Shown: one piece after another, positions 1-64,000 of the stretch | Numbering within the stretch: the stretch's first letter is position 1 | Layout of the letters: every line of letters starts with the position of its first letter | NCBI GenBank assembly: GCA_050290185.1 | Contig: JBNKHE010000001.1 | Location: forward strand, 194,713 to 258,712 | DNA length: 64,000 bases | Source of the DNA: Pontiella sp. | Lineage (GTDB): Bacteria > Verrucomicrobiota > Kiritimatiellia > Kiritimatiellales > Pontiellaceae | Reading direction: 5' to 3' | The notes under the pieces: model-generated | Told to the model about the DNA's origin: nothing | The model's database searches: none | Seen by the model: the letters and a program-made list of their open reading frames with translations, nothing else | Translations under genes and position numbers: made by a program

Positions 1-2589
1 AGAACAACTCCTACCCAGGCCGAACTCGATGCAATGTACAATGATCCAGCCAACTGGCGTTTGTATGTCTTTTATTTCTGCCGGCACGATCCGCGCATTG
101 TGGTTTCCAAACGGATTGCGGGGCTGGGATGGACCATCAACTTTGCCAACCGCTGGTCGGTGCCGTTTATCCTGGGATTGGCGGGAGGTATCTACCTGCT
201 TACTCAACTCGCGCATATTCTAGGCATGACGGGCAAGGCGTTTATTGTATACGAAACAGTTGTTGTTGCCGGGGTCGTATTGCTCTGCCACAACATGTCC
301 CGGGCCAACAACTGGATCAACCAGCAGTCTGGCGGCAGTCATAACAGCACCTGTGGAAAATGGTCATTGGCAGTCATGGCAGTTGCTATGCTGGGCAGTG
401 TGATTCTGTGGTCCCACATGGATGAGCAGATGGTTATCCTTCTCTGTGGCGCGCTGTTGTTCCTTGCACTTTTCCTTGCCCTCATAGCGCGAAGATCGCT
501 ACTTGGCAGATATGCCGGCAGGGTGGTCTATGTGGCGCTGATCATCTGGGGTGCCATTGCCTACACCCTTTGCTACTCGCATCCGGAAAGCGACCAATCT
601 ACGCATGGAGGGGGCAGCCTGTTCGCTCCTTTCACAGATACGTTGCTGACTGCCATCGAGGTCAAGACCCAGGGAAATGGGTTTCAGCTCGGAACGCCGA
701 TTGAGGTCGCACTCTTGCTCAAGACCCCGGGACCGCCCGAACGACCACCAAAAGTTCTGGTGACACCATCGGACCTACCGATCAGCGCCGTGCTGATGAT
801 CGTCGATTCGAATGGCCAGACGGTGGAACTAGAAGGCCGGAACCACGCAAAGAGACTGCTGAAAACCGATGCGATTCTAGGAACGAATGAACCGCTGAAA
901 GCCTATGCCCTGCAGCTCATGCTGTTACCAGAAGACCCGTCAAAAGTCGAAACGGAGCTAACAACCCAGGTCGACGCCATTGCCCGGCTGAAACCCGGCA
1001 CATACCACTTCCGATATCTGCTGCGACCACCGGAACATCTGCATCTTCGGACCCTGGATGACAAACCGCAAGATTGGCGGCCTGAATACTACTCACCGCC
1101 CCTGTTCATCAAGGTCGGCGCATCAAACCGTGTTGAGATCCGCGGAGCCTATCCCGATATGCCAACCACCCCCACCCTTGCAAAACAGAAATCATCCGCC
1201 GGTGCCTTCACCGGGGAAAAAATACTTCACTTGAGCCCGGGTCGCGAAGGTGTGCTGAATGGATTGTGCTTGGATTTGGATACCGGCGAATCCACCACGG
1301 CTAACTGGGATTTGTCGGTAGGCAACAAGGTACCGGGGAATTGGCTCACATGGAAAGGTATGGACCTGATATTCGTCTGTGCAGACGACGGCGGGGACTG
1401 GATGCTGGGATCGCCGGTTGAAGCCTATCCGGATCTGGCCCGCATACCCCGAAACACATGGGCCACGGTCACTGTGGCCGAGTTGCGGGATGCGCTGGAA
1501 AGCGACAACACAGGTATGGAGCACATTGATATAAACGGCAGTGGCAACTTCTGCCGATCTGATGGCAAGGAATTATCAGACCTAACCCTTGCCTTCCGCA
1601 CGGCAGACGGCTCTCTCGGTGTAATGGATGTCGAGCGGCTTGCGGATTACGACAACGCCCTTCGCATCCGCTACAAACTCGCGCAAGCCCCCCGTGCAGT
1701 GGCTTCACAGGCAAGGGGCTTTGGCCTCGAACGGCATGTCCAGCTGTGGGATAAGTTCCACAATCCTAAATTCCTAGATCTGGACATCGGACGCGCCATT
1801 ACCATGCCGGAAATGTTGGTTGGGGATGAGGCGAGGGCCCCTGACTGGTTTTCGGATTCCGGAGCGGAGCTGTTTTTCCGCCTGAAAGACAAACAACTGG
1901 TTTTGGGGACGCTACCGGATCTGGGACTTAAGTTGGTTCGTATTCCTACCGAGCGCGTATCCGGAATCACCCCCGAGGATGTGGACGCGATCCTGAAAGA
2001 ATCCAGCCCTGGATTACCGGTCGAAAAATCGAATCTGAATAAGAAATGCAGCACGCCAGGGGTTTTTGATGTCTATCGGCTTCCCTATCCACCTTACGAT
2101 CGACTGGCACTGGCCTTCCGTACCAAGAGCGGTACTACCGGCGTTCTGTATATCAAGGGATATGACTACAAACAGAGTTCATTGTGGTGCAGCTGCCGAA
2201 CGATCGAAACCCCGCCCACACTCCACAGTACCGCGCACCCCGATCCCGGACTGCTCAATGGCGAATGGAAGTGGGATTCCGGCTCCCAATATGGAAGCAT
2301 GCGGTTCAATCCAGATGGAAGCTGGAGCCTTGAAAGCAGGGATCCCTATTTTGCCTATGAATCCGCCGGTACATGGCGATTGGAAGATTCCTCTCTGATC
2401 ACCCATGTGGAGACCAGCAACACGCCTGAGGAGATCGGTTTAACCTATTGCAATGAGATCTCCGTCCTGACGGAGGCTCGCCTCATCCTGAACCTGGATG
2501 ATGGGACGGGCCAACTATGCACGGCTGAATACCAGCGAGTACAAACAGTGGGACGCGGCATCGAAAGCCGTTCGCACAATCCCCCATGA
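1..2589 (+). CDS. Membrane-anchored protein with DUF5808-like N-terminus and large extracytoplasmic region (5'-partial)
   Basis: Frame is open from base 1 (RTTPTQAELDAMYNDPANW...). N-terminal 'W..FY....DPRIVV.KR..GLGWTINFAN' is DUF5808-like. Several TM helices follow, then two related LDLD.G...LAFRT..G..GV domains. Confidence 0.7.
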   Translation, partial: RTTPTQAELDAMYNDPANWRLYVFYFCRHDPRIVVSKRIAGLGWTINFANRWSVPFILGLAGGIYLLTQLAHILGMTGKAFIVYETVVVAGVVLLCHNMSRANNWINQQSGGSHNSTCGKWSLAVMAVAMLGSVILWSHMDEQMVILLCGALLFLALFLALIARRSLLGRYAGRVVYVALIIWGAIAYTLCYSHPESDQSTHGGGSLFAPFTDTLLTAIEVKTQGNGFQLGTPIEVALLLKTPGPPERPPKVLVTPSDLPISAVLMIVDSNGQTVELEGRNHAKRLLKTDAILGTNEPLKAYALQLMLLPEDPSKVETELTTQVDAIARLKPGTYHFRYLLRPPEHLHLRTLDDKPQDWRPEYYSPPLFIKVGASNRVEIRGAYPDMPTTPTLAKQKSSAGAFTGEKILHLSPGREGVLNGLCLDLDTGESTTANWDLSVGNKVPGNWLTWKGMDLIFVCADDGGDWMLGSPVEAYPDLARIPRNTWATVTVAELRDALESDNTGMEHIDINGSGNFCRSDGKELSDLTLAFRTADGSLGVMDVERLADYDNALRIRYKLAQAPRAVASQARGFGLERHVQLWDKFHNPKFLDLDIGRAITMPEMLVGDEARAPDWFSDSGAELFFRLKDKQLVLGTLPDLGLKLVRIPTERVSGITPEDVDAILKESSPGLPVEKSNLNKKCSTPGVFDVYRLPYPPYDRLALAFRTKSGTTGVLYIKGYDYKQSSLWCSCRTIETPPTLHSTAHPDPGLLNGEWKWDSGSQYGSMRFNPDGSWSLESRDPYFAYESAGTWRLEDSSLITHVETSNTPEEIGLTYCNEISVLTEARLILNLDDGTGQLCTAEYQRVQTVGRGIESRSHNPP

Positions 2590-2720
2590 TCGCTCGCATC
2601 AGTCTGAACGCTGTACTCAACACAAAATACGGTATAACAGTAGGTGTAATTTATAATTGGAAATTTCATAAGGGTCATACAGGATCCCGAACAAGTCGAA
2701 AAACCACAACTACAGGGGAA

Positions 2721-3728
2721 ATGACGATGAAGAAGAACGTTCCAGCTATCATACTCGCAATCGTTGGCATCGTATTGCTGATCGCCTATATCAATTCAAA
2801 CAAACACGTTAAACAACTGCAGCAGGAGCTTGCCCAACTGAAGAGCGTGAATGCCTCCGTCCCGCTCGATCAGGACACGAAAGCCGGCGCCCCCGACCTT
2901 GCGACCCGTCCAGACCAAGCCGGCGCCCCCGACCTTGCGACCCGTCCAGACCAAGCCGGCGACTCCAACCAAATCGCTAATCTGGAGACCACCGAGCCAG
3001 CATCTGAAAGCACCAAGGACACCGGGCGACGCATGATGGAAAACATGGCCAAGATGATGGACAACCCGACCATGAACAAGGTCATGGAGGCGAGCCAACG
3101 TGGCGCGGTTGGAGCCCTTTATGCCGATTTGATTGAATATCTAAACCTGAATAAAGAAGAAACCGCCTATTTCATGGATCTGCTCATGTACCGGCAAATG
3201 AAGCAGATGGATCTGGGCATGAAGATGATGTCCGGAAACTTGAGCGAAGAGGAAAAGGAGACCCTCTCTGAAGAAATCCAGAAGGCTCAGGACACGGTCA
3301 AGGAGGAGATGGAAAAATTCCTGAACAGCGAAGACGATTATGCCGAATTTGAGTTCTACGAAAAAACCATAGGAGAACGGATGATGTTATCGCAGATGGA
3401 CAAGGATCTGTCTGGATCCGATGCCACCTTGTCCGACCAAACCTATCGTGAACTACTGGGCATCATGCACGACGAACGGGAAAGCTTTGATTTTTCCAGC
3501 GACCTCAGCGATCAAGAAAACACAGATCTGAGCCCGCAACGCTTCTCGAAGAAAAACGTGCAGAACTTTGCCGATGATCTTCAGCGATTGAACGACTCCA
3601 TAAGCCAAAAAGCGAAGAGCATCCTTACACCCGAACAGTATGCGGTTTTTCTCAGCAGTTTAAAGGCCACCACCGATATGCAGGTTTCACAAATGGAAAT
3701 GGCCGCACAAATGTTTGGCGGTGAATAA
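2721..3728 (+). CDS. Hypothetical exported or membrane-anchored helical protein
   Basis: Part of ORF 2586..3728. Start moved to ATG 2721 (or 2727) after GGGGAA. Basic-hydrophobic N-terminus, then an acidic Met-rich helical region. Confidence 0.7.
   Translation: MTMKKNVPAIILAIVGIVLLIAYINSNKHVKQLQQELAQLKSVNASVPLDQDTKAGAPDLATRPDQAGAPDLATRPDQAGDSNQIANLETTEPASESTKDTGRRMMENMAKMMDNPTMNKVMEASQRGAVGALYADLIEYLNLNKEETAYFMDLLMYRQMKQMDLGMKMMSGNLSEEEKETLSEEIQKAQDTVKEEMEKFLNSEDDYAEFEFYEKTIGERMMLSQMDKDLSGSDATLSDQTYRELLGIMHDERESFDFSSDLSDQENTDLSPQRFSKKNVQNFADDLQRLNDSISQKAKSILTPEQYAVFLSSLKATTDMQVSQMEMAAQMFGGE
2881..2961 (+). repeat. Perfect 36-bp in-frame tandem repeat (2.25 copies)
   Basis: AAGCCGGCGCCCCCGACCTTGCGACCCGTCCAGACC at 2881-2916 and 2917-2952, plus 9 bp of a third copy. 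Encodes AGAPDLATRPDQ twice. Confidence 0.95.
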
Positions 3729-3740
3729 TAAGGGTTCTCA

Positions 3741-4076
3741 ATGAAAAAGCTCGTACTGATTTCCGTATTGATGCTGGCCTTCGCCTGTGCATGGGGGCTG
3801 ATGTCGTCCAATGTTTCGATCACCGTTAATGGACAGGAGTTCCATGGACCGCTCGAAACCATGATCGGAGGATGGGGACTGATCATTGCAACCGTTGGTT
3901 TCTTTTGCATCGCCATTCTGCTGGCATTTATTTTAGCGGGGATTGGGCTTATCATACTGGGTGTCATGGCCCTGGTGGGATTCATTATGCTGGGCGCGAT
4001 TTTCCCCTTTCTTCTGCCCTTGCTGATTCCGTTGCTGATCGTATGGGCCGTCTGCGCGGGGAGCCGTAGAAGGTAG
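3741..4076 (+). CDS. Small hydrophobic membrane protein
   Basis: 111 aa with a signal-like N-terminus and a long hydrophobic C-half, 12 bp downstream of the previous gene. Confidence 0.7.
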   Translation: MKKLVLISVLMLAFACAWGLMSSNVSITVNGQEFHGPLETMIGGWGLIIATVGFFCIAILLAFILAGIGLIILGVMALVGFIMLGAIFPFLLPLLIPLLIVWAVCAGSRRR

Positions 4077-4195
4077 AAGCGAGTCGGAATAAACTACAGC
4101 AACCAGTAGACCGTATTTCGCAATTCCCTCGGTTTCAATTCGCTCCGTGATGACGAATCCTGTAAATGTTTCGTCATTTAACGCATGGAGCAAAA

Positions 4196-7087
4196 ATGAA
4201 GACTTTTGAACTGGTACGTACCGAAGAAATCCTGGAACTGAACACGCAGGCAAAGATCTACCGTCATGTGCCTACCGGCGCAGAGATTCTCTCGATGGAG
4301 AACGATGACGAAAACAAGTGTTTTGGCATCGCTTTCCGCACGCCGCCCTCGGACTCGACCGGAGTGGCGCACATTCTGGAACACACGGTGCTCTGCGGCT
4401 CCCGGAAATATCCGGTCAAGGATCCCTTCGTCCAGTTACTCAAGGGATCTTTGCAAACCTTCCTGAACGCCTTCACCTACCCCGACAAGACCTGCTATCC
4501 GGTCGCCAGCCAGAACCTGAAGGATTTCCATAATCTCGTGGATGTCTACCTTGATGCCGTTTTCCATCCGCGCATCACAAAGGATTTCTTCATGCAGGAA
4601 GGTTGGCACTACGAACTCGAATCGCCGGAGGACGAGTTGAAGTACAAGGGCGTGGTCTACAACGAAATGAAGGGGGTCTATTCCTCGCCCGACTCCCTGT
4701 TGGCGGAAGCCTCGCAGCAATCGCTCTTCCCTGATACCACCTACGGGCTGGACTCCGGGGGCAATCCCAAGAATATTCCAGATCTAACCTACGAGCAGTT
4801 CACCGCCTTCCATGGGTCGTTCTACCATCCATCCAACGCCCGCATTTTTTTCTACGGCGACGATCCCGTTGAAGAACGGTTTGCGATTCTCGAGGAATAT
4901 CTGAAGGATTATGAACAGATCGATCCGAAATCCAGCATTGCCGTTCAAGCGCCGCTGTCCGAACCGGTCCGTATCGAGAAACCCTATGCCGTCTCTGCCG
5001 ACGACGATGATCCGAAACCCATGTTCTGCGTCAACTGGCTCCTCCCATCCCCTACCGACGCCGAACGGGTCTTTGCCTTCGAGCTGCTCGACCACATCCT
5101 GCTGGGCACGCCAGCCTCCCCGTTGCGGAAGGCCTTGATCGAATCCGGCCTGGGCGAGGATATCACCGGCGGCGGCATCGAGACCCACATGCTGCAAATG
5201 GCCTATTCCATAGGACTCAAGGAAATCAAAACAGACCATCTGGACAAAGCGGAACAGTTGATCTACCAGACGCTCGAAGATTTGGCGACCAATGGCATCT
5301 CCCGCGAAGATATCGACGCCGCGCTCAATACCTTCGAGTTTGATTTGCGGGAAAACAACAGCGGCGGCTTCCCCCGCGGTTTGTCACTGATGCTCAAATC
5401 ACTCAACGCATGGAACTATGATGCCGACCCGTTGGGGCTGATCGCTTTCGAAAAACCGTTGCAAGCCGTCAAAACGCAGGCCCGCCAACCGGGATTTTTC
5501 GAAAACCTGCTGCGTGAACACTTTATCGAAAACCAGCACCGTTCAACGGTTACCCTGATTCCGGATCCGGAAGTTTCCAAGAATGAAGAGCAGGAAGAAA
5601 TAAAACAACTGGCTCAGATCAAGAAACAACTGGACTCCGCTCAGCTTGAGGCGATCGTCGGCCATACACACCGCCTGCTTGAATTACAGGCGACACCGGA
5701 CTCGCCGGAAGCACTGGCCACTATCCCGCTACTGCATCGCGACGACCTCGATAAGCATATACGGATCGTTGAACGAGGTGAAAGCCGGCTCGGTGGAGCC
5801 ACGGTGCTGACACACGACCTGTTCACCCATGGCATCCTTTACCTTGATATGGGGCTCGACCTGCATAGCCTCGACCAGACCGACATTCCCTATGCGTCGT
5901 TGCTCGGCAGCGCCCTGCTTGAAATGGGCACCAAAAAAGAAGACTATGTTTCCCTTTCCCAACGTATTGCACAGAAGACCGGAGGAATCTATGGCGCACC
6001 ATTCCTCTCTGCACTGGAAAACTCGGACAAAGGAATCACCCGATTCTTCCTGCGCGGAAAATGCATGATCGGGCAGACCAATGAAATGCTCGCCATCCTG
6101 CAGGACGTCCTGCTTGAATCCAAATTCGACAACAAGGAACGCTTCCTCCAGATTGTGCTCGAACACAAGTCGGAACTGGAAACCGCCATGATCCCACGGG
6201 GACATTCAGCGGTCATGTCCCGCCTCAAGGCCCAGTTCCACGAAGCGCATTGGGTCGCGGAACAAATGGGTGGCGTCGAAGCGCTTTTCTTCATCCGAAC
6301 GCTGATAGACGATATTGAACAGGATTGGCCGTCTGTATATCAGCGACTGCAAAGAATCCTACAGACCCTGTTGAACCGCGAGAACATCATCTTCAATGTT
6401 ACCGTCGACCAGGCCGCCCTTCCCGGCGTTATTCAATTGCTGGAAGGTTTTATTGATACGCTCCCAAGCGCCAACGGCTCCACATCGAAAACCTGGAATC
6501 CCGTTCCGCTCCCCAAGAACGAAGCACTCACCGCACCGACACGCGTCAACTATGTTGGCTGCGCAGCGAATCTTTATGATGCGGGCTACAACATGCACGG
6601 ATCGGCCATGGTCATTACGCGCTACCTTCAAACCGCATGGCTGTGGGAAAAAATCCGCGTACAAGGTGGTGCCTACGGAGGGATGTGCGGTTTCGATCAA
6701 CGCTCCGGAGCATTTATCTTTGCCTCTTACAGGGATCCTAACCTGCAATCTTCTCTCGATACCTACAAGGGAACCGGCGACTTTCTCAAAAATCTAAAAC
6801 TGAGTGATGACGAGCTGACGCGAGCACTGATCGGCGCCATCGGCCAGCTCGATGCCTACCAACTGCCCGACGCCAAGGGTTATTCAAGCTGCCTGCGCCA
6901 TCTGCTTGGCTTCACGGATGAAGAGCGGCAAAAGCTGCGGGATGAAGTGCTGGCCACAACACAGGAACATTTCAATGCGTTTGGCGATATACTGAACAGC
7001 GCATTCAACCAGCCCTCCATTTCGGTTCTGTGCTCGGCGGATGCTGCCGACGAAGCGGGACTAGCTACCCGCACCAAATTGCTATAG
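4196..7087 (+). CDS. Insulinase family M16C metallopeptidase (presequence protease PreP-like)
   Basis: HILEH inverzincin motif, GVVYNEMKG, WEKIRVQGGAYG, SYRDPN. ATG 4196 follows GGAG. Confidence 0.95.
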   Translation: MKTFELVRTEEILELNTQAKIYRHVPTGAEILSMENDDENKCFGIAFRTPPSDSTGVAHILEHTVLCGSRKYPVKDPFVQLLKGSLQTFLNAFTYPDKTCYPVASQNLKDFHNLVDVYLDAVFHPRITKDFFMQEGWHYELESPEDELKYKGVVYNEMKGVYSSPDSLLAEASQQSLFPDTTYGLDSGGNPKNIPDLTYEQFTAFHGSFYHPSNARIFFYGDDPVEERFAILEEYLKDYEQIDPKSSIAVQAPLSEPVRIEKPYAVSADDDDPKPMFCVNWLLPSPTDAERVFAFELLDHILLGTPASPLRKALIESGLGEDITGGGIETHMLQMAYSIGLKEIKTDHLDKAEQLIYQTLEDLATNGISREDIDAALNTFEFDLRENNSGGFPRGLSLMLKSLNAWNYDADPLGLIAFEKPLQAVKTQARQPGFFENLLREHFIENQHRSTVTLIPDPEVSKNEEQEEIKQLAQIKKQLDSAQLEAIVGHTHRLLELQATPDSPEALATIPLLHRDDLDKHIRIVERGESRLGGATVLTHDLFTHGILYLDMGLDLHSLDQTDIPYASLLGSALLEMGTKKEDYVSLSQRIAQKTGGIYGAPFLSALENSDKGITRFFLRGKCMIGQTNEMLAILQDVLLESKFDNKERFLQIVLEHKSELETAMIPRGHSAVMSRLKAQFHEAHWVAEQMGGVEALFFIRTLIDDIEQDWPSVYQRLQRILQTLLNRENIIFNVTVDQAALPGVIQLLEGFIDTLPSANGSTSKTWNPVPLPKNEALTAPTRVNYVGCAANLYDAGYNMHGSAMVITRYLQTAWLWEKIRVQGGAYGGMCGFDQRSGAFIFASYRDPNLQSSLDTYKGTGDFLKNLKLSDDELTRALIGAIGQLDAYQLPDAKGYSSCLRHLLGFTDEERQKLRDEVLATTQEHFNAFGDILNSAFNQPSISVLCSADAADEAGLATRTKLL

Positions 7088-7090
7088 ATC

Positions 7091-7249
7091 TCCACGGGAA
7101 ATCCCGTGGTTCTATGCTTTGCGCATGACAACTCCTGGCAGAGCTAACCTTGCCGCCCCCGGTCCTTGCTGGAGGCACCAGGGAAGGCTCATGCATCCAC
7201 GGGAAATCCCGGGGTGTTTTGTCTTCTACCGCATGAATCCACGCCCGGC
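7091..7249. repeat. Palindromic repeat cluster, possibly a non-autonomous IS200/IS605- or REP-like element
   Basis: TCCACGGGAAATCCCGTGG (7091-7109) and TCCACGGGAAATCCCGGGG (7196-7214) flank an internal imperfect hairpin. A partial third copy lies near 7235. Confidence 0.5.
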
Positions 7250-7252
7250 TGC

Positions 7253-7288
7253 AAAAAAAACGCGCATCCCGGGACGGGATACGCGTTT
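7253..7288 (-). terminator. Rho-independent terminator of the TPR-exbBD operon
   Basis: AAACGCGCATCCC/GGGATACGCGTTT stem with an A8 run (U-tract on minus strand) just past the exbD stop. Confidence 0.8.
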
Positions 7289-7310
7289 ATAGGCTCCTGA
7301 TGAAGAGTCG

Positions 7311-7745
7311 CTACATACTCATGCTGAATGACATATTTTTCACCTCAGCTGCGGCACAGGCATCCATGACGTTGATAATTCTTCCGTGCAGTGCCTTGTC
7401 ATTAGGCAGGATATTCACAATCAGCTCGCTTTTGGAAGCATCGGCCGCCTCCTTGAGCGAAACCAACTGTCCGATCAGTTCATTCAGATCCCCTGAATTC
7501 TGACCAAAGACCATCCCATCTACGACGATATCGCCGAGTTCGGAGACCTCGATGAGCACTTCGATGGGAAGCGTGATGGGATCCGTGGATTCCACCTTGG
7601 CCGGAAGCATGAAGGAGAGATCGGCTTCCTTTTTAACCAAAGACGCAGTCACCATGAAGTAGATGAGCAACAGAAATACCACATCGATAAGCGGAGCAAT
7701 CTGCAACTCCGCTTTTTTGTTCATTAGTTCGTCCAACAGTTTCAT
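7311..7745 (-). CDS. exbD: Biopolymer transport protein ExbD/TolR
   Basis: IAPLIDVVFLLLIYFMV transmembrane signature. Confidence 0.9.
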   Translation of the reverse strand: MKLLDELMNKKAELQIAPLIDVVFLLLIYFMVTASLVKKEADLSFMLPAKVESTDPITLPIEVLIEVSELGDIVVDGMVFGQNSGDLNELIGQLVSLKEAADASKSELIVNILPNDKALHGRIINVMDACAAAEVKNMSFSMSM

Positions 7746-7747
7746 AG

Positions 7748-8149
7748 CTATTCCTCGAAGGCTGCATAAATGAGGTCGGTAGCACCCACGTCGCCACAGG
7801 CAATCATAAGCTTTTTACAGACCTCATATTGAACACGGCGGTCGGCACGAATCAGAATACGAAGGTTGGGATTCACTTCAAGTTCATCGCCAATCATATC
7901 CCTAAGATCGGGCAACTCCACAGGAGTTGTGCCGGCATAGTAGTTTCCTTCGGCATCAATAGACACCATGAAGCGATCCTTGATGTTCTCCGGAACCTTC
8001 GCATGCTTGGAATCCGGTATCTCCACCTTGACTTTAACCTCTGTGACCACCGACGCCACCATGAAGAAGATCAGCAACAGGAACACCAGGTCGATCATGG
8101 GAGCCATGTCAACCGCGGCATCTTCTCTTGCAGGCATTTTAATTTTCAT
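7748..8149 (-). CDS. exbD: Biopolymer transport protein ExbD/TolR
   Basis: MAPMIDLVFLLLIFFMV and ILIRADRR. Confidence 0.9.
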   Translation of the reverse strand: MKIKMPAREDAAVDMAPMIDLVFLLLIFFMVASVVTEVKVKVEIPDSKHAKVPENIKDRFMVSIDAEGNYYAGTTPVELPDLRDMIGDELEVNPNLRILIRADRRVQYEVCKKLMIACGDVGATDLIYAAFEE

Positions 8150-8202
8150 TCCGCACCTCTCTTAGGACGCGTTTATAACACAATGCGATCAGGCAAGGAT
8201 GG

Positions 8203-8958
8203 TTAAGCACCCATTTCTTCATGGCCGAGCGGCAGTTCGCCGGTTTCCATCGTGTCGAGCAGCGCTCCAATGTTACGGCCCATCGAGGCGGTGGACTTGA
8301 TGAAGCTGTTGCGGAAATAATAGTAGCACAACATGGCCGGAATCGCGATGATCAGCCCCGTTGCCGTGGTGATAAGAGCCTCACCAATGTTACCCGCCAA
8401 ATCCTGCGGCTTGCCCATACCCACCGAGCCGATGGTCTGGAAGGCTTTAATCATGCCCGAAACCGTTCCCAGCAGACCCAGCATAGGGGCCGTAGCGCCT
8501 ATGATGGAAAGATAGTCGATCGGCTTCATGTAGGACGTGATTTCTTCCGTGCTGGCTTCCTCGATCGCTTCCTTAACTTTTGCGAAGTTGACTTCACGCT
8601 TGGTGGAGCAACGTTCAAGGCCGGCACCGAAGACATAGGTAAAGAGGGTTTCGTTTTCCTTACAGAGGGTGTGGGCTTCAACAATTTTCTGATCCTTCAT
8701 CAGATTGATGAATTCGGGCATCATATCCGGACGAAGCAATACTTTTTCGCGCAATGCCAATCCGTTCTGGACAATAAAATATACCATGCCTACTGACATG
8801 AGACCGAGCGGCCACATGGCCCAACCACCCTGCTTGATCAAAGTGAACAACGTGGTCTTCTCAACGCTTCCGGCAGCTGCAGCTACGTCCTCCGCGAAAA
8901 CGGTTCCAGCGGCAAACAAACTCAGACAAAATGCCAGTTTAATTATTTTCTTCGTCAT
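8203..8958 (-). CDS. exbB: MotA/TolQ/ExbB proton channel protein
   Basis: APMLGLLGTVSGMIKAF and IGEALITTATGLIIAIPA. Confidence 0.93.
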   Translation of the reverse strand: MTKKIIKLAFCLSLFAAGTVFAEDVAAAAGSVEKTTLFTLIKQGGWAMWPLGLMSVGMVYFIVQNGLALREKVLLRPDMMPEFINLMKDQKIVEAHTLCKENETLFTYVFGAGLERCSTKREVNFAKVKEAIEEASTEEITSYMKPIDYLSIIGATAPMLGLLGTVSGMIKAFQTIGSVGMGKPQDLAGNIGEALITTATGLIIAIPAMLCYYYFRNSFIKSTASMGRNIGALLDTMETGELPLGHEEMGA

Positions 8959-9012
8959 TTTCGTACTCCTTCTCCTTCAGTTAAGCTAACTCATCTACTC
9001 CAAACCAACCGG

Positions 9013-9879
9013 TTATTCCAGCTCCAACCGGAGCGCATCAATACGCAATTTTAAATTCTGGGCCTCATCCGCTTCGTCCGTATCCTTATAAAGCAAAGAG
9101 ATTTCACGAACAACCTCTTCGGCCGATGCAAGAAAATCGGGATTGTCGAATGCTTTTGCCATTTCCATGTAAATTTGGGCGCACAACAGTTCGGCAGGGC
9201 GCATCCAGTCCGGATCCTGGCTATGGAAAGCTACAATCTTGGCCGCCGTCTCAATGGCCTTGAGATAGTCCTTTTTCATAAACAGGAACTTTGCGGAGAT
9301 GTAAAGGTCTTCAGCGGGAGCATCCTCCGACATTTCATCGGTCCAGCCCTGCTCGGAAAACAGTGCTTCGGCCTCTTCCATTCGGCCGGCCCCCAGAAGC
9401 GACAACCCCTGAAAGACAATCGCCTTGCGCTGCAGTTCAGGATTCCGTCCATCCTTCAAAAGCTTTGAAGAATACAGCATGCACTTGTCGAAATCACCTA
9501 CCTTGTAGAACAGTTCCATCAATACACCTTGGTACTTTGCAAGGTTTGACGGCAAATCACTGTATTCCTCGAAAGGCCTGAGTGCCGTTTCAAGGGTTGC
9601 AGCCAGCTCCTCGTGAAGCCGATTCTCCATCATATTGGCAACCGCAGATTGATCGATCTTCACAGGGAATACCACTTCCTGTATGGCATCGGCGGGATAG
9701 CTAATGTCCCCGGTTCTGCCTACCTGCCGGTAGGTGATCAAATCCCCTTTACGACTCACGATGTAGCCGCTCGATGTCTTGTTGCCAATGGTTATTTTGA
9801 CTGAAACAGGCGCTGCAGTCGTGGAGAAACCCGCCACAAGCAACACCGCAATCATTGAGCTGAAAAGCGTTTTTTTCAT
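9013..9879 (-). CDS. Exported TPR-like protein
   Basis: Signal peptide and helical TPR-like repeats; overlaps the upstream TPR gene's stop by 1 bp. Confidence 0.75.
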   Translation of the reverse strand: MKKTLFSSMIAVLLVAGFSTTAAPVSVKITIGNKTSSGYIVSRKGDLITYRQVGRTGDISYPADAIQEVVFPVKIDQSAVANMMENRLHEELAATLETALRPFEEYSDLPSNLAKYQGVLMELFYKVGDFDKCMLYSSKLLKDGRNPELQRKAIVFQGLSLLGAGRMEEAEALFSEQGWTDEMSEDAPAEDLYISAKFLFMKKDYLKAIETAAKIVAFHSQDPDWMRPAELLCAQIYMEMAKAFDNPDFLASAEEVVREISLLYKDTDEADEAQNLKLRIDALRLELE

Positions 9880-12695
9880 TACTGTCCCCCGTAATTCTTG
9901 AGCATCTCGCGCACTTTCACGGCCAGAGCATTAGATCTGGTGTACTCGTCGTTTAGCATGGATTTTAAGGTTTTAACCGCATCATCCTTACGCCCCAGCT
10001 TCATAAGGCAGTCGGCGGCGGCGAGGTAGCCCTTGGCGGCCCACTCGCCATCATCATATGCTTTGAAAAGCAGATAGGTGCGCTGGAAGAAGTTATGGGC
10101 CCCCTCGAAATCGCTCGTAGCAAGACGGCATTCTCCCATACCGTACATCGCTTCAGCAAAGACCGGCCCGCGCCAAGGCGGAACATTAAGCGCCATGTTG
10201 TACTCATTTTCAGCTTCTTCGAAATCCCCCATGGCATAACGCGCTTTTCCTTTCAGGATTTGCGCCCAACCCATAAATGGTTCCACACCAAACAAGCCCT
10301 GAGCAACATCAATTGCCGCGAGTGCTCCCGGGTAGTCTTTTTTCTCCATCAAGGCCAATGTTCTTGCATGATAGGCATGCCACAGAAGATCTGAGTCCTC
10401 GAAGTTATCGATAAAATAATCGGACAGGCGTTTCATCTGTTCGTAATTGCCGGTGCTAATGGCGACATCGCACATTAGCGATAGAGAACCCGGCGTGGTG
10501 ATGGACAGGTCTTCGATCGAATTCATCAGGTCAGAGGCGAGAGCCATGGCGATATCTTCACCTTCCAGCATGGCCTGGGCAACCTGCAAACGCAGGCGAA
10601 GCACATCACGGTCATCTTCGATTGTAGACATTTTGACCTTCAACCGCACCACCAACTCTTCCCGTTCGTCCTGGGAAAGTTGTTTATCTGCGACGTCCAC
10701 CAACTCGGAAATAATCTTGTCGACCCCTTGCTTCTGAGGATCGTTCCCAAACCGCATAATCGCGTTGATATAGGAGGGAATGGCTTCTTCATGCAACTGT
10801 CCCAGTTCAATCTGGGCCTGACCAATCCAGTAGACCGCTTGGGAAATATCCGCCATGTCTTCCCATCGATCCATGTAGTAGTTCATCAAATCAATGATTT
10901 CCTGCCACTTGTACTCCATCTTGTAGACCTTGGCAGCCTGAAAAGCGGGATAGGAAGCCTGCAGCGGAATTTTGGCCGTGTCGATGGCCTTCCGGAAGTC
11001 CGCTTGCGCCCGATCGAGCGTGAGCGGATCCGCATTGGAGGCTTCTTTCGAAGCTTCAATGTCGCCACGCATGCTGTACGCCTCGGAGACCACAGGATGG
11101 TCGGGATTTTCCTCGATGAACTTGGTGAAGGCCGCTTCCGCGTCAGGAACACGCTGCAGACCGTACAGACAAACCCCTTCGCGGAAAATGGATTCCGCGT
11201 ATTGGTCACCACTCTCATTCTCAGCCTGGTATGTCTTGAAATCCGCCAAAGCATTATCGTAATCGGCCTGCAGCATATAGCTCATTCCCCGGTAATAGAG
11301 GGCATCATACTTCTGCTCGCTGTCCGGGAATTGTTCCAGCACAATACCGAACTGTTCGCCGCCTTCTCTGGCCCGATTCGATTGGAGATAGGCAAACGCA
11401 AGCATGTAGTGCAGATCCGCCTGCAGCATCCGTTCACCAATATCGTTTTCCTTAAGGGGAAGTCCTTCGATGTATTTTCGCAGGCCAACCACTTTATCGA
11501 AGTTTTTTCGAACCAGATTATCGCGCATCATCACTGAAAGCATGGTTCGTGCATATTGCCCGTCGGGTTTCTCGTCCAGATACGAGATGATCCGCTCTTC
11601 AGCCCGGTCGTATTCCTTTACGGCATATAGAACCATGACCGATTGGAGCGATGCGGCTTCGCCGATTTCCGTGTCAGGCCCATCACGGTAGAGCTTGTCA
11701 TACAAAACAAATCCTTCCCAATACCGTTTCACATCGGAGTAGACCTGTCCGATACGGAAGGTTACCTCCTGCTCATACGGGGGGAGATCTTTCAATAGAT
11801 CGACGGCCTGCGTAATCCCATCCATCTCGCTTTTCAGCTGCCCGTTCTCCAAATCGGAATTGGTCCCCTTCATTTGGTTCTGCAGGGCAGCAATTTGTTT
11901 CTCGGCAAAGTCGATGAGAGTCTCACGTGGAAGAACCATGCGGTATAAATACAGCGAATTTAGATAATTCCCTGTTTCATAGAGTCTCTTGGCGCCCTTC
12001 ATGAGCGTAAGGTTTAAGGAAATATCATATCTGCGATCCGTGCGATTAATGCGCAAGATCCATCCATAGAGTTGCTCCCACTGCTCCAACTCCACCAACG
12101 CACGGGTCACCATGACCTGGCAGACTCCTTTGATCCGATCGTCCTTGGTGTTTTTCTCAGCAAACCGCAACGGATCCAGACATTCTTTGTACTGTCCCAA
12201 CTGGAAATAGGCCTGCCCGGCCAGCAGGTTCATGTTAAAGAGCACTTCCTGGTCGAGATCCTTGTACTCCTTTAAGCGTTGAAAGAGCTCAATAATCTTC
12301 TCCCAGTCGCTGATCTCGAAAAAGCCCTGCGCAAGCATGCCCAGCACACGCCGTTCCTGCGGACGCGGTTCGTTTGCGAGATACTCCTCGACATATCCCA
12401 TACCGGCTGAAATATCACCCATCTGGTAATAAATGCGGGCAATCTCATAGCGGCAGGTTTGGGCGGTCTTTTGACCTTGATCGTCGGTCAAACCCTCCGT
12501 CCGGTCCAGTGCCTCCAGCAAAGCAGGGAGCGCTTCCTCGTATTTACCCATTTTCAGGTTTTGTTCCGCGTAGGAAAACACGTCAGCGAGGGTCATTGAA
12601 CCATAGTCCTGCGCCCAGGACGTACCGCTTGTCGACACAATCACGACAAGCAACGCCGCGAACCAAGCTTTGCGACAACCTAGAAAGAAACTCAT
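9879..12695 (-). CDS. Large exported tetratricopeptide repeat protein
   Basis: Signal peptide and many TPR-like units (e.g. ALYYRGMSYMLQADYDNALADF). Confidence 0.85.
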   Translation of the reverse strand: MSFFLGCRKAWFAALLVVIVSTSGTSWAQDYGSMTLADVFSYAEQNLKMGKYEEALPALLEALDRTEGLTDDQGQKTAQTCRYEIARIYYQMGDISAGMGYVEEYLANEPRPQERRVLGMLAQGFFEISDWEKIIELFQRLKEYKDLDQEVLFNMNLLAGQAYFQLGQYKECLDPLRFAEKNTKDDRIKGVCQVMVTRALVELEQWEQLYGWILRINRTDRRYDISLNLTLMKGAKRLYETGNYLNSLYLYRMVLPRETLIDFAEKQIAALQNQMKGTNSDLENGQLKSEMDGITQAVDLLKDLPPYEQEVTFRIGQVYSDVKRYWEGFVLYDKLYRDGPDTEIGEAASLQSVMVLYAVKEYDRAEERIISYLDEKPDGQYARTMLSVMMRDNLVRKNFDKVVGLRKYIEGLPLKENDIGERMLQADLHYMLAFAYLQSNRAREGGEQFGIVLEQFPDSEQKYDALYYRGMSYMLQADYDNALADFKTYQAENESGDQYAESIFREGVCLYGLQRVPDAEAAFTKFIEENPDHPVVSEAYSMRGDIEASKEASNADPLTLDRAQADFRKAIDTAKIPLQASYPAFQAAKVYKMEYKWQEIIDLMNYYMDRWEDMADISQAVYWIGQAQIELGQLHEEAIPSYINAIMRFGNDPQKQGVDKIISELVDVADKQLSQDEREELVVRLKVKMSTIEDDRDVLRLRLQVAQAMLEGEDIAMALASDLMNSIEDLSITTPGSLSLMCDVAISTGNYEQMKRLSDYFIDNFEDSDLLWHAYHARTLALMEKKDYPGALAAIDVAQGLFGVEPFMGWAQILKGKARYAMGDFEEAENEYNMALNVPPWRGPVFAEAMYGMGECRLATSDFEGAHNFFQRTYLLFKAYDDGEWAAKGYLAAADCLMKLGRKDDAVKTLKSMLNDEYTRSNALAVKVREMLKNYGGQ

Positions 12696-13178
12696 GCTAT
12701 ATTACCTCGCTACACCAAAATCACACCGGGCGTTTTGCCATCTAACCTTCTCACCCGCCCCTTAAACAAAAACAACAATGGCAATTCGTATCAGGGTATC
12801 CAACCTACCCAGCAATTCAAGCCTATAAAAGCGCAAATCGAGCGTCAGCTCTATACAAAGCCAAGCCAAAGAGGGAGCTCCAGATCTGTGCGAAGTACTT
12901 GAAAGAATCATGGGTTTACTCCAGTGAAACTGTCGTAAACACCAGAAATAAGGAAAGTAATGCATGCTATACCCCCATTGAATTATAGGTGTATTTTGCC
13001 CACGGAGAGTAGTGTAAAAACCGGATACTACATAGGCCATTTATTTCATGACTAAGCGTACTGAGATAATGCCAGAAGCCTATTTGCATTCGTAACCTTG
13101 ATTGCAAGGCATATTTTCCGGGCAATGAGTCGACGTTGGAGCTTAAATACGATCCGCTTCCTAATATAACAAGGACGG

Positions 13179-14429
13179 CTACAGGCTCTCAGAAAGCGCA
13201 TCCATGGCGGCGTGTTCTTCATCTGCAGGAAGCGAGAGCGCGGTTTCACCCACTAGCTTGATCGCCAGTGCCCCGATCGGCGCAGTGAAAACAATACTCA
13301 GAACGGCAACCGCCAGAATGATTTCACCAGGAGCGCCGTCCATGCCGTTCGCTTTCATCGTCATCAGCGGCACGGCACCAATAGCCGCCTGCACCGTGGC
13401 CTTCGGCCAGTACGAAACCACCGCAAAAAAACGTTCACGCCGATTCAGAGGACTGCCCATCAGAGCAAGAAGAACGCCGGCACTCCTCGCCACCAACCCG
13501 CACATGATAAGCCCAAGCCCGGCAAGACCGGTTTCCCATGCCAGCGAGACATCCACCTGAGCCCCGACCAGCGTGAACAGCATGATCGAGGCAAACACCC
13601 ACAGCTTTCCGAGCTTTGACGAAATTTCGTGAGCTACATGTTCACGCTTTTCCAGAATGATGAAACCCGTGGCCATCACGGCCAGCAAAGCGGCAAAGGG
13701 AATGTCCATGCTCTCAAGCACATGTTGCAGGCGGACAAGCAAGACGGAGATACCGATCACAATCATGGTGCGCTTTGTGGCACGTGGATTGAACCGCTCA
13801 AAGAGCTTGAGCAGCAACCACCCAACGACGCAACCGGCAATGATGCCGAAAAAAATGGATGCCGGAATTCCCGCAAGCTTCAAAACAACACCGCCCGTAG
13901 ATCCCGTGTAGAGGCCCAGAAAAACAGAGAAAATTACGATGGCGATAACGTCGTCCAGCGAAGCAGCTGCAAGAATCATGGTCGGAATGCCTTTGTCCGC
14001 CCCTTTCCGTCGCTCAATGTATCCGATCATCATTGGTACAACCACCGCAGGGGAGACCGCGGCAACAATAAAGCCCAGCATGGCCGATTCCAGATGAGTC
14101 AACGTCGGAAGGAAATAGGGGCCCAGCAGCGCGATCGTGGAACCCTCGAGGACCCCCGGAATAAACGACATCAACAACGCCTGCAATCCCACCTTGTTCA
14201 GCACATCGCGACTCAGCTCGAAACCGGCACGCAATAGAATGATGATCAGCGCGATCATGCGCAGGTCGGACGAAGCCTCGAGAAATCCCGGTTCAAGAAG
14301 ATCCAGCACATAGGGCCCGAACAAGATTCCCAGTAGGAGCATACCCAGCAATCCGGGCATACGCAACTTGCGGAACAACCAGTCCGCCAGCAAACCCAGC
14401 AAAATCATTTCGGCTATGCCTACCGCCAT
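13179..14429 (-). CDS. Cation:proton antiporter (CPA, NHA-like)
   Basis: About 12 TM segments; AVSPAVVVP, AASLDDV, PKATVQAA. Confidence 0.9.
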   Translation of the reverse strand: MAVGIAEMILLGLLADWLFRKLRMPGLLGMLLLGILFGPYVLDLLEPGFLEASSDLRMIALIIILLRAGFELSRDVLNKVGLQALLMSFIPGVLEGSTIALLGPYFLPTLTHLESAMLGFIVAAVSPAVVVPMMIGYIERRKGADKGIPTMILAAASLDDVIAIVIFSVFLGLYTGSTGGVVLKLAGIPASIFFGIIAGCVVGWLLLKLFERFNPRATKRTMIVIGISVLLVRLQHVLESMDIPFAALLAVMATGFIILEKREHVAHEISSKLGKLWVFASIMLFTLVGAQVDVSLAWETGLAGLGLIMCGLVARSAGVLLALMGSPLNRRERFFAVVSYWPKATVQAAIGAVPLMTMKANGMDGAPGEIILAVAVLSIVFTAPIGALAIKLVGETALSLPADEEHAAMDALSESL

Positions 14430-14494
14430 TCCAACTCCTCGTCACTGATGAAACCACCATGCCGCATTCGATTCATCTTGAAAAGCGGTAAAAG

Positions 14495-14526
14495 AAAAAG
14501 GCGTCCACTTCAAGGGACGCCTTTTT
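14495..14526 (-). terminator. Terminator downstream of fabF
   Basis: AAAAAGGCGTCC-loop-GGACGCCTTTTT inverted repeat. Confidence 0.85.
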
Positions 14527-14546
14527 ATCGCAACCGAACAGGCCGG

Positions 14547-15794
14547 CTACTTGTTTTTGGTGAAGCAGAGAGAGGCGTTGTGTCCGCCAAAACCCAGCGA
14601 GTTGCTCAACGCGGCATTGATCTCCATTTCACGGGCAACATTCGGAACATAATCCAGATCGCAATCGGGATCAGGCGTGGTGTAGTTGATGGTCGGCGGG
14701 GCAATTCCGTCTCGGATTGCCAGCGCAATAATCGCCGCCTCAACTCCGCCGGCCGCACCCAGCATATGCCCCGTCATCGACTTGGTGGAGCTTACCGCCA
14801 CCTTATAGGCCAGCTCTTCACCTAACGCCTTCTTGATGGCAAGGGTTTCGCCCTTGTCGTTAAGCGGCGTGCTGGTGCCGTGTGCATTGATATAGTCGAT
14901 ATCTTCGGGCTTCAGCCCCGCATCCGCAATTGACAGCGCCATGCCGCGCGCAGCCTCATCGGCTTCGGAATTCGGAGCGGTAATATGGTAAGCGTCGCAG
15001 GTCCGGCCATAGCCAGCTGCTTCGCAATAGATTTTTGCACCGCGCTTAAGGGCGTGTTCTTTTTCCTCAAGCACCAGAATTCCGGAGCCCTCGGACATCA
15101 CGAAACCATCGCGATCCTTATCAAACGGTCGGGAAGCGCCCTGCGGATCATCATTGCGACGACTTGTGGCGCGCAAAGCCGCAAACCCACCGACACCAAG
15201 CATGGCAATGGAGGCTTCGGCACCGCCGGCAATCATCACATCAGCATCGCCGTATTGGATCATGCGCATGGCCTCGCCGATGGAGTGCGTACCCGAAGCA
15301 CAGGCGCTGGTGATACAGAAATTAGGGCCTTTAAAACCATATTTGATCGACACATATCCTGAGAGGATATTGGTGATCATCTGGGGAATGAGCTGCGGAG
15401 AAATACGGCGAGGGCCTTTTTCATAGGCCTTCAGGCATTCATTTTGCATGATCTGCATCCCGCCAATGCCCGAGCTTGCAATCACACCCACGCGCTGCAG
15501 ATCAAGAGAGTCAACATCCAGCTTGGCATCTTCCACCGCCATCGTTGCTGCCGCCACCCCCCAAATGGCAAACGGATCCATCTTGCGGGCTTCTTTGTAA
15601 TCGAGGAATTTTTCAACATCAAGGTCGCGGATTTCTCCGCCAAAGGTCACCGGATACTGGTCGATATCAGCCATGGCCTTGACATGGTCGATGCCCGACT
15701 TGCCGGCCTTGATTCCATCCCAGAACCTTCCAAGTTCGCTTGCAACGGGAGAAACAACCCCGATACCGGTTACCACTACTTCACGCCCTCTCAT
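14547..15794 (-). CDS. fabF: 3-oxoacyl-ACP synthase II
   Basis: SACASG active Cys, [26 protein letters not shown]. Confidence 0.97.
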
Positions 15795-15823
15795 AATCCG
15801 TCCCTCTGTAGAAATTAATGCTG

Positions 15824-15862
15824 AAATGGCCGGGATAGCTCAACGAGCAGTCCCGGCCATTT
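15824..15862. terminator. Intercistronic stem-loop between acpP and fabF
   Basis: AAATGGCCGGGA...TCCCGGCCATTT 12-bp perfect stem. Partial terminator or mRNA stabiliser is inferred. Confidence 0.6.
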
Positions 15863-15880
15863 AAAAACAGTCAGCTGGGC

Positions 15881-16117
15881 TTACTCGAAACCCTTTTCCT
15901 TCAGGTAGCTGATCACACCGCCAACAGAGGTGAGTTTTTCAGCATCTTCGTCCGGAATTTCGGCACCGAACTCTTCTTCAAAAGCCATTACCAGCTCCAC
16001 GGTATCGAGTGAGTCTGCGCCGAGATCTTCAATAAAGGAAGCTTCGGTGGTAACCTGGTCAGCGTTAACGCCGAGTTGCTCGACGATGATGTCTTTTACC
16101 TTATCTTCAACTGCCAT
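15881..16117 (-). CDS. acpP: Acyl carrier protein
   Basis: [20 protein letters not shown]. Confidence 0.98.
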
Positions 16118-16153
16118 TTTATTCTCCTTTTCCTAGGTTTACATTTACAAACG

Positions 16154-16897
16154 TTACATTACCATTCCGCCGCATGTCGAGAGCACTTGCCCTGTAACAT
16201 ACGCGGAGGCATCACTTGCCAAAAACAGTACAACATTGGCCACATCTTCCGGTTCGCCGAAGCGCGACAGCGGAATCAACTCTTTCATCTTATTCTGGAC
16301 ATCTTCGTCCAATGCATCGGTCATCGCCGTGCGGATGAAGCCCGGAGCAACCGCGTTGCAACGCACGCTGCGGGAAGCCAGCTCCTTTGCAACCGTCTTG
16401 CTGAAGGAGATCACGCCGCCCTTGGAGGCTGCATAGTTGGCTTGGCCGGCATTGCCCATCAGGCCGATCACGGAAGCGATATTCACGATCGTGCCGGAAC
16501 GCCGCTTCATCATGCCGCGCATCGCAGCCTTGGTGCAGAGGAAAACGCCCTTCAGGTTGACATTCAAAACGGCATCCCAATCATCCTCGCTCATGCGCAT
16601 CAGCAGGCCGTCCTTGGTGATACCGGCATTATTGACGAGCACGTCGATCTTTCCAAAATCCTTTTCAATGGCTTTAACGCCATCAGTAACACTGGCTCCA
16701 TCGGCCACATTCACACCATAGCATTCGGCACGGCGCCCGAGCGCCTTGACCTTGCCGGCGGTTTCTTCGAGCCATTCGGCATTGAGATCGCACAGCGCCA
16801 CATCAGCTCCGGCCTCGGCCAATTTTACGGCAATCGCCTGCCCCAGTCCGCGGGCGGCACCAGTTACCATTGCAACTTTATCGTTCAATTCAAACAT
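16154..16897 (-). CDS. fabG: 3-oxoacyl-ACP reductase
   Basis: [21 protein letters not shown]; fab operon context. Confidence 0.97.
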
Positions 16898-16906
16898 GGT
16901 AATTCC

Positions 16907-17809
16907 TTATTGATTTTCAATATCTGTTAGCTGGCCGATGTTACGAACCGTCACGGTCTTGTCAATACGCTTTATCAGCCCCGCCAGAACCTTGCCGGGC
17001 CCGATTTCCACAACCTCTTCCACTCCATCGGCGGCCAGTTTTTGCACGGAATCCACCCATTGCACGGAAGAGGTGATCTGTTTGACCATGTTGCTGCGGA
17101 TCGCCGCGGCGTCATGAAGATCAGCCGTTACGTTCGATAGCACCGGAACCGTGGGTTGACCCAGTTGGACATCCGCCAGAAACGCATCCATCTTTTCCGC
17201 AGCGGGCTGCATCAGCGGAGAGTGGAAGGCGCCAGCTACCGGAAGGCGTATAGCGCGCTTTGCACCGGCTTCCTTCACCAGCACCTCGGCCTGATCGATT
17301 GATTCGGCAGTCCCCGAGAGAACGGTCTGGCCCAGCGAATTAAAATTGGCTACGTGGCATCCGGCCTTTTCAGAAATACCAACGAGTACATCCCCATCGA
17401 CATTCATGACAGCAAGCATGGCGCCAGGATTCTCTTCGCAGGCGGCCTGCATGAATTCACCACGGGCCTTCAGAACTCTGATCGTATCTGCAAAACTGAC
17501 AACTCCGGCCACATAAAGCGCGGTCCATTCCCCGAGACTGTGTCCCGCGAGAACGTTGTATTCAACCGGTTGCTTCAGTTCCATCGCCTTGAATGCGGCG
17601 GCGCTCGCCACAAAAATACCAAGCTGGGCATGGTTCGATTTGTTGAGTTCCTCCTGTGGCCCTTCAAAACAGATCTGCGACAGATCATAGCCGAGGATTT
17701 CGTTGGCCTGGTCAAACAGGGCCTTGCACTCGGGAATGGCTTCGGCGAGGTCCTTCCCCATGCCTACCACCTGGGATCCCTGTCCCGGAAAAACGATTGC
17801 TCTTTTCAT
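16907..17809 (-). CDS. fabD: Malonyl-CoA:ACP transacylase
   Basis: FPGQGSQ, GHSLGE, GAFHS. Confidence 0.97.
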   Translation of the reverse strand: MKRAIVFPGQGSQVVGMGKDLAEAIPECKALFDQANEILGYDLSQICFEGPQEELNKSNHAQLGIFVASAAAFKAMELKQPVEYNVLAGHSLGEWTALYVAGVVSFADTIRVLKARGEFMQAACEENPGAMLAVMNVDGDVLVGISEKAGCHVANFNSLGQTVLSGTAESIDQAEVLVKEAGAKRAIRLPVAGAFHSPLMQPAAEKMDAFLADVQLGQPTVPVLSNVTADLHDAAAIRSNMVKQITSSVQWVDSVQKLAADGVEEVVEIGPGKVLAGLIKRIDKTVTVRNIGQLTDIENQ

Positions 17810-18802
17810 CTACTTCCCCCACTCCAAAACATTTGCGCCCCAGGTAAAACCACCGCCGAACACGGTCAGCACAACCAGGTCGCCCTTTTGGATGGTTCCA
17901 TCCTTGACGGCCTCATCCAGCGCAATGGCCAGCGCGGCCGACGAGGTATTGGCATATTTATCCACGTTGCAGTACATACGGTCGGCCACGCCGAGCCGCT
18001 TTGAAATTGCGTCGATGATGCGGATATTGGCCTGATGCGGAATAAAACACTTGATTTCGTCCGCGGAAACACCGTTCTTTTCCAACACCTGCGTCACCGT
18101 GTCCCCCATGCGCACCACGGCATGCTTGAATACGTCGCGACCCTGCATACGCAGGTATTGCATCTTCTGATCGAGCATTTCATGGCTCATCGGATTACGG
18201 CTCCCACCGCCCGGCGTCGATAGCAGGTCGGCGAGCGATCCATCGGAACCCATGACTGAATCCATAATACCACGGCCTTCGCCACCTGCGCGCAAAACCG
18301 CCGCGCCGGCGCCATCGCCAAACAGGATGCACGTCGTGCGGTCATTCCAGTCGAGGAACGTGCTCATCTTTTCGGATCCGATGACCAGCGCCGTGTCAAT
18401 GGCCCCGGCGGCAATCTGGTTCCGGGCCGTATCCATGGCGTAAAGAAACCCGGAACAGGCCGCACCCAAATCGAAGCAGTAGGCATTTTTTGCCCCGATC
18501 TTTTCCTGCACAAAACAGGCGGTGCTGGGAAAAAACATGTCGGGCGAAAGCGTCGCCACGATAATCAGATCTATCTCGTCAACGCTGATCCCCGCATCGG
18601 CGATGGCCTTTTTTGCCGCTTCGGCCCCCAGATCGGAGGCGGCCTGGTTTTCGGCAGCAATATGGCGTTCGCGCATACCGGTCCGCGAGTAGATCCATTC
18701 GTCGGAGGTTTCTACAATCTCCTCGAGATCCTTGTTCGTCAGAACCCTTTCAGGCACATAAGAGCCCGTCCCGATGATTGAAACTTTCCGTTTAGAATCC
18801 AT
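17810..18802 (-). CDS. fabH: 3-oxoacyl-ACP synthase III
   Basis: AACSGF, FGDGAGA, PHQANIRI. Confidence 0.96.
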   Translation of the reverse strand: MDSKRKVSIIGTGSYVPERVLTNKDLEEIVETSDEWIYSRTGMRERHIAAENQAASDLGAEAAKKAIADAGISVDEIDLIIVATLSPDMFFPSTACFVQEKIGAKNAYCFDLGAACSGFLYAMDTARNQIAAGAIDTALVIGSEKMSTFLDWNDRTTCILFGDGAGAAVLRAGGEGRGIMDSVMGSDGSLADLLSTPGGGSRNPMSHEMLDQKMQYLRMQGRDVFKHAVVRMGDTVTQVLEKNGVSADEIKCFIPHQANIRIIDAISKRLGVADRMYCNVDKYANTSSAALAIALDEAVKDGTIQKGDLVVLTVFGGGFTWGANVLEWGK

Positions 18803-18826
18803 GCAACCGTTCCGTGAAAAAAATAT

Positions 18827-19837
18827 CTAGATTTCGGAGTTAATACTCTTTAGCTCAGCTTCAATCAAATGGTTTACATCATGATCTATAGATTCGGATG
18901 CCACACGAATCGCGTTGTATGTGGCCATGGCATTTGAAGAACCGTGCCCGATAATGACAACCCCGTTGGCCCCCAGCAAGGGCGCGCCGCCATAACTGGA
19001 AGGGTCCGCCTTGGCCTTCATCTCCCTGAACACTCCGGTGGCCAGCAACGCTCCCAGCTTGCGCACAAAGCTCCCGCGGAACTTCTGCTTGAGCCACGCA
19101 GAGATCATTTTGGCCACCGCTTCGCTGGTTTTGAGGACGATATTGCCGACAAAACCATCGCAGACAGCCACGTTCACCTTGGCTCCGAACAAATCCCTGC
19201 TTTCAACGTTTCCGACAAAATTCAGATTGGTCTGGCGCAACAGATTGAAGGTCTTTTTGGTGCTCTCGTTTCCTTTTCCCTCTTCCTCACCGATACTCAG
19301 CAGTCCGATGCTCGGATTGGCCACACCGAGGATTTCGCGGGAATAAATGCTACCCATGACGGCATACTGCTGGATCATTTCGGGCGTGCTGTCCGGATTG
19401 GCACCGGCATCCAGCAAAACGAAGGGATCAAGGGAAGTCGGCATAACCGTCGCTATCGCTGGGCGGTCGACACCCTCCAGCGTGCGCAACTTCAACGTGG
19501 CCGCCGCGACGGCGGCCCCGGTGTTGCCCGCTGAAAAAATAGCATCGGCCTTGCCATCCTTGACCAGCTCAACGGAACGCGCAATGGACGAGTCCTTCTT
19601 GCGGCGGATCGCAGTGGCCGGGGATTCGCCCATGCCCACAACTTCGGAGGCATGCACGATTTCAATACACGCAGGGATGTCCCCCTTGTGCTTGGCAAGT
19701 TCGGCCTTAATGGCGGATTCGTCGCCTACGAGGAACAGTTTTTCGATGCCTTTAATCTGTTCGGCAGCCTGAAGTGTTCCAGCAACGATTTCCTCGGGCG
19801 CAAAGTCGCCCCCCATCGCATCTATTGAGATACGCAT
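18827..19837 (-). CDS. plsX: Phosphate acyltransferase PlsX
   Basis: IDAMGGDFAP, SAGNTGA, DGFVGN, HGSS. Confidence 0.96.
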   Translation of the reverse strand: MRISIDAMGGDFAPEEIVAGTLQAAEQIKGIEKLFLVGDESAIKAELAKHKGDIPACIEIVHASEVVGMGESPATAIRRKKDSSIARSVELVKDGKADAIFSAGNTGAAVAAATLKLRTLEGVDRPAIATVMPTSLDPFVLLDAGANPDSTPEMIQQYAVMGSIYSREILGVANPSIGLLSIGEEEGKGNESTKKTFNLLRQTNLNFVGNVESRDLFGAKVNVAVCDGFVGNIVLKTSEAVAKMISAWLKQKFRGSFVRKLGALLATGVFREMKAKADPSSYGGAPLLGANGVVIIGHGSSNAMATYNAIRVASESIDHDVNHLIEAELKSINSEI

Positions 19838-19842
19838 GGCAT

Positions 19843-20031
19843 CTACTCTTCAGTAGCGACCGTTAGTACCTGACGTCCATTGTAGTAACCGCAGCTGGAG
19901 CATGCGTGATGCGGCTGTGCGGGGGCTCCGCATTGGGAGCAGGAAGAGGCACGGGCAATCGGCTTCTTCATGTTCTGGGCCTTGCGGCTCGCGGTTCTGC
20001 TTTTCGAAGTTTTTCTTTTTGGAACTGCCAT
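19843..20031 (-). CDS. rpmF: 50S ribosomal protein L32 (Zn-ribbon type)
   Basis: MAVPKRKTSKSR...CSQC...CSSCGYYNG. Start moved to ATG 20031. Confidence 0.95.
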   Translation of the reverse strand: MAVPKRKTSKSRTASRKAQNMKKPIARASSCSQCGAPAQPHHACSSCGYYNGRQVLTVATEE

Positions 20032-20048
20032 CGCAATCCTCCTTACGT

Positions 20049-20510
20049 CTATAAACTCAAACCGTCCAGAGCCGACCATGGGCTTGGACCTTCATCTTTT
20101 TCGCACTGACAGGGACCGTGGTTCAGATTCGCACCGCATTGGGAACAAATCCCCTTGCAGTCTTCACCGCACAACGCAAATCCCGAAACGTGCAACAAAA
20201 TATCCTCCCGCAAATCCTCAGTAATATCGACCGAATCGGTACCTTTGGGGGCGGGATAAGCGCGTAGAAAATCGGAAACGGCCACCGTTGTCGAGAAAAA
20301 TTCAGAACATCTTGCACACCGCATTTCAACCTCTGCCGACAGCGTTCCGCGAACCACAAGCTCCTCGGAAACCCGCTGGGCATACAGTTTATAGCCGATC
20401 TCGCCAAACTCTTTGATCAGCGGATCCTTTTCGACCTGCATAATCGACCCCGGATCGCTCCCCTCGTAATTCGAGCCCTCCTCCGGAATCCGCGCCACCA
20501 GTATCTTCAT
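20049..20510 (-). CDS. yceD: YceD/DUF177 family protein
   Basis: CARC and LCGEDCKGICSQCG motifs; canonical position upstream of rpmF. Confidence 0.9.
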   Translation of the reverse strand: MKILVARIPEEGSNYEGSDPGSIMQVEKDPLIKEFGEIGYKLYAQRVSEELVVRGTLSAEVEMRCARCSEFFSTTVAVSDFLRAYPAPKGTDSVDITEDLREDILLHVSGFALCGEDCKGICSQCGANLNHGPCQCEKDEGPSPWSALDGLSL

Positions 20511-20544
20511 ATATCGCTCCTCAACTATTTCCTCCTAGCTTCCC

Positions 20545-20585
20545 GTTTCCAGGTGCAAGTTTCAAGTTTCACGTTTCAGGTTTCG
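20545..20585 (+). repeat. Degenerate heptamer tandem repeat (GTTTCAR)
   Basis: gtttcaa gtttcac gtttcag gtttcgt in the yceD/zupT divergent spacer. Confidence 0.75.
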
Positions 20586-20631
20586 TCCCCTGCCCAACAC
20601 GAAAGGGAGTTCGCTATGAAGACTCCTGCTA

Positions 20632-20660
20632 TTGACCCGAGACAGCAAACTAGTTAGCTT
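20632..20660 (+). promoter_or_regulatory. Putative sigma70 promoter of the ZIP transporter
   Basis: TTGACC-N17-TAGCTT, ending 7 nt before ATG 20668. Confidence 0.55.
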
Positions 20661-20667
20661 TTCTGAC

Positions 20668-21465
20668 ATGGAAACGTTCAGCACGCTAAACCCGGTCCTT
20701 CAGGCCCTGCTTGCCACCCTCTTTACCTGGGGGGTAACCGCGCTCGGCGCCACGCCGGTCTTCTTCGCAAAAACTATCAACCAAAAGCTGATGGACGGCA
20801 TGCTCGGCATGGCCGCCGGCGTCATGATTGCAGCAAGCTTCTGGTCGCTGCTTGCTCCGGCCATTGAAATGTCGGGCGGCAGCTGGATTCCCGCCACGGT
20901 GGGTTTTGTGGGTGGCGGACTTTTCCTCTACGTGCTGGACAAGATCCTCCCCCACCTGCACCCCGGCTTACCCATGAAGGATGCCGAAGGGATCCAAACC
21001 AGATGGCAGCGCAGCGTACTGCTCGTACTGGCCATCACCCTGCACAATATCCCCGAAGGCCTCGCAGTCGGCGTTGCATTCGGGGCGGTAGCAGCCAATA
21101 TAGACGGAGCCACGCTGGGAGGAGCCATTGCCCTTGCGATCGGGATAGGAATCCAGAATTTTCCCGAAGGCACCGCCGTGGCCATGCCGTTGCGCCGGGA
21201 GGGATTGAGCCGGCTCAAGTGCTTCTGGTACGGGCAACTCTCCGGGATCGTGGAGCCCATCGCTGGAGTGCTGGGGGCCTGGGCCGTACTGACCATGCGC
21301 CCGATCCTCCCCTATGCCCTCGCCTTCGCTGCGGGCGCCATGATCTTTGTCTGCGTCGAGGAGCTCATTCCCGAGTCCCAGCGGGAGGACAACACCGACT
21401 TCGCCACCCTGGGGGCCATTTTCGGCTTTGCCCTGATGATGACGCTCGACGTTGCCCTAGGTTGA
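20668..21465 (+). CDS. zupT: ZIP family metal transporter (GufA/ZupT-like)
   Basis: [22 protein letters not shown]; about 8 TM segments. Confidence 0.88.
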
Positions 21466-21562
21466 TGCCCGTTTGAAGTTCAGGTTTTTAAGGATTAAGT
21501 ACCCGACCCATCACTTCGCCCAGGCCCTCATGCCTATGAGGACTGGAACTTCCTCCAACCTA

Positions 21563-21597
21563 TTTCAAGTTTCAAGTTTCAAGTTTCCGGTTTCCCT
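21563..21597 (+). repeat. Heptamer tandem repeat (TTTCAAG)3 plus degenerate copies
   Basis: TTTCAAG TTTCAAG TTTCAAG TTTCCGG TTTCCCT. Confidence 0.8.
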
Positions 21598-21612
21598 TGT
21601 ACGTTCCTTTGC

Positions 21613-22929
21613 ATGCTATTTTCCGATCTCATCAAAAACGAATCCCTGTTGCGCGCTGTCGCCGAGGCCGGATTCAAGGAACCTACGCCGATCCAGGCCG
21701 AGGCCATTCCGGCCATTCTGACCGGACGCGACATTATCGGCTGTGCCCGCACCGGCACCGGCAAAACCGCTGCATTTGCCCTTCCCTTAATCCAGAAACT
21801 GGTGAATTCCTGGACCGCCCCACGCGAAATCCGTGTCCGGGCGCTTATCCTTTCACCCACCCGCGAGCTCGCTATCCAGCTACTTAAGAACATCCAGACC
21901 TTCGCCGTCCACACCGAACTTTCCACCCTGCTGGTGCATGGCGGAACCGGCTATCAGGATCAAATCGAAATCCTGCGCGAAGGCGTTGACATCCTCATCG
22001 CAACCCCCGGCCGGATGCTCGACCTGATGGAACGCAAAGCCCTCCGGCTCGATCAGGTCGAAGTGTTCGTGGTCGACGAGGCCGACCGCATGCTCGATAT
22101 GGGCTTCGCACCCGACATCCGCAAAATTGCCCCGTTGCTGCCCCAGACCCGGCAGGCGCTCTTCTTTTCCGCCACCATGCCAAAAGAGGCGCTCCAGCTC
22201 GCCACCGGCATCCTGCACAAGCCGATGCAGGTCTCCAGCGATCCCATGTCATCCGCCGCCGAAAATATTACCAAGTCGCTCTACTATGTGGAAAAGAACA
22301 ACAAGTTTTCCCTGCTAGAGTGGCTGCTGAAACGGCTCGACTATGAGCGCGTGCTCGTCTTCTGCCGCACCCGCCGCGGCGCCGACCGGTTGACCGAACG
22401 CATGCAAAAAGCGGGACTTCCCGTAGAAGTACTTCATGCCGACAAGACCCAGCTCCATCGACAGGAAACCCTCGAAGCCTTCCGCTCCGGCGAAACGCCC
22501 GTGCTGATTGCCACCGACCTCGCCGCCCGCGGCATCGACATCGAAAACCTTTCCCACATCATCAACTTTGACCTGCCCGGCGACGCCGAAACCTATGTCC
22601 ACCGCATCGGCCGCACCGCCCGCGCCGGCGCATCCGGATCCGCCCTGAGCTTCTGCGACCCCACCGAAAAAAACTATCTGCGCGAAATCCTCGTCCACCT
22701 TGGCGAAGAAATGGATGTCGTGACCGACCATCCTTTTCACAGCGAACAGATCATGCACTATTCCGGCAACGTCAAATCCAAACACACGCCGGATAAAAAG
22801 AAGCATGTCAGTAAGATCCGGGAACAGACTACCTGGCGCCTTGCCCCCGGCGAAAGCAACAAGCTCCACACCAAAGCCGGCTCCCCCAGGAAAAACGCCC
22901 GCAACAACCCGAAGAAAAAAGAAAAGTAG
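21613..22929 (+). CDS. DEAD-box RNA helicase (RhlE-like)
   Basis: PTPIQ, TGTGKT, PTRELAIQ, DEAD, SAT, ARGID, HRIGRTAR; basic C-terminal tail. Confidence 0.95.
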   Translation: MLFSDLIKNESLLRAVAEAGFKEPTPIQAEAIPAILTGRDIIGCARTGTGKTAAFALPLIQKLVNSWTAPREIRVRALILSPTRELAIQLLKNIQTFAVHTELSTLLVHGGTGYQDQIEILREGVDILIATPGRMLDLMERKALRLDQVEVFVVDEADRMLDMGFAPDIRKIAPLLPQTRQALFFSATMPKEALQLATGILHKPMQVSSDPMSSAAENITKSLYYVEKNNKFSLLEWLLKRLDYERVLVFCRTRRGADRLTERMQKAGLPVEVLHADKTQLHRQETLEAFRSGETPVLIATDLAARGIDIENLSHIINFDLPGDAETYVHRIGRTARAGASGSALSFCDPTEKNYLREILVHLGEEMDVVTDHPFHSEQIMHYSGNVKSKHTPDKKKHVSKIREQTTWRLAPGESNKLHTKAGSPRKNARNNPKKKEK

Positions 22930-23179
22930 CTCACGGATACGCGATCCATTTAGCACGGTAAAAAGCCTGCTGCCACACATCCGGATCCGTGAATTCCAGC
23001 GAAATGGCCTTGCAGGCCTGCGTCAAAGCGGCGCCCCCTTAGAGCACCGCAGACCACACAAGTCAATGACATCGCCAGGTAACGCCCAAACACCCACCGC
23101 CTCTACCTCCCCTGCCTCGAGATCAAAATCAAGAGAGGCTCTCAAAGAGTGCAATATAACCGGGGAAACCTAAAAAGAA

Positions 23180-23254
23180 TGGAGCGGGAGACGAGAGTCG
23201 AACTCGCGACATACAGCTTGGGAAGCTGTCATTCTACCACTGAATTACTCCCGC
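23180..23254 (-). tRNA. tRNA-Gly (anticodon CCC)
   Basis: Minus strand folds as a cloverleaf: GCGGGAG acceptor stem, ACAGC-TTCCCAA-GCTGT anticodon arm, TTCGACT T-loop, encoded CCA end. Confidence 0.97.
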
Positions 23255-23510
23255 TCTTGTAGGAATAACTTCGAATGAGAAGCTTCAACAAGAGAACATA
23301 ACAAAGCCGGATATTGCCAGAAAAAAAAGACGTCTGGCCGGGCCGGCCCTAATCTATCGAAAGGCTTGGTACAGGCATTCATTTCTTCAAAGAAGACCGG
23401 TTGGATCTGAAACAATCAACACCCAGGATAAAATCTGGAACTCAAACTTTTAAAGTCGACTAAATCATATTTTTCCAGTCATATCCTTAGTTTTATCAGG
23501 AGAGATTTGG

Positions 23511-26500
23511 ATGGTGAGCCCCTATTTGGAATCTGCATTAGGAAGATATCGCTCACGCTATTCTCTGAGCCTTATAGCCATCGGATTGTTTACACTCATA
23601 AATACCGCTTCCGCCGAAGTGGTAATCAACGAAATCCACTACCACCCTGCAGACAAGACCAGCCCCGAGGAATTCGTCGAACTCTACAATGCCAGCGATA
23701 CCGCAGTGGATCTTTCGGGCTGGAGCCTGCGCGATGCGGTTGAATACACCATCCCTCCCGGCACGTTCATTCCGGCACATGGTTACGTCGTGATCGCGGA
23801 AAACCCCGCCGGGCTCGACGCGACGTACGGGACGACGGCCATCGGCCCATGGACAGGCAAGCTGTCGAGCAGTGGTGAGCGCATTGAACTGTACGATGCT
23901 TCCGATAGCCGGCAGGATCGCGTGGAATACGGGGCCGGCTTCCCGTGGCCCACCGCGTCCGATGGCGGCGGTTCCTCCGCGGAACTCATCAACCCGGGGC
24001 TCGACAACGATCTTGGAGGAAGCTGGCGCGCCTCCGCAACGGCTGCTGGATCGACGAACAGCGTCTACGTGGCATCATCCTCGGACTGGAAGTACAGGAA
24101 GGGATCCTCGGACGCCTCCTCTCCGGTCGATGCCTGGCGGGCAACGGCCTACGACGATTCGTCGTGGCTGTCGGGAACCTCATCGTTCGGCTACAACGCC
24201 AAATACACGGTTTCCACCACCTTGGGCGATATGCGCTACAACTATTCAACCGTGTACTACCGAAAGACCTTCACCGTTCCCTCCGAATCCATCCCCGCCG
24301 GATTGCAGCTCCGCCTGAAGTACGACGATGGCGCCGTGGTGTGGATCAACGGTACGGAAATCGCGCGCCTGCACGTGCCTTCCGGAGAGCTTGCCTACAA
24401 CCAGGTCGCCAACGATGACCATCCGGCCGACGACTGGGAGGAGATCACGATTACCAATGCCGATGCCATGCTGTATGGCGGCGACAACGTAATTGCCGTG
24501 CAATCGCTCAATTTATCGCAGGACAGTTCGGACTACTACTTTGATTTGGAGTTGCTCTCAACCCCATCCATTTCGGGCTCGGCGTTGCCTACGCCGGGCG
24601 CGATTAATTCGTCATACGCGCCTCTGGACTCCACACCTCCGCAGATCCGCCATGTGGATCATTTCCCGGAACAGCCTGAGCCGGGCGAACCGGTCGCGAT
24701 TACTGCAAAACTGACCGACCTCGACGGCATGGGTGCCGTCACCCTCTCCTACCAGACCGTGGATCCGGGCGCCTATATCCGGCTAACCGATGCCACGTAT
24801 GAAACCTCGTGGACCCAAGTGGCCATGCTGGACGACGGAACCGGTGGTGATGAAATGGCCGGCGATTCGATATACACGGCCGTGCTGCCCGCCGCAGTGC
24901 AAACCAACCGGCGGCTGGTGCGCTACCGCATCGCCTTTGTGGATGCCCTGGGCAACAGCGAAACCGTTCCCTACGCGGATGACGAGCAACCCAACTTTGC
25001 CTACTATGTCTACGCAGGCGTGCCCGACTGGCAGGGCGCGTTGTTTCCCGGATCAACCCCCGCGCAGACCTTCACATCCAACGTGCTTTCGAAGGTTCCG
25101 GTCTACACCCTAATTGTAAGCGACCAGGATGTGGTGAACAGCCAGTACAATTCCGACTACATATTTTCGCGCATGTACGGCACGTTTGTATACGATGGCG
25201 AGGTATACGACCACATCCAGTTCCGCAACCGCGGCCAAGGTTCGACCTACCAATCCGGCAAGAACAAGTGGAAGTTCTATTTCAACCGCGCGCGCGATCT
25301 AAAGCCTCGCGGCAACTTTGGCGGAAAATACAAGGAGACCTGGAGCCAGTTTTTCGGAGAAGGCTGTTCGAGTCCGTGGGCACCGGTGCATCGCGGCATG
25401 GCCGGCGTCGAGCAGACCCTGTCCCTCAAGGCGTATGATCTTGCGGGAGTCCCGACCACCAGCTCCCACTACTACCACTTCCGCGTGGTCCGCTCCGCCA
25501 CGGAAACACCGCCGGCCGGCAACCCGCTGGAGGGCGACCTTTGGCTTGGCACCACGGCCGACGGACAGTATGGCGGCGATTTCTGGGGACTTTACCTCGC
25601 GGTCGAACCCCTGAAGGGCTCGTTCCTCGACGAGCGCAACCTCCCCGACGGCAATGTCTACAAGGTCGAAAACTACGCCGGTGACAAGCATCACCAGGGC
25701 GAAACCCAAGCTTTGGACGCTTCCGATTGGAACTCCTTCCGCGATAGCTGGCGCTACTCCACGCCTTCCCAATCCTGGTGGGAAACCAACCTGGACCTGG
25801 AATGCTATTATTCCTTCATGGCCATCAACCGACTGGTCGGCAATGTGGATTTCGGGACCGGAAGCAACTATGGCTTCTACCACCGCCCAACCGACAATCG
25901 TTGGATAGTGATCCCCTGGGACCTTGACATGATGTTCATTGCCGAAACCCACTGGCGCGTGGACGACATCGGAAACAAACTGATCGCCATACCCGCACTG
26001 GCTCTGCAATACCACAACCGGGCACGCGAAATCCTCGACCTGCTCGCATCCGACGGCGATCCGGACGGCGGACAGGTCGGCCAGCTTATCCGGGAGTTCG
26101 CGGATATCGTCCATCCCATCGGCGAAACCAACACCTGGGCCAATGCCGACGCCGCCAAATGGAATATGCACCCGCGCACCAACGGCGACCCCAACAACCA
26201 CTCCGGGCAATACAACCACAAGGGGAATTTTTTCTACACCCCCTTCACCGATTCCCGAACCGGTGGCGATTGGGTGAGATGGCTCCGTGACCCGTCCTAT
26301 ACCGGAACGGCCACGCATGAAGACAGCATGGCGTATCTTCTCGACTACGCCACCGACACCTGGCCCGGCGGCACCTGGGAGGCCGGAAACGGCAACCAAC
26401 TCGGCTACGGCTATCAATACCTTGCCCACGATGCCTACGACGACGCCATTCCCGATAAACCATATATTGCGTCCCTTAGCTCCCCGGGATATCCCCTCAA

Positions 26501-28592
26501 CGGCCTAAGCTTTGCCTGCTCCGGATTTACCGATCCGCAAGGCGATGCCACCTTCGCCGCCATGGAATGGCGCGCGGGAGAAATACTCGACACGAACGCA
26601 CCAGCCTACGACCCCAACGACAAACCGCCCTACGAACTCAACGCAAAATGGGAGAGCGGCGAAATCACCAACTTCGACAGCAACATCACCATTCCAGCCG
26701 ATGCCTTGAAGGTGGGTCACGCCTACCGCGTTCGTGTGCGCATGAAGGACGACACCGGTCGATGGAGTCACTGGTCTTCCCCGGTTCAGTTCATTACTAC
26801 GGAGGCATCCACCGCTGCGTCCATGTTGAGTCACCTCCGCATCAGCGAACTGATGTATGATCCGCCGGCGGGAAGCGACTATGAATTCGTAGAGCTGCAT
26901 AATACGAGCACCAACATGACGCTTGACCTTGCTGGAGCCGCCTTCACTGAGGGAATCGACTTTAATTTCCCTGCTGGCACCCTGCTTGGACCGGACGGGT
27001 ACCTCCTGCTCATCGGCACCTCGAACACGAATGCTTTTCGAACCCATTATGGACTGTCGACCAATGCGGCCATTGCTGGTGCCTATTCAGGAAGCCTTTC
27101 CAACGGCGGCGAGGAACTGAAGCTGAAGACCGCGCCCGGCGGATCCGAAATCGCGGCGTTCGAATATGGTACCGGTCGCCATTGGCCGCTGGCCGCCGCC
27201 GGTGCCGGCCACTCCCTTGTGCCGATTGCTATATCGGGCCAGGCCACGGGCGCGCTCGACTATCCCGGCAACTGGAAAGCCAGTGCCTACATCGGCGGAT
27301 CGCCCGGCGCGGCCGACCCCATCCCGTCGCCCTCGCTGCTCCTGAACGAGATTACCGCCCATACCGACTACAGCAACCCGGAACATCCGGAATACGATTC
27401 CGACGACTGGGTCGAGCTCTACAACGCCTCCGCCTCGGTAATCAACTTGGCGGGATGGTATTTGAGCGACGACCCTTCCGATCCCGCAAAGTGGGCCTGT
27501 CCCTCTGTTAGCATTCCTGCGGGTGGCTACAAGGTCTTCACCGAGGTTGACGATTTCCACAATCCGATCAGTAGCGGCTTCGGCCTCGACAAGGCGGGCG
27601 AGCAGGTATTGCTTTCCTACCTTCCAGGCAATTCATCGGATCGCGTGGTGGACGCCGTCGGCTTCAAGGGGCAGGAAAACGGTCGTTCGCTCAGCCGGAT
27701 CGGAGACTACTGGCAGACCACCGATCTCTCGCAAGGCACCGTCAACAGCTCCGCGCTTTCCGGACTGCGCATCAGCGAAACGATGTACCAACCCGCACCA
27801 CTCGGCACCAACGACAACACCCGCGATGAATACATCGAAATCTACAACCCGACCGCGTCCGATGTCACCATGCAGAGCGAAGGCGAACCCTGGCGCATCG
27901 ACGGCGGCGTGGAATACACCTTTCTCGACAACATCGTCGTCCCCGCGGGAAGTTCCCTGTTGGTCGTCGGCTTCGATCCGGCAGACACCATCACCAGCAA
28001 TGCCTTTATTACCGCATACGGAATAACCAATACAATCCGCATGTTTGGCCCTTGGTCTGGAAAGCTGGGCAACCGCAGTGAACCGGTTTCGTTGGAACGG
28101 CCGCAGGCCCCTGACCTCCCCGGTGACCCTTATTCATGGGTGATCGAAGACGAAACCGTGTACGGAAACCAATCCCCATGGCCCGCGGCAGCCGGAAACG
28201 GCAACGCGCTTGAACGACTGGTTTTCAACCGCGCCGGAATTGCTCCTGCTAACTGGATGGCGGCCTCCCCCTCCCCTGGTGATGCCGGCACCAGCCCCTA
28301 TGCCGATCAGGATGGCGACGGCATGAGCGACTACGACGAATGGTTCTGTGGCACCGACCCCTACAATCCGGAATCCCTGTTTCAGGTCGATGCTTTCAGT
28401 GCACACCCCATCTCCGGCCTCCAGTGGACTGCGGTTTCCAATCACATATATTCCGTTTACTGGACCGAAGACCTCCGGGTTCCGTTCGTACCCCTGGCGA
28501 CCAATCTGTTCTACCCTCAGGAAACCTTTATGGATATCTCCCACACGAACTACAATACCAGCTACTATAGGCTGAAGGTCGAACGTCAATAG
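23511..28592 (+). CDS. Large secreted lamin-tail-domain / CotH-kinase family protein
   Basis: Signal peptide; four LTD-like units (INEIHY/ISELMY/LNEITA/ISETMY ... E.[VI]E[LI].N); CotH-like core (RNRGQGS, PWDLD); C-terminal DQDGDGMSD..E...GTDP. Confidence 0.85.
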   Translation: MVSPYLESALGRYRSRYSLSLIAIGLFTLINTASAEVVINEIHYHPADKTSPEEFVELYNASDTAVDLSGWSLRDAVEYTIPPGTFIPAHGYVVIAENPAGLDATYGTTAIGPWTGKLSSSGERIELYDASDSRQDRVEYGAGFPWPTASDGGGSSAELINPGLDNDLGGSWRASATAAGSTNSVYVASSSDWKYRKGSSDASSPVDAWRATAYDDSSWLSGTSSFGYNAKYTVSTTLGDMRYNYSTVYYRKTFTVPSESIPAGLQLRLKYDDGAVVWINGTEIARLHVPSGELAYNQVANDDHPADDWEEITITNADAMLYGGDNVIAVQSLNLSQDSSDYYFDLELLSTPSISGSALPTPGAINSSYAPLDSTPPQIRHVDHFPEQPEPGEPVAITAKLTDLDGMGAVTLSYQTVDPGAYIRLTDATYETSWTQVAMLDDGTGGDEMAGDSIYTAVLPAAVQTNRRLVRYRIAFVDALGNSETVPYADDEQPNFAYYVYAGVPDWQGALFPGSTPAQTFTSNVLSKVPVYTLIVSDQDVVNSQYNSDYIFSRMYGTFVYDGEVYDHIQFRNRGQGSTYQSGKNKWKFYFNRARDLKPRGNFGGKYKETWSQFFGEGCSSPWAPVHRGMAGVEQTLSLKAYDLAGVPTTSSHYYHFRVVRSATETPPAGNPLEGDLWLGTTADGQYGGDFWGLYLAVEPLKGSFLDERNLPDGNVYKVENYAGDKHHQGETQALDASDWNSFRDSWRYSTPSQSWWETNLDLECYYSFMAINRLVGNVDFGTGSNYGFYHRPTDNRWIVIPWDLDMMFIAETHWRVDDIGNKLIAIPALALQYHNRAREILDLLASDGDPDGGQVGQLIREFADIVHPIGETNTWANADAAKWNMHPRTNGDPNNHSGQYNHKGNFFYTPFTDSRTGGDWVRWLRDPSYTGTATHEDSMAYLLDYATDTWPGGTWEAGNGNQLGYGYQYLAHDAYDDAIPDKPYIASLSSPGYPLNGLSFACSGFTDPQGDATFAAMEWRAGEILDTNAPAYDPNDKPPYELNAKWESGEITNFDSNITIPADALKVGHAYRVRVRMKDDTGRWSHWSSPVQFITTEASTAASMLSHLRISELMYDPPAGSDYEFVELHNTSTNMTLDLAGAAFTEGIDFNFPAGTLLGPDGYLLLIGTSNTNAFRTHYGLSTNAAIAGAYSGSLSNGGEELKLKTAPGGSEIAAFEYGTGRHWPLAAAGAGHSLVPIAISGQATGALDYPGNWKASAYIGGSPGAADPIPSPSLLLNEITAHTDYSNPEHPEYDSDDWVELYNASASVINLAGWYLSDDPSDPAKWACPSVSIPAGGYKVFTEVDDFHNPISSGFGLDKAGEQVLLSYLPGNSSDRVVDAVGFKGQENGRSLSRIGDYWQTTDLSQGTVNSSALSGLRISETMYQPAPLGTNDNTRDEYIEIYNPTASDVTMQSEGEPWRIDGGVEYTFLDNIVVPAGSSLLVVGFDPADTITSNAFITAYGITNTIRMFGPWSGKLGNRSEPVSLERPQAPDLPGDPYSWVIEDETVYGNQSPWPAAAGNGNALERLVFNRAGIAPANWMAASPSPGDAGTSPYADQDGDGMSDYDEWFCGTDPYNPESLFQVDAFSAHPISGLQWTAVSNHIYSVYWTEDLRVPFVPLATNLFYPQETFMDISHTNYNTSYYRLKVERQ

Positions 28593-28628
28593 AGCCGACG
28601 CATTCCGAATGCGTCATCCGACCGGCCC

Positions 28629-29861
28629 CTACAACAGGGAACAGATTTCATCGGTAGTATCGCTGTCGAGCGAAATGGGATGCCCAGCCTGAACGTCGAT
28701 GATTTCTGTATTCTCGATGCATGCCTGCACGAGGGGGGCCCAATCGAATTTTAGTTCGTATTGTTCGCACTTTTCTTTTTTAGGTGCGGTTGCCGGGCTT
28801 TGGGGAACAAAAACCGTACAGCAATCCTCGAAGGGGCGAATGGAAATCTCATAGGTGTCGATTTTTTGGGCGATCTCCACAATCTCGCTCTTATCCATGC
28901 ACGCTACGGGACGAATCACGGGCATCTCCGTGACGGCATTGATGGCCCACATGCTATCCGGTGTCTGGGAGGCCACCTGACCGAGGCTCTCGCCGTTCGA
29001 GAGCAAACGAATTTTATGCCGCTCCGCGACACCGGCAACGACACGGTACATCATGCGGCGCATGATGGTCATGCCATAGCTCTCTGGAACATGGGCAAAG
29101 AGTTCCTTCTGTAGCGTGGTAAAGGGCACCACATGCAACCTGAATTTCCCGTTCGGCAGAAAATGGGCCATTTTTTCGGCGAGATCATAGACCTTCTGCC
29201 GCGCGCGCACCGTGGTGTAAGGGGGTGACTCAAAATGGAGTCCTTCAACTTGAAGTCCCCGTTTCATCATGAGGTACCCCGCCACCGGCGAGTCGAGGCC
29301 GCCGGATAGCATCAGCAGGGAACGTCCGTTCAGTCCGACCGGAAGCCCCCCACTGGCCAGCACGGTTCTGGAAACCACCAGCGTATGATCGGCCTTGATC
29401 AGAATGCGGATCGCCAAATCGGGATTTTTAACGTTGTAGGTCACGGCCCCGGCAGCATGTTCCCCGACATATTCAGCCACCTGCTGCGAAACGGAAATCG
29501 AGTTGGAGGGAAATTTTTTCCATCCGCGACGGGTTTCGAATTTGATGGCCTGCCCGTCCTTGCACGCCTCGATCGCGACCGGCAATGCGGTTTTACAGAT
29601 GTCGTCCATCGAGCTCTTGCAGATCTTGCCCAGGGCGTATGAATGAATTCCGAAAACAAAGTCGAGCTGGTTGAGAACCGCCCGATCATCTGCACCATTC
29701 AAGGTAACCAGAATATGGTCATATTTCAGCTGAATCACCACTTCGGGAAAGCCGGCAAGTTTTGTTTTAGCCGTCTGGAACAACCGGTCTATAAACCGCT
29801 GTCTGTTTTTCCCTTTAAGGAACAGTTCGCCAAAGCGAACCAATATGGCGTCGTACTGCAT
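28629..29861 (-). CDS. thiI: tRNA 4-thiouridine synthase ThiI (no rhodanese domain)
   Basis: RFGELFLKGKNR, THUMP region, SGGLDSPVA PP-loop, GESLGQVASQT, EDCC. Confidence 0.95.
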   Translation of the reverse strand: MQYDAILVRFGELFLKGKNRQRFIDRLFQTAKTKLAGFPEVVIQLKYDHILVTLNGADDRAVLNQLDFVFGIHSYALGKICKSSMDDICKTALPVAIEACKDGQAIKFETRRGWKKFPSNSISVSQQVAEYVGEHAAGAVTYNVKNPDLAIRILIKADHTLVVSRTVLASGGLPVGLNGRSLLMLSGGLDSPVAGYLMMKRGLQVEGLHFESPPYTTVRARQKVYDLAEKMAHFLPNGKFRLHVVPFTTLQKELFAHVPESYGMTIMRRMMYRVVAGVAERHKIRLLSNGESLGQVASQTPDSMWAINAVTEMPVIRPVACMDKSEIVEIAQKIDTYEISIRPFEDCCTVFVPQSPATAPKKEKCEQYELKFDWAPLVQACIENTEIIDVQAGHPISLDSDTTDEICSLL

Positions 29862-29867
29862 ACTCTC

Positions 29868-31010
29868 CTACTTCCTTTTGATGCGCAATTCATCGACGAG
29901 CGGCCCGATCACGCGGCAAAGCGTATCGACCTCGTCGCGGGTGGTCAGCGCGGACATACTGATACGAATACTGCTCCGCGCCCGTTCATGGCTTCCCGTA
30001 ACGGCCAGCACTACCGCGCTCTCGATGGCCTTCCGGGCCGAGCAGGCTGAAACCGTGGAAATATAGATCTCTTTCTCGGCCAGCGCCTGAAGAAAGGTTT
30101 CCGGACGAACGCCTGCAACGGAATAGTTGATGATGAAGGGCGACGAATCTTCGAGTGTGCCGTTCAGAGCCGTGTCCGGAATCGTATCAAACGTGTCTGC
30201 GATAGACGCTTTGAAGGACCGCAGTCTGGCCAAGACCTCGTCGTGCTTCTCCAGGGAGAGCCGCAAGGCTCTGGCCAGAGCCGCCGCCCGTGCGGCGTCT
30301 GCCGTGCCAGACCGAAACTCAAATTCCTGACCGCCGCCGTGGAGCAACGGGGTCAGCTGTATCCCGTCCCGAAATATCAATGCGCCGGATCCCTTGAGCC
30401 CGAAAAACTTGTGGGCCGAAAATGTCAACAGGTCAACCGGGCTCCCTTCCATGGAAAGGGCAAGCTTGCCAACGGACTGCGCCGCATCGACATGCAATGC
30501 GGCGTTGCTCTTCTCTTTGACGATGGCGCCAAGCCGGGCAATATCGTTGATCGAACCGGTCTCGTTATTGACATGCATCAGGGAAACCAGCGTGGTATCA
30601 GGACGCAATGCATCCCGCAATACGTCGGCTTCCACCCGGCCCGCATTGTTTACGGGGAGCGTGGTGAGCTCGAAACCTTCAGCGGCCAGAAAACGGCACA
30701 CCTCCAGCACAGACGGATGCTCAACTGCGCTGGTAACAATATGCCGTCCGCGATGTCTGTACGCGTGCGTTACCCCCTTGATGGCCAGGTTGTTTGATTC
30801 GGTGGCGCCACTCGTGAACACGCACCGGCACCCTCTGCCGGCACCCAAAAGGGTCTGGACCTGATTCCGAGCCTGTTCCAGCAACATCTCCGCGCGGACT
30901 CCCGGCTGATACAAAGCCCGAGGGTTTGCCCAGAAATCCTGATTGACCGCTTCAAATGTTTTAAGCACCTCTTCGTTCGGAGGCGTGGTGGCTGCATAGT
31001 CAAAATACAT
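29868..31010 (-). CDS. Class I cysteine desulfurase (IscS/NifS-like)
   Basis: YFDYAATT, HVNNETG, HVDAAQ, SAHKF (PLP Lys), SACS. Confidence 0.93.
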   Translation of the reverse strand: MYFDYAATTPPNEEVLKTFEAVNQDFWANPRALYQPGVRAEMLLEQARNQVQTLLGAGRGCRCVFTSGATESNNLAIKGVTHAYRHRGRHIVTSAVEHPSVLEVCRFLAAEGFELTTLPVNNAGRVEADVLRDALRPDTTLVSLMHVNNETGSINDIARLGAIVKEKSNAALHVDAAQSVGKLALSMEGSPVDLLTFSAHKFFGLKGSGALIFRDGIQLTPLLHGGGQEFEFRSGTADAARAAALARALRLSLEKHDEVLARLRSFKASIADTFDTIPDTALNGTLEDSSPFIINYSVAGVRPETFLQALAEKEIYISTVSACSARKAIESAVVLAVTGSHERARSSIRISMSALTTRDEVDTLCRVIGPLVDELRIKRK

Positions 31011-31199
31011 AATGAGTTCCTACAAAGGACGGGAAACTACCCTATGCATACAACGATTTCCAATAGAATAGATCAATTGAAGGGAAGGTCATAACCCCCT
31101 GATACAGACCTCCTGCTCACACCATGGAAAAAGAAACACTGCGGCATTGAATTTTAAACTGCTTCAGGGCGACATTAACCGACATAGGAGAATCGAGGA

Positions 31200-31778
31200 A
31201 TGACCTTAGACAATTCAACGCCGGCATCACCGGCAACCTGGGTGGATGAACATGGAGACGCGCTGTTTGGTTATGCGCTGAGCCGGCTGAAGAATCCCTC
31301 GTCGGCGGAGGACGTGGTGCAGGAAACTTTTCTCGCGGCACTACGCGCGCAAAAGGATTTTTCCGGAAGCTCTTCGGAGCGAACCTGGCTCATCGGCATC
31401 CTGAAGCATAAGATTGTCGACCTCATCCGCAAGGAGAGCCGCGAGCAGCCGCTCGACGAGATCGAAACCATGGAGGCGCCGGAAGAAACTTTCTTCGATC
31501 GCAAGGGCCATTGGCGCGTTAAACCGGTTGAATGGAAGTCCCATCCAGGCAAGATCCTCGAACAGAAGGAATTCATGGCGGTGCTGCTCGGTTGCCTTGA
31601 ACATTTGCCCGATCGACTGCATCGTCTCTTCGTTCTGCGAGAGTTGGAAGAGCTCGACTCGGAAAAAATATGTAAGGATCTGTCCATCACTCCGACCAAC
31701 CTGTGGGTCTTGCTCTACCGCGCCCGCATGCGGCTGCGCGGCTGCCTGACCGAAAACTGGTTCGGGGAAAGGATCTGA
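31200..31778 (+). CDS. ECF sigma-70 factor
   Basis: AEDVVQETFL, TWLIGILKHKIVD, VLLYRARMRLR; followed directly by a ZAS anti-sigma. Confidence 0.92.
   Translation: MTLDNSTPASPATWVDEHGDALFGYALSRLKNPSSAEDVVQETFLAALRAQKDFSGSSSERTWLIGILKHKIVDLIRKESREQPLDEIETMEAPEETFFDRKGHWRVKPVEWKSHPGKILEQKEFMAVLLGCLEHLPDRLHRLFVLRELEELDSEKICKDLSITPTNLWVLLYRARMRLRGCLTENWFGERI
31671..31698 (+). promoter_or_regulatory. Putative intragenic ECF promoter for the anti-sigma gene
   Basis: TGTAAGG-N14-CCGACCA, matching the 32055 and 32949 motifs. Confidence 0.45.
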
Positions 31779-31779
31779 T

Positions 31780-32052
31780 ATGCTGACGTGCAAGGAAGTA
31801 TCAAAACTGGTATCCGACTCCCTGGAACGCGACCTCCCGTTCCAGCAGCGCCTCGGTGTGCGCATGCACCTGATGATGTGCTCGCTGTGCCGAACCTACA
31901 AACGACAAACGCTTTTCTTGCGGAACCTGTTTACGGGCTACAACCGGCGGTTGGAAGCAGACAATTTCACAAAGACCAAACTACCGGAAGAAACAGCCGA
32001 CCGCATCAAACGGGCGCTGGCTGATCAGGTCGATGACACGCCGGAAAAATAA
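31780..32052 (+). CDS. Soluble zf-HC2 (ZAS) anti-sigma factor
   Basis: LTCKEVSKLVS...HLMMCSLC (HxxxCxxC); no TM segment. Confidence 0.92.
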   Translation: MLTCKEVSKLVSDSLERDLPFQQRLGVRMHLMMCSLCRTYKRQTLFLRNLFTGYNRRLEADNFTKTKLPEETADRIKRALADQVDDTPEK

Positions 32053-32054
32053 TG

Positions 32055-32082
32055 TGTAAGGAATCCTGAACTGCTCCGACTA
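32055..32082 (+). promoter_or_regulatory. Putative ECF promoter (thioredoxin-like gene)
   Basis: TGTAAGG-N14-CCGACTA, intergenic. Confidence 0.65.
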
Positions 32083-32133
32083 CTGTTCAAACCGGGAATA
32101 AACCTGGTCGAATAGTCACTAAAGGAGTGGTTC

Positions 32134-32571
32134 ATGAAAAAGATAATTGCCTTGTACATCCTGTTCCTGCTGGGGGCGTCAAACCTGCATGCGGAACAGA
32201 GCAACTGGTTCACCGACTTTGAAAAGGCCAAGGCGGCCGCCGCCGAACGCAATGTTCCCATTCTGGCCGACTTTGCCGGCTCCGACTGGTGCGGCTGGTG
32301 CATGAAGTTGGATCAGGAAGTGCTCTCCCAACCGGAATTCCAGGTCTATGCCAAGGAGCACTTGGTGTTGTTTCTTGCCGATTTCCCCAACAGCAAACCG
32401 CAGACCGATTCCGTGAAGCAGCAAAACAAGGCGCTTGCGGAATACTACGGCGTGGAAGGCTTCCCGACCGTTCTGCTTTTGAATGCCAACGGCAAGGTCG
32501 TGGGCCGAACAGGATACCGGAAAGGCGGCCTGGCGGCTTATGTGGATCACATCAAATCGCTGCAGAAATAA
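32134..32571 (+). CDS. Exported thioredoxin-fold protein
   Basis: Signal peptide, GSDWCGWC, GFPT cis-Pro loop. Confidence 0.9.
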   Translation: MKKIIALYILFLLGASNLHAEQSNWFTDFEKAKAAAAERNVPILADFAGSDWCGWCMKLDQEVLSQPEFQVYAKEHLVLFLADFPNSKPQTDSVKQQNKALAEYYGVEGFPTVLLLNANGKVVGRTGYRKGGLAAYVDHIKSLQK

Positions 32572-32587
32572 AGAATTAAAATGAGGA

Positions 32588-32615
32588 GGTCACAGATCCG
32601 AAAAAACTCCGAATA
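32588..32615 (+). promoter_or_regulatory. Putative ECF promoter (small lipoprotein)
   Basis: GGTCACA-N14-CCGAATA; both elements identical to those upstream of msrAB. Confidence 0.65.
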
Positions 32616-32723
32616 CCTATAGTAAGAGAACGGATCAGAATCGAAGATCGGTAGTTTTGATCCGGCAGATGCCGGACTACATGATTCTGAATTCCAAAAC
32701 ATAAACCAACAGGAGACAGTAAA

Positions 32724-32894
32724 ATGAAGAATAAAACCATGATGATGGCCGCAATCGCGATGACCGTCTTGCTGATGACGATGACCGGATGCAATAGCAT
32801 GTGCGGAAAGAAGGGCTCCTCATGCACAAAAAGCAGCATGAGCGAAATGGCGCATCCAGCCGGATGCAAATGCGAAAAATGCGCCGCGATGTAG
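32724..32894 (+). CDS. 56-aa Cys/Met-rich lipoprotein (not in the ORF track)
   Basis: AGGAGA RBS. Translates as MKNKTMMMAAIAMTVLLMTMTG-CNSMCGKKGSSCTKSSMSEMAHPAGCKCEKCAAM. Lipobox-like MTGC; own promoter motif and terminator. Confidence 0.8.
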   Translation: MKNKTMMMAAIAMTVLLMTMTGCNSMCGKKGSSCTKSSMSEMAHPAGCKCEKCAAM

Positions 32895-32908
32895 CAGACC
32901 TCTTTGAC

Positions 32909-32940
32909 ATCCGGGGTGGAAACGCCTCGGATTTTCTTTT
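32909..32940 (+). terminator. Rho-independent terminator after the small lipoprotein
   Basis: ATCCGGGGTG-GAAA-CGCCTCGGAT followed by TTTCTTTT. Confidence 0.8.
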
Positions 32941-32948
32941 CCATATTC

Positions 32949-32976
32949 TGTAGGGTTTGGCAATCTCACCCGACTA
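32949..32976 (+). promoter_or_regulatory. Putative ECF promoter of the DUF547-rSAM-arsM operon
   Basis: TGTAGGG-N14-CCGACTA. Confidence 0.65.
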
Positions 32977-33023
32977 TGGGTTGCCGGCTACAATACGTTT
33001 TGTCGGAACGAAAGGTTCGAGAC

Positions 33024-33752
33024 ATGAAAGCAAGAATCTGTTTATGGCTTTTCCTAGCAACTGCTGCGGTGGCTTCCGCCCGGACGTTTGACCAAACCTA
33101 CTCCGAATTAAACCAAGTGCTGGAACCCCGGGTGATGGACGGCCGGGTGGATTACCAAGGCCTGAAGGCCGATCCGCTGCCGCTGAAAGAATTCCTTTCC
33201 GAGGCGGGCGCGTTGAAGGAATCGGAATTCAATGCATGGAACAAGAACGAACAGTTGGCCTTCCTGATCAATCTCTACAACGCCGCGACGCTCCAACTGA
33301 TTGTCGACCACTACCCGGTAAAATCCATCAAGAAAGCCGGATCCATTTTCAAGGGGCCTTGGGATCAACCGGTCGTTCCACTGTTTGGAAAAATGATTAC
33401 ACTCAACGAACTGGAGCACGGGATCATTCGCAAACAATACCACGAACCGCGTGTCCACATGGCGTTGGTGTGCGCCGCCAAGGGCTGCCCGCCGCTGAGG
33501 AGCGAGGCCTACACCGCCGAAAAACTCGATGCACAGCTCGACGACCAAAGCCGCACCTATCTCACTTCGCCGGCAGGATTGGTGATCGATCAATCCAAGG
33601 GCGCGGCGCGCATCTCCTCCATCTTCAAATGGTACGGGAGCGACTTTTCGTCCGTGCCGGATTTTATCGAAAAACACAGCGGAAAGTCGCTGAATGGATT
33701 GAAAATCCGCTATATCGACTATGACTGGTCGTTAAACGAAAGTGAGAAATAG
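33024..33752 (+). CDS. DUF547 domain exported protein
   Basis: LAFLINLYNA, EPRVHMALVCAAKGCPPL, SSIFKWY, YDWSLN; signal peptide from ATG 33024. Confidence 0.9.
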   Translation: MKARICLWLFLATAAVASARTFDQTYSELNQVLEPRVMDGRVDYQGLKADPLPLKEFLSEAGALKESEFNAWNKNEQLAFLINLYNAATLQLIVDHYPVKSIKKAGSIFKGPWDQPVVPLFGKMITLNELEHGIIRKQYHEPRVHMALVCAAKGCPPLRSEAYTAEKLDAQLDDQSRTYLTSPAGLVIDQSKGAARISSIFKWYGSDFSSVPDFIEKHSGKSLNGLKIRYIDYDWSLNESEK

Positions 33753-33754
33753 AC

Positions 33755-34687
33755 ATGGACCAAACGTTGGACCCGAGTATCCATCTGGAACACAAGGAAT
33801 GGTTGCGAACGCCCGCCGGCGATCCGCGCGGATATATCCAGCCGCAGCGACTCAACGAGCTCTGGTTCCATACCGGCACCATCTGCAACCTGCGCTGCCC
33901 GTTCTGCCTCGAAGGCTCGAAGCCCGGCGACAACCGCCTCCAGCAACCCACGCTCGACGAGGTAAAACCGTTCGTCCAGGAGGCCGTCGCGTTGGGAGTA
34001 CAACAGTTTTCCTTCACGGGCGGTGAGCCGTTTATCATTCAAGAGATCATCGAGATTCTCGACTACGCGCTCGATTTCAACCCGTGCCTCGTATTGACCA
34101 ATGCCACCGAACCGCTGATCAGCCGCCTCGGCATGCTCGCGACACTGATCCGCAAGCCGTTTCCATTGCATTTTCGCGTCAGCCTCGACTATCCCGACCC
34201 GGCGCGACACGACAACGGCCGTGGGCGCGGAAACTTCAACCTGTCGCTGAAAACGATGAAGCAGATCCATCGCCTCGGCTTCAAGGTATCCATCGCCCGT
34301 CAAAGCGAGGTCAATGAAGATATCGAGGCGGTCAACCGCGACTTCCTCCCGTTTTTTGAACAGGCCGGCCTCCCGGCGGATACGACCATTGTCGTGTTTC
34401 CCGAATTCCACGAGCCCGGATCCAATCCCGATGTACCGTTCATCACCGAATCGTGCATGACCACCTACAAGACGGAGGAAGAGCGCGACCAATTCATGTG
34501 CAACTTCAGCAAGATGGTCGTCAAGAAAGGCGGCCGCATGCGGGTCTATGCCTGCACGCTGGTCGATGATGACGAAGACTACGATCTAGGCGGCACCCTC
34601 TCTGAAGCGATGAAGGTGCGGGTCATGCTCAAGCACCACCGGTGCTATTCGTGTTTCGCGAACGGGGCGTCGTGCAGTGAATTATAG
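33755..34687 (+). CDS. Radical SAM protein (ArsS-related, non-canonical)
   Basis: CNLRCPFC, FTGGEP and a Cys-rich C-terminus (HHRCYSCFANGASCS); adjacent to arsM. Confidence 0.85.
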   Translation: MDQTLDPSIHLEHKEWLRTPAGDPRGYIQPQRLNELWFHTGTICNLRCPFCLEGSKPGDNRLQQPTLDEVKPFVQEAVALGVQQFSFTGGEPFIIQEIIEILDYALDFNPCLVLTNATEPLISRLGMLATLIRKPFPLHFRVSLDYPDPARHDNGRGRGNFNLSLKTMKQIHRLGFKVSIARQSEVNEDIEAVNRDFLPFFEQAGLPADTTIVVFPEFHEPGSNPDVPFITESCMTTYKTEEERDQFMCNFSKMVVKKGGRMRVYACTLVDDDEDYDLGGTLSEAMKVRVMLKHHRCYSCFANGASCSEL

Positions 34688-34695
34688 GAAAGGAA

Positions 34696-35763
34696 ATGAT
34701 CATGAGTGAAATCGCAAAAACCAAAAGACATGAAGAGGTCAGCCAATACTACGGGGAAACCCTGCAGCATTCCGGCGACCTGAAAACCAATGCTTGCTGC
34801 ACCATCCAGGCCTATCCGGCGCATATCCAGGTGGCCTTGGAAAAGATCCACGACGAAGTCACCGGAAAATACTATGGCTGCGGCCTGACCATTCCCCTTG
34901 AACTCGAAGGCCGCCGTATTCTGGATCTCGGCTCCGGCTCGGGGCGCGACTGCTACATCGCCTCCTATCTCGTCGGTCCGGACGGCTATGTGGTGGGCAT
35001 CGACATGACCGATGAGCAGCTCGACGTCGCCAACCGCCACATCGATTATCACACAGAAGCTTTCGGTTACGGCAAACCCAACGTCGAATTCAGGAAAGGC
35101 TTGATCGAAAAACTCGACGAAGCCGGACTCGAAGACAACGCGTTCGACATCGTGATCTCCAATTGCGTAATCAACCTCTGTCCCGACAAGGATGCCGCGT
35201 TACGCGAAATCTATCGCGTGCTCAAACCCGGCGGCGAATTCTATTTTTCCGACGTCTATTCGGACCGCCGTATTCCAACGAACCTGCTCGACGATCCGGT
35301 GCTCTACGGCGAATGCCTCAGCGGCGCATTATACGAGCACGACTTTATCCGGCTGGCACGCAAGCATGGTTTCAACGATCCGCGCGAAGTAGCGCGCGAT
35401 CCGATCACCATCGAAAACAGCTATGTGCAGGAGCTGGTCGGCGGCATCCAATTCGATTCGATCACCTATCGGCTGTTCAAATTGCCGGAGCTGGAAGACG
35501 CCTGCGAAGACTACGGGCAGGCCGTCCGCTTCAAAGGCACGTTGCGCCACTCCCCGGATGTTTTCGAACTAGACGCCGATCATCGCTTCGAGAAGGGCCG
35601 GTCTCATCTGGTCTGCGGCAACTCTTTCAACATGCTGGCAAAGACCCGCTTTGCGGAACACTTTGATTATTTTGGAGACGAGTCCACCCACTTTGGACGC
35701 ATGATTGATTGCGCACCCACCAACGAAGCCGAACGGGCTTCCGGCGCAAGTTGCGGTTGCTAA
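34696..35763 (+). CDS. arsM: Arsenite S-adenosylmethionine methyltransferase
   Basis: NACC, YYGCG, LDLGSGSGRD (SAM binding), SNCVINL, GECLSGA: all four ArsM/AS3MT Cys positions are present. Ends in SCGC. Confidence 0.9.
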   Translation: MIMSEIAKTKRHEEVSQYYGETLQHSGDLKTNACCTIQAYPAHIQVALEKIHDEVTGKYYGCGLTIPLELEGRRILDLGSGSGRDCYIASYLVGPDGYVVGIDMTDEQLDVANRHIDYHTEAFGYGKPNVEFRKGLIEKLDEAGLEDNAFDIVISNCVINLCPDKDAALREIYRVLKPGGEFYFSDVYSDRRIPTNLLDDPVLYGECLSGALYEHDFIRLARKHGFNDPREVARDPITIENSYVQELVGGIQFDSITYRLFKLPELEDACEDYGQAVRFKGTLRHSPDVFELDADHRFEKGRSHLVCGNSFNMLAKTRFAEHFDYFGDESTHFGRMIDCAPTNEAERASGASCGC

Positions 35764-35779
35764 TAACATGGAGGCAAAC

Positions 35780-36397
35780 ATGAAAAGCATAATGACACTC
35801 GCCATTGCAGCACTGTGCATCACGCTGACGGCGTCGGCTGAAGAAAAATTCCAACCGTTGATGATCGGGCAGGAAATTCCAGACCTCACGCTGAAGAACG
35901 TTGGCGGCGAAGCCGTAAAGCTGCGGGCGGCGGCCGCGGAACGACCCCTGGTGCTGATCTTCTACCGCGGAAGCTGGTGCCCCTATTGCAGCCGGCATCT
36001 CATGCAGATGCAGGAACTCGATCCCAAGCTGCGCGAGCTGGGTTACCGGATCATTGCCATCAGCCCCGACCTGCCGGAGAATCTGGAAAAGAGCATCGAG
36101 AAGGAAAAGCTGACCTACACGCTGCTTTCCGACTCCACCATGGCGGCATCCAAGGCCTTCGGGCTCGCGTTCACGGTCGATGATGCAACGCTCGAAAAAT
36201 ATGCGGGCTACGGGATCGATCTCGAAAAGGCCTCCGGCGAAAAGCACCACATGCTTCCAGTGCCGGCGGTCTTCCTAGTCGGGAAGGATGGCACCATCGA
36301 CTTTGTCTATGCCAACCCCGACTACAAAACGCGCATCGATTCCGAGGTGCTGCTGGCCGCTGCAAAAGCCGCAGTGAAGGCAGATGAAAAGCAATAG
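35780..36397 (+). CDS. Exported peroxiredoxin-like (AhpC/TSA) protein
   Basis: Signal peptide, FYRGSWCPYC, LPVPAVF; GGAGG RBS before ATG 35780. Confidence 0.88.
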   Translation: MKSIMTLAIAALCITLTASAEEKFQPLMIGQEIPDLTLKNVGGEAVKLRAAAAERPLVLIFYRGSWCPYCSRHLMQMQELDPKLRELGYRIIAISPDLPENLEKSIEKEKLTYTLLSDSTMAASKAFGLAFTVDDATLEKYAGYGIDLEKASGEKHHMLPVPAVFLVGKDGTIDFVYANPDYKTRIDSEVLLAAAKAAVKADEKQ

Positions 36398-37085
36398 ATG
36401 GATCAAGCCGTTGTTGATTGCGGCGGCCGTCATTGCAGTGCTGGTGCTGGGCGGAAAATACCTGCACCTGCAGCAGCGCATCGCCGATGTACTGGCATGG
36501 ATCGAGAATCTTGGGCCGGCAGGCATGGGCGTGTATGCGTTGCTCTACATCGTGGCCTGCATCTTGTTCATTCCCGGCTCGTTGCTGACGCTCGGCGCCG
36601 GGGCCATCTATGGCGTGGTTGCGGGCTCTATCCTGGTCTCGGTTTCCTCGACCCTTGGGGCAACCGCCGCGTTTCTGGTCGGCCGCTATTTTGCACGCGA
36701 CTGGATTGCGAAGAAGATAGAGGGCAATGCCCGCTTTACCACCATCGACGATGCCGTCGCGAAGGAAGGCTGGCGGATCGTCGGGCTCACCCGCCTTTCG
36801 CCGGTCTTTTCGTTCAACCTGCTCAACTATGCCTACGGCCTCACCAAGGTGTCGCTACGCGAGTATTTCTTCGCCTCGTGGATCGGCATGATGCCCGGCA
36901 CGGTGATGTATGTCTACATCGGCTCGCTGGCCGGCGACCTCGCCAGCATCGGTGCGGAAACCGCCGAAGCGCCATCCACCGCCCGATGGACCATCAACAT
37001 CGTCGCATTCATCGCCACCGTGCTCGTAACCGTCTACGTCACCAAGATTGCGAGGAAAGCCCTTTCGGAGAAAATCGATGAGTGA
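36384..37085 (+). CDS. DedA/TVP38 (TMEM64) family membrane protein
   Basis: PGSLLTLGAG, GATAAFLVGRY, RLSPVFSFNLLNYAYG. Confidence 0.92.
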   Translation: MKSNRWIKPLLIAAAVIAVLVLGGKYLHLQQRIADVLAWIENLGPAGMGVYALLYIVACILFIPGSLLTLGAGAIYGVVAGSILVSVSSTLGATAAFLVGRYFARDWIAKKIEGNARFTTIDDAVAKEGWRIVGLTRLSPVFSFNLLNYAYGLTKVSLREYFFASWIGMMPGTVMYVYIGSLAGDLASIGAETAEAPSTARWTINIVAFIATVLVTVYVTKIARKALSEKIDE

Positions 37086-38592
37086 GGAATGGAAATTTGA
37101 TGTGCTTCCGGCCGATGAACACAACCAGCGCCTGCTGGACAATGTGCATCCGGCCGATTGGAAGAATCCGGAGCCGGACGGCACGTACAATCTGGTTGCC
37201 ATCGGAGCCGGCACCGCCGGTTTGATCTCGGCCATCGGCACGGCCGGGCTCGGTGGAAAGGTGGCGTTGATCGAACGGCACCTGATGGGCGGCGACTGCC
37301 TCAACGTCGGTTGCGTGCCGTCGAAGGCTCTGATCCGCCCGTCGCGGCTGGCGGCGGAAATGCGCAACGCGGCGGACTATGGTTTGACGCCATCCGAAAT
37401 CCATAAAGAGGATTTTCCGAAAGTCATGGAACGCCTGCGCCGTATCCGCGCCGACATCAGCAAAAACGATTCGGCGAAGCGCTACGCGGAAAAGGGCGTC
37501 GATATGTTCATCGGCGAAGCGAAGTTTACCGGGCATAACACCGTCGAGGTTGGCGGGAGGGAAATCCGTTTCAAGAAAGCGGTCATCACCACCGGCGCGC
37601 GCGCTGTGCATCCGGATATTCCGGGACTCGAAGAGGCCGGATTCCTGACGAACGAAACCGTGTTCAATCTAACGGAACGACCGAAGCATCTCATCGTGAT
37701 TGGCGGCGGCCCGATCGGTTGCGAGCTGGCCCAGGCGTTCCGTAATCTGGGATCAAAGGTTACGATCATTCAGCATTCTCGTTTTCTGCCGCGCGAAGAT
37801 CCCGAAGCCTCGGCGCTGCTTGCCGAGGTGTTTCAGCGCGAAGGCATCGAGGTGCTGCTCGACGCAACCGTTGAGCGCGTATCCACGGATGGCGCGATCA
37901 AGCGTGTGCATACAAACCATGGCACCATCGAAGGCGACGAGTTGCTCGTTGGCGTTGGCCGTGCTCCCAACGTCGAAAATCTTGGACTCGAAATGGCCGG
38001 CGTGGAATATGATCCCCGAACCGGAATCCATGTGGATGACCATCTTCACACGACCAATCCGAACATCTATGCGGCGGGCGACTGCTGCATGCAGCAAAAG
38101 TTTACGCATGCGGCCGATGCCGCCGCACAGATCGTCATTCAGAACGCGCTGTTTGGCGGAAGGAAAAAACTGTCCGCCCTCAACATGCCGTGGTGCACGT
38201 ACACCCATCCGGAAATCGCCCATGTCGGTCTGTACGAGCACGACGCCAAGGATAAGAGAATCAAAACCGATTCCTACAAATTCGAGATGGCCGAAAACGA
38301 CCGCGCACAGGCCGAGGGCGAAACCGAAGGCTTCGTGAAAGTCGTCGTAAAAAAGGGCACCGACAAGATTCTCGGCGCCACCATCGTCGCTGCGCATGCC
38401 GGGGAAATGATCAACGAAATCTCCGTCGCCATGGCGGCCGGCATGGGATTGGGAAAAATCGGCGGCGTGATCCATCCCTATCCCACGCAGTCCGAAGCCA
38501 TCAAGCGCGTGGCCGGTCTTTACAACCAAACCCGCCTCACCCCCACCGTTGCCAAGTTGATGAAAAAATGGCTGTTTTGGCAACGGCGCTGA
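37078..38592 (+). CDS. FAD-dependent pyridine nucleotide-disulfide oxidoreductase (Lpd/MerA-like, not a true MerA)
   Basis: GAGTAG, GGDCLNVGCVPSK, GGGPIG, HPYPT; no C-terminal Cys-Cys pair. Confidence 0.9.
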   Translation: MSEEWKFDVLPADEHNQRLLDNVHPADWKNPEPDGTYNLVAIGAGTAGLISAIGTAGLGGKVALIERHLMGGDCLNVGCVPSKALIRPSRLAAEMRNAADYGLTPSEIHKEDFPKVMERLRRIRADISKNDSAKRYAEKGVDMFIGEAKFTGHNTVEVGGREIRFKKAVITTGARAVHPDIPGLEEAGFLTNETVFNLTERPKHLIVIGGGPIGCELAQAFRNLGSKVTIIQHSRFLPREDPEASALLAEVFQREGIEVLLDATVERVSTDGAIKRVHTNHGTIEGDELLVGVGRAPNVENLGLEMAGVEYDPRTGIHVDDHLHTTNPNIYAAGDCCMQQKFTHAADAAAQIVIQNALFGGRKKLSALNMPWCTYTHPEIAHVGLYEHDAKDKRIKTDSYKFEMAENDRAQAEGETEGFVKVVVKKGTDKILGATIVAAHAGEMINEISVAMAAGMGLGKIGGVIHPYPTQSEAIKRVAGLYNQTRLTPTVAKLMKKWLFWQRR

Positions 38593-38595
38593 CGA

Positions 38596-40632
38596 ATGGA
38601 GCGAAGATTACGCATGGATGGATGTCGTCGTAAGAATCGTTGGGGTTTCGCAGGCATATTTGTCTTTATACTGGTGACGCTTGCAACCGGAACCGGGGCG
38701 ATGAAGGGGCAGGAACCGTATCTGCACATGCTGCGTTTTGCGCTGGTGTCGGCAAGCGGCCTCATGGTGTTCCTCCTGTTGCCCCGGACGAGTTTCAATC
38801 CTTCGCGATGGATCATGTTGATGGCTGTGCTGGCACGGTTGGCGATGCTGCCCATGGAGCACACCGACGACATGAACCGCTATCTGTGGGAAGGACGACT
38901 GATCACGGAAGGCATCAATCCCTATCTGCATGCGCCCGACGATCCGAATCTTGCAGCCTTGACCCAAACCGATCCATACCACAGCGCCATCAACCTTCCA
39001 CATCTTTCGGCGGCCTATCCGCCGTTCGTGCTTGGTCTGTTCGCTGCGGCCGGCTCGGTCTGGTATAGCCCATGGGTCATCAAGCTCATGGTAGTGGCCT
39101 TCGACCTTTCAAGTGTTTGGCTCTTACTCCTGTTGCTGCGACACCGACGCCTTGATGCACGTTGGGCCTTGCTGTATGCCTTGAATCCGGTTGTGCTCTA
39201 TGCTTTCGCCGGGGAGGCGCACTTTGACGCGATCCAAAACTTTTTCCTGCTGGCCTCTCTTGTTGCCTTTGATCGCCGGCGCTGGGGCTGGATGTTTCTT
39301 CTGGCCGGATTGGCGATACAGTCAAAATATGTCGCCCTTGTCGCCTGCCCATTCCTGCTCCGCCGCGACAACCTGAAATGGATGTGGACCGGAGCCATTG
39401 CCGTAGTGCTCCCCTTTCTGCCGATTTTGGCCATGGAACCCGGCAATGTTTTTTCCTGCCTTTCAACATTCGGCCAGCACTACGCGTACAACGGTTCCAT
39501 GCACATACTGCTGTGGAACCTGCTGGACGACCAGGTGCTTGCAGCGCGCCTATGCATGATGGTTTTAACGACTGGATTGGTCGTTGTCTTTCTCCTGTAC
39601 AGCCCCATGCTGCGCCGCCGTTTTCGCGACGATCCGCATACCGGCATGATGGCGGCCCTGTCGCTGTTGCTGATCTTTTCCCCGACCATTCACTTCTGGT
39701 ATCTCAGCTGGATTGCTATCCTGCTCCCTCTGATTCCGCTTCGGTCGTGGATGCTAATCTGTGTCACGATCAGCGCATCGTTTGTCACGCGCCAGATCTA
39801 CGAACAAACCGGGCACTGGATGCTTCCGAATGCCTTTCTGATTATTGAATGGTCGCCCTTGTTGATTTTGGGATGGGAAGCTGCGGCCGGATTGCGCCGA
39901 AGCTTCCTGCCGGAACCGATCCCCCCGGAATCCATTTCGGTGATCATTCCAACGCTGAACGAAAGCGAACAAATCGGGCCATGCATCCAAGCCATTCAAT
40001 CGGGCGGCATCGTGACTGAAATCCTAGTAGCCGATGGCGGATCACAGGATGACACGATACAGCAGGCAAGCGCAGCCGGCGCCACGGTTTTGGAGGCGGT
40101 GGAAGGAAAACGCGGCGGGCAGATTATGGCGGGCATTCAACAGGCAACGGGCGATATTGTCGCCATCGTGCATTCAGACACCCTTGTCCCGGCCAACCTT
40201 TTCGAGGACATGCTGGAAGTTCTGCGACGCAATCCAAGCATGGGGGGCGGCGCGTTGGGTTCGGTATTCGATGGCCGCGGCACATGCCTGCGGCTAGTCC
40301 AGCTATTGAACGATTTTCGTGCCGCGTTTCTTGGGATCGCATTCGGCGACCAGGTGCAGTTTTTCCGCCGCGAAACTGGGCTGAAGCACAACGTTTTTTG
40401 CGGCATTCCACTCATGGAGGACGTGGAGCTGAGCCTTCGGCTTGGTCGCATCGGTCGCAGGGCCTTTTTATTTGGCGATGTTCAGGTGTCGTCCAGAAAA
40501 TGGAATGCAGGAGGACTCAAGCGCATTATTCTTGTTCTCCGCTTGGTCGGCACCTACTGCTTTCAGCGCCTATGGTGCAGGGCCGATACCGCCGCCATGT
40601 ACCGGCACTATTATAAAGAGGCTTCCGAGTGA
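38596..40632 (+). CDS. Fusion of a GT-C (GT87-like) membrane glycosyltransferase and a GT2 (TIGR04283-like) domain; start uncertain
   Basis: N-part: DDMNRYLWEG...NPY, YPP, YALNP, multi-TM. C-part: SVIIPTLNE, DGGS.D, HSDT, FGDQ, MEDVELS, SSRKW. Confidence 0.8.
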   Translation: MERRLRMDGCRRKNRWGFAGIFVFILVTLATGTGAMKGQEPYLHMLRFALVSASGLMVFLLLPRTSFNPSRWIMLMAVLARLAMLPMEHTDDMNRYLWEGRLITEGINPYLHAPDDPNLAALTQTDPYHSAINLPHLSAAYPPFVLGLFAAAGSVWYSPWVIKLMVVAFDLSSVWLLLLLLRHRRLDARWALLYALNPVVLYAFAGEAHFDAIQNFFLLASLVAFDRRRWGWMFLLAGLAIQSKYVALVACPFLLRRDNLKWMWTGAIAVVLPFLPILAMEPGNVFSCLSTFGQHYAYNGSMHILLWNLLDDQVLAARLCMMVLTTGLVVVFLLYSPMLRRRFRDDPHTGMMAALSLLLIFSPTIHFWYLSWIAILLPLIPLRSWMLICVTISASFVTRQIYEQTGHWMLPNAFLIIEWSPLLILGWEAAAGLRRSFLPEPIPPESISVIIPTLNESEQIGPCIQAIQSGGIVTEILVADGGSQDDTIQQASAAGATVLEAVEGKRGGQIMAGIQQATGDIVAIVHSDTLVPANLFEDMLEVLRRNPSMGGGALGSVFDGRGTCLRLVQLLNDFRAAFLGIAFGDQVQFFRRETGLKHNVFCGIPLMEDVELSLRLGRIGRRAFLFGDVQVSSRKWNAGGLKRIILVLRLVGTYCFQRLWCRADTAAMYRHYYKEASE

Positions 40633-40704
40633 TCCACCCCTACCCGACCCAGTCCGAAGCCATCAATCACGTCGCCGGTCTTAACAACCAAACCCGCCTC
40701 ACCC
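40629..40704 (+). pseudogene. 76-bp remnant of the 3' part of the disulfide reductase gene
   Basis: 68/76 nt identical to 38467-38542 (VIHPYPTQSEAI...NQTRLT). Confidence 0.85.
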
Positions 40705-40900
40705 AAGGTCAACGTGTCAGTCGCTCCGCTCGCGTAAGCGCTCTCTACAACAGCGTCGGGCACTGAGGACCGACTTGTTGCGGCGAAGGCGTTCTGGAGT
40801 GCAGCGGCAACCAACGGGCGACGCCGCTTTTCGGATCCAGCGGCTCTGCGCACGGAACGCGGCGGCAACTGAAAGTCGACGCCGCGTCCCAGGATTTCTT

Positions 40901-41953
40901 TTACTTGGAAAACAGGTTCTTGTACTGGCCATAGCCTTCCTTTTCCAGGTCTTCCTTGGGGATGAAGCGCAGGGCGGCGGAGTTCATGCAGTAGCGTTTT
41001 CCGTTCGGCCGTGGTCCGTCATTGAAGACGTGACCGAGGTGCGAATTAGCGTGCTTACTTCTGATTTCCGTTCGTCGGCTGAAGAAGCTGTTGTCTTCCT
41101 TTTCGACGATGTTTTTCGGCTCCAGCGGACGGGTGAAACTGGGCCAGCCGGTGCCGGATTTAAACTTGTCCTTCGAGGAAAAGAGCGGCTCGCCGGATAC
41201 AACATCAACGTAGATGCCCTCTTTATGGTTGTCCCAGTATGCGTTGTGGAATGGCGGTTCGGTGCCGCTTTCCTGGGTGACCCGGTACTGCAGCGGGGTC
41301 AGTTTCTTTTTCAGCTCGTCCTTGGTGTAGGTGACGCGTTTTACGATGTCGGCGGTCGGGTCCATCTTGTCCCGGCCCTTACCCCAGACCTTGTCGAGGT
41401 ATTGGTCGCGCCCCGAACGGCTGCGGTAGTATTTGTACTTGATGGGATGCTCGCTGTGATAATTCTGATGATGATCCTCGGCGCGATAGAATTTTCTAGC
41501 GGGAAGGATTTCAACGGTAACCGGCTTGTTATAAATCCCGGAGTCCTGCAGTTCCTGCTTCGATTGTTCGGCGATCTCTTTCTGTTTGTCATCCTTGTAG
41601 AAGATGACGGGTCGGTATTGCGGGCCGCGGTCGACAAACTGCCCGCCGCTATCCGTCGGATTGATCTGCCGCCAGAATACATTCAGCAGCTGATGGTAGG
41701 TGATTTTGGCCGGATCATAGGTGACTTTCACCACTTCAACGTGGCCCTTTTCTGCATAGTCCCCGTAGGTGGGATCGAGCCCCGTGCCACCACTGTAGCC
41801 GGATACGGCTTCCTTCACGCCCGGCAACTCATCAAACGGGGTTTCCACGCACCAGAAGCAACCTCCTGCAAAAATGGCGGTTTCCGCCATGGGTTCGGCC
41901 GCTTGTAGAATGGATCCTGCAAAGGCCAGTACTGCGATTAAGATATATTTCAT
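40901..41953 (-). CDS. msrAB: Exported bifunctional methionine sulfoxide reductase MsrA/MsrB
   Basis: Signal peptide; MsrA GGCFWC and AEDHHQNY; Msr[21 protein letters not shown]. Confidence 0.95.
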
Positions 41954-41980
41954 TTCAAACCTTCCTTTCATCTACTCCTA

Positions 41981-42008
41981 TATTCGGATGTACTGTCTGG
42001 ATGTGACC
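41981..42008 (-). promoter_or_regulatory. Putative ECF promoter of msrAB
   Basis: Minus strand reads GGTCACA-N14-CCGAATA. Confidence 0.65.
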
Positions 42009-42064
42009 GTAAATCGCAGATGATTTTCTCCTCGTCATACGGAAGAGGGTCGGAATAAATATCG

Positions 42065-43315
42065 ATGATGAATTCCACGCAACGTTTGATTTTGTTTACC
42101 CGGCTTCCCCAACCCGGAACGACCAAGACCCGAATGATTCCCCACTTGGGTGCGGAAGGTGCGGCGCAGCTGCAAAAGCAGATGACGGAGCATACGGTTC
42201 GCCAAGCCCGCAAAACCGGTGTGCCGATTGAAATCCGCTACACCGGCGGTTCGGAACAGCAGATGCGCGAATGGCTGGGCGGCGATCTCGATTATGCGGA
42301 ACAGGGCGACGGCGATCTGGGTGAACGCATGCGGCGGACGTTTGAAAAGCATTTTTCAACCCGGGCCGAGCGCGTGGTCATTGTCGGGTCCGACTGCCCT
42401 TCCAATGGCTGGAAAAACATGCAGGAGGCCTTTCGCGCGTTGGAAAACACGGATTGCGTGTTGGGTCCTGCGAGTGATGGCGGATACTATTTGATTGGTT
42501 TGTCTAGGGCTGGGACCGAGATCCAGCCCCTATTTGAGGGTATCGACTGGGGCGGTTCGGATGTATTAGAGCAGACCATGAAGGCCGCCGCCGGGCTTTC
42601 GATTCATCAACTTCAAATGCTTCACGACGTCGATCTACCGGAAGACATTCCTCCCAAGATTTCGGTCGTTATCCCAACCCTGAACGAAGAGACGCATCTG
42701 GCCCAAACGCTGGAACGTGTAGGCGAAGGCTTCAACGTCGAGGTGATCGTGGTGGATGGCGGCAGCACGGACGGAACGCGGGCGATTGCGCCCGATTGCC
42801 TGACGTGTTCGGAGGGACGGGCCGCGCAGCAAAACATGGGGGCAAAGGCAGCTTCGGGGGAACTTCTCCTCTTTCTGCATGCCGATACGATCCTTCCAAA
42901 CGGCTGGGATTGGATCGTGCGCGAAACATTGTCCGATCCGTCGGTCGATCTGGGTGCTTTCACCTTCAAGATCCGCGAGGCTTTCCCGGGGCAAAAGCTT
43001 ATCGAGAATGCCACCAACTGGCGCTCCCGTGTACAGCAGCTACCCTACGGCGACCAGGGGCTTTTCCTGAGCAAGGAAATCTTCGATGCGGTAGGCGGTT
43101 TCACGGATATACCGATCATGGAGGACTACGCCTTAGTTCGTTCGTTGCGCAAACATGGCCGCATCGTCACCGCTCCCGAATCGGCCGTTACCTCCGGCCG
43201 CCGCTGGAAACAGCACGGTGTTTTCAAGGTAACGCTGATCAACAAGCTGATGATCCTTGGTTACCACCTTGGGGTTCCTCCCGCCAAGCTCGCTCAATTC
43301 TATCGAAGTAAATGA
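42065..43315 (+). CDS. Fused TIGR04282-like (DUF2064/CofC-like) and TIGR04283-like glycosyltransferase
   Basis: FTRLPQPGTTKTRM, QGDGDLGERM, GSDCP, GPASDGGYYLIG, DVD..ED; then SVVIPTLNE, FLHADT, PYGDQG, MEDY, TSGRRW. Confidence 0.9.
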   Translation: MMNSTQRLILFTRLPQPGTTKTRMIPHLGAEGAAQLQKQMTEHTVRQARKTGVPIEIRYTGGSEQQMREWLGGDLDYAEQGDGDLGERMRRTFEKHFSTRAERVVIVGSDCPSNGWKNMQEAFRALENTDCVLGPASDGGYYLIGLSRAGTEIQPLFEGIDWGGSDVLEQTMKAAAGLSIHQLQMLHDVDLPEDIPPKISVVIPTLNEETHLAQTLERVGEGFNVEVIVVDGGSTDGTRAIAPDCLTCSEGRAAQQNMGAKAASGELLLFLHADTILPNGWDWIVRETLSDPSVDLGAFTFKIREAFPGQKLIENATNWRSRVQQLPYGDQGLFLSKEIFDAVGGFTDIPIMEDYALVRSLRKHGRIVTAPESAVTSGRRWKQHGVFKVTLINKLMILGYHLGVPPAKLAQFYRSK

Positions 43316-43345
43316 ATTAGGCTTCGCAGTGATGAATTCCCATGA

Positions 43346-43852
43346 TCACGCATTTTGTTTTTCAAAGATACCCAGAGCCCATTCGGTGGCATTTTTCAGA
43401 TCGGTTTCATCGGGATGGCCGGCGGCATCCTTCCATAGTTTCTTGCGCGACTCGGTGGGACCATAGCCGTGATCCTTCGGTAGGGCCTCCATCCATTCAA
43501 TCAGTTCCGGATCGATCGCGCCCTGGCAGATGAAATGGCCAATGATTTCACAATCCGGAATAAGTTTGGCCGTGGCATCAAGGCTTTCGGCCGCATGCTT
43601 GGAATCGGGATAGGCACCGAGAGTGGCAAACAGGGCCACCTTCTGCCCCGAGAGCCGTTTCATATAAAGCTGCATATTTTCATCCGCCGTGCCGTTTTCA
43701 ACCCAGAAGCCAAGCAGGATCAAATCGTAGTTGCACGGGTTGGGAGCCATCTCAACGCGACTTAAATCGGCACAAGGAAGTTCCAAGTGAATGGCTTGAG
43801 CCAATTTACGGGTGTTGCCGGTCTTGCTGGAATAGACGATCAAAGTTTTCAT
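43346..43852 (-). CDS. Flavodoxin family protein
   Basis: YSSKTGNTRKLA FMN-binding loop, GFWV, HPDETD. Confidence 0.88.
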   Translation of the reverse strand: MKTLIVYSSKTGNTRKLAQAIHLELPCADLSRVEMAPNPCNYDLILLGFWVENGTADENMQLYMKRLSGQKVALFATLGAYPDSKHAAESLDATAKLIPDCEIIGHFICQGAIDPELIEWMEALPKDHGYGPTESRKKLWKDAAGHPDETDLKNATEWALGIFEKQNA

Positions 43853-44095
43853 TTAGCTACCTCATTGCGTTGAACGCTGATTTGTTTTCAAAGGGTGTGG
43901 TCTCAGCATTCCTGTCTTGAGTCCCGGCGTCAAGGTTCACCTGACCTGAATGCGTGAAAAAACGCCGAAAATACCCCGCGGGTTTAAAAGGATCGGCCCA
44001 AAAGGACCGTCATACGTGCCATTCCGCCGTAAACCAGCATTCCCAGGAAACCGATGCGGATGAATCTTCGTATCCTATACCTAATAATCTGGATT

Positions 44096-44114
44096 TGTGG
44101 GGAATATCCCCACA
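44096..44114. promoter_or_regulatory. 19-bp palindromic operator (copy 1, perfect)
   Basis: TGTGGGGA-ATA-TCCCCACA. Confidence 0.75.
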
Positions 44115-44156
44115 CGCCACGCGACTCGACTAGTGGACCTAACCAAAGGAGACACT

Positions 44157-45341
44157 ATGCGAGTTATACGAAAAGCCGGATGGCTGTTGTTGATCGGAAC
44201 CGGATTGCTCTGGCCACAGCAGGGATGGGGAACGTTCCAGGGAGGAATTCTGGTATATGCATGGGACAGCAGTTCCGGCCTCACCCCTCCCCCCTCGACG
44301 TCCGCCCAACTTGATACCAATTCTAGCCAATCTTTCGGCACCAACAATCTGATAATATTTGATGGCTATTTCGAGGCCGGAACACATGTGGTTGAGGTAT
44401 CGAGCGGATCCCGCGGATATGTTCCTCGCCCAAGCCCCACCGACCCGGATGCCTTGAGCGATCCCTATTCGGCTTATGGAAATCCTCGCTATGTCCATAT
44501 TTCGGAAACCACGAATCTCGTGCCCGTCAGCTTCCAGTTTGACCCGGTGGTTACAGTTTCGGCGGTGGTGCGCGATGCATGGACCATGGAGCGGTTGGCC
44601 GACGCCTCCATCCAGTTCATCTTCGAAGGATCCACCGATAAAATCACTATTACCAAATACCCTTCAACGGCCACGTATGCATCAAACTGGCTCAGCGATG
44701 CATCGGGGAATTTCCCCACAAACACGATACTTTATCTCCACAATTATGACATACGCATGACCAAACCCGGCTACCTGCCGTTCATTGAAGCCAATGTGAT
44801 CAGCAATGCTCAGCCAGGGGATGTCATCGACCTTGGAACGATTTTCATGGAACCCATCGACAACAATACAAATCAGATTGCCGATGTGTGGGAGGCTGAA
44901 TTTTTTGGAACAAACAGCACTGTCACAGCCGAGGTAGACGTCGATGGAGACGGCATATCGAATCTCGGCGAATACATCACCGGAACCGATCCCACCAACC
45001 AACCGAGTTGCCTGCGGGTTGAGACCTCCCTCGCCACGAATGGGCTTTGGCTTACATGGCCCACGGAACCGGATCACACCTACCGCGTCTGCGGCACCAC
45101 GAATCCATGCGCCGACAGCTGGTTGCAGGTGGGGGGGCCGTGGACCGCCACCAACGGCCAATATGAAATGGTCTGGGCGGAAACCAACATGGATCTAAGC
45201 TGGAATAACGCCTATCGCGTGGAAGTCGTTCCATGCTGGTGGCAAGGAACCAACCAGGTGCTGATCAATACCAACATGCCTGTTTTTAAAGGAGGAACCA
45301 ATACGTGGGGAGGAGATCTAGATCTACCGCCGATCCCTTGA
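44157..45341 (+). CDS. Secreted beta-rich protein (carboxypeptidase-regulatory-like domain, DxDGDG motif, C-terminal module)
   Basis: GGAGA RBS, signal peptide, VRDAWT..L..A.I, YDIRMTKPGY, DVDGDGISNLGEYITGTDP. Confidence 0.75.
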   Translation: MRVIRKAGWLLLIGTGLLWPQQGWGTFQGGILVYAWDSSSGLTPPPSTSAQLDTNSSQSFGTNNLIIFDGYFEAGTHVVEVSSGSRGYVPRPSPTDPDALSDPYSAYGNPRYVHISETTNLVPVSFQFDPVVTVSAVVRDAWTMERLADASIQFIFEGSTDKITITKYPSTATYASNWLSDASGNFPTNTILYLHNYDIRMTKPGYLPFIEANVISNAQPGDVIDLGTIFMEPIDNNTNQIADVWEAEFFGTNSTVTAEVDVDGDGISNLGEYITGTDPTNQPSCLRVETSLATNGLWLTWPTEPDHTYRVCGTTNPCADSWLQVGGPWTATNGQYEMVWAETNMDLSWNNAYRVEVVPCWWQGTNQVLINTNMPVFKGGTNTWGGDLDLPPIP

Positions 45342-45387
45342 GGTTAAATCAGCGTATCCGAAAAAGGCCGTATCGGTGCATATGCTA

Positions 45388-45414
45388 TGTGGGGAAACTC
45401 TCCACAAAGCCTTT
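45388..45414 (+). promoter_or_regulatory. Operator copy 2 / 27-bp direct repeat
   Basis: TGTGGGGAAACTCTCCACAAAGCCTTT, identical to 46453-46479. Confidence 0.75.
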
Positions 45415-45491
45415 TGTTCGCAATCTAGTATTTTTTGCTAGATTAGGTGTCCGTTGCAAACGGAGCACCAACGCATACGAAAGGACCTCAA

Positions 45492-45845
45492 ATGGAAGAG
45501 ACATCGAACCGAAAACTTGGCACCCGAAAAGATGGCAGTCTGTTTGATGAAGCAACCATTGAAGCCGTATGGATAAAAGGGGTGCCCGCGCAGGAAGTTG
45601 ACTCGCTCAGGAAAGACAGATACGGAGCATTAATGGCTCGTTCTGAATATGGCGAAACAACACGCCACGGATGGGAAATCGATCATATCATACCGGTTTC
45701 AAAAGGCGGAACAGACAGTCTGTCCAACCTGCAGCCTCTACATTGGGAAAATAATCGTTGCAAGAGCGATAACCTGCTCGATCTGGACCGCGAAGAATCC
45801 CGTATTCCACACGATACGCATGGTACAGACCGGCCATCATCATAA
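45492..45845 (+). CDS. Small HNH endonuclease family protein
   Basis: WEIDHIIPVSKGG.D.LSNLQPLHWENNR.K; ATG 45492 after AAGGA. Confidence 0.88.
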   Translation: MEETSNRKLGTRKDGSLFDEATIEAVWIKGVPAQEVDSLRKDRYGALMARSEYGETTRHGWEIDHIIPVSKGGTDSLSNLQPLHWENNRCKSDNLLDLDREESRIPHDTHGTDRPSS

Positions 45846-45901
45846 ACAACAAAACCACGCCGTTAGATAAATATTTCAGGGATTGGGATGCTAACAGACA
45901 A

Positions 45902-46432
45902 ATGAACTTCCACGAATCAAGACTCTTAAGAATACGCCCCTTTCGGCAGGCATTGGCTGAGATTTTAATGGCGACGTTTGATCAAATGTCGGATGAAGAA
46001 TGGCTGAATTTCAGGCAACAGCAACTTGTTTTTTTTCAATCCTCCATCCCTCCCAAATCAAGCGAAACACTGAAGAACAAGTGGGATCGAGTGGTTCCCG
46101 CCGGGTGTATCAGCGTCATCAATGCGCAATCGGAATATGTCAGCGCAACGGTCGAAGCAATGATTGAAATAGCGGTTGGGACCCACACATCCAAGTTCAA
46201 TATACCGCTTTCGATTCTGTTGAAAACCACGAGATCCTCCCTTGCAAAAGACGCGGCTGCCCTCCCTCGCAATATCTTCAAGATTGGCATTCATACCATG
46301 GTGCTCACGCGGCTGGCTGCACATGCGCTCGTCCATGAAATACAGGTTGCGTTGACCTCCACGCAAAAGTCCAGGCCCAAGCGACTGGAGGTGGTATTTT
46401 GTATTCTTCCTCCGGAAGTCCTCAATGCATGA
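45902..46432 (+). CDS. Hypothetical protein
   Basis: 176-aa ORF filling the gap; no recognisable motif. Confidence 0.5.
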   Translation: MNFHESRLLRIRPFRQALAEILMATFDQMSDEEWLNFRQQQLVFFQSSIPPKSSETLKNKWDRVVPAGCISVINAQSEYVSATVEAMIEIAVGTHTSKFNIPLSILLKTTRSSLAKDAAALPRNIFKIGIHTMVLTRLAAHALVHEIQVALTSTQKSRPKRLEVVFCILPPEVLNA

Positions 46433-46452
46433 TACCGGTCGTGGCACCCTTT

Positions 46453-46479
46453 TGTGGGGAAACTCTCCACAAAGCCTTT
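46453..46479 (+). promoter_or_regulatory. Operator copy 3 / 27-bp direct repeat
   Basis: Identical to 45388-45414. Confidence 0.75.
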
Positions 46480-46582
46480 GCTTCACCATTGCCAGAAACA
46501 CGTTAGACTCATTCGCATCATTTTACGGCACAGTCAGTAGCTTTCCGGGGATTCGTGTCCCCTTGAAATGGAGAAGGAATAG

Positions 46583-46891
46583 ATGGGACCATTGATGTAC
46601 AGACACCGACCGTACTACACGGCACTGATTGCCGCGGCCGTCGTTCTGGTGTTTGGTATGTGCGTGAGTTGCTGCCTGAAGAATCGGGTTGAGATCGGAG
46701 AGGCCAACCGTTCGACCGTAGCCTTGGTTATCTGTCTGACGGCCGCGATCTCCGGCGCTTTGGTGATCTCCGCCTTTGCCCGCTACACATTCACCCACCT
46801 CTGGAAAACACCCGATCCCGCCTTCGCGAAAAAAAAGCGGCAAAAAGGACGCAGACCGGGATACAACAAACCAGGTCGGGTAGATTCCTGA
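46583..46891 (+). CDS. Small two-TM protein with basic tail
   Basis: AAGGA RBS, two hydrophobic segments, KKKRQKGRR tail. Confidence 0.6.
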   Translation: MGPLMYRHRPYYTALIAAAVVLVFGMCVSCCLKNRVEIGEANRSTVALVICLTAAISGALVISAFARYTFTHLWKTPDPAFAKKKRQKGRRPGYNKPGRVDS

Positions 46892-46913
46892 CAGACATAA
46901 CCACGCACCGGTT

Positions 46914-48656
46914 TTAAAAATGCCAAATCGCTGAAACGAAGAGCTGGTGCTTGGTGACGTCGGAACGGACGGCTTGTCCTGCCAGGAGTGAGTCCCTGAC
47001 GTTGTTGCCTTGCTCAAAGATGTAGGCCACATCCAAAATGGTCTTTCCGGTTTCCTTACCGAGCGAGATCCCTGAACCGAGGCTGAAGCCCCAGTATTCG
47101 TCCGGCGCTCCAACAGCTGGGCGCTGCTCCCAGAACATGCCTCCGCGCAGCGGGATTTCCGTCTGCGACAGCACACACACATACTCACCTCCGAGGCGGA
47201 TGGACCAACAGTCGTCCAGCATTGAGGAGGAATGGGGTTCGCCGTTGACGGGATTTATGCGCGCTTCGCCTTCCGCCTTGTAGCTGTACTCCGACCAATA
47301 CGTTCGGCTAGTATCCATGGAGATATAGAGCCGATCGCTCCAGCGCCACAGGGCACCGACCGACCAGTAGAGCGGGAAGGTATATTCCACATCGCGTGTC
47401 TGGGCATCCCGAAACACGGTGTTGGCCACCTGGACCAGATTGCTATCGAACGTGGAAACCTGATGATCGACTCGCTTGGTCTGCTTGCCATAGCCCGTCC
47501 ATGGCAGATCGACCGTTGCGCCAATCGTCAGCTTTTCGCTAGCGGCCCAGAGCGCACCGAGAGTGGCATTGATGCCATGAAAATCTTCCGTATCATTATC
47601 CTCACGGTATATACCTGCAACCGTATAGGCATCTACCTGCACGTTGGTTTGCACATCGGAAAACGTGTTGGTTACCGTTTCTTCTGGAACAGGAATCGTA
47701 ATTGGATCGGACGGATCACCGGTGTATCGCTCTCCGGAATAGGTATTTACCGCCGTCGAACTGCGTGTGGTAGTGATGTCGGAAATGCTGTCGGACGAGC
47801 CCGAGTATTCCGCAACGAGTGTGGACTCAATCGGATTTCCGCGGCTGGCTCCGTCGGTATAGAGGTTGACTGCGATCCCGAGTGAAAACTGCGGCGTAAC
47901 ATCAAGAGCAAAGGCCGGAGATAATGCATCGATGGTTCCCTCCTGCCTAAAATCGATGCTGGAAAGCAGCGTGGAATTAAGCACTTGATGGATATCGCTT
48001 CGCGCCGCTGTCGTGACATCGGCCACAATTGTCAGGCTCTGGTTGACATCGCTATAATACAGGTTCGTGGACTGAACGAAGGTTTGGTTGATATTGGTGT
48101 CGATATTCTGACTGGCCTGCCCGCTGAAACGGGCCGTAAATTCATAGGTATAATCATAGGCTTCCTGATAGTTGAGGGAAACCACGGCATTGCGGTCGTT
48201 CAGGAGAAATGGATAGACGGCGCTGAGATAGTTGAGTTCGCTACTGGCATAACCATCATCTCCGGATTCCAGTGCACTGGTTTGGGATTCGTGGGCATCT
48301 TTCTCCGCCGAAAAGCGATAGACCGCCGAAACCTCCGGGAATTCAAGCTGCACGAGGCCTGCCGGATTCCACGAAGCGGCCGTCGCATCGTCGGCGACAG
48401 CCGTGAACGCTCCGGCCTGCCCGAGCGCACGCGCACCGGAACCGACCGGGAGCGGTGCGGCGAAAATGGTTGGAGGACGGAAGCCGGCATTGGCCGGCGG
48501 ATCAGGCTCCTCCAGTTGCCCCGTCGGTCCGGCATGGCTGATGTCCAATTCAACCGCTCCCCCCGGCGTCACGATCACCACAGGCACCGCGCGCAGCGCG
48601 CTGGAAAACGCGATGCTGGCAGCAAAAATGACGAAGGATATACGGAACTGCTTCAT
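46914..48656 (-). CDS. Outer-membrane beta-barrel, OmpP1/FadL/PorV-like
   Basis: Signal peptide from ATG 48656; GSGARALGQAGAFTAVADDATAASWNPAGL; C-terminal W-H-F. Confidence 0.85.
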   Translation of the reverse strand: MKQFRISFVIFAASIAFSSALRAVPVVIVTPGGAVELDISHAGPTGQLEEPDPPANAGFRPPTIFAAPLPVGSGARALGQAGAFTAVADDATAASWNPAGLVQLEFPEVSAVYRFSAEKDAHESQTSALESGDDGYASSELNYLSAVYPFLLNDRNAVVSLNYQEAYDYTYEFTARFSGQASQNIDTNINQTFVQSTNLYYSDVNQSLTIVADVTTAARSDIHQVLNSTLLSSIDFRQEGTIDALSPAFALDVTPQFSLGIAVNLYTDGASRGNPIESTLVAEYSGSSDSISDITTTRSSTAVNTYSGERYTGDPSDPITIPVPEETVTNTFSDVQTNVQVDAYTVAGIYREDNDTEDFHGINATLGALWAASEKLTIGATVDLPWTGYGKQTKRVDHQVSTFDSNLVQVANTVFRDAQTRDVEYTFPLYWSVGALWRWSDRLYISMDTSRTYWSEYSYKAEGEARINPVNGEPHSSSMLDDCWSIRLGGEYVCVLSQTEIPLRGGMFWEQRPAVGAPDEYWGFSLGSGISLGKETGKTILDVAYIFEQGNNVRDSLLAGQAVRSDVTKHQLFVSAIWHF

Positions 48657-48658
48657 AT

Positions 48659-48745
48659 TGCGGGGGAATCTACCACAATCGAAGCCGCCCCCAAACGTAC
48701 GAAACATCGGAAAGTCGTTGATTTTTTGTAGGGGATTCCCCCACA
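48659..48745. promoter_or_regulatory. Two operator copies in the barrel/sigma divergent spacer
   Basis: TGCGGGGG-AAT-CTACCACA (48659-48677) and TGTAGGGG-ATT-CCCCCACA (48727-48745). Confidence 0.65.
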
Positions 48746-48863
48746 TTTTCTGCGCGGAAAAAGAATATACTTTCATCGCAACACTGCCATAATTGCTTTG
48801 GTTCTATGTGAATTTAGACGTCCTCTGGTGAGAGCCCAACCAACGAAAAGCTAGACAGTTTGT

Positions 48864-49478
48864 ATGTATAAGATCCATCCAGATTCTGATCAGGAAATCA
48901 TCGATGCGATACGCGGAAAAAATCGCCTCGGGTGGGAGCTTTTGTTCGCCCGGTACGATCCGCTCATTCAATCCATCGCACGATGGCCCAAATGGAATTT
49001 GTCGGAAGACGAGCAACAGGATGTCTGTCAAAACATCCACATGCATCTCCAGACCGCCCTGCCGACCTTCAGGCAGCAAAGCTCGCTCTCATGGTTTATC
49101 AAGAAAATCGCCATGCGCCAATGCGTCAACGAAATTCGGCGGCAGAAGCGCTGGCGAACCGTCATGACACCATCCATGCAGAAAACGACCGACGGAAACT
49201 GGAATGAGATGGAGTTTGCGTCTACCCCAGACAACGACCCCTATAACGAAGCCGTCCAGCACGAACGACAACGACTCCTCGAGTCAGCCCTGCAGCATTT
49301 ACAGCAGACCTGCAAAGACAGCATCCGCATGTTTTATCTGCAACACCTCTCCTACCGGGAAATGTCCGAACAACTTGGAATAGCCGTTAATACCGTCGGC
49401 AGTCGGCTCTCCAAATGTCTCGACAAACTTCATCACGAACTCCGGCAACATCCATCGTTCGAAAGGGCTGAGCAATGA
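48864..49478 (+). CDS. ECF sigma-70 factor
   Basis: QDVCQNI region 2; SYREMSEQLGIAVNTVGSRLSKCLDKL region 4. Confidence 0.9.
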   Translation: MYKIHPDSDQEIIDAIRGKNRLGWELLFARYDPLIQSIARWPKWNLSEDEQQDVCQNIHMHLQTALPTFRQQSSLSWFIKKIAMRQCVNEIRRQKRWRTVMTPSMQKTTDGNWNEMEFASTPDNDPYNEAVQHERQRLLESALQHLQQTCKDSIRMFYLQHLSYREMSEQLGIAVNTVGSRLSKCLDKLHHELRQHPSFERAEQ

Positions 49479-50185
49479 GTGATATAACAACTCTGATCTG
49501 GGCATATCTCCACGACGAACTGTCCCCGGAGAGCAGGAACCATTTTGAAAGTGCGCTGGAGGATAGTCCGAGTCTGCGCAAAGCCCTTGAAGAACAGCGG
49601 GCAACGCACGAAGAGCTAAAAAGCATCCTGCCCCTCATCGAGGCCGAAACAGCAAACGATGAGCAACAGGAAGAACAGTTGATCGCTGAATGGGAAGCGG
49701 AACATCCGGAATTCGCCGAACCGCCGCAGCAGCAAAAGTCCCAAGGCCGAATCATGCGCTTCGCGATACCACTCGCCGTTGCGGCTGCGGCGTGCGTGGT
49801 ACTGCTCGCCCTCCCCGGACATCAGGGCCCGGTCTACTGGCAGAACACGCTTTATGGTACCGCCCCGCAGTTGCGCGGCGAATCCGCAGCCCATCCGCGC
49901 TACAACCAAACCGAACTCGAGCAGGTCAGCCGGCAGCTGCAAAACATTATTGAAGACCACATCGCAAGGCTTCCCGACTCTGCCGAACCGTGGAAGCTCA
50001 AGATTCACCTGCAGGAACTGGCCGGAGGTTATCTGGCCGTAGAAGTCTCCGGACACCCCGCAAACCGGCCGAAACGCTCTCGGACATGGGATGCAACCTT
50101 CCAGGGGAAGGATCGTTTCGATGCAGAGGCTTCCGGGTTCGGCAAACGCATCGCCAACGATCTCGCGGAACAGGACGTACCATGA
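49475..50185 (+). CDS. Putative single-pass anti-sigma factor
   Basis: ATGA-coupled to the sigma gene. LIWAYLHDELSPE.R..FE..L anti-sigma-like start, central TM helix, periplasmic C-domain beginning with LRGE. Confidence 0.75.
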   Translation: MSDITTLIWAYLHDELSPESRNHFESALEDSPSLRKALEEQRATHEELKSILPLIEAETANDEQQEEQLIAEWEAEHPEFAEPPQQQKSQGRIMRFAIPLAVAAAACVVLLALPGHQGPVYWQNTLYGTAPQLRGESAAHPRYNQTELEQVSRQLQNIIEDHIARLPDSAEPWKLKIHLQELAGGYLAVEVSGHPANRPKRSRTWDATFQGKDRFDAEASGFGKRIANDLAEQDVP

Positions 50186-52083
50186 TTCGTAAAGTGCGGC
50201 TTCGATCCGGATTGCTGATCGCCGCAATGGCCCTTGTGTTCTCCGGCTGCACGTCCATTCGGAGCTACCGCAGCGCCGATCCCTACGTGATCACCCATCA
50301 TACCTGGTGGAACCATTACCAGCGCGGTCGCCTCCTGCTGCAAGAAGGAAACTATGCCGCAGCCCGCAAAGATTTCGAAATCGCCCTAGGACGGGTTCCG
50401 GGCGCGCGCTATCCCTATGCCCAGGAACGATGGCGCGCGCGCACCTACGGCATGCATATGATCGAGGGCTACTTCCCGCATCGGGAACTCGGAATCTGCC
50501 TGTTTGAAATGGATGAGCCCGCAGAAGCGTTGACCCTCTTGGAAACCTCCATGAAATTGGAACCCTCTGCTCGTGCAAAATTCTATATCAACCGCACCCA
50601 CGCAAAACTTGCCGAGGCCGCGGCACCTCCCCCCGTCATCGCGATCGATCCCCTCCCGGACTGGACCGGACAGAGGAACTACATCCTGCAGGGAACCGCC
50701 CTGGGATCAAACCGGATAGCCCGTCTCCGCATCAATGGCGAGCCGGAATTCATCGAACTGGCCACCCATCTGGTCCGTTTCCGAAAAAGCATCCCGCTCA
50801 CGGAGGGACACAATTCGATCCACATCGACGCCGAAGATATCTCCGGCAAACAGACCTCGACCAATCTGGTGCTGAGGGCCGACTGGACGCCTCCGCAAAT
50901 CTACCTCAGCCGCAACGGCACGGACCTTGTCATTACCTGCCGGGACAACCTCGGCCTCCATCAGTTGCAAACCGGCAACCGCACTCTATCCACCGACGGA
51001 ACGGAGTATACGTTTACCCAGCCGATCCTGCCGGACCAGCCCATTCGACTGACCGCCACCGATTGGGCCGGAAACAAAACCGACTGGGCGCTGTCTGAAA
51101 AAGAACTGCTGCATCTGGCCAGACGCACCGAAGCCGGACCGCCACGGGTACAAATCGACAATGCCGGAAAGAACCTCGTACTCTTCAATCCGGAATACAG
51201 CATGGATATTCGAGTGGATGATGATGTTGCGTTGAAATCGGTTGAACTCAACGGCGAAAGCTTGTTATCACGCACCACGCCCCTGTTCCGAACCCTTCGC
51301 CGCATTCCGCTTGTACCGGGCACCAACAATCTGGTCGTGATCGCCGAGGATTTTGATGGCAACCGAACGGAGAAGCGCGTCAGTGTAATTTACCGCAACC
51401 CCGAATATCTCGACCGAATCTACCGCCTCGCCGCCATGTGCTCGCCTCTTTCCGGCGAAATATCCGATCCGGCAATGGCACTACGGATCGATCACCTGAT
51501 CGAGAACACCCTGACCAGGGACCCGGTTCGATTCTACCTGCTCGCTCCAGATAACGAAACCCGGCAACTGCAAAGCGAACAGACCCTCTCGAATAGCGCC
51601 CTGGCCGACCCGCGCGCATTATTGAAAGCCGGTAAACTGCTGGATGCCGACTTGCTCTTTGCAACCCGGATATTGAGCGATGCCCCCGGGCAGACCGTTT
51701 ATACGCAGGTGCTGGACGCCCATAGCGGAGAGGAGCTGTTCATCGAGGATGTTTACGTGGAGAACCCCGATCGCTGGCCAGAGCAGTTGGATGGGCTGGT
51801 CATGAAGATTGAGCAACGTTTCCCGCTCATCCAAGGACGTGTACATACGTCGGGAAGCAGGCTGGTCATCAATGCCGGGGAGCGGAATGGCGCACAAAAG
51901 GGCATGCGGATGCTCGTGATCCGCTCCCAGGGATCCTTCGAACAGGGCCGCGTGGTCATGGACTCAAAGCGTCCGGTGGAACTCGTTATTTCCAGGGTTG
52001 CGTCCCAAACCTCCGAGGTTATAATGCCTCACGGACAACCCAGAGACTCTGTTCATGCGGGAGACTATGTTTTTTCAAGATGA
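50182..52083 (+). CDS. Lipoprotein with TPR, Ig-like repeats and CsgG/FlgT-like C-terminus
   Basis: FSGC lipobox; TPR (HYQRGRLLLQEGNYAAA); IPL..G.N.I...AED..G Ig-like units; LAD......GKLLDADLL; INAG..NG...G. Confidence 0.75.
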   Translation: MIRKVRLRSGLLIAAMALVFSGCTSIRSYRSADPYVITHHTWWNHYQRGRLLLQEGNYAAARKDFEIALGRVPGARYPYAQERWRARTYGMHMIEGYFPHRELGICLFEMDEPAEALTLLETSMKLEPSARAKFYINRTHAKLAEAAAPPPVIAIDPLPDWTGQRNYILQGTALGSNRIARLRINGEPEFIELATHLVRFRKSIPLTEGHNSIHIDAEDISGKQTSTNLVLRADWTPPQIYLSRNGTDLVITCRDNLGLHQLQTGNRTLSTDGTEYTFTQPILPDQPIRLTATDWAGNKTDWALSEKELLHLARRTEAGPPRVQIDNAGKNLVLFNPEYSMDIRVDDDVALKSVELNGESLLSRTTPLFRTLRRIPLVPGTNNLVVIAEDFDGNRTEKRVSVIYRNPEYLDRIYRLAAMCSPLSGEISDPAMALRIDHLIENTLTRDPVRFYLLAPDNETRQLQSEQTLSNSALADPRALLKAGKLLDADLLFATRILSDAPGQTVYTQVLDAHSGEELFIEDVYVENPDRWPEQLDGLVMKIEQRFPLIQGRVHTSGSRLVINAGERNGAQKGMRMLVIRSQGSFEQGRVVMDSKRPVELVISRVASQTSEVIMPHGQPRDSVHAGDYVFSR

Positions 52084-53720
52084 AATCGTACTTCCAGCCC
52101 ATTCTGCTTAGTGCCGTCGTATTGATGGTCGCGGCCTGCGGCCACAAGGAGCCAGAGACATCGCTGCAGAAAACCGGTCCGTCAACAGACCAGCCGCTTA
52201 ATTATTATGCGTTGGTGATCGGTGTCAGCGATTACTCGAGCACCGGCTGGCCGAATCTGGGAACCGCAGGCGATGACGCCAAGGCCATGGGCTCCGTTCT
52301 GCGAGACCGTTATGGCTTTAACGTCACGGAATTGACGGACAAGCAGGCAACCCGGGGGAATATCCTGCGTGCACTTGATCGGTTTATGCAGCTGACGGCC
52401 AACGATGCACTGCTCATCTATTTTGCCGGCCACGGCTATTACGACAAGCAGATGGACGAGGGCTACTGGATCCCATATGGCGCCAAGCGGCAGCGGATGG
52501 ACCAGCCAGCCAAGGAAGATTGGCTCTGGAACAGCAGCATCAACCGGGTGCTCGGCGCCCTGCCGGCCAGACATGTCTTGCTGGTCGCCGATACCTGCTA
52601 CGGCGGATCGCTTTTCCGGGGGGACGACAATCCCGACAAGTCCGGAAACTGGTACCGGCGCGCCATGTCGGTTCCGTCGCGCTACCTCATCACCAGCGGC
52701 AATCTGGAACCGGTGCTCGACAGCGGTATTCGCCATAGCGTCTTTGCACAGCAAATCCTCAACTACCTCCAATACACCGATGAGGATGTCTTTTCGGCAT
52801 CGGATATCGCCATATCCATCCGCTCCAAAGTGAGCGAGCTGACGGGACAGCTCGTGCGCATGGGCCCGTTGGCCTCCCCGGCCAATGCCGGTGGGGAATT
52901 TGTATTTGTTCGCGGTGAAACCGCATTGCCGCCGATCGAACCCGCTTCCGAAACAGCACCACAGATCACATCATTCAGCAGCACCGGAACACGCGGAGCG
53001 CTTGAGGATCTGGCCAACCAGATGGAACGCTATTCCAGCAAGGCATCAGACGACAGCTTTGTCCGTCCCCGCGTTCTCGCCTGCCTCGGACCAACCGGAG
53101 ACAATCCCGAAGAAACGGCGATGGTGCGCAATCGATTGTACGAGAGTCTGGATACAATCGGGGGATGCATCCTGGTTGAACGCGAAGCCTTCGACACCCT
53201 CCTGCAAGAAATGGAACTGGGGCAATCAAGGTTGGCCGACAAACGAGCCACGACCGAAATCGGAAAACTGCTTCCTGCCAGTCTGATTCTGTTCGGGGAA
53301 ATCATTCCCGTGGGCAACCGACAGGAAATCCACATCCGGATTGTCGATACCGAAACCTCGCGCGTACTCAGCTCCACTTCCGCGATGTTCACAAGCTACG
53401 ATGAACTGGAGGCCACCTGCCAGAAACTCGCCCGGCAGATCATGACGACCGTGAATCAGGCGCGCCCGGTATTGCTGGAGGCAAACGTTACGGACAACGG
53501 AACACTGCAAGCCGGATGGGGCCGATTCCACGGAGCCCACATCGGCGACACGTTCAAGATCATCACACGCGAGGCCGTCGGAACCATTTCCCAACGGGAT
53601 GTCCTGCTGGGAACAGCCCGTCTTCTTTCGCTGGGCGAAGAAACCGCCGAGTTCCAACCGGAATGGCGCAACTCCGAAACCAACCAGCCGGCTAGCCTGT
53701 GGCTGAAAGCAACGCTGTAA
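52080..53720 (+). CDS. Caspase-like (peptidase C14) lipoprotein with CsgG/FlgT-like C-terminus
   Basis: VAAC lipobox; YALVIG..DY, YFAGHG (catalytic His), VADTCYGG (catalytic Cys), HSVF; LVERE..D.LLQE.ELGQS...IGKLL.A. Confidence 0.88.
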   Translation: MKSYFQPILLSAVVLMVAACGHKEPETSLQKTGPSTDQPLNYYALVIGVSDYSSTGWPNLGTAGDDAKAMGSVLRDRYGFNVTELTDKQATRGNILRALDRFMQLTANDALLIYFAGHGYYDKQMDEGYWIPYGAKRQRMDQPAKEDWLWNSSINRVLGALPARHVLLVADTCYGGSLFRGDDNPDKSGNWYRRAMSVPSRYLITSGNLEPVLDSGIRHSVFAQQILNYLQYTDEDVFSASDIAISIRSKVSELTGQLVRMGPLASPANAGGEFVFVRGETALPPIEPASETAPQITSFSSTGTRGALEDLANQMERYSSKASDDSFVRPRVLACLGPTGDNPEETAMVRNRLYESLDTIGGCILVEREAFDTLLQEMELGQSRLADKRATTEIGKLLPASLILFGEIIPVGNRQEIHIRIVDTETSRVLSSTSAMFTSYDELEATCQKLARQIMTTVNQARPVLLEANVTDNGTLQAGWGRFHGAHIGDTFKIITREAVGTISQRDVLLGTARLLSLGEETAEFQPEWRNSETNQPASLWLKATL

Positions 53721-54384
53721 CAACCTCTTCGTCCGGACCCACGAGGCCCCGCATGGCCGCATGACGCATAAAGCTGGTTGCGGCGTATTGAAAATCCGCG
53801 CCTGTACTGAAATCCATCTTTGCCCGGATGCGTTCCCGGAAGCTTTCCACCGTCTTAACGCTTACGTTCATCATTGCGGCAATGCGTTGTGGAACATACC
53901 CACATCCCGTGAGGCAGAAAACCTCGGCCTCCCGCTTCGAAAGTTGCAACAGGCCTTCCTGTGTTACTTGCTCCTGCCGACGTAACTCACTCAAATACAG
54001 CATCTTCTTTCGGGCAGAACGAATGGCATCAACAAGATCCTTCATCGAATCCTGCGGAGTCACGTATCCGTCCGCTTCGGCTTGCAGGGCTTGCCCCAGA
54101 TCGGAGCTCTCAAACTCCGGGTCCCACGAAAGCGCCACAATGCTCAACCCGCAATAATCGCTTTTCAATTGCTGCAGCGAGGATATCCCGGCACTGCTCA
54201 ACGAAACATTCATGACCAGAACATGTGGCTTTTGCAGCTCGATCAAAGCCCTCACATCATCAATCCCGGATGCGATCCCGCACACATCAATACACGACTC
54301 CTGCTTTAGCCGCTCTACCATCATTCCACGCATCAGGCCATACTCATGGGCAACCACGACCCGAATCTTCTCATTCCGCACCAT
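53692..54384 (-). CDS. NarL/LuxR-family response regulator with degenerate receiver domain
   Basis: CAGGAGG RBS; LSKREAEVF..IA..MNVSVKTVESFRERI HTH; receiver lacks the canonical Asp and Lys residues. Confidence 0.88.
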   Translation of the reverse strand: MVRNEKIRVVVAHEYGLMRGMMVERLKQESCIDVCGIASGIDDVRALIELQKPHVLVMNVSLSSAGISSLQQLKSDYCGLSIVALSWDPEFESSDLGQALQAEADGYVTPQDSMKDLVDAIRSARKKMLYLSELRRQEQVTQEGLLQLSKREAEVFCLTGCGYVPQRIAAMMNVSVKTVESFRERIRAKMDFSTGADFQYAATSFMRHAAMRGLVGPDEEVVTALLSATG

Positions 54385-54439
54385 AACAACCTCCTGGTTC
54401 GATTTTACATAAGTGTTTGTCTCACCAGTCGGATGTGTA

Positions 54440-54528
54440 TGTAGGAATCTTCCCCACAAAATTAAAAAAAGGGGAAAATCCCCCACAACCAATCCCAATT
54501 AAACCTCAAGTTGGATTTTTCCCTTACA
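54440..54528. promoter_or_regulatory. Cluster of 2-3 operator copies upstream of the regulator
   Basis: TGTAGGAA-TCT-TCCCCACA (54440-58), AAGGGGAA-AAT-CCCCCACA (54469-87), GTTGGATT-TTT-CCCTTACA (54510-28, half-match). Confidence 0.65.
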
Positions 54529-54963
54529 GAATGGGTACGAAAACTTCCCCGGGAGCTGGTCGGCTCGGGGTGATAGCAATGAAAACCGGTTCTCCGTTTG
54601 GTTCGCAACTGGTTTCAGGTATCCTTTCCGGATAGCGATGCGAGTGGAGAGTGAACGGAGAATATGCCGCGATGCGACGGTGTTACGTGACCAGTTTTAG
54701 GGATGGAGAAAACGGGAAAGCCTGCATTTATTGGCGAAAACGGGTGGTATAATGAAAGAGCGAACCTCCGAAGAAGTTCGCTGAGCGTCGGAGACGAGAA
54801 GTCGTCGGTCTCCGCTTGCGCCAGAGGCGCGGCCCGGCGTGAACCTGTTCGCGTCACAGGAAAAAGAGGAAGAAAAGAGATAAAACAGGTGTTTCCGCAT
54901 GAGCCCCATCCGTAGCACGTTCCTTATTATCAGTATATCTTACCATTGATATCGTGGTGTTCC

Positions 54964-56283
54964 CTATTCCTTCCCGAGGGCGCTGAAGTTCGGGCCATCC
55001 AGTGTCATTTCATTCGGATCGGCCTTCATTTTAGGTACCAGTTTTTCGTTGACCGGAACGGTCTTGAAAACGGGGAGAACCTTGCGCGGCCCCGCATCGG
55101 ATGAAACCGTTCCATAGTTCTTCCCCTGCTGTTCGATTAGCAGACGACAACCGAACCAACCGCCGGGAATCTCGCCGATCACAACCTCCATGTCGGCCCG
55201 TTGTCCCTTTTTCAGATTAACCCAGTCCCCAACGACCAGACGGTTGGCCGCACACATATAGTTATTATCCCTATTGACAGACTGTCCATCGTCGCCCTTG
55301 ATTCCACCTAGCAGACCGCTAAATCCTCCGCCGTCGACAATCCCCTGGGCGAGCTTCGGAAAGACATCCCGCCAGTCAGCACCCTTGAATGCCCCATAGT
55401 CGGCCCGGTTGATCTGGAATTTCCGACTCTCCTCGTCGCGACTCTTCCAACTGGTCATCCTGCCGATATGCTCAGGCCAGCAGGCATCCAGAACCAGCCG
55501 TCGATTCACCCGAACCACCAGCACATCGTCCGCCAAGCCCCAAAACCGGAATTTCCCGTCTTCAGGCGCGACAATCTGGCCCCGGTAGACGCAAATCCAG
55601 TAGCTCGGCTTCACTTGGTCTGCCACGTCAAAAGCCTTTGGGGCGGCATTGGCAGACATCGGCGGAAAATTGAACGCAGTGACATATTTTTGTTTGGGGG
55701 CAACGAAATAGTCCCTCAGCTCCGCGGCCTTCATGCCCGATCGAATGAATCGGTTTATTTCCTGCATGCACAAATTCTGTGCCTCGGGGTTGAATGTGTT
55801 TTTCTCCGCCAACTTCCCGATATCCGTAAGTTTATGGTCCGGCGTTTGTTTCAGATCATAGAAATGGCCGATGAACTCGTTTCCGCTCCCCCGGCTTTTA
55901 CTGCTGCCGAACAAATCCATGTCAAAATTAAATCCGAGCCCTCCTAAACCCTCTCCACGACCGGCACCCATCCCCCCCACTACGCCGACGATTTCCGGCA
56001 TTTGTATTGTGACGGCCTTAAGCTTCGGCTTTGCGATGATGTTCTGCCGCAGTTTGGGAGCCTGCGTTTTCTTTTGCTTGACCGGCACTTGAAGTTTTCG
56101 AAGCTTCATTTTCGGACGTTTAACTTCCGTAGCCTCAAAACTCTGCTCGGGCTTGATGATCACCTGCACGGCAACAAAAGAGAAGGCCACGATAAGCAAT
56201 ACCGCGTGTATAATGACGCTCACGACCAGCGCACTCGATTTCCTGTGATTTAGAAAGTACCGCTTTTTGGGTTTGTTATCCAT
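54964..56283 (-). CDS. Membrane-anchored hypothetical protein with TonB-like N-terminus and PA14-like domain
   Basis: SVIIHAVLL TM (SxxxH), Lys/Pro-rich linker, G.I.APEDGKFRFWG.ADD.L.V.VN. Confidence 0.65.
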   Translation of the reverse strand: MDNKPKKRYFLNHRKSSALVVSVIIHAVLLIVAFSFVAVQVIIKPEQSFEATEVKRPKMKLRKLQVPVKQKKTQAPKLRQNIIAKPKLKAVTIQMPEIVGVVGGMGAGRGEGLGGLGFNFDMDLFGSSKSRGSGNEFIGHFYDLKQTPDHKLTDIGKLAEKNTFNPEAQNLCMQEINRFIRSGMKAAELRDYFVAPKQKYVTAFNFPPMSANAAPKAFDVADQVKPSYWICVYRGQIVAPEDGKFRFWGLADDVLVVRVNRRLVLDACWPEHIGRMTSWKSRDEESRKFQINRADYGAFKGADWRDVFPKLAQGIVDGGGFSGLLGGIKGDDGQSVNRDNNYMCAANRLVVGDWVNLKKGQRADMEVVIGEIPGGWFGCRLLIEQQGKNYGTVSSDAGPRKVLPVFKTVPVNEKLVPKMKADPNEMTLDGPNFSALGKE

Positions 56284-56468
56284 TTCGATCTCGGTCCATT
56301 ACCTGGCCTGCAACAGGCCGCCAGTGGTTCGCTTGTTTCCCGACATGTATTGAACAGACTATAGGCAGCCCCCGCCTTTTCAATCCGCATTTTCGAACGG
56401 AGCATTCTGAAACATGAAACTGCCGAGTCATTTCTCTGCATAGAAAAAACGGGGCGGCGAAGATGGGC

Positions 56469-56504
56469 AAAAACAATCGGCGGGATGCAAGCGCACCCCG
56501 CCGA
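56469..56504 (-). terminator. Terminator after the LamG-like gene
   Basis: Minus strand TCGGCGGGGTGC...GCATCCCGCCGA followed by TTGTTTTT. Confidence 0.7.
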
Positions 56505-56529
56505 CCATCTTGATCAACGTGCAATCGGG

Positions 56530-59433
56530 TTAATGGCCTTCGATCTTGAAGAATTCCTGGCTCGAAGAAGCTGGCACCGATACGGAGGTCGTCGTGCCGA
56601 CTCCCGTAATTCCATTCGTGACCTCCGTCCAGGTCGAAGCCTTCAGACTGGTCTTGTGCATAATCCTGTAGGAGATACCATACTCCGAATCCCACCTCAA
56701 GGAAGCCATGCCTCCGGAGATCACCATCGTCTGGATATCAGGAGAAACCCCAGGTCCATCGGCTCGCCTCACGAGCTGGTACGCACTGCTGTAGCTGGAC
56801 CCGAATTCGATCATGCCACTCGCATCGGGCGTGACCTCTGCGATAACCGCATAGTTCGTGCCCAGTACATAGTTGGTGGGATTTGCCACGAGCGCAGCCC
56901 GGTCCAGAGCGATCGTGGCATCCGGCATATTCGCGGTGCCGGCCGTAAGGCTGAATGTCTTCGTATCATCGCCGCGGTTCCACGTCCAATAGATGTAGAC
57001 ATCGTAGGCGGCATTGGTATCCAACCCGGTAAACCGTGTCCAACCGTTGTCATTGTCGCCAATGGTAGCTCCCCAGATCGTGTTGGAAAGCGCGGTGAAT
57101 TCGTCGTAGTACCCTGCCCACGACGCGGGGCCATCGTCCCAGGTGCTAACACCAACTTCAAAACCGACCGTGTTCGTGTTGGATTCGTTTGCGGCAGACA
57201 ACTGCACCAGCCCGGGAACCACCCATTTATTCCCTGTGGAAAAGTAGTTGTACCACGTACCGATTCCACCGGTAGTCGGAGCAACCAGCACAATTCCATC
57301 CGCTACCGATCCAGAGCCCTCAAACCCTGCCATATTGACGTTGTACAGCTCCAGGGCAGCGGCTGCAGGAGTCGCGAAATGATCGAACCAGTAGAACGAC
57401 CACTCGTTGGTGTGGGAGTACGTCAACCCGTCCGTCAAACCGTAACCACTCGTAATCATCATGACCGTTTGCAGCCCGTTGGAAAGCGCGGTTGCGCCGT
57501 AGCTGACCGTGTTGGTGTCCGACAATCCGTACAGCGACGATTCGGAGGCTACAAGGTCGCCGTTCAGGTACAGCTCCATGGAATCGACTCCAGCGTCAAC
57601 ATTGTACATGGTACCGGAAATATCGACCACATCGTTGGTAAAACGCGATCCCTCCGCAGGAATCATCTCCCCTTCGGCATATGGGACAAAAAAGGAAACC
57701 GGCACGTCCGAGCGCTTCACAATCTGCATGCCGGACCATCCGCCGTCGCTGTTCTGGCTTCTAACCTGGATCACACCGTTCGAACTGGGAACAACGTCGG
57801 CGAAGACCGCATAGTTCTGGCCTTCCACGAGATTCGAATAGGAACCGGCATTGGCCTGCACCGGCGTAACCGTCGCGGATGGCAACGGCGCCATTCCCTC
57901 GGTAACCGTGAAGGTCGACATGCTCGTGGTCCACCCCCACGTGAAGTAGCAATAGATGTCGTAGGTGGCGTTCGTATCGAGCCCGCTGATGACCATGTTG
58001 CCGTCGAACCCGCCGGAACCGAGATAGCCATTGAACAACCCTGCGTAGCCAAATCCACCGTTGCTCCAGTCGTGTGCCGTACCGGACCACGTCAGGCTGA
58101 TCGTGTTCGTGCCGTACGCATTGTTGATCGTGAGCGGCGAAGCCGGAGTCCACGATTCCCAGCCATTCACGGTGGGCGCGACCAGATTGTTCCAACGGTC
58201 GCTGGAGGTGAGCGCTGGAGCCTTGACCACGGTCCCGTCGGGCACTGTCATGTTAGAGCCAGTGCGGCCGGCATAGTTGATATTGTACAGCTCAGATGCA
58301 TACAGAGCGGGTTCTGGAACGGTATCGATGAAAGTAAATGACCATACGTTGGTAAAATACTGGAGATCCGTTGTCGTCGTGACGACCATTCCGGTGTGCG
58401 TACCGGCGGCAATCGAAGAACCGTCGTAGGTTACAATGGCCGAGGCAGCCCCCGGAGCGACATTGGTGGTTGCAACAGAAGCGCCGTCGACATAGAGATC
58501 CAGAGTATCGATGGTCAGCCCAAAGGGATACATGGTAGCCGAGACGATGCGGTTGGTGGTCGAGTCCCCATCGGCAGGAACAACTGGACCCTCAGCAACC
58601 GGGAACTGCAAAACGAAACCAGCCGGAACCAGCGTTTCGTCGGAAATGGCCACCGCATCGATCTTGCCACTGTATCCGTCGCTTTTGCTACCCTGCCACA
58701 TGCCCCGGCAAACGGACCAGTCGCCTCCGTTCCAGGTGTGTGCCTGATCAGCACCCGTACCCGTGCCGGAATCGAGTTCCAACCCGGCATTCGACATGGT
58801 ATTCGACGCAATCAATTGGCCATCAAGGTAGAGTAAAAGATTACTATCATCCGCCGTTGCCGCGAGATGATGCCACTGGTCTGCGTTGATTTCCACCGCA
58901 TCCGGTCCGGTCACTTCCGTCTGCACGCCCGACACGTCTCTCCATAGAACCTGCGGACGGCCCTGGTCGTTCAGGAGCAAGCGAAAGGAAGGCGCGTCTG
59001 CCACGTTTCCTGCGCGACATACCAAAACGTCCCACTGATGGGATTCCACCGTGAACACCGACTCGACCGTGAGGGTGACCGGTGTGATGGTACGGATATC
59101 GACGCCCGAGGGCACCGTGTTGCTCACCGTACGCAGATCTTCCCAATCCCACGAGCCTACTCCGACTCCCAGGATGCTCCAGTCGCCGAAATAGCTGTTT
59201 GTGTTCGACCATATTTCCTTCCCAGCACTCCCGTCGGTCCACAGGCTCAGATCGTTTCCGTTTCCGGATTTATCGGTTGCGGACACCACGAAGGCATCAT
59301 TTGTCGTATAAGGAAGGCTTACCCCATTCGCCGCAAAGATATCGTCGAAATCCCACAGCGCTATCGTCGACGCCATGGCACTGCTGCCGATGGCAAGCAA
59401 CCCCAGTAATAACCACTTTAGTTTCATTTTCAT
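56530..59433 (-). CDS. Secreted LamG/ConA-like domain protein with duplicated internal modules
   Basis: GAGGAG RBS, signal peptide, WHHLAAT...LYLDG...G.IDAVAIS, two similar Ig-like+beta modules, C-terminal module. Confidence 0.8.
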   Translation of the reverse strand: MKMKLKWLLLGLLAIGSSAMASTIALWDFDDIFAANGVSLPYTTNDAFVVSATDKSGNGNDLSLWTDGSAGKEIWSNTNSYFGDWSILGVGVGSWDWEDLRTVSNTVPSGVDIRTITPVTLTVESVFTVESHQWDVLVCRAGNVADAPSFRLLLNDQGRPQVLWRDVSGVQTEVTGPDAVEINADQWHHLAATADDSNLLLYLDGQLIASNTMSNAGLELDSGTGTGADQAHTWNGGDWSVCRGMWQGSKSDGYSGKIDAVAISDETLVPAGFVLQFPVAEGPVVPADGDSTTNRIVSATMYPFGLTIDTLDLYVDGASVATTNVAPGAASAIVTYDGSSIAAGTHTGMVVTTTTDLQYFTNVWSFTFIDTVPEPALYASELYNINYAGRTGSNMTVPDGTVVKAPALTSSDRWNNLVAPTVNGWESWTPASPLTINNAYGTNTISLTWSGTAHDWSNGGFGYAGLFNGYLGSGGFDGNMVISGLDTNATYDIYCYFTWGWTTSMSTFTVTEGMAPLPSATVTPVQANAGSYSNLVEGQNYAVFADVVPSSNGVIQVRSQNSDGGWSGMQIVKRSDVPVSFFVPYAEGEMIPAEGSRFTNDVVDISGTMYNVDAGVDSMELYLNGDLVASESSLYGLSDTNTVSYGATALSNGLQTVMMITSGYGLTDGLTYSHTNEWSFYWFDHFATPAAAALELYNVNMAGFEGSGSVADGIVLVAPTTGGIGTWYNYFSTGNKWVVPGLVQLSAANESNTNTVGFEVGVSTWDDGPASWAGYYDEFTALSNTIWGATIGDNDNGWTRFTGLDTNAAYDVYIYWTWNRGDDTKTFSLTAGTANMPDATIALDRAALVANPTNYVLGTNYAVIAEVTPDASGMIEFGSSYSSAYQLVRRADGPGVSPDIQTMVISGGMASLRWDSEYGISYRIMHKTSLKASTWTEVTNGITGVGTTTSVSVPASSSQEFFKIEGH

Positions 59434-60069
59434 CTCCTCTAGCCATTCATCGTTGATCGGCATGGGTACGCACCCAAGGACACCGTTCCCAACGACAATC
59501 CTCCAATACGGAACCAGCCTTAGCCTTCTCGCATTTGTACCCATATTAATCATATTGATCCCTCTCGCAATCAGCACTATTGAATGGCCAATATACGATT
59601 ATGAAACTACCTTTGCGGCCTAACTGAATAAGGGATAGTGCTTTACTCGCATGCACATAATTCTGAAGAAGCGGACGCGCCAACCAGACGACCTGGTTTC
59701 GAATGCATATTGAAAAAGTGTAGCGTCTGCCACGCCTTCGCATTCCGCGATCTCTTTGGCAACCTTATCGTCAAGGCAAGGGCGAAATTCGATACAGTCC
59801 TGCGGCATGTAGCGGAATCGGCTGACTGAATTCTCTCTCAAAAGCACCGACATTCATTTGTGCCCACAGGTCGCGAACCGAGGCCTTGCCCCAGATTCCC
59901 AGATCCTTGTAATCGCCGGCGACCCTGCTGCGTTCCGGCTTCAGGTGTTTTTTGGGCGATTATCGACCGTACGGTTCTTTCTCACCGGATGAGGCCAGTT
60001 CCCGGTCGAGGTCTGTCAGCTTCAGTATTCCTGCCGGGCCGGAAACCGTCGGATCGATCCAGACTGCGC

Positions 60070-60280
60070 GGTCGTAGTATGTGCCCCGTTACCGCCATCC
60101 CCAGACGGCGGGTATTTTTTATGAGCACGTTGATATCAATCACATCCAACTTCGGTTCGCCGTCGATCCGACGGCTCTGGTAATCGGGATGCGACAAGTT
60201 GAATGGGTCGGCGTTGCTCTGCGCATTGAACAGCGCCACATATTTATCGTTGCTTCCAGGCACATCGACGATGTTTACGC
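60070..60280 (-). pseudogene. Probable remnant of a GH27 alpha-galactosidase C-terminal region (boundaries approximate)
   Basis: VDVPGSNDKYVALFN resembles the GH27 C-terminal beta-domain; no catalytic domain upstream. Confidence 0.45.
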
Positions 60281-60375
60281 CCACAAGAGAAACTTCGACT
60301 CCACATGGGAGGAAACCGCGACCGGCATCGCCGACAAAATATACCGCCGCGGAATCATATCGTGCACCTTTTCAT

Positions 60376-61743
60376 TTACTTCTTCTTGAACTTCCACCAG
60401 TTGACATTGAACAGATCGCCGTCGCCGACAAACTTTAGATAGAGGTCGTGCACACCCGATGCACCCTTGATTTCGCACGAGGTGTTTTCCCATTTCTGTT
60501 CGCCGCCAGTCCGGGGTACGCGGCAGGTGCCGATCAGCTTGCCGTCCTCGCTGTCCAGACGAAGCTCGATCTTCCCGCCGCTGGTGGTCGAAGCCACCCG
60601 TGTGCCGAACATGGAAGCGCCGGCGCCGAAGTCAACGCCCTGTACCTTGATGTAGTCGCCGTCGTCGAGATCGCAGATGTTCATGCCGCCCTCTTCGCAC
60701 GGCTCCGTTTCAACACCGCCGGTCCAGCAGATGGTTTCGGCCTCGACCTGATCGTAAGGATCGAGATGGCCCACCTGCGCGGGACCTTCCTTGGTCGGTT
60801 CCACTTTCTTGACCGATCCGTCGGACTTGAACTCCATCTCATCGACGCAAACCGAACGCTTGAATCCGCCGCCTCCGGGCAGGTCTGCATTGTGGTAGAA
60901 CAGATAGGTCTTGCCCTTAAAATCGACCACGCCGGGATGGATGGTGAAAGCACTCTGGGGATCCATCACAACGCCGCCATATTTCCACGGACCTTCGGGC
61001 TTCTTGCTGGTGGAATAGCCGAGATGTTCCCCGATGGGTCCGCCGGCGAAGAAGAGGTAGTAGAGATTCTGGCGCTTGTAGAGCCACGGGCCCTCTTCAT
61101 AGGTCGTGGCGCGTTTTTCGTCTTCCTTGCTGCGTTTTCCGAATTCCTCGACGGTCATGTCCAGCACCACAAGGCCGTAGTCGCCGATGCTGGGATCAAT
61201 GGAGATCATGTCCTTGTTCAACTTCACATAACAGCAATTGGGATTGCCCCAGTACATATAGGCCTGCCCGTCGTCGTCGATGAACACGGTCGGATCGATA
61301 TTGTCACCGCCGATCAGCGGTTTCCCGATGGGATCGGTAAAGGGTCCGAACGGATTATCCGCCACCAGCACGCCGATCCCCCGCCCCTGCAACGGGCAAT
61401 ACAGGTACCACTTACCATCGCGTTCAATGCATTGGACCGCCCAAGCACCGTTTTCGAAACCGCCGCCCCAGCCGGAACCCGCCCATTTGAAATCATGTAG
61501 CGAAGCCACCCTCCCGTGATCGGTCCAGTTGACCATGTCGGTGGAGGAATAACAGAGCCAGTCCCGCATCGTAAAAAACCCATTCTCCGTCACATCTTCA
61601 TCGTGGCTGGTGTACACGTAGCAAACGCCGTCTTTTACGAATGGTGCCGGATCGGCGGTGTACAGGGTCTGGATAAACGGGTTGTCCGCAAAACAGCTTA
61701 CTGTGGAAAGGCCCACTAGAATGCTTACGATTGTTTTTTTCAT
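60376..61743 (-). CDS. Secreted GH43 glycoside hydrolase with C-terminal CBM6
   Basis: YTADPAP, AWA, IDPTVFIDDDG, EEGPW; VEAET...VDFG.G..F..RVAS...HDLYLKF...NWWKF. Confidence 0.92.
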   Translation of the reverse strand: MKKTIVSILVGLSTVSCFADNPFIQTLYTADPAPFVKDGVCYVYTSHDEDVTENGFFTMRDWLCYSSTDMVNWTDHGRVASLHDFKWAGSGWGGGFENGAWAVQCIERDGKWYLYCPLQGRGIGVLVADNPFGPFTDPIGKPLIGGDNIDPTVFIDDDGQAYMYWGNPNCCYVKLNKDMISIDPSIGDYGLVVLDMTVEEFGKRSKEDEKRATTYEEGPWLYKRQNLYYLFFAGGPIGEHLGYSTSKKPEGPWKYGGVVMDPQSAFTIHPGVVDFKGKTYLFYHNADLPGGGGFKRSVCVDEMEFKSDGSVKKVEPTKEGPAQVGHLDPYDQVEAETICWTGGVETEPCEEGGMNICDLDDGDYIKVQGVDFGAGASMFGTRVASTTSGGKIELRLDSEDGKLIGTCRVPRTGGEQKWENTSCEIKGASGVHDLYLKFVGDGDLFNVNWWKFKKK

Positions 61744-61770
61744 TTTTATATCTCCTGGTTTCAATCCAGA

Positions 61771-64000
61771 TTATTTTTTGAATGTCCAGTCATACACGTT
61801 GAGCAGGTATCCCGGGCCACCCGTAAACTTGAAGTAGACGTCGTGCCGTCCCTTCACGCCTTTCAGCTTGCAGGTTTCCGTTTTCCACGATTGCCAGCCA
61901 CCGGTGTTCTTCACTTCGCAGGAGCCAACGGCCGGGGTGTCGACGCGGTCGAGATAGATTTCAACCGTTCCTCCGTCGGTTGCAGAGGCAACGCGCAGTT
62001 CCACTGTCTTAGCGCCGGAACCGAAATCAACCGCCTTGAAGCAGACCCAGTCCCCGTTTTCGATATTGCAGATGTTGCTGCCTTCCTCGGAGCTGTTTTC
62101 GGTCAGAACGCCCGACTGGGTGTCAAACTCATCGGCCCTGTTTCGTGCAAAAGGATTGCGATAGGATGCTGACACCTTGATCGAAGCAGATACCGGCGAT
62201 CCTAGTTTGCCTTTAAATTCCACCTGCACCGTGGCACTGCCTTTTTCCAGAGCGGTAACCGCACCATTTTCGACCGAGACTGTTTTAGAGTCGGCCGCGG
62301 TATAGGTTGCCTGCTTCGTGACATCCTCGGTGTGCCCGTCAACATATTCCGCCGTCACGCTGACGGTCTGTTTATTCCCCACGATGAGCTCCAGTTTCGG
62401 AGCGCTGACGATCAGTTTTCTCGGCGTCAACTCGGCCTTTAAATCCTTCACGACCAGGCAAAGCTCATCCGACTTTCCGTCAAACTGAGCTGTGAGTATC
62501 GTTTCGCCGGCACTTGCGCCGGAGACCATGCCCTCGCCTACGGTTGCTACGGAGGGCTTCTCCACGGCAATCTTCGCCTGACTGGACACATCCTTGCTCG
62601 TGCCGTCGGAATAGATCGCGGCGACGGTGAGCGGAACGCGGTTGGCCGCGCCGGAAGCGGAGTCAATCTTGTAGCGCTCCACCGCGGCATTGATGGCGAC
62701 CAGTTCCGGCTCGGCAGTCTTTTTCGCAAACTGCCACCAGTCGAACTTGCACAGGTTGACCGAATCGCCCTTGAAGACAAGGAAGAGATCGTGTTTGCCG
62801 GACGCGCCCTTGATCGCAATCGTTTCGTTCTTCCATTCGCCAGCCGTGTAGGAAACCGGAACCGCGCCGATGAGCGGGCCGTCCACCCCGTCGAGATGGA
62901 GTTCGATGGATGCGCCCTCAAAGAGCCCGACTTCCGTATCGCAGGCGACGGAGGCCGTGAACGTACCGGCACCCTCGGTGCCGAAGTCGCCCCCCTGCAC
63001 CTTGATGTAGGCACCGTCTTTTGTCGGATAGACATTCATTCCACCCGCATTGCAGGACTCGGACTTTATGCCTTCGCTCCAACAGATGGTTTCCGCCTCG
63101 GTGCGGACGTAGGGATTGAGCGGTTCAATCTGATCGACGGGATCAGCTTCCTCCCACCAGGGAAGTTCATTGATCGTACCGTCCGGATTAAACTTCAGCT
63201 CAGCAACACAGACCGAACGGCGTTCGTGGTGCTGATCCGTAATCAGGAAGTTCAGCTTGAAGTTGAACCCGAACACATAGGTCTTACCCTTGAAATCGAT
63301 AATCCCCGGATGGTTTCCGGAAGAGCGGCCGTCCGGGCGCATAATATATCCGCCGAACTCCCATGGACCTTCCTGACTGTCGCTCATGGCATACCCCATC
63401 CCTTCCGGGCAGCAAGTCGAGGCGTAGGCCATGTAGTAATGGCCGTCCCGCTTGTAGGCCCAGGGACCTTCTTGATAATGATACGGATCCGACTGACCCT
63501 GCACTTTGGCAATGCCGGGATCTTTTATAATCTCCCCGGAATAGGAAATCATGTCATCGTTCAGTTTGACATACCACAGGTTGGGGTTACCCCAATAAAG
63601 ATAGGCCTGCCCATCATCGTCAATGAAAGGAGAAGGATCAATGAATCCGCCTTCCGGCCCGACGAGCGGCTTTCCAATAGCATCCTTGTACGGACCAAGC
63701 GGACTGTCAGCCACCGCGACGCCAATCACATTTTTCGGCCATCCCGGAACGCTCACCGGCGCGTAAAAATAAAACTTCCCATTCCGTTCAATCGCCTGCG
63801 GCGCCCAGGCATCGTTCTCCTGAACCGCCCATGGGAAGGTCTTTAACGACGCAATCGTTCCGTGATCCGTCCAGTTGACCATGTCCGTAGAGGTATAGCA
63901 CTGCCAGTCCTTCATCAGGAAGCGCCCCATCCCGGGACCCGCATCGTCCTCATCGTGACTGGTATAAAGATACACGACACCGTCATGAACGAACGGAGCA
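61771..64000 (-). CDS. GH43 hydrolase with CBM6, two Ig-like (Big_2) domains and a second CBM6 (5'-partial)
   Basis: Frame is open to the window end (APFVHDGVVYLYTSHDED). AWAP, IDPSPFIDDDG, QEGPW, two CBM6 units. Confidence 0.9.
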   Translation of the reverse strand, partial: APFVHDGVVYLYTSHDEDDAGPGMGRFLMKDWQCYTSTDMVNWTDHGTIASLKTFPWAVQENDAWAPQAIERNGKFYFYAPVSVPGWPKNVIGVAVADSPLGPYKDAIGKPLVGPEGGFIDPSPFIDDDGQAYLYWGNPNLWYVKLNDDMISYSGEIIKDPGIAKVQGQSDPYHYQEGPWAYKRDGHYYMAYASTCCPEGMGYAMSDSQEGPWEFGGYIMRPDGRSSGNHPGIIDFKGKTYVFGFNFKLNFLITDQHHERRSVCVAELKFNPDGTINELPWWEEADPVDQIEPLNPYVRTEAETICWSEGIKSESCNAGGMNVYPTKDGAYIKVQGGDFGTEGAGTFTASVACDTEVGLFEGASIELHLDGVDGPLIGAVPVSYTAGEWKNETIAIKGASGKHDLFLVFKGDSVNLCKFDWWQFAKKTAEPELVAINAAVERYKIDSASGAANRVPLTVAAIYSDGTSKDVSSQAKIAVEKPSVATVGEGMVSGASAGETILTAQFDGKSDELCLVVKDLKAELTPRKLIVSAPKLELIVGNKQTVSVTAEYVDGHTEDVTKQATYTAADSKTVSVENGAVTALEKGSATVQVEFKGKLGSPVSASIKVSASYRNPFARNRADEFDTQSGVLTENSSEEGSNICNIENGDWVCFKAVDFGSGAKTVELRVASATDGGTVEIYLDRVDTPAVGSCEVKNTGGWQSWKTETCKLKGVKGRHDVYFKFTGGPGYLLNVYDWTFKK

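Follow-up and report, generated by a model that had tools for sequence, protein, structure and literature searches.

The question raised by this locus is which protein reads a 19-bp palindrome that recurs between the genes of a 10-kb block, and with what consequence for their expression. A first-pass annotation of the window, i.e., the whole 64,000-nucleotide stretch analyzed, had listed eight copies. Seven stand, whereas the 'half-match' at 54510 is ruled out as a copy because it scores −15.8 with the matrix of the relatives. The copies comprise:

44096..44114, unstranded, copy 1, at the secreted-protein gene, whose ECF-type −35 it overlaps
45388..45406, unstranded, copy 2, at the head of the variable cargo slot that follows the secreted gene
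46453..46471, unstranded, copy 3, sharing 27 identical bp with copy 2, upstream of a small membrane protein
48659..48677, unstranded, copy 4, covering an extended −10 and ending 2 nt before the barrel ATG
48727..48745, unstranded, copy 5, within the barrel/sigma divergent region
54440..54458, unstranded, copy 6 (site B), covering the −35 of the regulator gene and most of its spacer
54469..54487, unstranded, copy 7 (site A), a weaker match lying 29 bp from site B

The 19-bp consensus is TGYRGKRR-W3-YYMCYRCA, and the window contains 6 matches at up to three mismatches versus 0.79 ± 0.91 in shuffled sequences, none of 100 shuffles reaching at least 6. Two matrices were used, (i) one trained on this genome's own sites, and (ii) one built from 40 module sites of relatives, themselves picked with the first; the latter scores copies 1 to 7, in order, at 27.7, 25.3, 25.3, 24.1, 25.6, 18.0, and 13.7. 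With gene starts set by ribosome-binding sites and orthologs, all seven copies are intergenic, as annotated. The motif is also absent elsewhere in the window, since the remaining positions score at most 14.5; the one exception, an intragenic near-match at 44702, has 17.7 bits, near the range expected by chance.

The distribution of the motif nevertheless extends beyond the block. Genome-wide, 12 sites reach at least 20 bits versus 0, 0, and 0 in three order-4 Markov genomes, the matrix having been trained on these very sites. At 18 bits or more, the scan returns 16 sites, of which 13 are intergenic (p 5e-8). Of these 13 strong intergenic sites, 6 are inside the block, the other 7 being spread over contigs C4, C6, and C10, so that a purely local motif is ruled out and the description of a local regulon, confined to the block, has to be abandoned.

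The block itself is a conserved module including a barrel, an ECF sigma factor, an anti-sigma, TPR and caspase predicted lipoproteins, a NarL-type regulator, and a secreted protein, parts of which occur in approximately 22 of the 89 genomes of the order. Together with the cargo genes, it displays the following organization:

44157..45341, plus strand, secreted protein of 394 aa with a signal-peptide-like start
45492..45845, plus strand, HNH endonuclease, cargo (PF01844, E 5e-9)
45902..46432, plus strand, 176-aa ORF, cargo, with homologs in the same slot of genomes G006 and G349
46583..46891, plus strand, small protein with two hydrophobic stretches, 54-59% identical to homologs in G304, G349, and G009
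46914..48656, minus strand, FadL/PorV-like outer-membrane beta-barrel (PF03349, E 2.6e-10)
48864..49478, plus strand, ECF sigma factor (PF04542 and PF08281; TIGR02937 over cut-off; alignment)
49475..50185, plus strand, single-pass anti-sigma of 236 aa (PF13490)
50182..52083, plus strand, TPR / Ig-like / FlgT_C protein with a lipobox-like start
52080..53720, plus strand, caspase-family (C14) protease with a CsgG-like domain and a lipobox-like start (PF00656, E 3.7e-16; PF03783)
53692..54384, minus strand, atypical NarL/FixJ-family regulator, pseudo-receiver plus GerE HTH (Pfam, structure model, alignment)

Within the module, the palindrome occurs at the place of copy 2 in 9 of 12 genomes, at the barrel site (copy 4) in 13 of the 14 genomes with the barrel, and at a second position in the barrel/sigma divergent region (48727 here) in 4 of 14. 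As regards the proposal that a single programme ties the block together, the site recurs at the barrel and upstream of the regulator (13 of 18 loci, see below), control of the sigma-caspase operon itself is weakly supported (4/14), and the HNH gene is variable cargo. Copy 4 does cover the extended −10 first described as TGnTAGATT (TGgTAGATT, at 48675-48667 on the minus strand, with 10 nt separating it from the ATG at 48656), with the form T[AG]TGGTAnA[AT]H kept at this place in 10 of the 14 genomes with the barrel. The barrel scores 35.4 versus a cut-off of 90 bits (PorV) and 51.7 versus 250 bits (BamG) in NCBIfam, which leaves the FadL/TodX Pfam as its family.

The secreted protein shows no Pfam hit of its own; its 50 close homologs, the named ones mostly from Kiritimatiellales/Pontiellaceae, include some carrying TSP3_bac repeats (Atlas). 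The genes following copy 2 differ between genomes, and the cargo flanked by copies 2 and 3 here is of lower GC. Among the fetched loci, only G349 has an HNH homolog in the same slot, and the 176-aa ORF has no Pfam match and no usable Atlas match. A recent target-site duplication around the HNH gene is unlikely to account for copies 2 and 3, because G304 displays the same two-copy layout with different cargo. A related explanation holds that the palindromes serve not as operators but as RNA hairpins (terminators) or as recombination sites through which cassettes insert: the copies fold (z −2.0 to −4.4), the stretch 46450-46474 is called terminator-like, and copies 2 and 3, with their 27 shared bp, flank this variable, lower-GC cargo. 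Folding is, however, expected of any palindrome, and several orthologous copies break pairs (G015, G304); three copies lie upstream of or on predicted promoters, and the G304 layout speaks against it here as well. In addition, no Rfam family matches within 43800-60400 and no recombinase is found among the 13 proteins scanned, all of which makes this explanation very improbable.

An element missed by the first reading overlaps the palindrome at 44096 and 54440, an ECF-type promoter of the form GGAA(G/T)-N16/17-CGAC:

44101..44125, plus strand, ECF-type promoter of the secreted gene, with −35 GGAAT at 44101-44105, 16 nt, and −10 CGAC at 44122-44125
54428..54453, minus strand, ECF-type promoter of the regulator gene, with −35 GGAAG at 54453-54449, 17 nt, and −10 CGAC at 54431-54428

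This promoter is kept in 17/17 regulator and 10/10 secreted-gene upstream regions of relatives, even where the palindrome is lost, and its pattern occurs in 9 of 2724 upstream regions of the genome itself; a matrix built from relatives only ranks the regulator promoter first and the secreted-gene promoter second in the genome. The full palindrome accompanies the secreted-gene promoter in 3 of 11 genomes, the other 8 regions having the promoter without it, and in G162 and G004 the palindrome lies upstream of the −35 of the secreted gene and not on it. The promoter is also found beside the distant module L181, where the fetched locus has no regulator. At copy 5, a GGAAT-N17-CGAC match (48739-48714, minus strand) points towards the barrel; as a general feature of barrel genes it was rejected, with a match in 1 of 14 genomes.

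It might be argued that the palindrome simply reflects the ECF −35 element and lacks a dedicated reader, its left half GGGAA(G/T)A being the invariant part at both promoters. On the other hand, a CGAC partner is missing from four of the seven copies and from the 7 unlinked intergenic sites, and the barrel site, where there is no ECF element, keeps a conserved right half; we give this explanation the least credence of all those weighed here.

The sigma factor comprises sigma2 and sigma4 domains only (ca. 200 aa) and is encoded next to a membrane anti-sigma, in line with an ECF sigma/anti-sigma pair. We infer that it reads the GGAA(G/T)-N16/17-CGAC promoters, an assignment made purely by linkage since the genome encodes 17 sigma-70 region-2 proteins. 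Approximately half of ECFs autoregulate, according to PMC7776599; the present sigma gene shows no such autoregulatory promoter, the pattern GGAA(G/T)-N16/17-CGAC being found towards it in none of 17 regions. A scan for sigma-70 promoters returned 5 promoter-like sites versus 8.0 expected.

The regulator has a receiver fold and a GerE HTH, as in NarL/FixJ proteins, with PF00196 over the cut-off and PF00072 just under it; its structure model (pLDDT 85.9) matches VraR, LiaR, RcsB, and NarL. Its phosphorylation pocket is degenerate: among 59 homologs, the phospho-acceptor column holds N in 53 and D in none, the conserved Lys is found in none, and the acidic pair is lost, the first acidic position being Q/H. 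As judged from these residues, the protein cannot be a normal phosphorylated response regulator, the acceptor Asp being absent throughout. The block's proteins and the scanned neighbours include no sensor kinase domain, unlike a canonical two-component system. The regulator is likely controlled by the amount made, under the ECF sigma of the module.

Several observations bear on the identity of the reader. A palindrome of at least 12 bits lies within 600 bp upstream of the regulator at 13 of 18 ortholog loci versus none of 49 other rows (44 distinct NarL paralog loci), and the 5 ortholog loci below 12 bits are two degenerate modules, one contig end, one site at 11.4, and one truncated copy. Several orthologs keep two sites, at about −104 and −73, with a spacing of about 31-32 bp in several of them compared with 29 bp here. 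Strict non-coding matches occur in 17 of 30 genomes with the HTH clade of the regulator versus 8 of 59 without it, and outside the module in 15/30 versus 7/59, kin not being independent in either comparison; the reversed pattern, used as a control, matches in 1 of 89 genomes. Counting against the regulator, 13 of the 30 genomes with the clade have no strict match, and in family f3 a sister clade sharing this HTH lacks a site in the 600 bp that precede its gene. Footprinting of this kind supports the adjacent NarL/LuxR protein as the best candidate reader, in keeping with the original suggestion.

A second palindrome adjoins copy 2 and displays the same geometry as the 19-bp motif:

45424..45442, unstranded, AT-rich palindrome TCTAGTA-W5-TGCTAGA

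Strong GC-rich copies are present in G007, G340, G328, G348, G023, and G330, where the HTH clade and a close module were not found; with several of these copies standing beside the AT-rich motif, another factor may read the palindromes. The genome encodes two other NarL proteins, the C7 type and the C11 type. The latter was rejected as reader, with strict matches in 3 of 23 genomes that have it and lack the regulator clade and module. The C7-type protein, which tracks the AT-rich motif TAGTA-W5-TACTA, could bind by itself or in a heterodimer with the atypical regulator. Both motifs have a common half-site geometry, and adjoin each other at 45388/45424, on C10, and at C1:334002 as well as in G007, G340, and G328, and hybrid sites exist; moreover, the genes of the two regulators lie next to each other and diverge in G004, and BldM-WhiI provides a precedent for heterodimers in the published account (PMC4125116). 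However, the protein and the AT-rich motif are each found in 0 of 33 searched family-f3 genomes, yet f3 modules carry GC-rich sites, and 23 of the 27 genomes with the C7 type but without the regulator clade or module have no strict match (4/27 do). Another NarL protein as reader, most likely the C7 type, is improbable.

As a separate observation, approximately 10 of 40 palindrome sites outside modules face defence-type or nuclease genes (our own count, made without a background rate), about half of these in genomes lacking the HTH clade. PADLOC matches come from 30 proteins picked by eye, and a defence link of these sites is a lead only.

The reading we prefer, and hold to be somewhat better than an even bet, is that the palindromes are conserved operators over predicted promoters, and that the regulator, devoid of a phospho-acceptor and made by the sigma factor, is a feedback repressor. 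An envelope signal would activate the lipoprotein caspase, assisted by the TPR lipoprotein; the caspase would cut the periplasmic side of the anti-sigma, probably at PxxR-G, freeing the sigma factor, which would then read GGAA(G/T)A-N15/16-CGAC(T), the sequence present before the regulator and secreted-protein genes. A regulator dimer on the 19-bp palindromes would block the ECF −35 of its own gene, and here also that of the secreted gene, as well as the extended −10 of the barrel gene; its reach may extend to the cargo slot and to about five loci elsewhere that are unlinked, of which two encode ca. 1550-aa LamG/PA14/TSP3 proteins. Because the regulator has no phosphorylation site, a sigma factor that is likely released by proteolysis would switch on its own brake.

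Repression, as opposed to activation, is deduced from site position. With the same reader and sigma factor, the regulator could instead be a co-activator at the ECF promoters, in a feed-forward or positive autoregulatory arrangement, as suggested by the pair of sites that precede its own gene with a spacing of about three turns, the upstream sites at the secreted gene in G162 and G004, and the BldM homodimer, described as an activator (PMC4125116). Against this, the best-conserved site overlies the extended −10, stopping 2-3 nt short of the barrel start (13/14), and at the regulator gene site B takes in the −35 together with most of the spacer. Co-activation is accordingly improbable, on a par with a C7-type reader.

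The input proposed for the feedback circuit relies on the caspase and the anti-sigma. The His-Cys dyad of the former is intact, GHG and DxC being found in 21 of 21 distinct hits, as in C14 proteases, and the PxxRG of the latter, located just after the membrane helix, has P and G invariant in 12/12 sequences and R in 11/12. Prediction of a complex between anti-sigma 112-236 and caspase 36-300 scored 0.52 (runs 0.52, 0.58, and 0.13; best of three controls 0.00). Among solved complexes, 116 of 157 passed the mark set for such predictions, as did 2 of 215 mismatches; with scores of 0.60 or under, however, only 18 solved complexes passed it, alongside both mismatches. The runs agree in at least 90% of contacts, with partner pLDDT of at least 77, and weakly support contact of the two proteins. 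In G007 and G340 a TIR domain takes the place of the caspase domain, which means that some versions of the module do without the caspase.

As far as the cited accounts describe them, known systems resemble parts of this arrangement. In Streptomyces sigmaBldN-BldM and sigmaWhiG-WhiI, the gene of an orphan, atypical NarL/FixJ regulator is transcribed by an alternative sigma and its product works without phosphorylation, the BldM homodimer binds a palindrome, and BldN also drives surface proteins (PMC4125116); for the present regulator, activity without phosphorylation is an analogy from its degenerate pocket. Unlike BldN-BldM, here (i) sigma, anti-sigma, protease, and regulator form one cluster, (ii) the operator is a 19-mer on the predicted promoter of the sigma itself, (iii) the input is a lipoprotein caspase, and (iv) the host is a Kiritimatiellales-type bacterium. 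Myxococcus DdvS/DdvA likewise combines an ECF sigma, a single-pass anti-sigma, TPR, and a caspase-family protease, with proteolytic release proposed (PMC11506125); DdvA, however, is a TPR-CHAT fusion to a zinc-binding anti-sigma and controls CRISPR/CBASS genes, whereas the 236-aa anti-sigma here is encoded apart from the TPR and C14 predicted lipoproteins, the 12 aligned anti-sigmas have no zinc cysteines in their N-terminal domain, outside the ZAS type, and the block contains no CRISPR/CBASS genes. The Haliangium PCaspase / PCc-sigma / PCi / PCk system also encodes a C14 caspase-like protease with a sigma factor, but is triggered through cOA/SAVED-CHAT and includes a kinase and an inhibitor, none of which are among the block's genes (10.1101/2023.06.23.546230). 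The motif resembles the UvrY/GacA box, a NarL-family inverted repeat with TGT-R-R-G outer ends and a similar half-site (UvrY operator TGTGAGAGATCTCTTACA; PMC4682653). That box is, in contrast, 18 bp long (TGTAAG-N6-CTTACA), requires phosphorylated UvrY, and activates sRNA genes from far upstream. The circuit would thus join a sigmaBldN-BldM-like arrangement to a DdvS/DdvA-like input. The literature searched, mostly outside subscription journals, yielded no paper on the present system and no regulatory motif for the lineage.

A broader and distinctly speculative extension, slightly less probable than either of the two main alternatives, is a Kiritimatiellales envelope-conflict circuit in which the caspase (TIR in some relatives) cuts the anti-sigma at PxxR-G and the ECF sigma, once released, directs synthesis of a NarL protein that works free of phosphorylation and has its operator over the sigma's own −35. 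This protein, possibly paired with a second NarL on hybrid sites, would control the cargo hotspot, giant surface proteins, and anti-phage genes (Pycsar, PARIS-like, Qat) genome-wide.

The analysis provides a complete proposed wiring for a caspase-linked ECF module, including a predicted cut site, a sigma promoter, an operator, and targets. It bears on possible roles of bacterial caspase-family proteases beyond CRISPR and abortive infection, and suggests how synthesis alone may suffice to control a pseudo-receiver regulator whose operator shares bases with the sigma promoter.

The block at window positions 44157-54384 comprises, according to Pfam and NCBIfam, (i) a FadL-like barrel, (ii) an ECF sigma factor, (iii) an anti-sigma factor, (iv) an HNH nuclease, (v) a NarL-type regulator (53692-54384, minus strand), (vi) a TPR/Ig/FlgT_C protein, and (vii) a C14 caspase that also carries a CsgG-like domain, in addition to a secreted protein without a family in either database. 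Lipobox-like signals, read from the sequence, mark the start of the TPR protein and the caspase. Named homologues of the block proteins are mostly from Kiritimatiellales/Pontiellaceae, and a phylum sample of 301 genomes gave strong regulator matches from the order Kiritimatiellales only. Among the 89 genomes of this order, the close module is present in 22 by a manual tally that counts fragments, the regulator profile matches 17, and the TPR protein is detected in 21, of which two are distant. The order of the module genes is conserved among relatives, and the slot that separates the secreted gene from the barrel varies in gene content by genome; here it contains two small ORFs besides the HNH nuclease, which the first-pass annotation assigned to the regulon and which is a variable-slot gene, recurring in one other fetched module. 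The cargo hotspot (window 45341-46914 and the relatives' loci L084, L178, L162, L148, L082, and L032), which either follows the secreted gene or precedes the barrel, begins with a palindrome copy that is nearly invariant and includes HNH genes, a lipase_3 cluster, and unknown ORFs. Module decay is visible at L033:785-1300, at L187 near 9300-9550, and at L192 and L193: a truncated second regulator copy adjoins a transposase-like ORF in G018, only the C-terminal part of the regulator is matched in G162, and the versions of G338 and G351 lack the TPR gene and carry decayed palindromes.

The palindrome (19 bp, TGYRGKRR-W3-YYMCYRCA) is found at 44096, 45388, 46453, 48659, 48727, 54440, and 54469, seven of the eight copies first listed; the candidate at 54510 was rejected, scoring -15.8 with a matrix built from relatives' module sites. 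The pattern has six matches in the window against 0.79 expected. Across the 3.58-Mb source genome, 12 sites reach at least 20 bits, compared with no such site in any of three Markov genomes, the matrix having been trained on those same 12 sites. A second matrix, trained on 40 module sites from relatives that were themselves chosen with the first, returns 16 sites of at least 18 bits across the genome, and these show an intergenic bias (13 of 16; non-coding share 0.18, p 5e-8). Six of the 13 strong intergenic sites lie inside the block and seven elsewhere, so that the motif is enriched locally, as first proposed, but not confined to the block.

The distribution of sites favors the adjacent regulator as the binder. 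A site of at least 12 bits lies within 600 bp upstream of 13 of 18 regulator ortholog loci, its own included, compared with none of 49 other rows, which correspond to 44 distinct paralog loci once four duplicates and one mis-sorted ortholog fragment are set aside. The five misses comprise two degenerate modules (5.5 and 5.0 bits), a contig end (10.5), one site at 11.4, and one truncated second copy. In 9 of 12 genomes, the palindrome is also found downstream of the secreted gene. Regulators with this type of HTH occur in 30 of the 89 genomes, including those of a sister group from family f3, whose recognition helix is nearly identical; strict matches are present in 20 of these 30 against 9 of the 59 others, in 17 against 8 after removal of seven matches read as coding (two seen within genes, five by sequence identity to those two), and outside the module in 15 against 7, the genomes including kin and hence not being independent, so that p-values are overstated. 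A NarL-family reader fits the palindrome, since the inverted repeat bound by UvrY, 18 nt long, has similar ends (PMC4682653). On the other hand, six genomes without this HTH clade or a close module carry strong copies, and the f3 sister clade lacks a site upstream of its own gene. The first-pass observation is partly confirmed, and its interpretation, with this regulator as binder, partly supported.

The main rival reader is a NarL-type regulator encoded on another contig, C7, which is tracked by a second palindrome, TAGTA-W5-TACTA, of the same geometry as the 19-bp palindrome. The pertinent features are:

window 45424-45442: TAGTA-W5-TACTA variant, 36 bp after the second palindrome copy (45388)
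source genome (G000), C7:189784-190449: C7-type NarL regulator

The second palindrome occurs at 13 places in the source genome and in 43 of 54 family-f1 genomes against 0 of 33 f3 genomes, and is co-distributed with the C7-type regulator (37 genomes with both, 9 with neither, 2 and 6 discordant); it is a candidate genus-wide operator. Shared geometry and the neighboring variant are the basis for the C7-type protein as a possible reader of the 19-bp palindrome. The source genome encodes only two further NarL-type regulators, a fourth GerE match being a sigma factor, and both fit the distribution of the 19-bp palindrome worse than the block regulator.

Strong unlinked sites in the source genome face two LamG/PA14/TSP3 proteins of ~1550 aa, with site pairs 31 bp apart, and a NERD nuclease, an HPr-like gene, and a WYL protein. 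Some sites in relatives, partly picked by eye and without a background rate, face Pycsar, AriA/AriB-like, QatA, JAB-ThiF, and HNH genes, and half of this defence-type set lies in genomes without the HTH clade. Copies at L062:4926, L146:4333, L156:197, and L061:5011, some of them from genomes that lack the regulator clade, are situated in what appear to be mobile regions, beside a radical-SAM or ssb-like gene and upstream of qatA or a JAB-ThiF operon. Within the window, 56530-59463 encodes a LamG protein, kin of the ~1550-aa targets on contigs C6 and C10, with no strong site upstream, and 54964-56283 a 439-aa protein without a Pfam or NCBIfam family, of which the source genome has about ten paralogs, three of them 51-59% identical over the full length. 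The cluster at 33755-43315, with radical SAM, methyltransferase, glycosyltransferases, and DUF2064, presumably resembles arsenosugar-type clusters.

The palindromes at 44096 and 54440 each overlap a putative ECF-type promoter. Upstream alignments of regulator orthologs disclose GGAA(G/T)ATT followed by CGAC 16-17 nt past the pentamer, a pattern that persists even in regions whose palindrome has a decayed right half. The element precedes the regulator in 17/17 relatives, a partly circular count because the pattern was first spotted there; in an independent test it precedes the secreted gene in 10/10 relatives, compared with 9 of the source genome's 2724 upstream regions, with the palindrome kept at that place in only 3 of 11. 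When the genome is scored with a matrix built from relatives, the regulator promoter (54455, minus) comes out on top, followed directly by the secreted-gene promoter (44099, plus). ECF sigmas are known for a GGAA-type -35. A spacer of 16-18 bp is given for ECF promoters in PMC7776599. Assignment to the block sigma rests on linkage, because the genome encodes 17 sigma region-2 proteins; the element also adjoins the distant module L181, which has the sigma and no regulator on the fetched locus, and none was found upstream of the sigma gene. The barrel site ends 2-3 nt before the start codon in 13/14 genomes, and its conserved deviation from symmetry, TRTGGTAnAW in 10/14, supports the extended -10 proposed within this copy and would imply a near-leaderless barrel mRNA.

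On the proposed input side of the module, the caspase dyad is retained in 21/21 distinct matches and the anti-sigma factor conserves PxxRG directly outside its membrane helix; Arg-directed cutting is known for caspase-like proteases. The predicted anti-sigma/caspase complex scores 0.52 against 0.00 for the best control and weakly suggests that the caspase may act on the anti-sigma factor; of 157 solved complexes, 18 fall in this score band, together with both of the passing mismatches. In the distant modules of G007 and G340, TIR_2 replaces the caspase domain (L184:8677-10206, L186:11511-13094), and at L183:10945-13353 it is fused in front of it; the CsgG-like domain is retained in these versions, as is the TPR partner.

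The regulator model displays a receiver and an HTH fold. Among 59 homologues, 53 have N in the acceptor column and none has D, the conserved receiver Lys is absent in all 59, and no kinase adjoins the gene, so that its activity is likely set by its own synthesis, by analogy with BldM and WhiI, whose genes are transcribed by sigmaBldN and sigmaWhiG (PMC4125116). A sister clade of atypical regulators (L074, L076, L077, L079, and L159) has Asn at the acceptor position and nearly the same HTH; the f3 sister-clade regulators are located in multi-kinase clusters, with the palindrome within the cluster in G030 and G369.

The literature searched yielded no paper uniting these parts in one cluster, nor one on the palindrome. 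Each part of the module has a precedent: DdvS/DdvA (PMC11506125), PCaspase with PCc-sigma (10.1101/2023.06.23.546230), and, for an atypical NarL regulator driven by a sigma factor, sigmaBldN-BldM (PMC4125116).

Follow-up and report, generated by a model that had tools for sequence, protein, structure and literature searches.

Six neighbouring genes of the Kiritimatiellia bacterium Pontiella sp. encode what we read as an envelope relay, in which a FadL-family outer-membrane barrel, a TPR-Ig lipoprotein and a caspase-like lipoprotein act together, the caspase being predicted to cut a single-pass anti-sigma factor after Arg134 and thereby to free an ECF sigma factor. We put the probability of this reading at about 0.58. 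The genes lie in a window of 64,000 nt (assembly GCA_050290185.1, contig JBNKHE010000001.1, positions 194,713–258,712, forward strand), which is the whole stretch of DNA analysed and to which all coordinates refer. The six-gene relay is apparently undescribed: searches, for the most part of literature other than subscription journals, gave no description, in agreement with the first-pass annotation, which had not recognized a characterized system. The main text of the ECF reclassification paper (PMC7826278) contains no CHAT, caspase or CsgG, and its supplements may describe the sigma group of the window. The features are as follows.

44157..45341, + strand: secreted protein, 394 aa; sixth component, outside the range of the first-pass annotation
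46914..48656 (ORF extendable to 48776), − strand: FadL-family outer-membrane barrel (Pfam Toluene_X)
48864..49478, + strand: ECF sigma factor, 204 aa, regions 2 and 4 (TIGR02937)
49475..50185, + strand: single-pass anti-sigma factor, 236 aa (zf-HC2 match, one helix)
49874..49876, + strand: Arg134 of the anti-sigma factor, predicted cleavage site (column conservation)
50182..52083, + strand: TPR-Ig anchor lipoprotein, 633 aa (TPR_2 and Glucodextran_B matches)
52080..53720, + strand: caspase-like (C14B-type) lipoprotein, 546 aa (Peptidase_C14 and CsgG matches)
52431–52433 and 52596–52598, + strand: catalytic His118 and Cys173 of the caspase (alignment)

Gene layout, co-occurrence and the barrel

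The ORF coordinates place the five genes from barrel to caspase where the first-pass annotation had put them; these genes are real, but the limit drawn around them was too narrow, as the system reaches left to the sixth gene at 44157–45341. ATGA overlaps at 49475–49478, 50182–50185 and 52080–52083, visible in the window sequence, couple the sigma, anti-sigma, TPR lipoprotein and caspase genes as described earlier, and the barrel gene diverges from this four-gene run (minus versus plus strand). No ECF promoter motif was identified in the aligned intergenic regions, and sigma-70-like sites and terminators in 43800–54600 are at chance level (5 versus 7.4 and 13 versus 12.4, respectively). An upstream palindrome was also seen there.

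The genome census used the same 201 genomes of the class for all parts. The anchor occurs in 17 of them and the barrel in 18 (all 17 plus one); the caspase-CsgG profile matches in all 17, with five more genomes matching one part only, and the anti-sigma is found in 16 genomes, all among the 17. Such co-occurrence, which the first-pass annotation had proposed as a check on its reading, goes far beyond chance. Some genomes hold two to four copies of the system. In two genomes (G441 and G524) the barrel, anchor, C14 partner and secreted module are present and the anti-sigma family is absent from the assembly, that of G441 being 91% complete. Overall, the system is distributed patchily, and both paralogues and broken copies occur. 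At the level of loci, the census counted 95 distinct among 105 in which the anchor passed the motif filter, a figure that leaves out two loci carrying the system (L103 and L142) and partners at distances above 7 kb (L063); the metagenome relatives are the best 80 of 553 confirmed stretches. Thirty distinct loci have at least 4 kb on both sides, and among these the barrel was found in 26, a CsgG-FlgT partner in 28 and a sigma factor in 19. The barrel remains beside the anchor through many gene-order changes.

The barrel has the N-terminal hatch and beta-barrel of the FadL/OMPP1 family and matches Toluene_X/FadL (PF03349) with 39.5 bits (cut-off 29.7). Its model (pLDDT 87) aligns with FadL at Z 36 (rmsd 3.4, 376 aligned), with BamG at Z 34 and with PorV at Z 26, which corrects its earlier description as FadL/PorV-like, BamG being nearer than PorV. 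Matches to the family models of both are below cut-off (BamG, 51.7 versus 250; PorV_fam, 35 versus 90). Two long inserted hairpin extensions are predicted in the model at mature residues 160–201 and 265–313. Translation probably starts at 48656 rather than 48776, because homologues measure about 580 aa.

We propose that the secreted protein is the surface partner of this barrel. It holds a system-specific module of about 200 aa (44241–44852), the second half of which weakly resembles a carboxypeptidase-regulatory Ig fold, followed by a TSP3 repeat and then a generic C-terminal domain; the module has no NCBIfam match, and its PDB matches are weak and partial only. Found solely next to this barrel type and tracking its long-hairpin form, the module is present in 18 of the 201 genomes (the 17 with the system and one partial case), with one copy in the own genome, and in two extra module genomes a barrel fragment lies on the same contig. 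Its alignment was built from 12 of the 17 system genomes, G116, G437, G441, G442 and G469 being matched independently. In relatives it is joined to large variable adhesin or enzyme domains, and many loci are bordered by genes for large secreted proteins. L056 and L088 have the barrel in the same ORF as a passenger that bears a CFI-box-CTERM domain; this apparent autotransporter fusion was reconsidered, since the CFI-box-CTERM domain and a signal-like stretch separate the two parts, and it may represent a read-through arrangement.

Two lipoproteins with FlgT-like modules

The anchor consists of a lipobox cysteine (Cys23, conserved at 90% or more in 79 rows), a conserved TPR domain, an Ig-like stalk and a CsgG/TolB_N-like plus FlgT_C module. 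Its TPR_2 and Glucodextran_B matches are above cut-off, and the FlgT_C match (24.6) is below its cut-off of 27. Homologues are labelled Kiritimatiellales, Desulfobacterales and Magnetoovum; an Atlas search with the TPR domain returned generic TPR clusters only. At L046, TPR-Ig, C14 and CsgG-FlgT are naturally joined in a single protein, which supports a joint function of the two lipoproteins.

The C-termini of anchor and caspase, described as related in the first-pass annotation, are indeed homologous by profile–profile comparison (probability 99.9, E 4.6e-33, 210 columns). As had also been suggested, the fold is CsgG/FlgT-like: the model of the caspase C-terminus (pLDDT 87) resembles the middle (TolB_N-like) and C-terminal (beta-barrel) domains of FlgT, which is the best Foldseek match (E 3e-11) and the sole high-ranking one to span both domains (Z 10.5, rmsd 8.7, 195 aligned). 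The FlgT N-domain is absent, the N-termini being TPR-Ig or C14, and no flagellar family recurs among the neighbours. Compared with CsgG, 131 of 206 CsgG residues could be aligned in the model at rmsd 6.1; of membrane-spanning hairpins, the 139-residue domain model suggests none, with short strands and turns only.

The caspase matches Peptidase_C14 (PF00656; 60 bits, cut-off 21.4) and CsgG (29.8, cut-off 20.8), and its lipobox cysteine is Cys20. The H/C dyad is intact, as first noted, His118 and Cys173 being invariant in 22 of 22 aligned sequences; the same is true of Asp66, Asp171 and Arg180-Gly181, the latter located after the catalytic cysteine. The closest solved relatives are GSU0716, metacaspases and MALT1. 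Judging from the alignment, in which Asp66 and Asp171 correspond to metacaspase pocket motifs and the metacaspase pocket serine is alanine, the enzyme is predicted to keep an Arg/Lys-type pocket. In non-metazoan caspase homologues, an acidic pocket serves Arg/Lys according to PMC9626678 and PMC6426788.

The earlier interpretation had placed the caspase possibly at the barrel. Its co-occurrence and fold components were borne out, and the seat has to be amended: the inner membrane is more likely, because orthologues carry C14 shortly (25–41 residues) after a transmembrane helix, in some cases behind a cytoplasmic kinase or TIR domain, and these kinase-helix-C14 and TIR-helix-C14 forms put the protease just outside the inner membrane. 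In E. coli, an Asp after the lipobox cysteine is an inner-membrane signal; the window caspase has Gly at this position, and six of the 11 lipobox-type orthologues have Asp. Membrane anchoring is not universal, since the signal peptide of several orthologues appears to be cleavable.

The sigma/anti-sigma pair and the predicted relay

The sigma factor, with regions 2 and 4 in about 200 aa, belongs to the ECF type (sigma70-ECF TIGR02937, 84.7 bits, cut-off 42.9) and groups with other C14-locus sigmas (tree support 90/93). The gene downstream encodes a transmembrane anti-sigma with an anti-sigma-like N-terminus, one helix at about 95–112 and a periplasmic domain of no known family; exactly one helix is found in each of 25 profile hits, in keeping with the single-TM topology first assigned. 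The zf-HC2 match is marginal (25.1 bits versus a cut-off of 22.2), and that to NF052375 has an E value of 8.5e-9, yet falls below its cut-off. Zinc ligands (His/Cys) are absent from the window protein and its orthologues and present in the soluble type. No FecR match was obtained at E 0.1, and the 236 residues include no CHAT, which sets the protein apart from TPR-CHAT fusions of the DdvA type. A CsgG-like fold of the periplasmic domain was considered and is not claimed here (probability 5.6%, no Atlas hit). In L155 sigma and anti-sigma are fused as one ORF.

Comparative evidence points to the anti-sigma as the predicted substrate of the caspase. Arg134, part of an Arg-Gly motif some 20 residues beyond the membrane, is the one periplasmic position that stays unchanged across 20 of 20 rows and likewise across 10 of 10 divergent rows, and is present in 10 of 11 held-out anti-sigmas; in the exception (L159), the neighbouring caspase has also lost its own Arg-Gly. 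An Arg-Gly after the helix occurs in 24 of 30 anti-sigmas (22-residue window) versus 3 of 106 single-pass proteins from the own genome that are unrelated to them (12-residue window), an unequal comparison in that related proteins and a longer window are set against a background with a shorter one. Six soluble anti-sigmas, whose C-terminal part is unrelated, yet share an invariant Arg, which is one of 14 invariant columns in only six rows. Stand-alone exported proteins with the periplasmic domain (L157 and L158) keep the Arg-Gly, and the motif could therefore be structural or a binding site. An M50 (RseP-type) protease is encoded elsewhere in the own genome.

Distant relatives keep the barrel and the TPR lipoprotein, and the partner output varies between C14, cyclase-CHAT, kinase and TIR. 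The constant core is thus formed by the barrel, the TPR lipoprotein and the CsgG-FlgT partner, and the caspase with its sigma pair is one of several outputs, CHAT, cyclase, kinase or TIR being attached to this core in other phyla. An exported C14 partner is accompanied by sigma and membrane anti-sigma in 19 of 19 loci. Where CHAT precedes the membrane helix of the partner (19 loci), five combine the sigma with a soluble zf-HC2 protein, and the membrane type is absent from all 19; in the remaining 14 no sigma pair was seen, among them L027, L097 and L098, whose flanks each reach 5 kb or more. In L071, and similarly in L090, which is cut by a contig end, a secreted TPR-CHAT is paired with a membrane DUF4384 anti-sigma; the soluble flags of these two loci in the census stem from a shared zinc finger, L071 being of the membrane type, and their sigmas nest among soluble-type sigmas (94/99). 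The CHAT dyad is preserved in 21 of 21 cases. The pairing of C14 in the periplasm with a membrane anti-sigma, as opposed to that of CHAT in the cytoplasm with a soluble one, amounts to a natural experiment in modular signalling, one that rests on about three lineages and not on 40 independent cases.

In the relay that we favour, the secreted module likely docks on the elongated outer hairpins of the barrel, with which it co-occurs. The TPR lipoprotein would hang from the outer membrane beside the barrel, its Ig stalk spanning the periplasm, and its FlgT-like module would co-assemble with the homologous module of the caspase, itself likely tethered to the inner membrane. Clustering may then switch on the protease, which perhaps cleaves itself at Arg180, as the behaviour of clan CD suggests, and the cut after Arg134 would expose the anti-sigma to an RseP-type protease. 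The likeliest sigma targets would be secreted surface proteins, which would close a feedback loop.

To our knowledge, neither a substrate nor a trigger is known for most caspase-like proteases of bacteria. As the locus offers an enzyme, a candidate site (Arg134), a sigma readout and a likely activating scaffold, it makes this question directly testable. If true, the relay would provide a caspase acting as a periplasmic site-1 protease, so far merely proposed for DdvA, a receptor role for FadL-fold barrels and a signalling-scaffold role for FlgT/CsgG-like domains. More tentatively, and going beyond what we hold to be probable, one may envisage a third general class of trans-envelope signalling, in which variable surface proteins would engage a FadL-fold receptor by means of a dedicated module and a FlgT-like periplasmic ring would recruit swappable effectors (a caspase in the periplasm; CHAT, cyclase, kinase or TIR in the cytoplasm), the caspase of Kiritimatiellae being the site-1 protease of the anti-sigma. 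The ring would serve as an assembly platform comparable to death-fold scaffolds, and the class would stand beside TonB-dependent signalling and two-component systems.

The relay might also be real and the main target of the caspase lie elsewhere: the anti-sigma would sense the scaffold directly, Arg134 being a binding residue, housekeeping proteases would free the sigma, and the caspase would cleave itself or another envelope protein. The Arg-Gly of the stand-alone copies and the caspases without anti-sigma in G441 and G524 fit this account, and direct docking would be permitted by the weak likeness that the periplasmic domain bears to a CsgG-like fold; however, protease compartment and anti-sigma type shift together in three arrangements and an Arg recurs in an unrelated soluble family, so we regard it as quite unlikely. 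Distinctly unlikely, in our view, is a role in surface display or sorting, with the barrel anchoring or shuttling module proteins in the manner of PorV or BamG, the lipoproteins as scaffold, the caspase maturing cargo and the sigma pair controlling expression only. The caspases of the same two genomes would be accommodated, as would the large secreted proteins at many loci, the association of the module with the long-hairpin barrel and the single ORFs of L056 and L088; moreover, the FadL-family protein BamG has an extracellular pillar on which it anchors a lipoprotein of the cell surface (PMC12611786). Against this, the generic C-terminal domain of the cargo occurs 6–42 times in each of five system-less genomes (5/5), and export is therefore likely independent of the barrel; the CsgG-like domain model appears devoid of pore-forming hairpins, and the cytoplasmic partner enzymes found elsewhere (cyclase, CHAT, kinase, TIR) fit signalling, not cargo processing.

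Those same enzymes, together with the caspase, are typical outputs of conflict systems. The patchy distribution with paralogues and broken copies, a generic caspase match in PADLOC and the defensive nature of characterized caspase/sigma pairs would likewise suit an immune system whose variable surface proteins detect phage, predator or competitor and whose outputs trigger defence genes or cell death. We consider this unlikely, given that no defence family recurs among 613 flanking ORFs and that PADLOC matched one of eight proteins; it concerns purpose, moreover, and is compatible with the favoured mechanism. An ordinary FadL transporter of hydrophobic solutes, with neighbours unrelated or merely co-regulated, would explain why FadL is the best structural match, why database names say fatty-acid transporter and why transcription is divergent here. 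It is strongly disfavoured by the confinement of the barrel subfamily to 18 of 201 genomes, 17 of them system genomes, by its persistence beside the anchor despite gene-order changes and by the fact that no lipid or aromatic catabolic family recurs near the loci.

Comparison with known systems

The envelope relay favoured here recalls FecA/FecR/FecI and DegS/RseA/RseP, in which outer-membrane or periplasmic input, a membrane anti-sigma, an ECF sigma and regulated proteolysis are combined. TonB-dependent signalling employs a TonB-dependent receptor and a FecR domain, whereas the barrel is here of the FadL type and the anti-sigma lacks a FecR domain; furthermore, unlike in the FecA and DegS systems, the protease is an operon-encoded cysteine caspase-like enzyme and two FlgT-like proteins are interposed. 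FlgT, CsgG and PelC are ring-forming envelope proteins. They have in common with the TolB N-domain and the present modules an alpha/beta fold, after which FlgT also has a small beta-barrel. Contrary to FlgT and CsgG, however, the modules have neither FlgT N-domain nor CsgG pore hairpins nor a flagellar or curli context, and serve as a tail on signalling enzymes.

As for the barrel, PorV and the BamG–BamH pair of the Bacteroidota BAM (PMC12611786) likewise have a FadL-fold barrel with extended extracellular strands as a protein-docking platform. The window barrel differs in being far below the family cut-offs and patchy rather than universal, and its loci show no recurrence of BamA or of genes for type IX secretion. 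Caspase/EACC2 loci (PMC8195603), a conflict system predicted for bacteria, also unite a caspase and an ECF sigma; for these, the main text nowhere mentions CsgG, lipoprotein or outer membrane. In the type III-E craspase, cleavage of the anti-sigma Csx30 by Csx29 relieves an ECF sigma, as set out in PMC10028731 and bioRxiv 2022.08.17.504292, and some Csx30 C-termini are DUF4384, like the L071 anti-sigma. That system, as described there, is cytoplasmic, RNA-triggered, Cas7-11-dependent and based on the CHAT family, whereas here the trigger would come through the envelope; no Cas7-11 or CRISPR was found among the eight PADLOC-scanned proteins or the recurring neighbours. DdvS/DdvA of Myxococcus xanthus shares with the present locus an ECF sigma and a single-pass anti-sigma, and in PMC11506125 the periplasmic, caspase-fold CHAT of DdvA is proposed to act as site-1 protease before RseP. 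Unlike DdvA, which combines TPR-CHAT and anti-sigma in one protein and for which self-cleavage is proposed, the Pontiella locus encodes a separate C14B-type lipoprotein that carries a FlgT-like module and is accompanied by a second lipoprotein, a barrel and a secreted partner.

Gene content and conservation of the locus

The locus is a real, conserved and modular envelope signalling system, apparently previously undescribed. The sequence bears out the first-pass annotation on all five ORFs, on the strand of each and on all three ATGA overlaps. Pfam and NCBIfam identify the products as a barrel of the FadL family, an ECF sigma factor, a small single-pass protein whose zf-HC2 match is marginal (the anti-sigma), a protein with TPR and Ig domains (the anchor) and a C14 peptidase that also has a CsgG-like domain (the caspase lipoprotein). 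Each is single-copy in its own genome, and the labels of close homologues read Kiritimatiellales and Pontiellaceae.

44157-45341, secreted protein
45447-46891, between the secreted gene and the barrel: HNH endonuclease plus two small ORFs that are unknown; the ORF of 176 aa also occurs in locus L021
48656, most likely start of the barrel gene
49475-50185, anti-sigma
50182-52083, anchor
52080-53720, caspase lipoprotein
53692-54498 (-), response regulator of the NarL/LuxR type, whose gene converges on that of the caspase; position kept in close relatives only
56530-59577 (-), secreted laminin-G protein of 1015 aa, with a homologue close to the locus in L021

All five genes are syntenic in 7/7 close loci. 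In a single draw of 201 genomes from the class Kiritimatiellae, 17 carry the anchor, 18 the barrel and 16 the anti-sigma; 22 match the caspase–CsgG profile, five of them in one part only. These occurrences nest on the same 17 genomes, belonging to 12 genera. In the phylum sample the anchor profile matches 14 of 401 genomes (one match being partial), and 553 related stretches were confirmed by scanning metagenomes, of which the best 80 were retrieved. Among 30 distinct loci with flanks of 4 kb or more on either side, the barrel is present in 26, a partner (a protein with a CsgG–FlgT C-terminal module) in 28 and sigma in 19. The first refuting condition named in the first-pass annotation, absence of co-occurrence in other genomes, therefore does not hold. 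One sampled genome (G316, loci L143 and L144) contains several broken copies of the system, nine matches to the secreted module and many in-frame stops.

A palindrome of ~19 bp just upstream of the barrel start (within 48657-48863) is conserved in the 10 close sequences aligned and, in some close sequences, also lies upstream of the secreted gene (44157); inverted repeats resembling it occur near 46460 and 54475. It may be an operator, perhaps for the neighbouring LuxR-type regulator.

The proposed outer-membrane arm

The barrel model (pLDDT 87) matches FadL (Z 36), BamG (34) and PorV (26), and carries two hairpin extensions missing from 37 shorter barrels in the alignment. As the study of BamG shows, extended strands allow a barrel of this fold to serve as a docking site for proteins (PMC12611786). 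Close relatives keep the secreted protein next to the barrel, and a stretch of it, residues 29-232, reappears within much larger secreted proteins in distant loci, mostly near their C-termini. This module was found in 18/201 class genomes, namely every one of the 17 system genomes along with one partial case, and in 13/401 phylum genomes; in the two extra genomes barrel fragments lie on the same contigs. It was not found in two short-barrel genomes and is present in one long-barrel genome. The generic tail of the protein, in contrast to the module, is common in 5/5 genomes lacking the system. We infer that the secreted module docks on the elongated barrel, where it may serve as signal, cargo or both. 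In two loci (L056:3799-7863 and L088:2-3097) a BNR/sortilin passenger, a CFI-box-CTERM domain and the barrel form a single ORF. Large secreted neighbours contain domains of legumain-like C13 peptidases, another clan CD family (L026 and L132; by eye also L046 and L081).

The relatedness of the CsgG/FlgT-like C-termini of the two lipoproteins, claimed from the outset, is upheld by a profile match over 210 columns (probability 99.9). Their expected fold is likewise supported, FlgT being the top Foldseek match to the model of the caspase C-terminal module (pLDDT 87). TolB_N, PelC and CsgG tie for the first domain of this model, and only FlgT spans both (Z 10.5, rmsd 8.7, 195 residues); the model contains no pore hairpins.

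Partner proteins and the candidate cleavage site

Across the loci compared, the CsgG–FlgT module of the partner is constant and the N-terminal part varies: it can consist of C14 (after a lipobox or a signal anchor, or as kinase-helix-C14 or TIR-helix-C14), of CHAT together with a cyclase (cyclase-CHAT-helix-TPR, cyclase-TIR-CHAT), or of a cyclase alone, a kinase or a TIR domain. All 21 CHAT sequences have an intact dyad, and the cyclase domains retain their acidic motifs. In L046 the TPR-Ig part of the anchor, C14 and one CsgG–FlgT module constitute a single protein. The module would thus be a docking unit through which an arm at the outer membrane is linked to an effector at the inner one. 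In CHAT partners (e.g. L064, L068 and L077) the linker between CHAT and helix often contains Arg-Gly or Arg-Ser, possibly a self-release site. At L023/L147:5507-6253, the caspase gene is followed by genes for a DUF4384 protein and for a membrane cyclase.

Protease compartment appears matched to anti-sigma type. Exported C14 partners are accompanied by sigma and a membrane anti-sigma in 19/19 distinct loci; cytoplasmic CHAT occurs with sigma and a soluble zinc-finger protein in 5/19 loci and with the membrane type in 0/19, while the remaining 14 show no such pair, several because the contig ends there and three in spite of ample flanks. A secreted TPR-CHAT is paired with a membrane DUF4384 anti-sigma in L071, which is resembled by the cut locus L090, and the sigmas of both nest among soluble-type sigmas. 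Kinase-only partners (L139, L142) have sigma nearby, and no anti-sigma was found there. Two genomes with the caspase and no anti-sigma of the membrane family (G441, G524) count against the pattern, which is suggestive rather than statistical, as the cases represent about three lineages. In L155:11794-13209 (-), sigma and membrane anti-sigma are fused in one 471-aa ORF, and the caspase ORF of that copy is devoid of the CsgG module.

Besides the dyad (His118/Cys173), Asp66, Asp171 and Arg180-Gly181 of the caspase are invariant in 22/22 sequences. The closest solved structures are GSU0716, metacaspases and MALT1; such relatives bind Arg or Lys via two Asp and a Ser (PMC9626678; PMC6426788). The position of the pocket Ser is Ala in these caspases. 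On the anti-sigma side, Arg134, the predicted cleavage site, is the sole invariant periplasmic residue in 20 rows, 10 of them below 35% identity, and has an equivalent in 10/11 sequences outside the alignment (L147, a duplicate of L023, was left out); in the one exception, L159, the caspase has lost its own Arg-Gly. Arg134 lies 18-24 residues past the transmembrane helix, and the caspase domain begins 10-41 residues past the best hydrophobic stretch in the 29/31 sequences in which the motif search located the domain (in L046 the stretch counted is no real anchor). Enzyme and site would therefore lie about equally far from the inner membrane, provided that the enzyme is anchored there, which is clear for the kinase-helix and TIR-helix C14 forms and uncertain for the caspase lipoprotein of the window. 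The genome of the window contains an M50 protease above the cut-off. Stand-alone exported proteins corresponding to the anti-sigma periplasmic domain, with the Arg-Gly motif kept (L157:5713-6324, L158:5285-5839, L156:10519-11508), are possibly decoys or partners.

Comparison with known systems

We assign a probability of about 0.58 to a mechanism in which the protease acts on the anti-sigma to relieve the ECF sigma; its cleavage step, the assembly of its parts, the signal and the regulon all rest on inference. No description of this system was found in literature searches or by term look-up in the main texts of PMC7826278 and PMC8195603. By the test that defines each, the locus does not classify as TonB-dependent signalling, BamG, PorV, a CsgG channel or the DdvA type. 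Relief of an ECF sigma by a caspase-fold protease has been shown for craspase (PMC10028731; bioRxiv 2022.08.17.504292) and proposed for DdvA (PMC11506125). Both of those systems lack a barrel, lipoproteins and FlgT-like modules, all three of which are present here. The logic, from protease through anti-sigma to ECF sigma, is accordingly of a known kind, and the novelty lies in the hardware.
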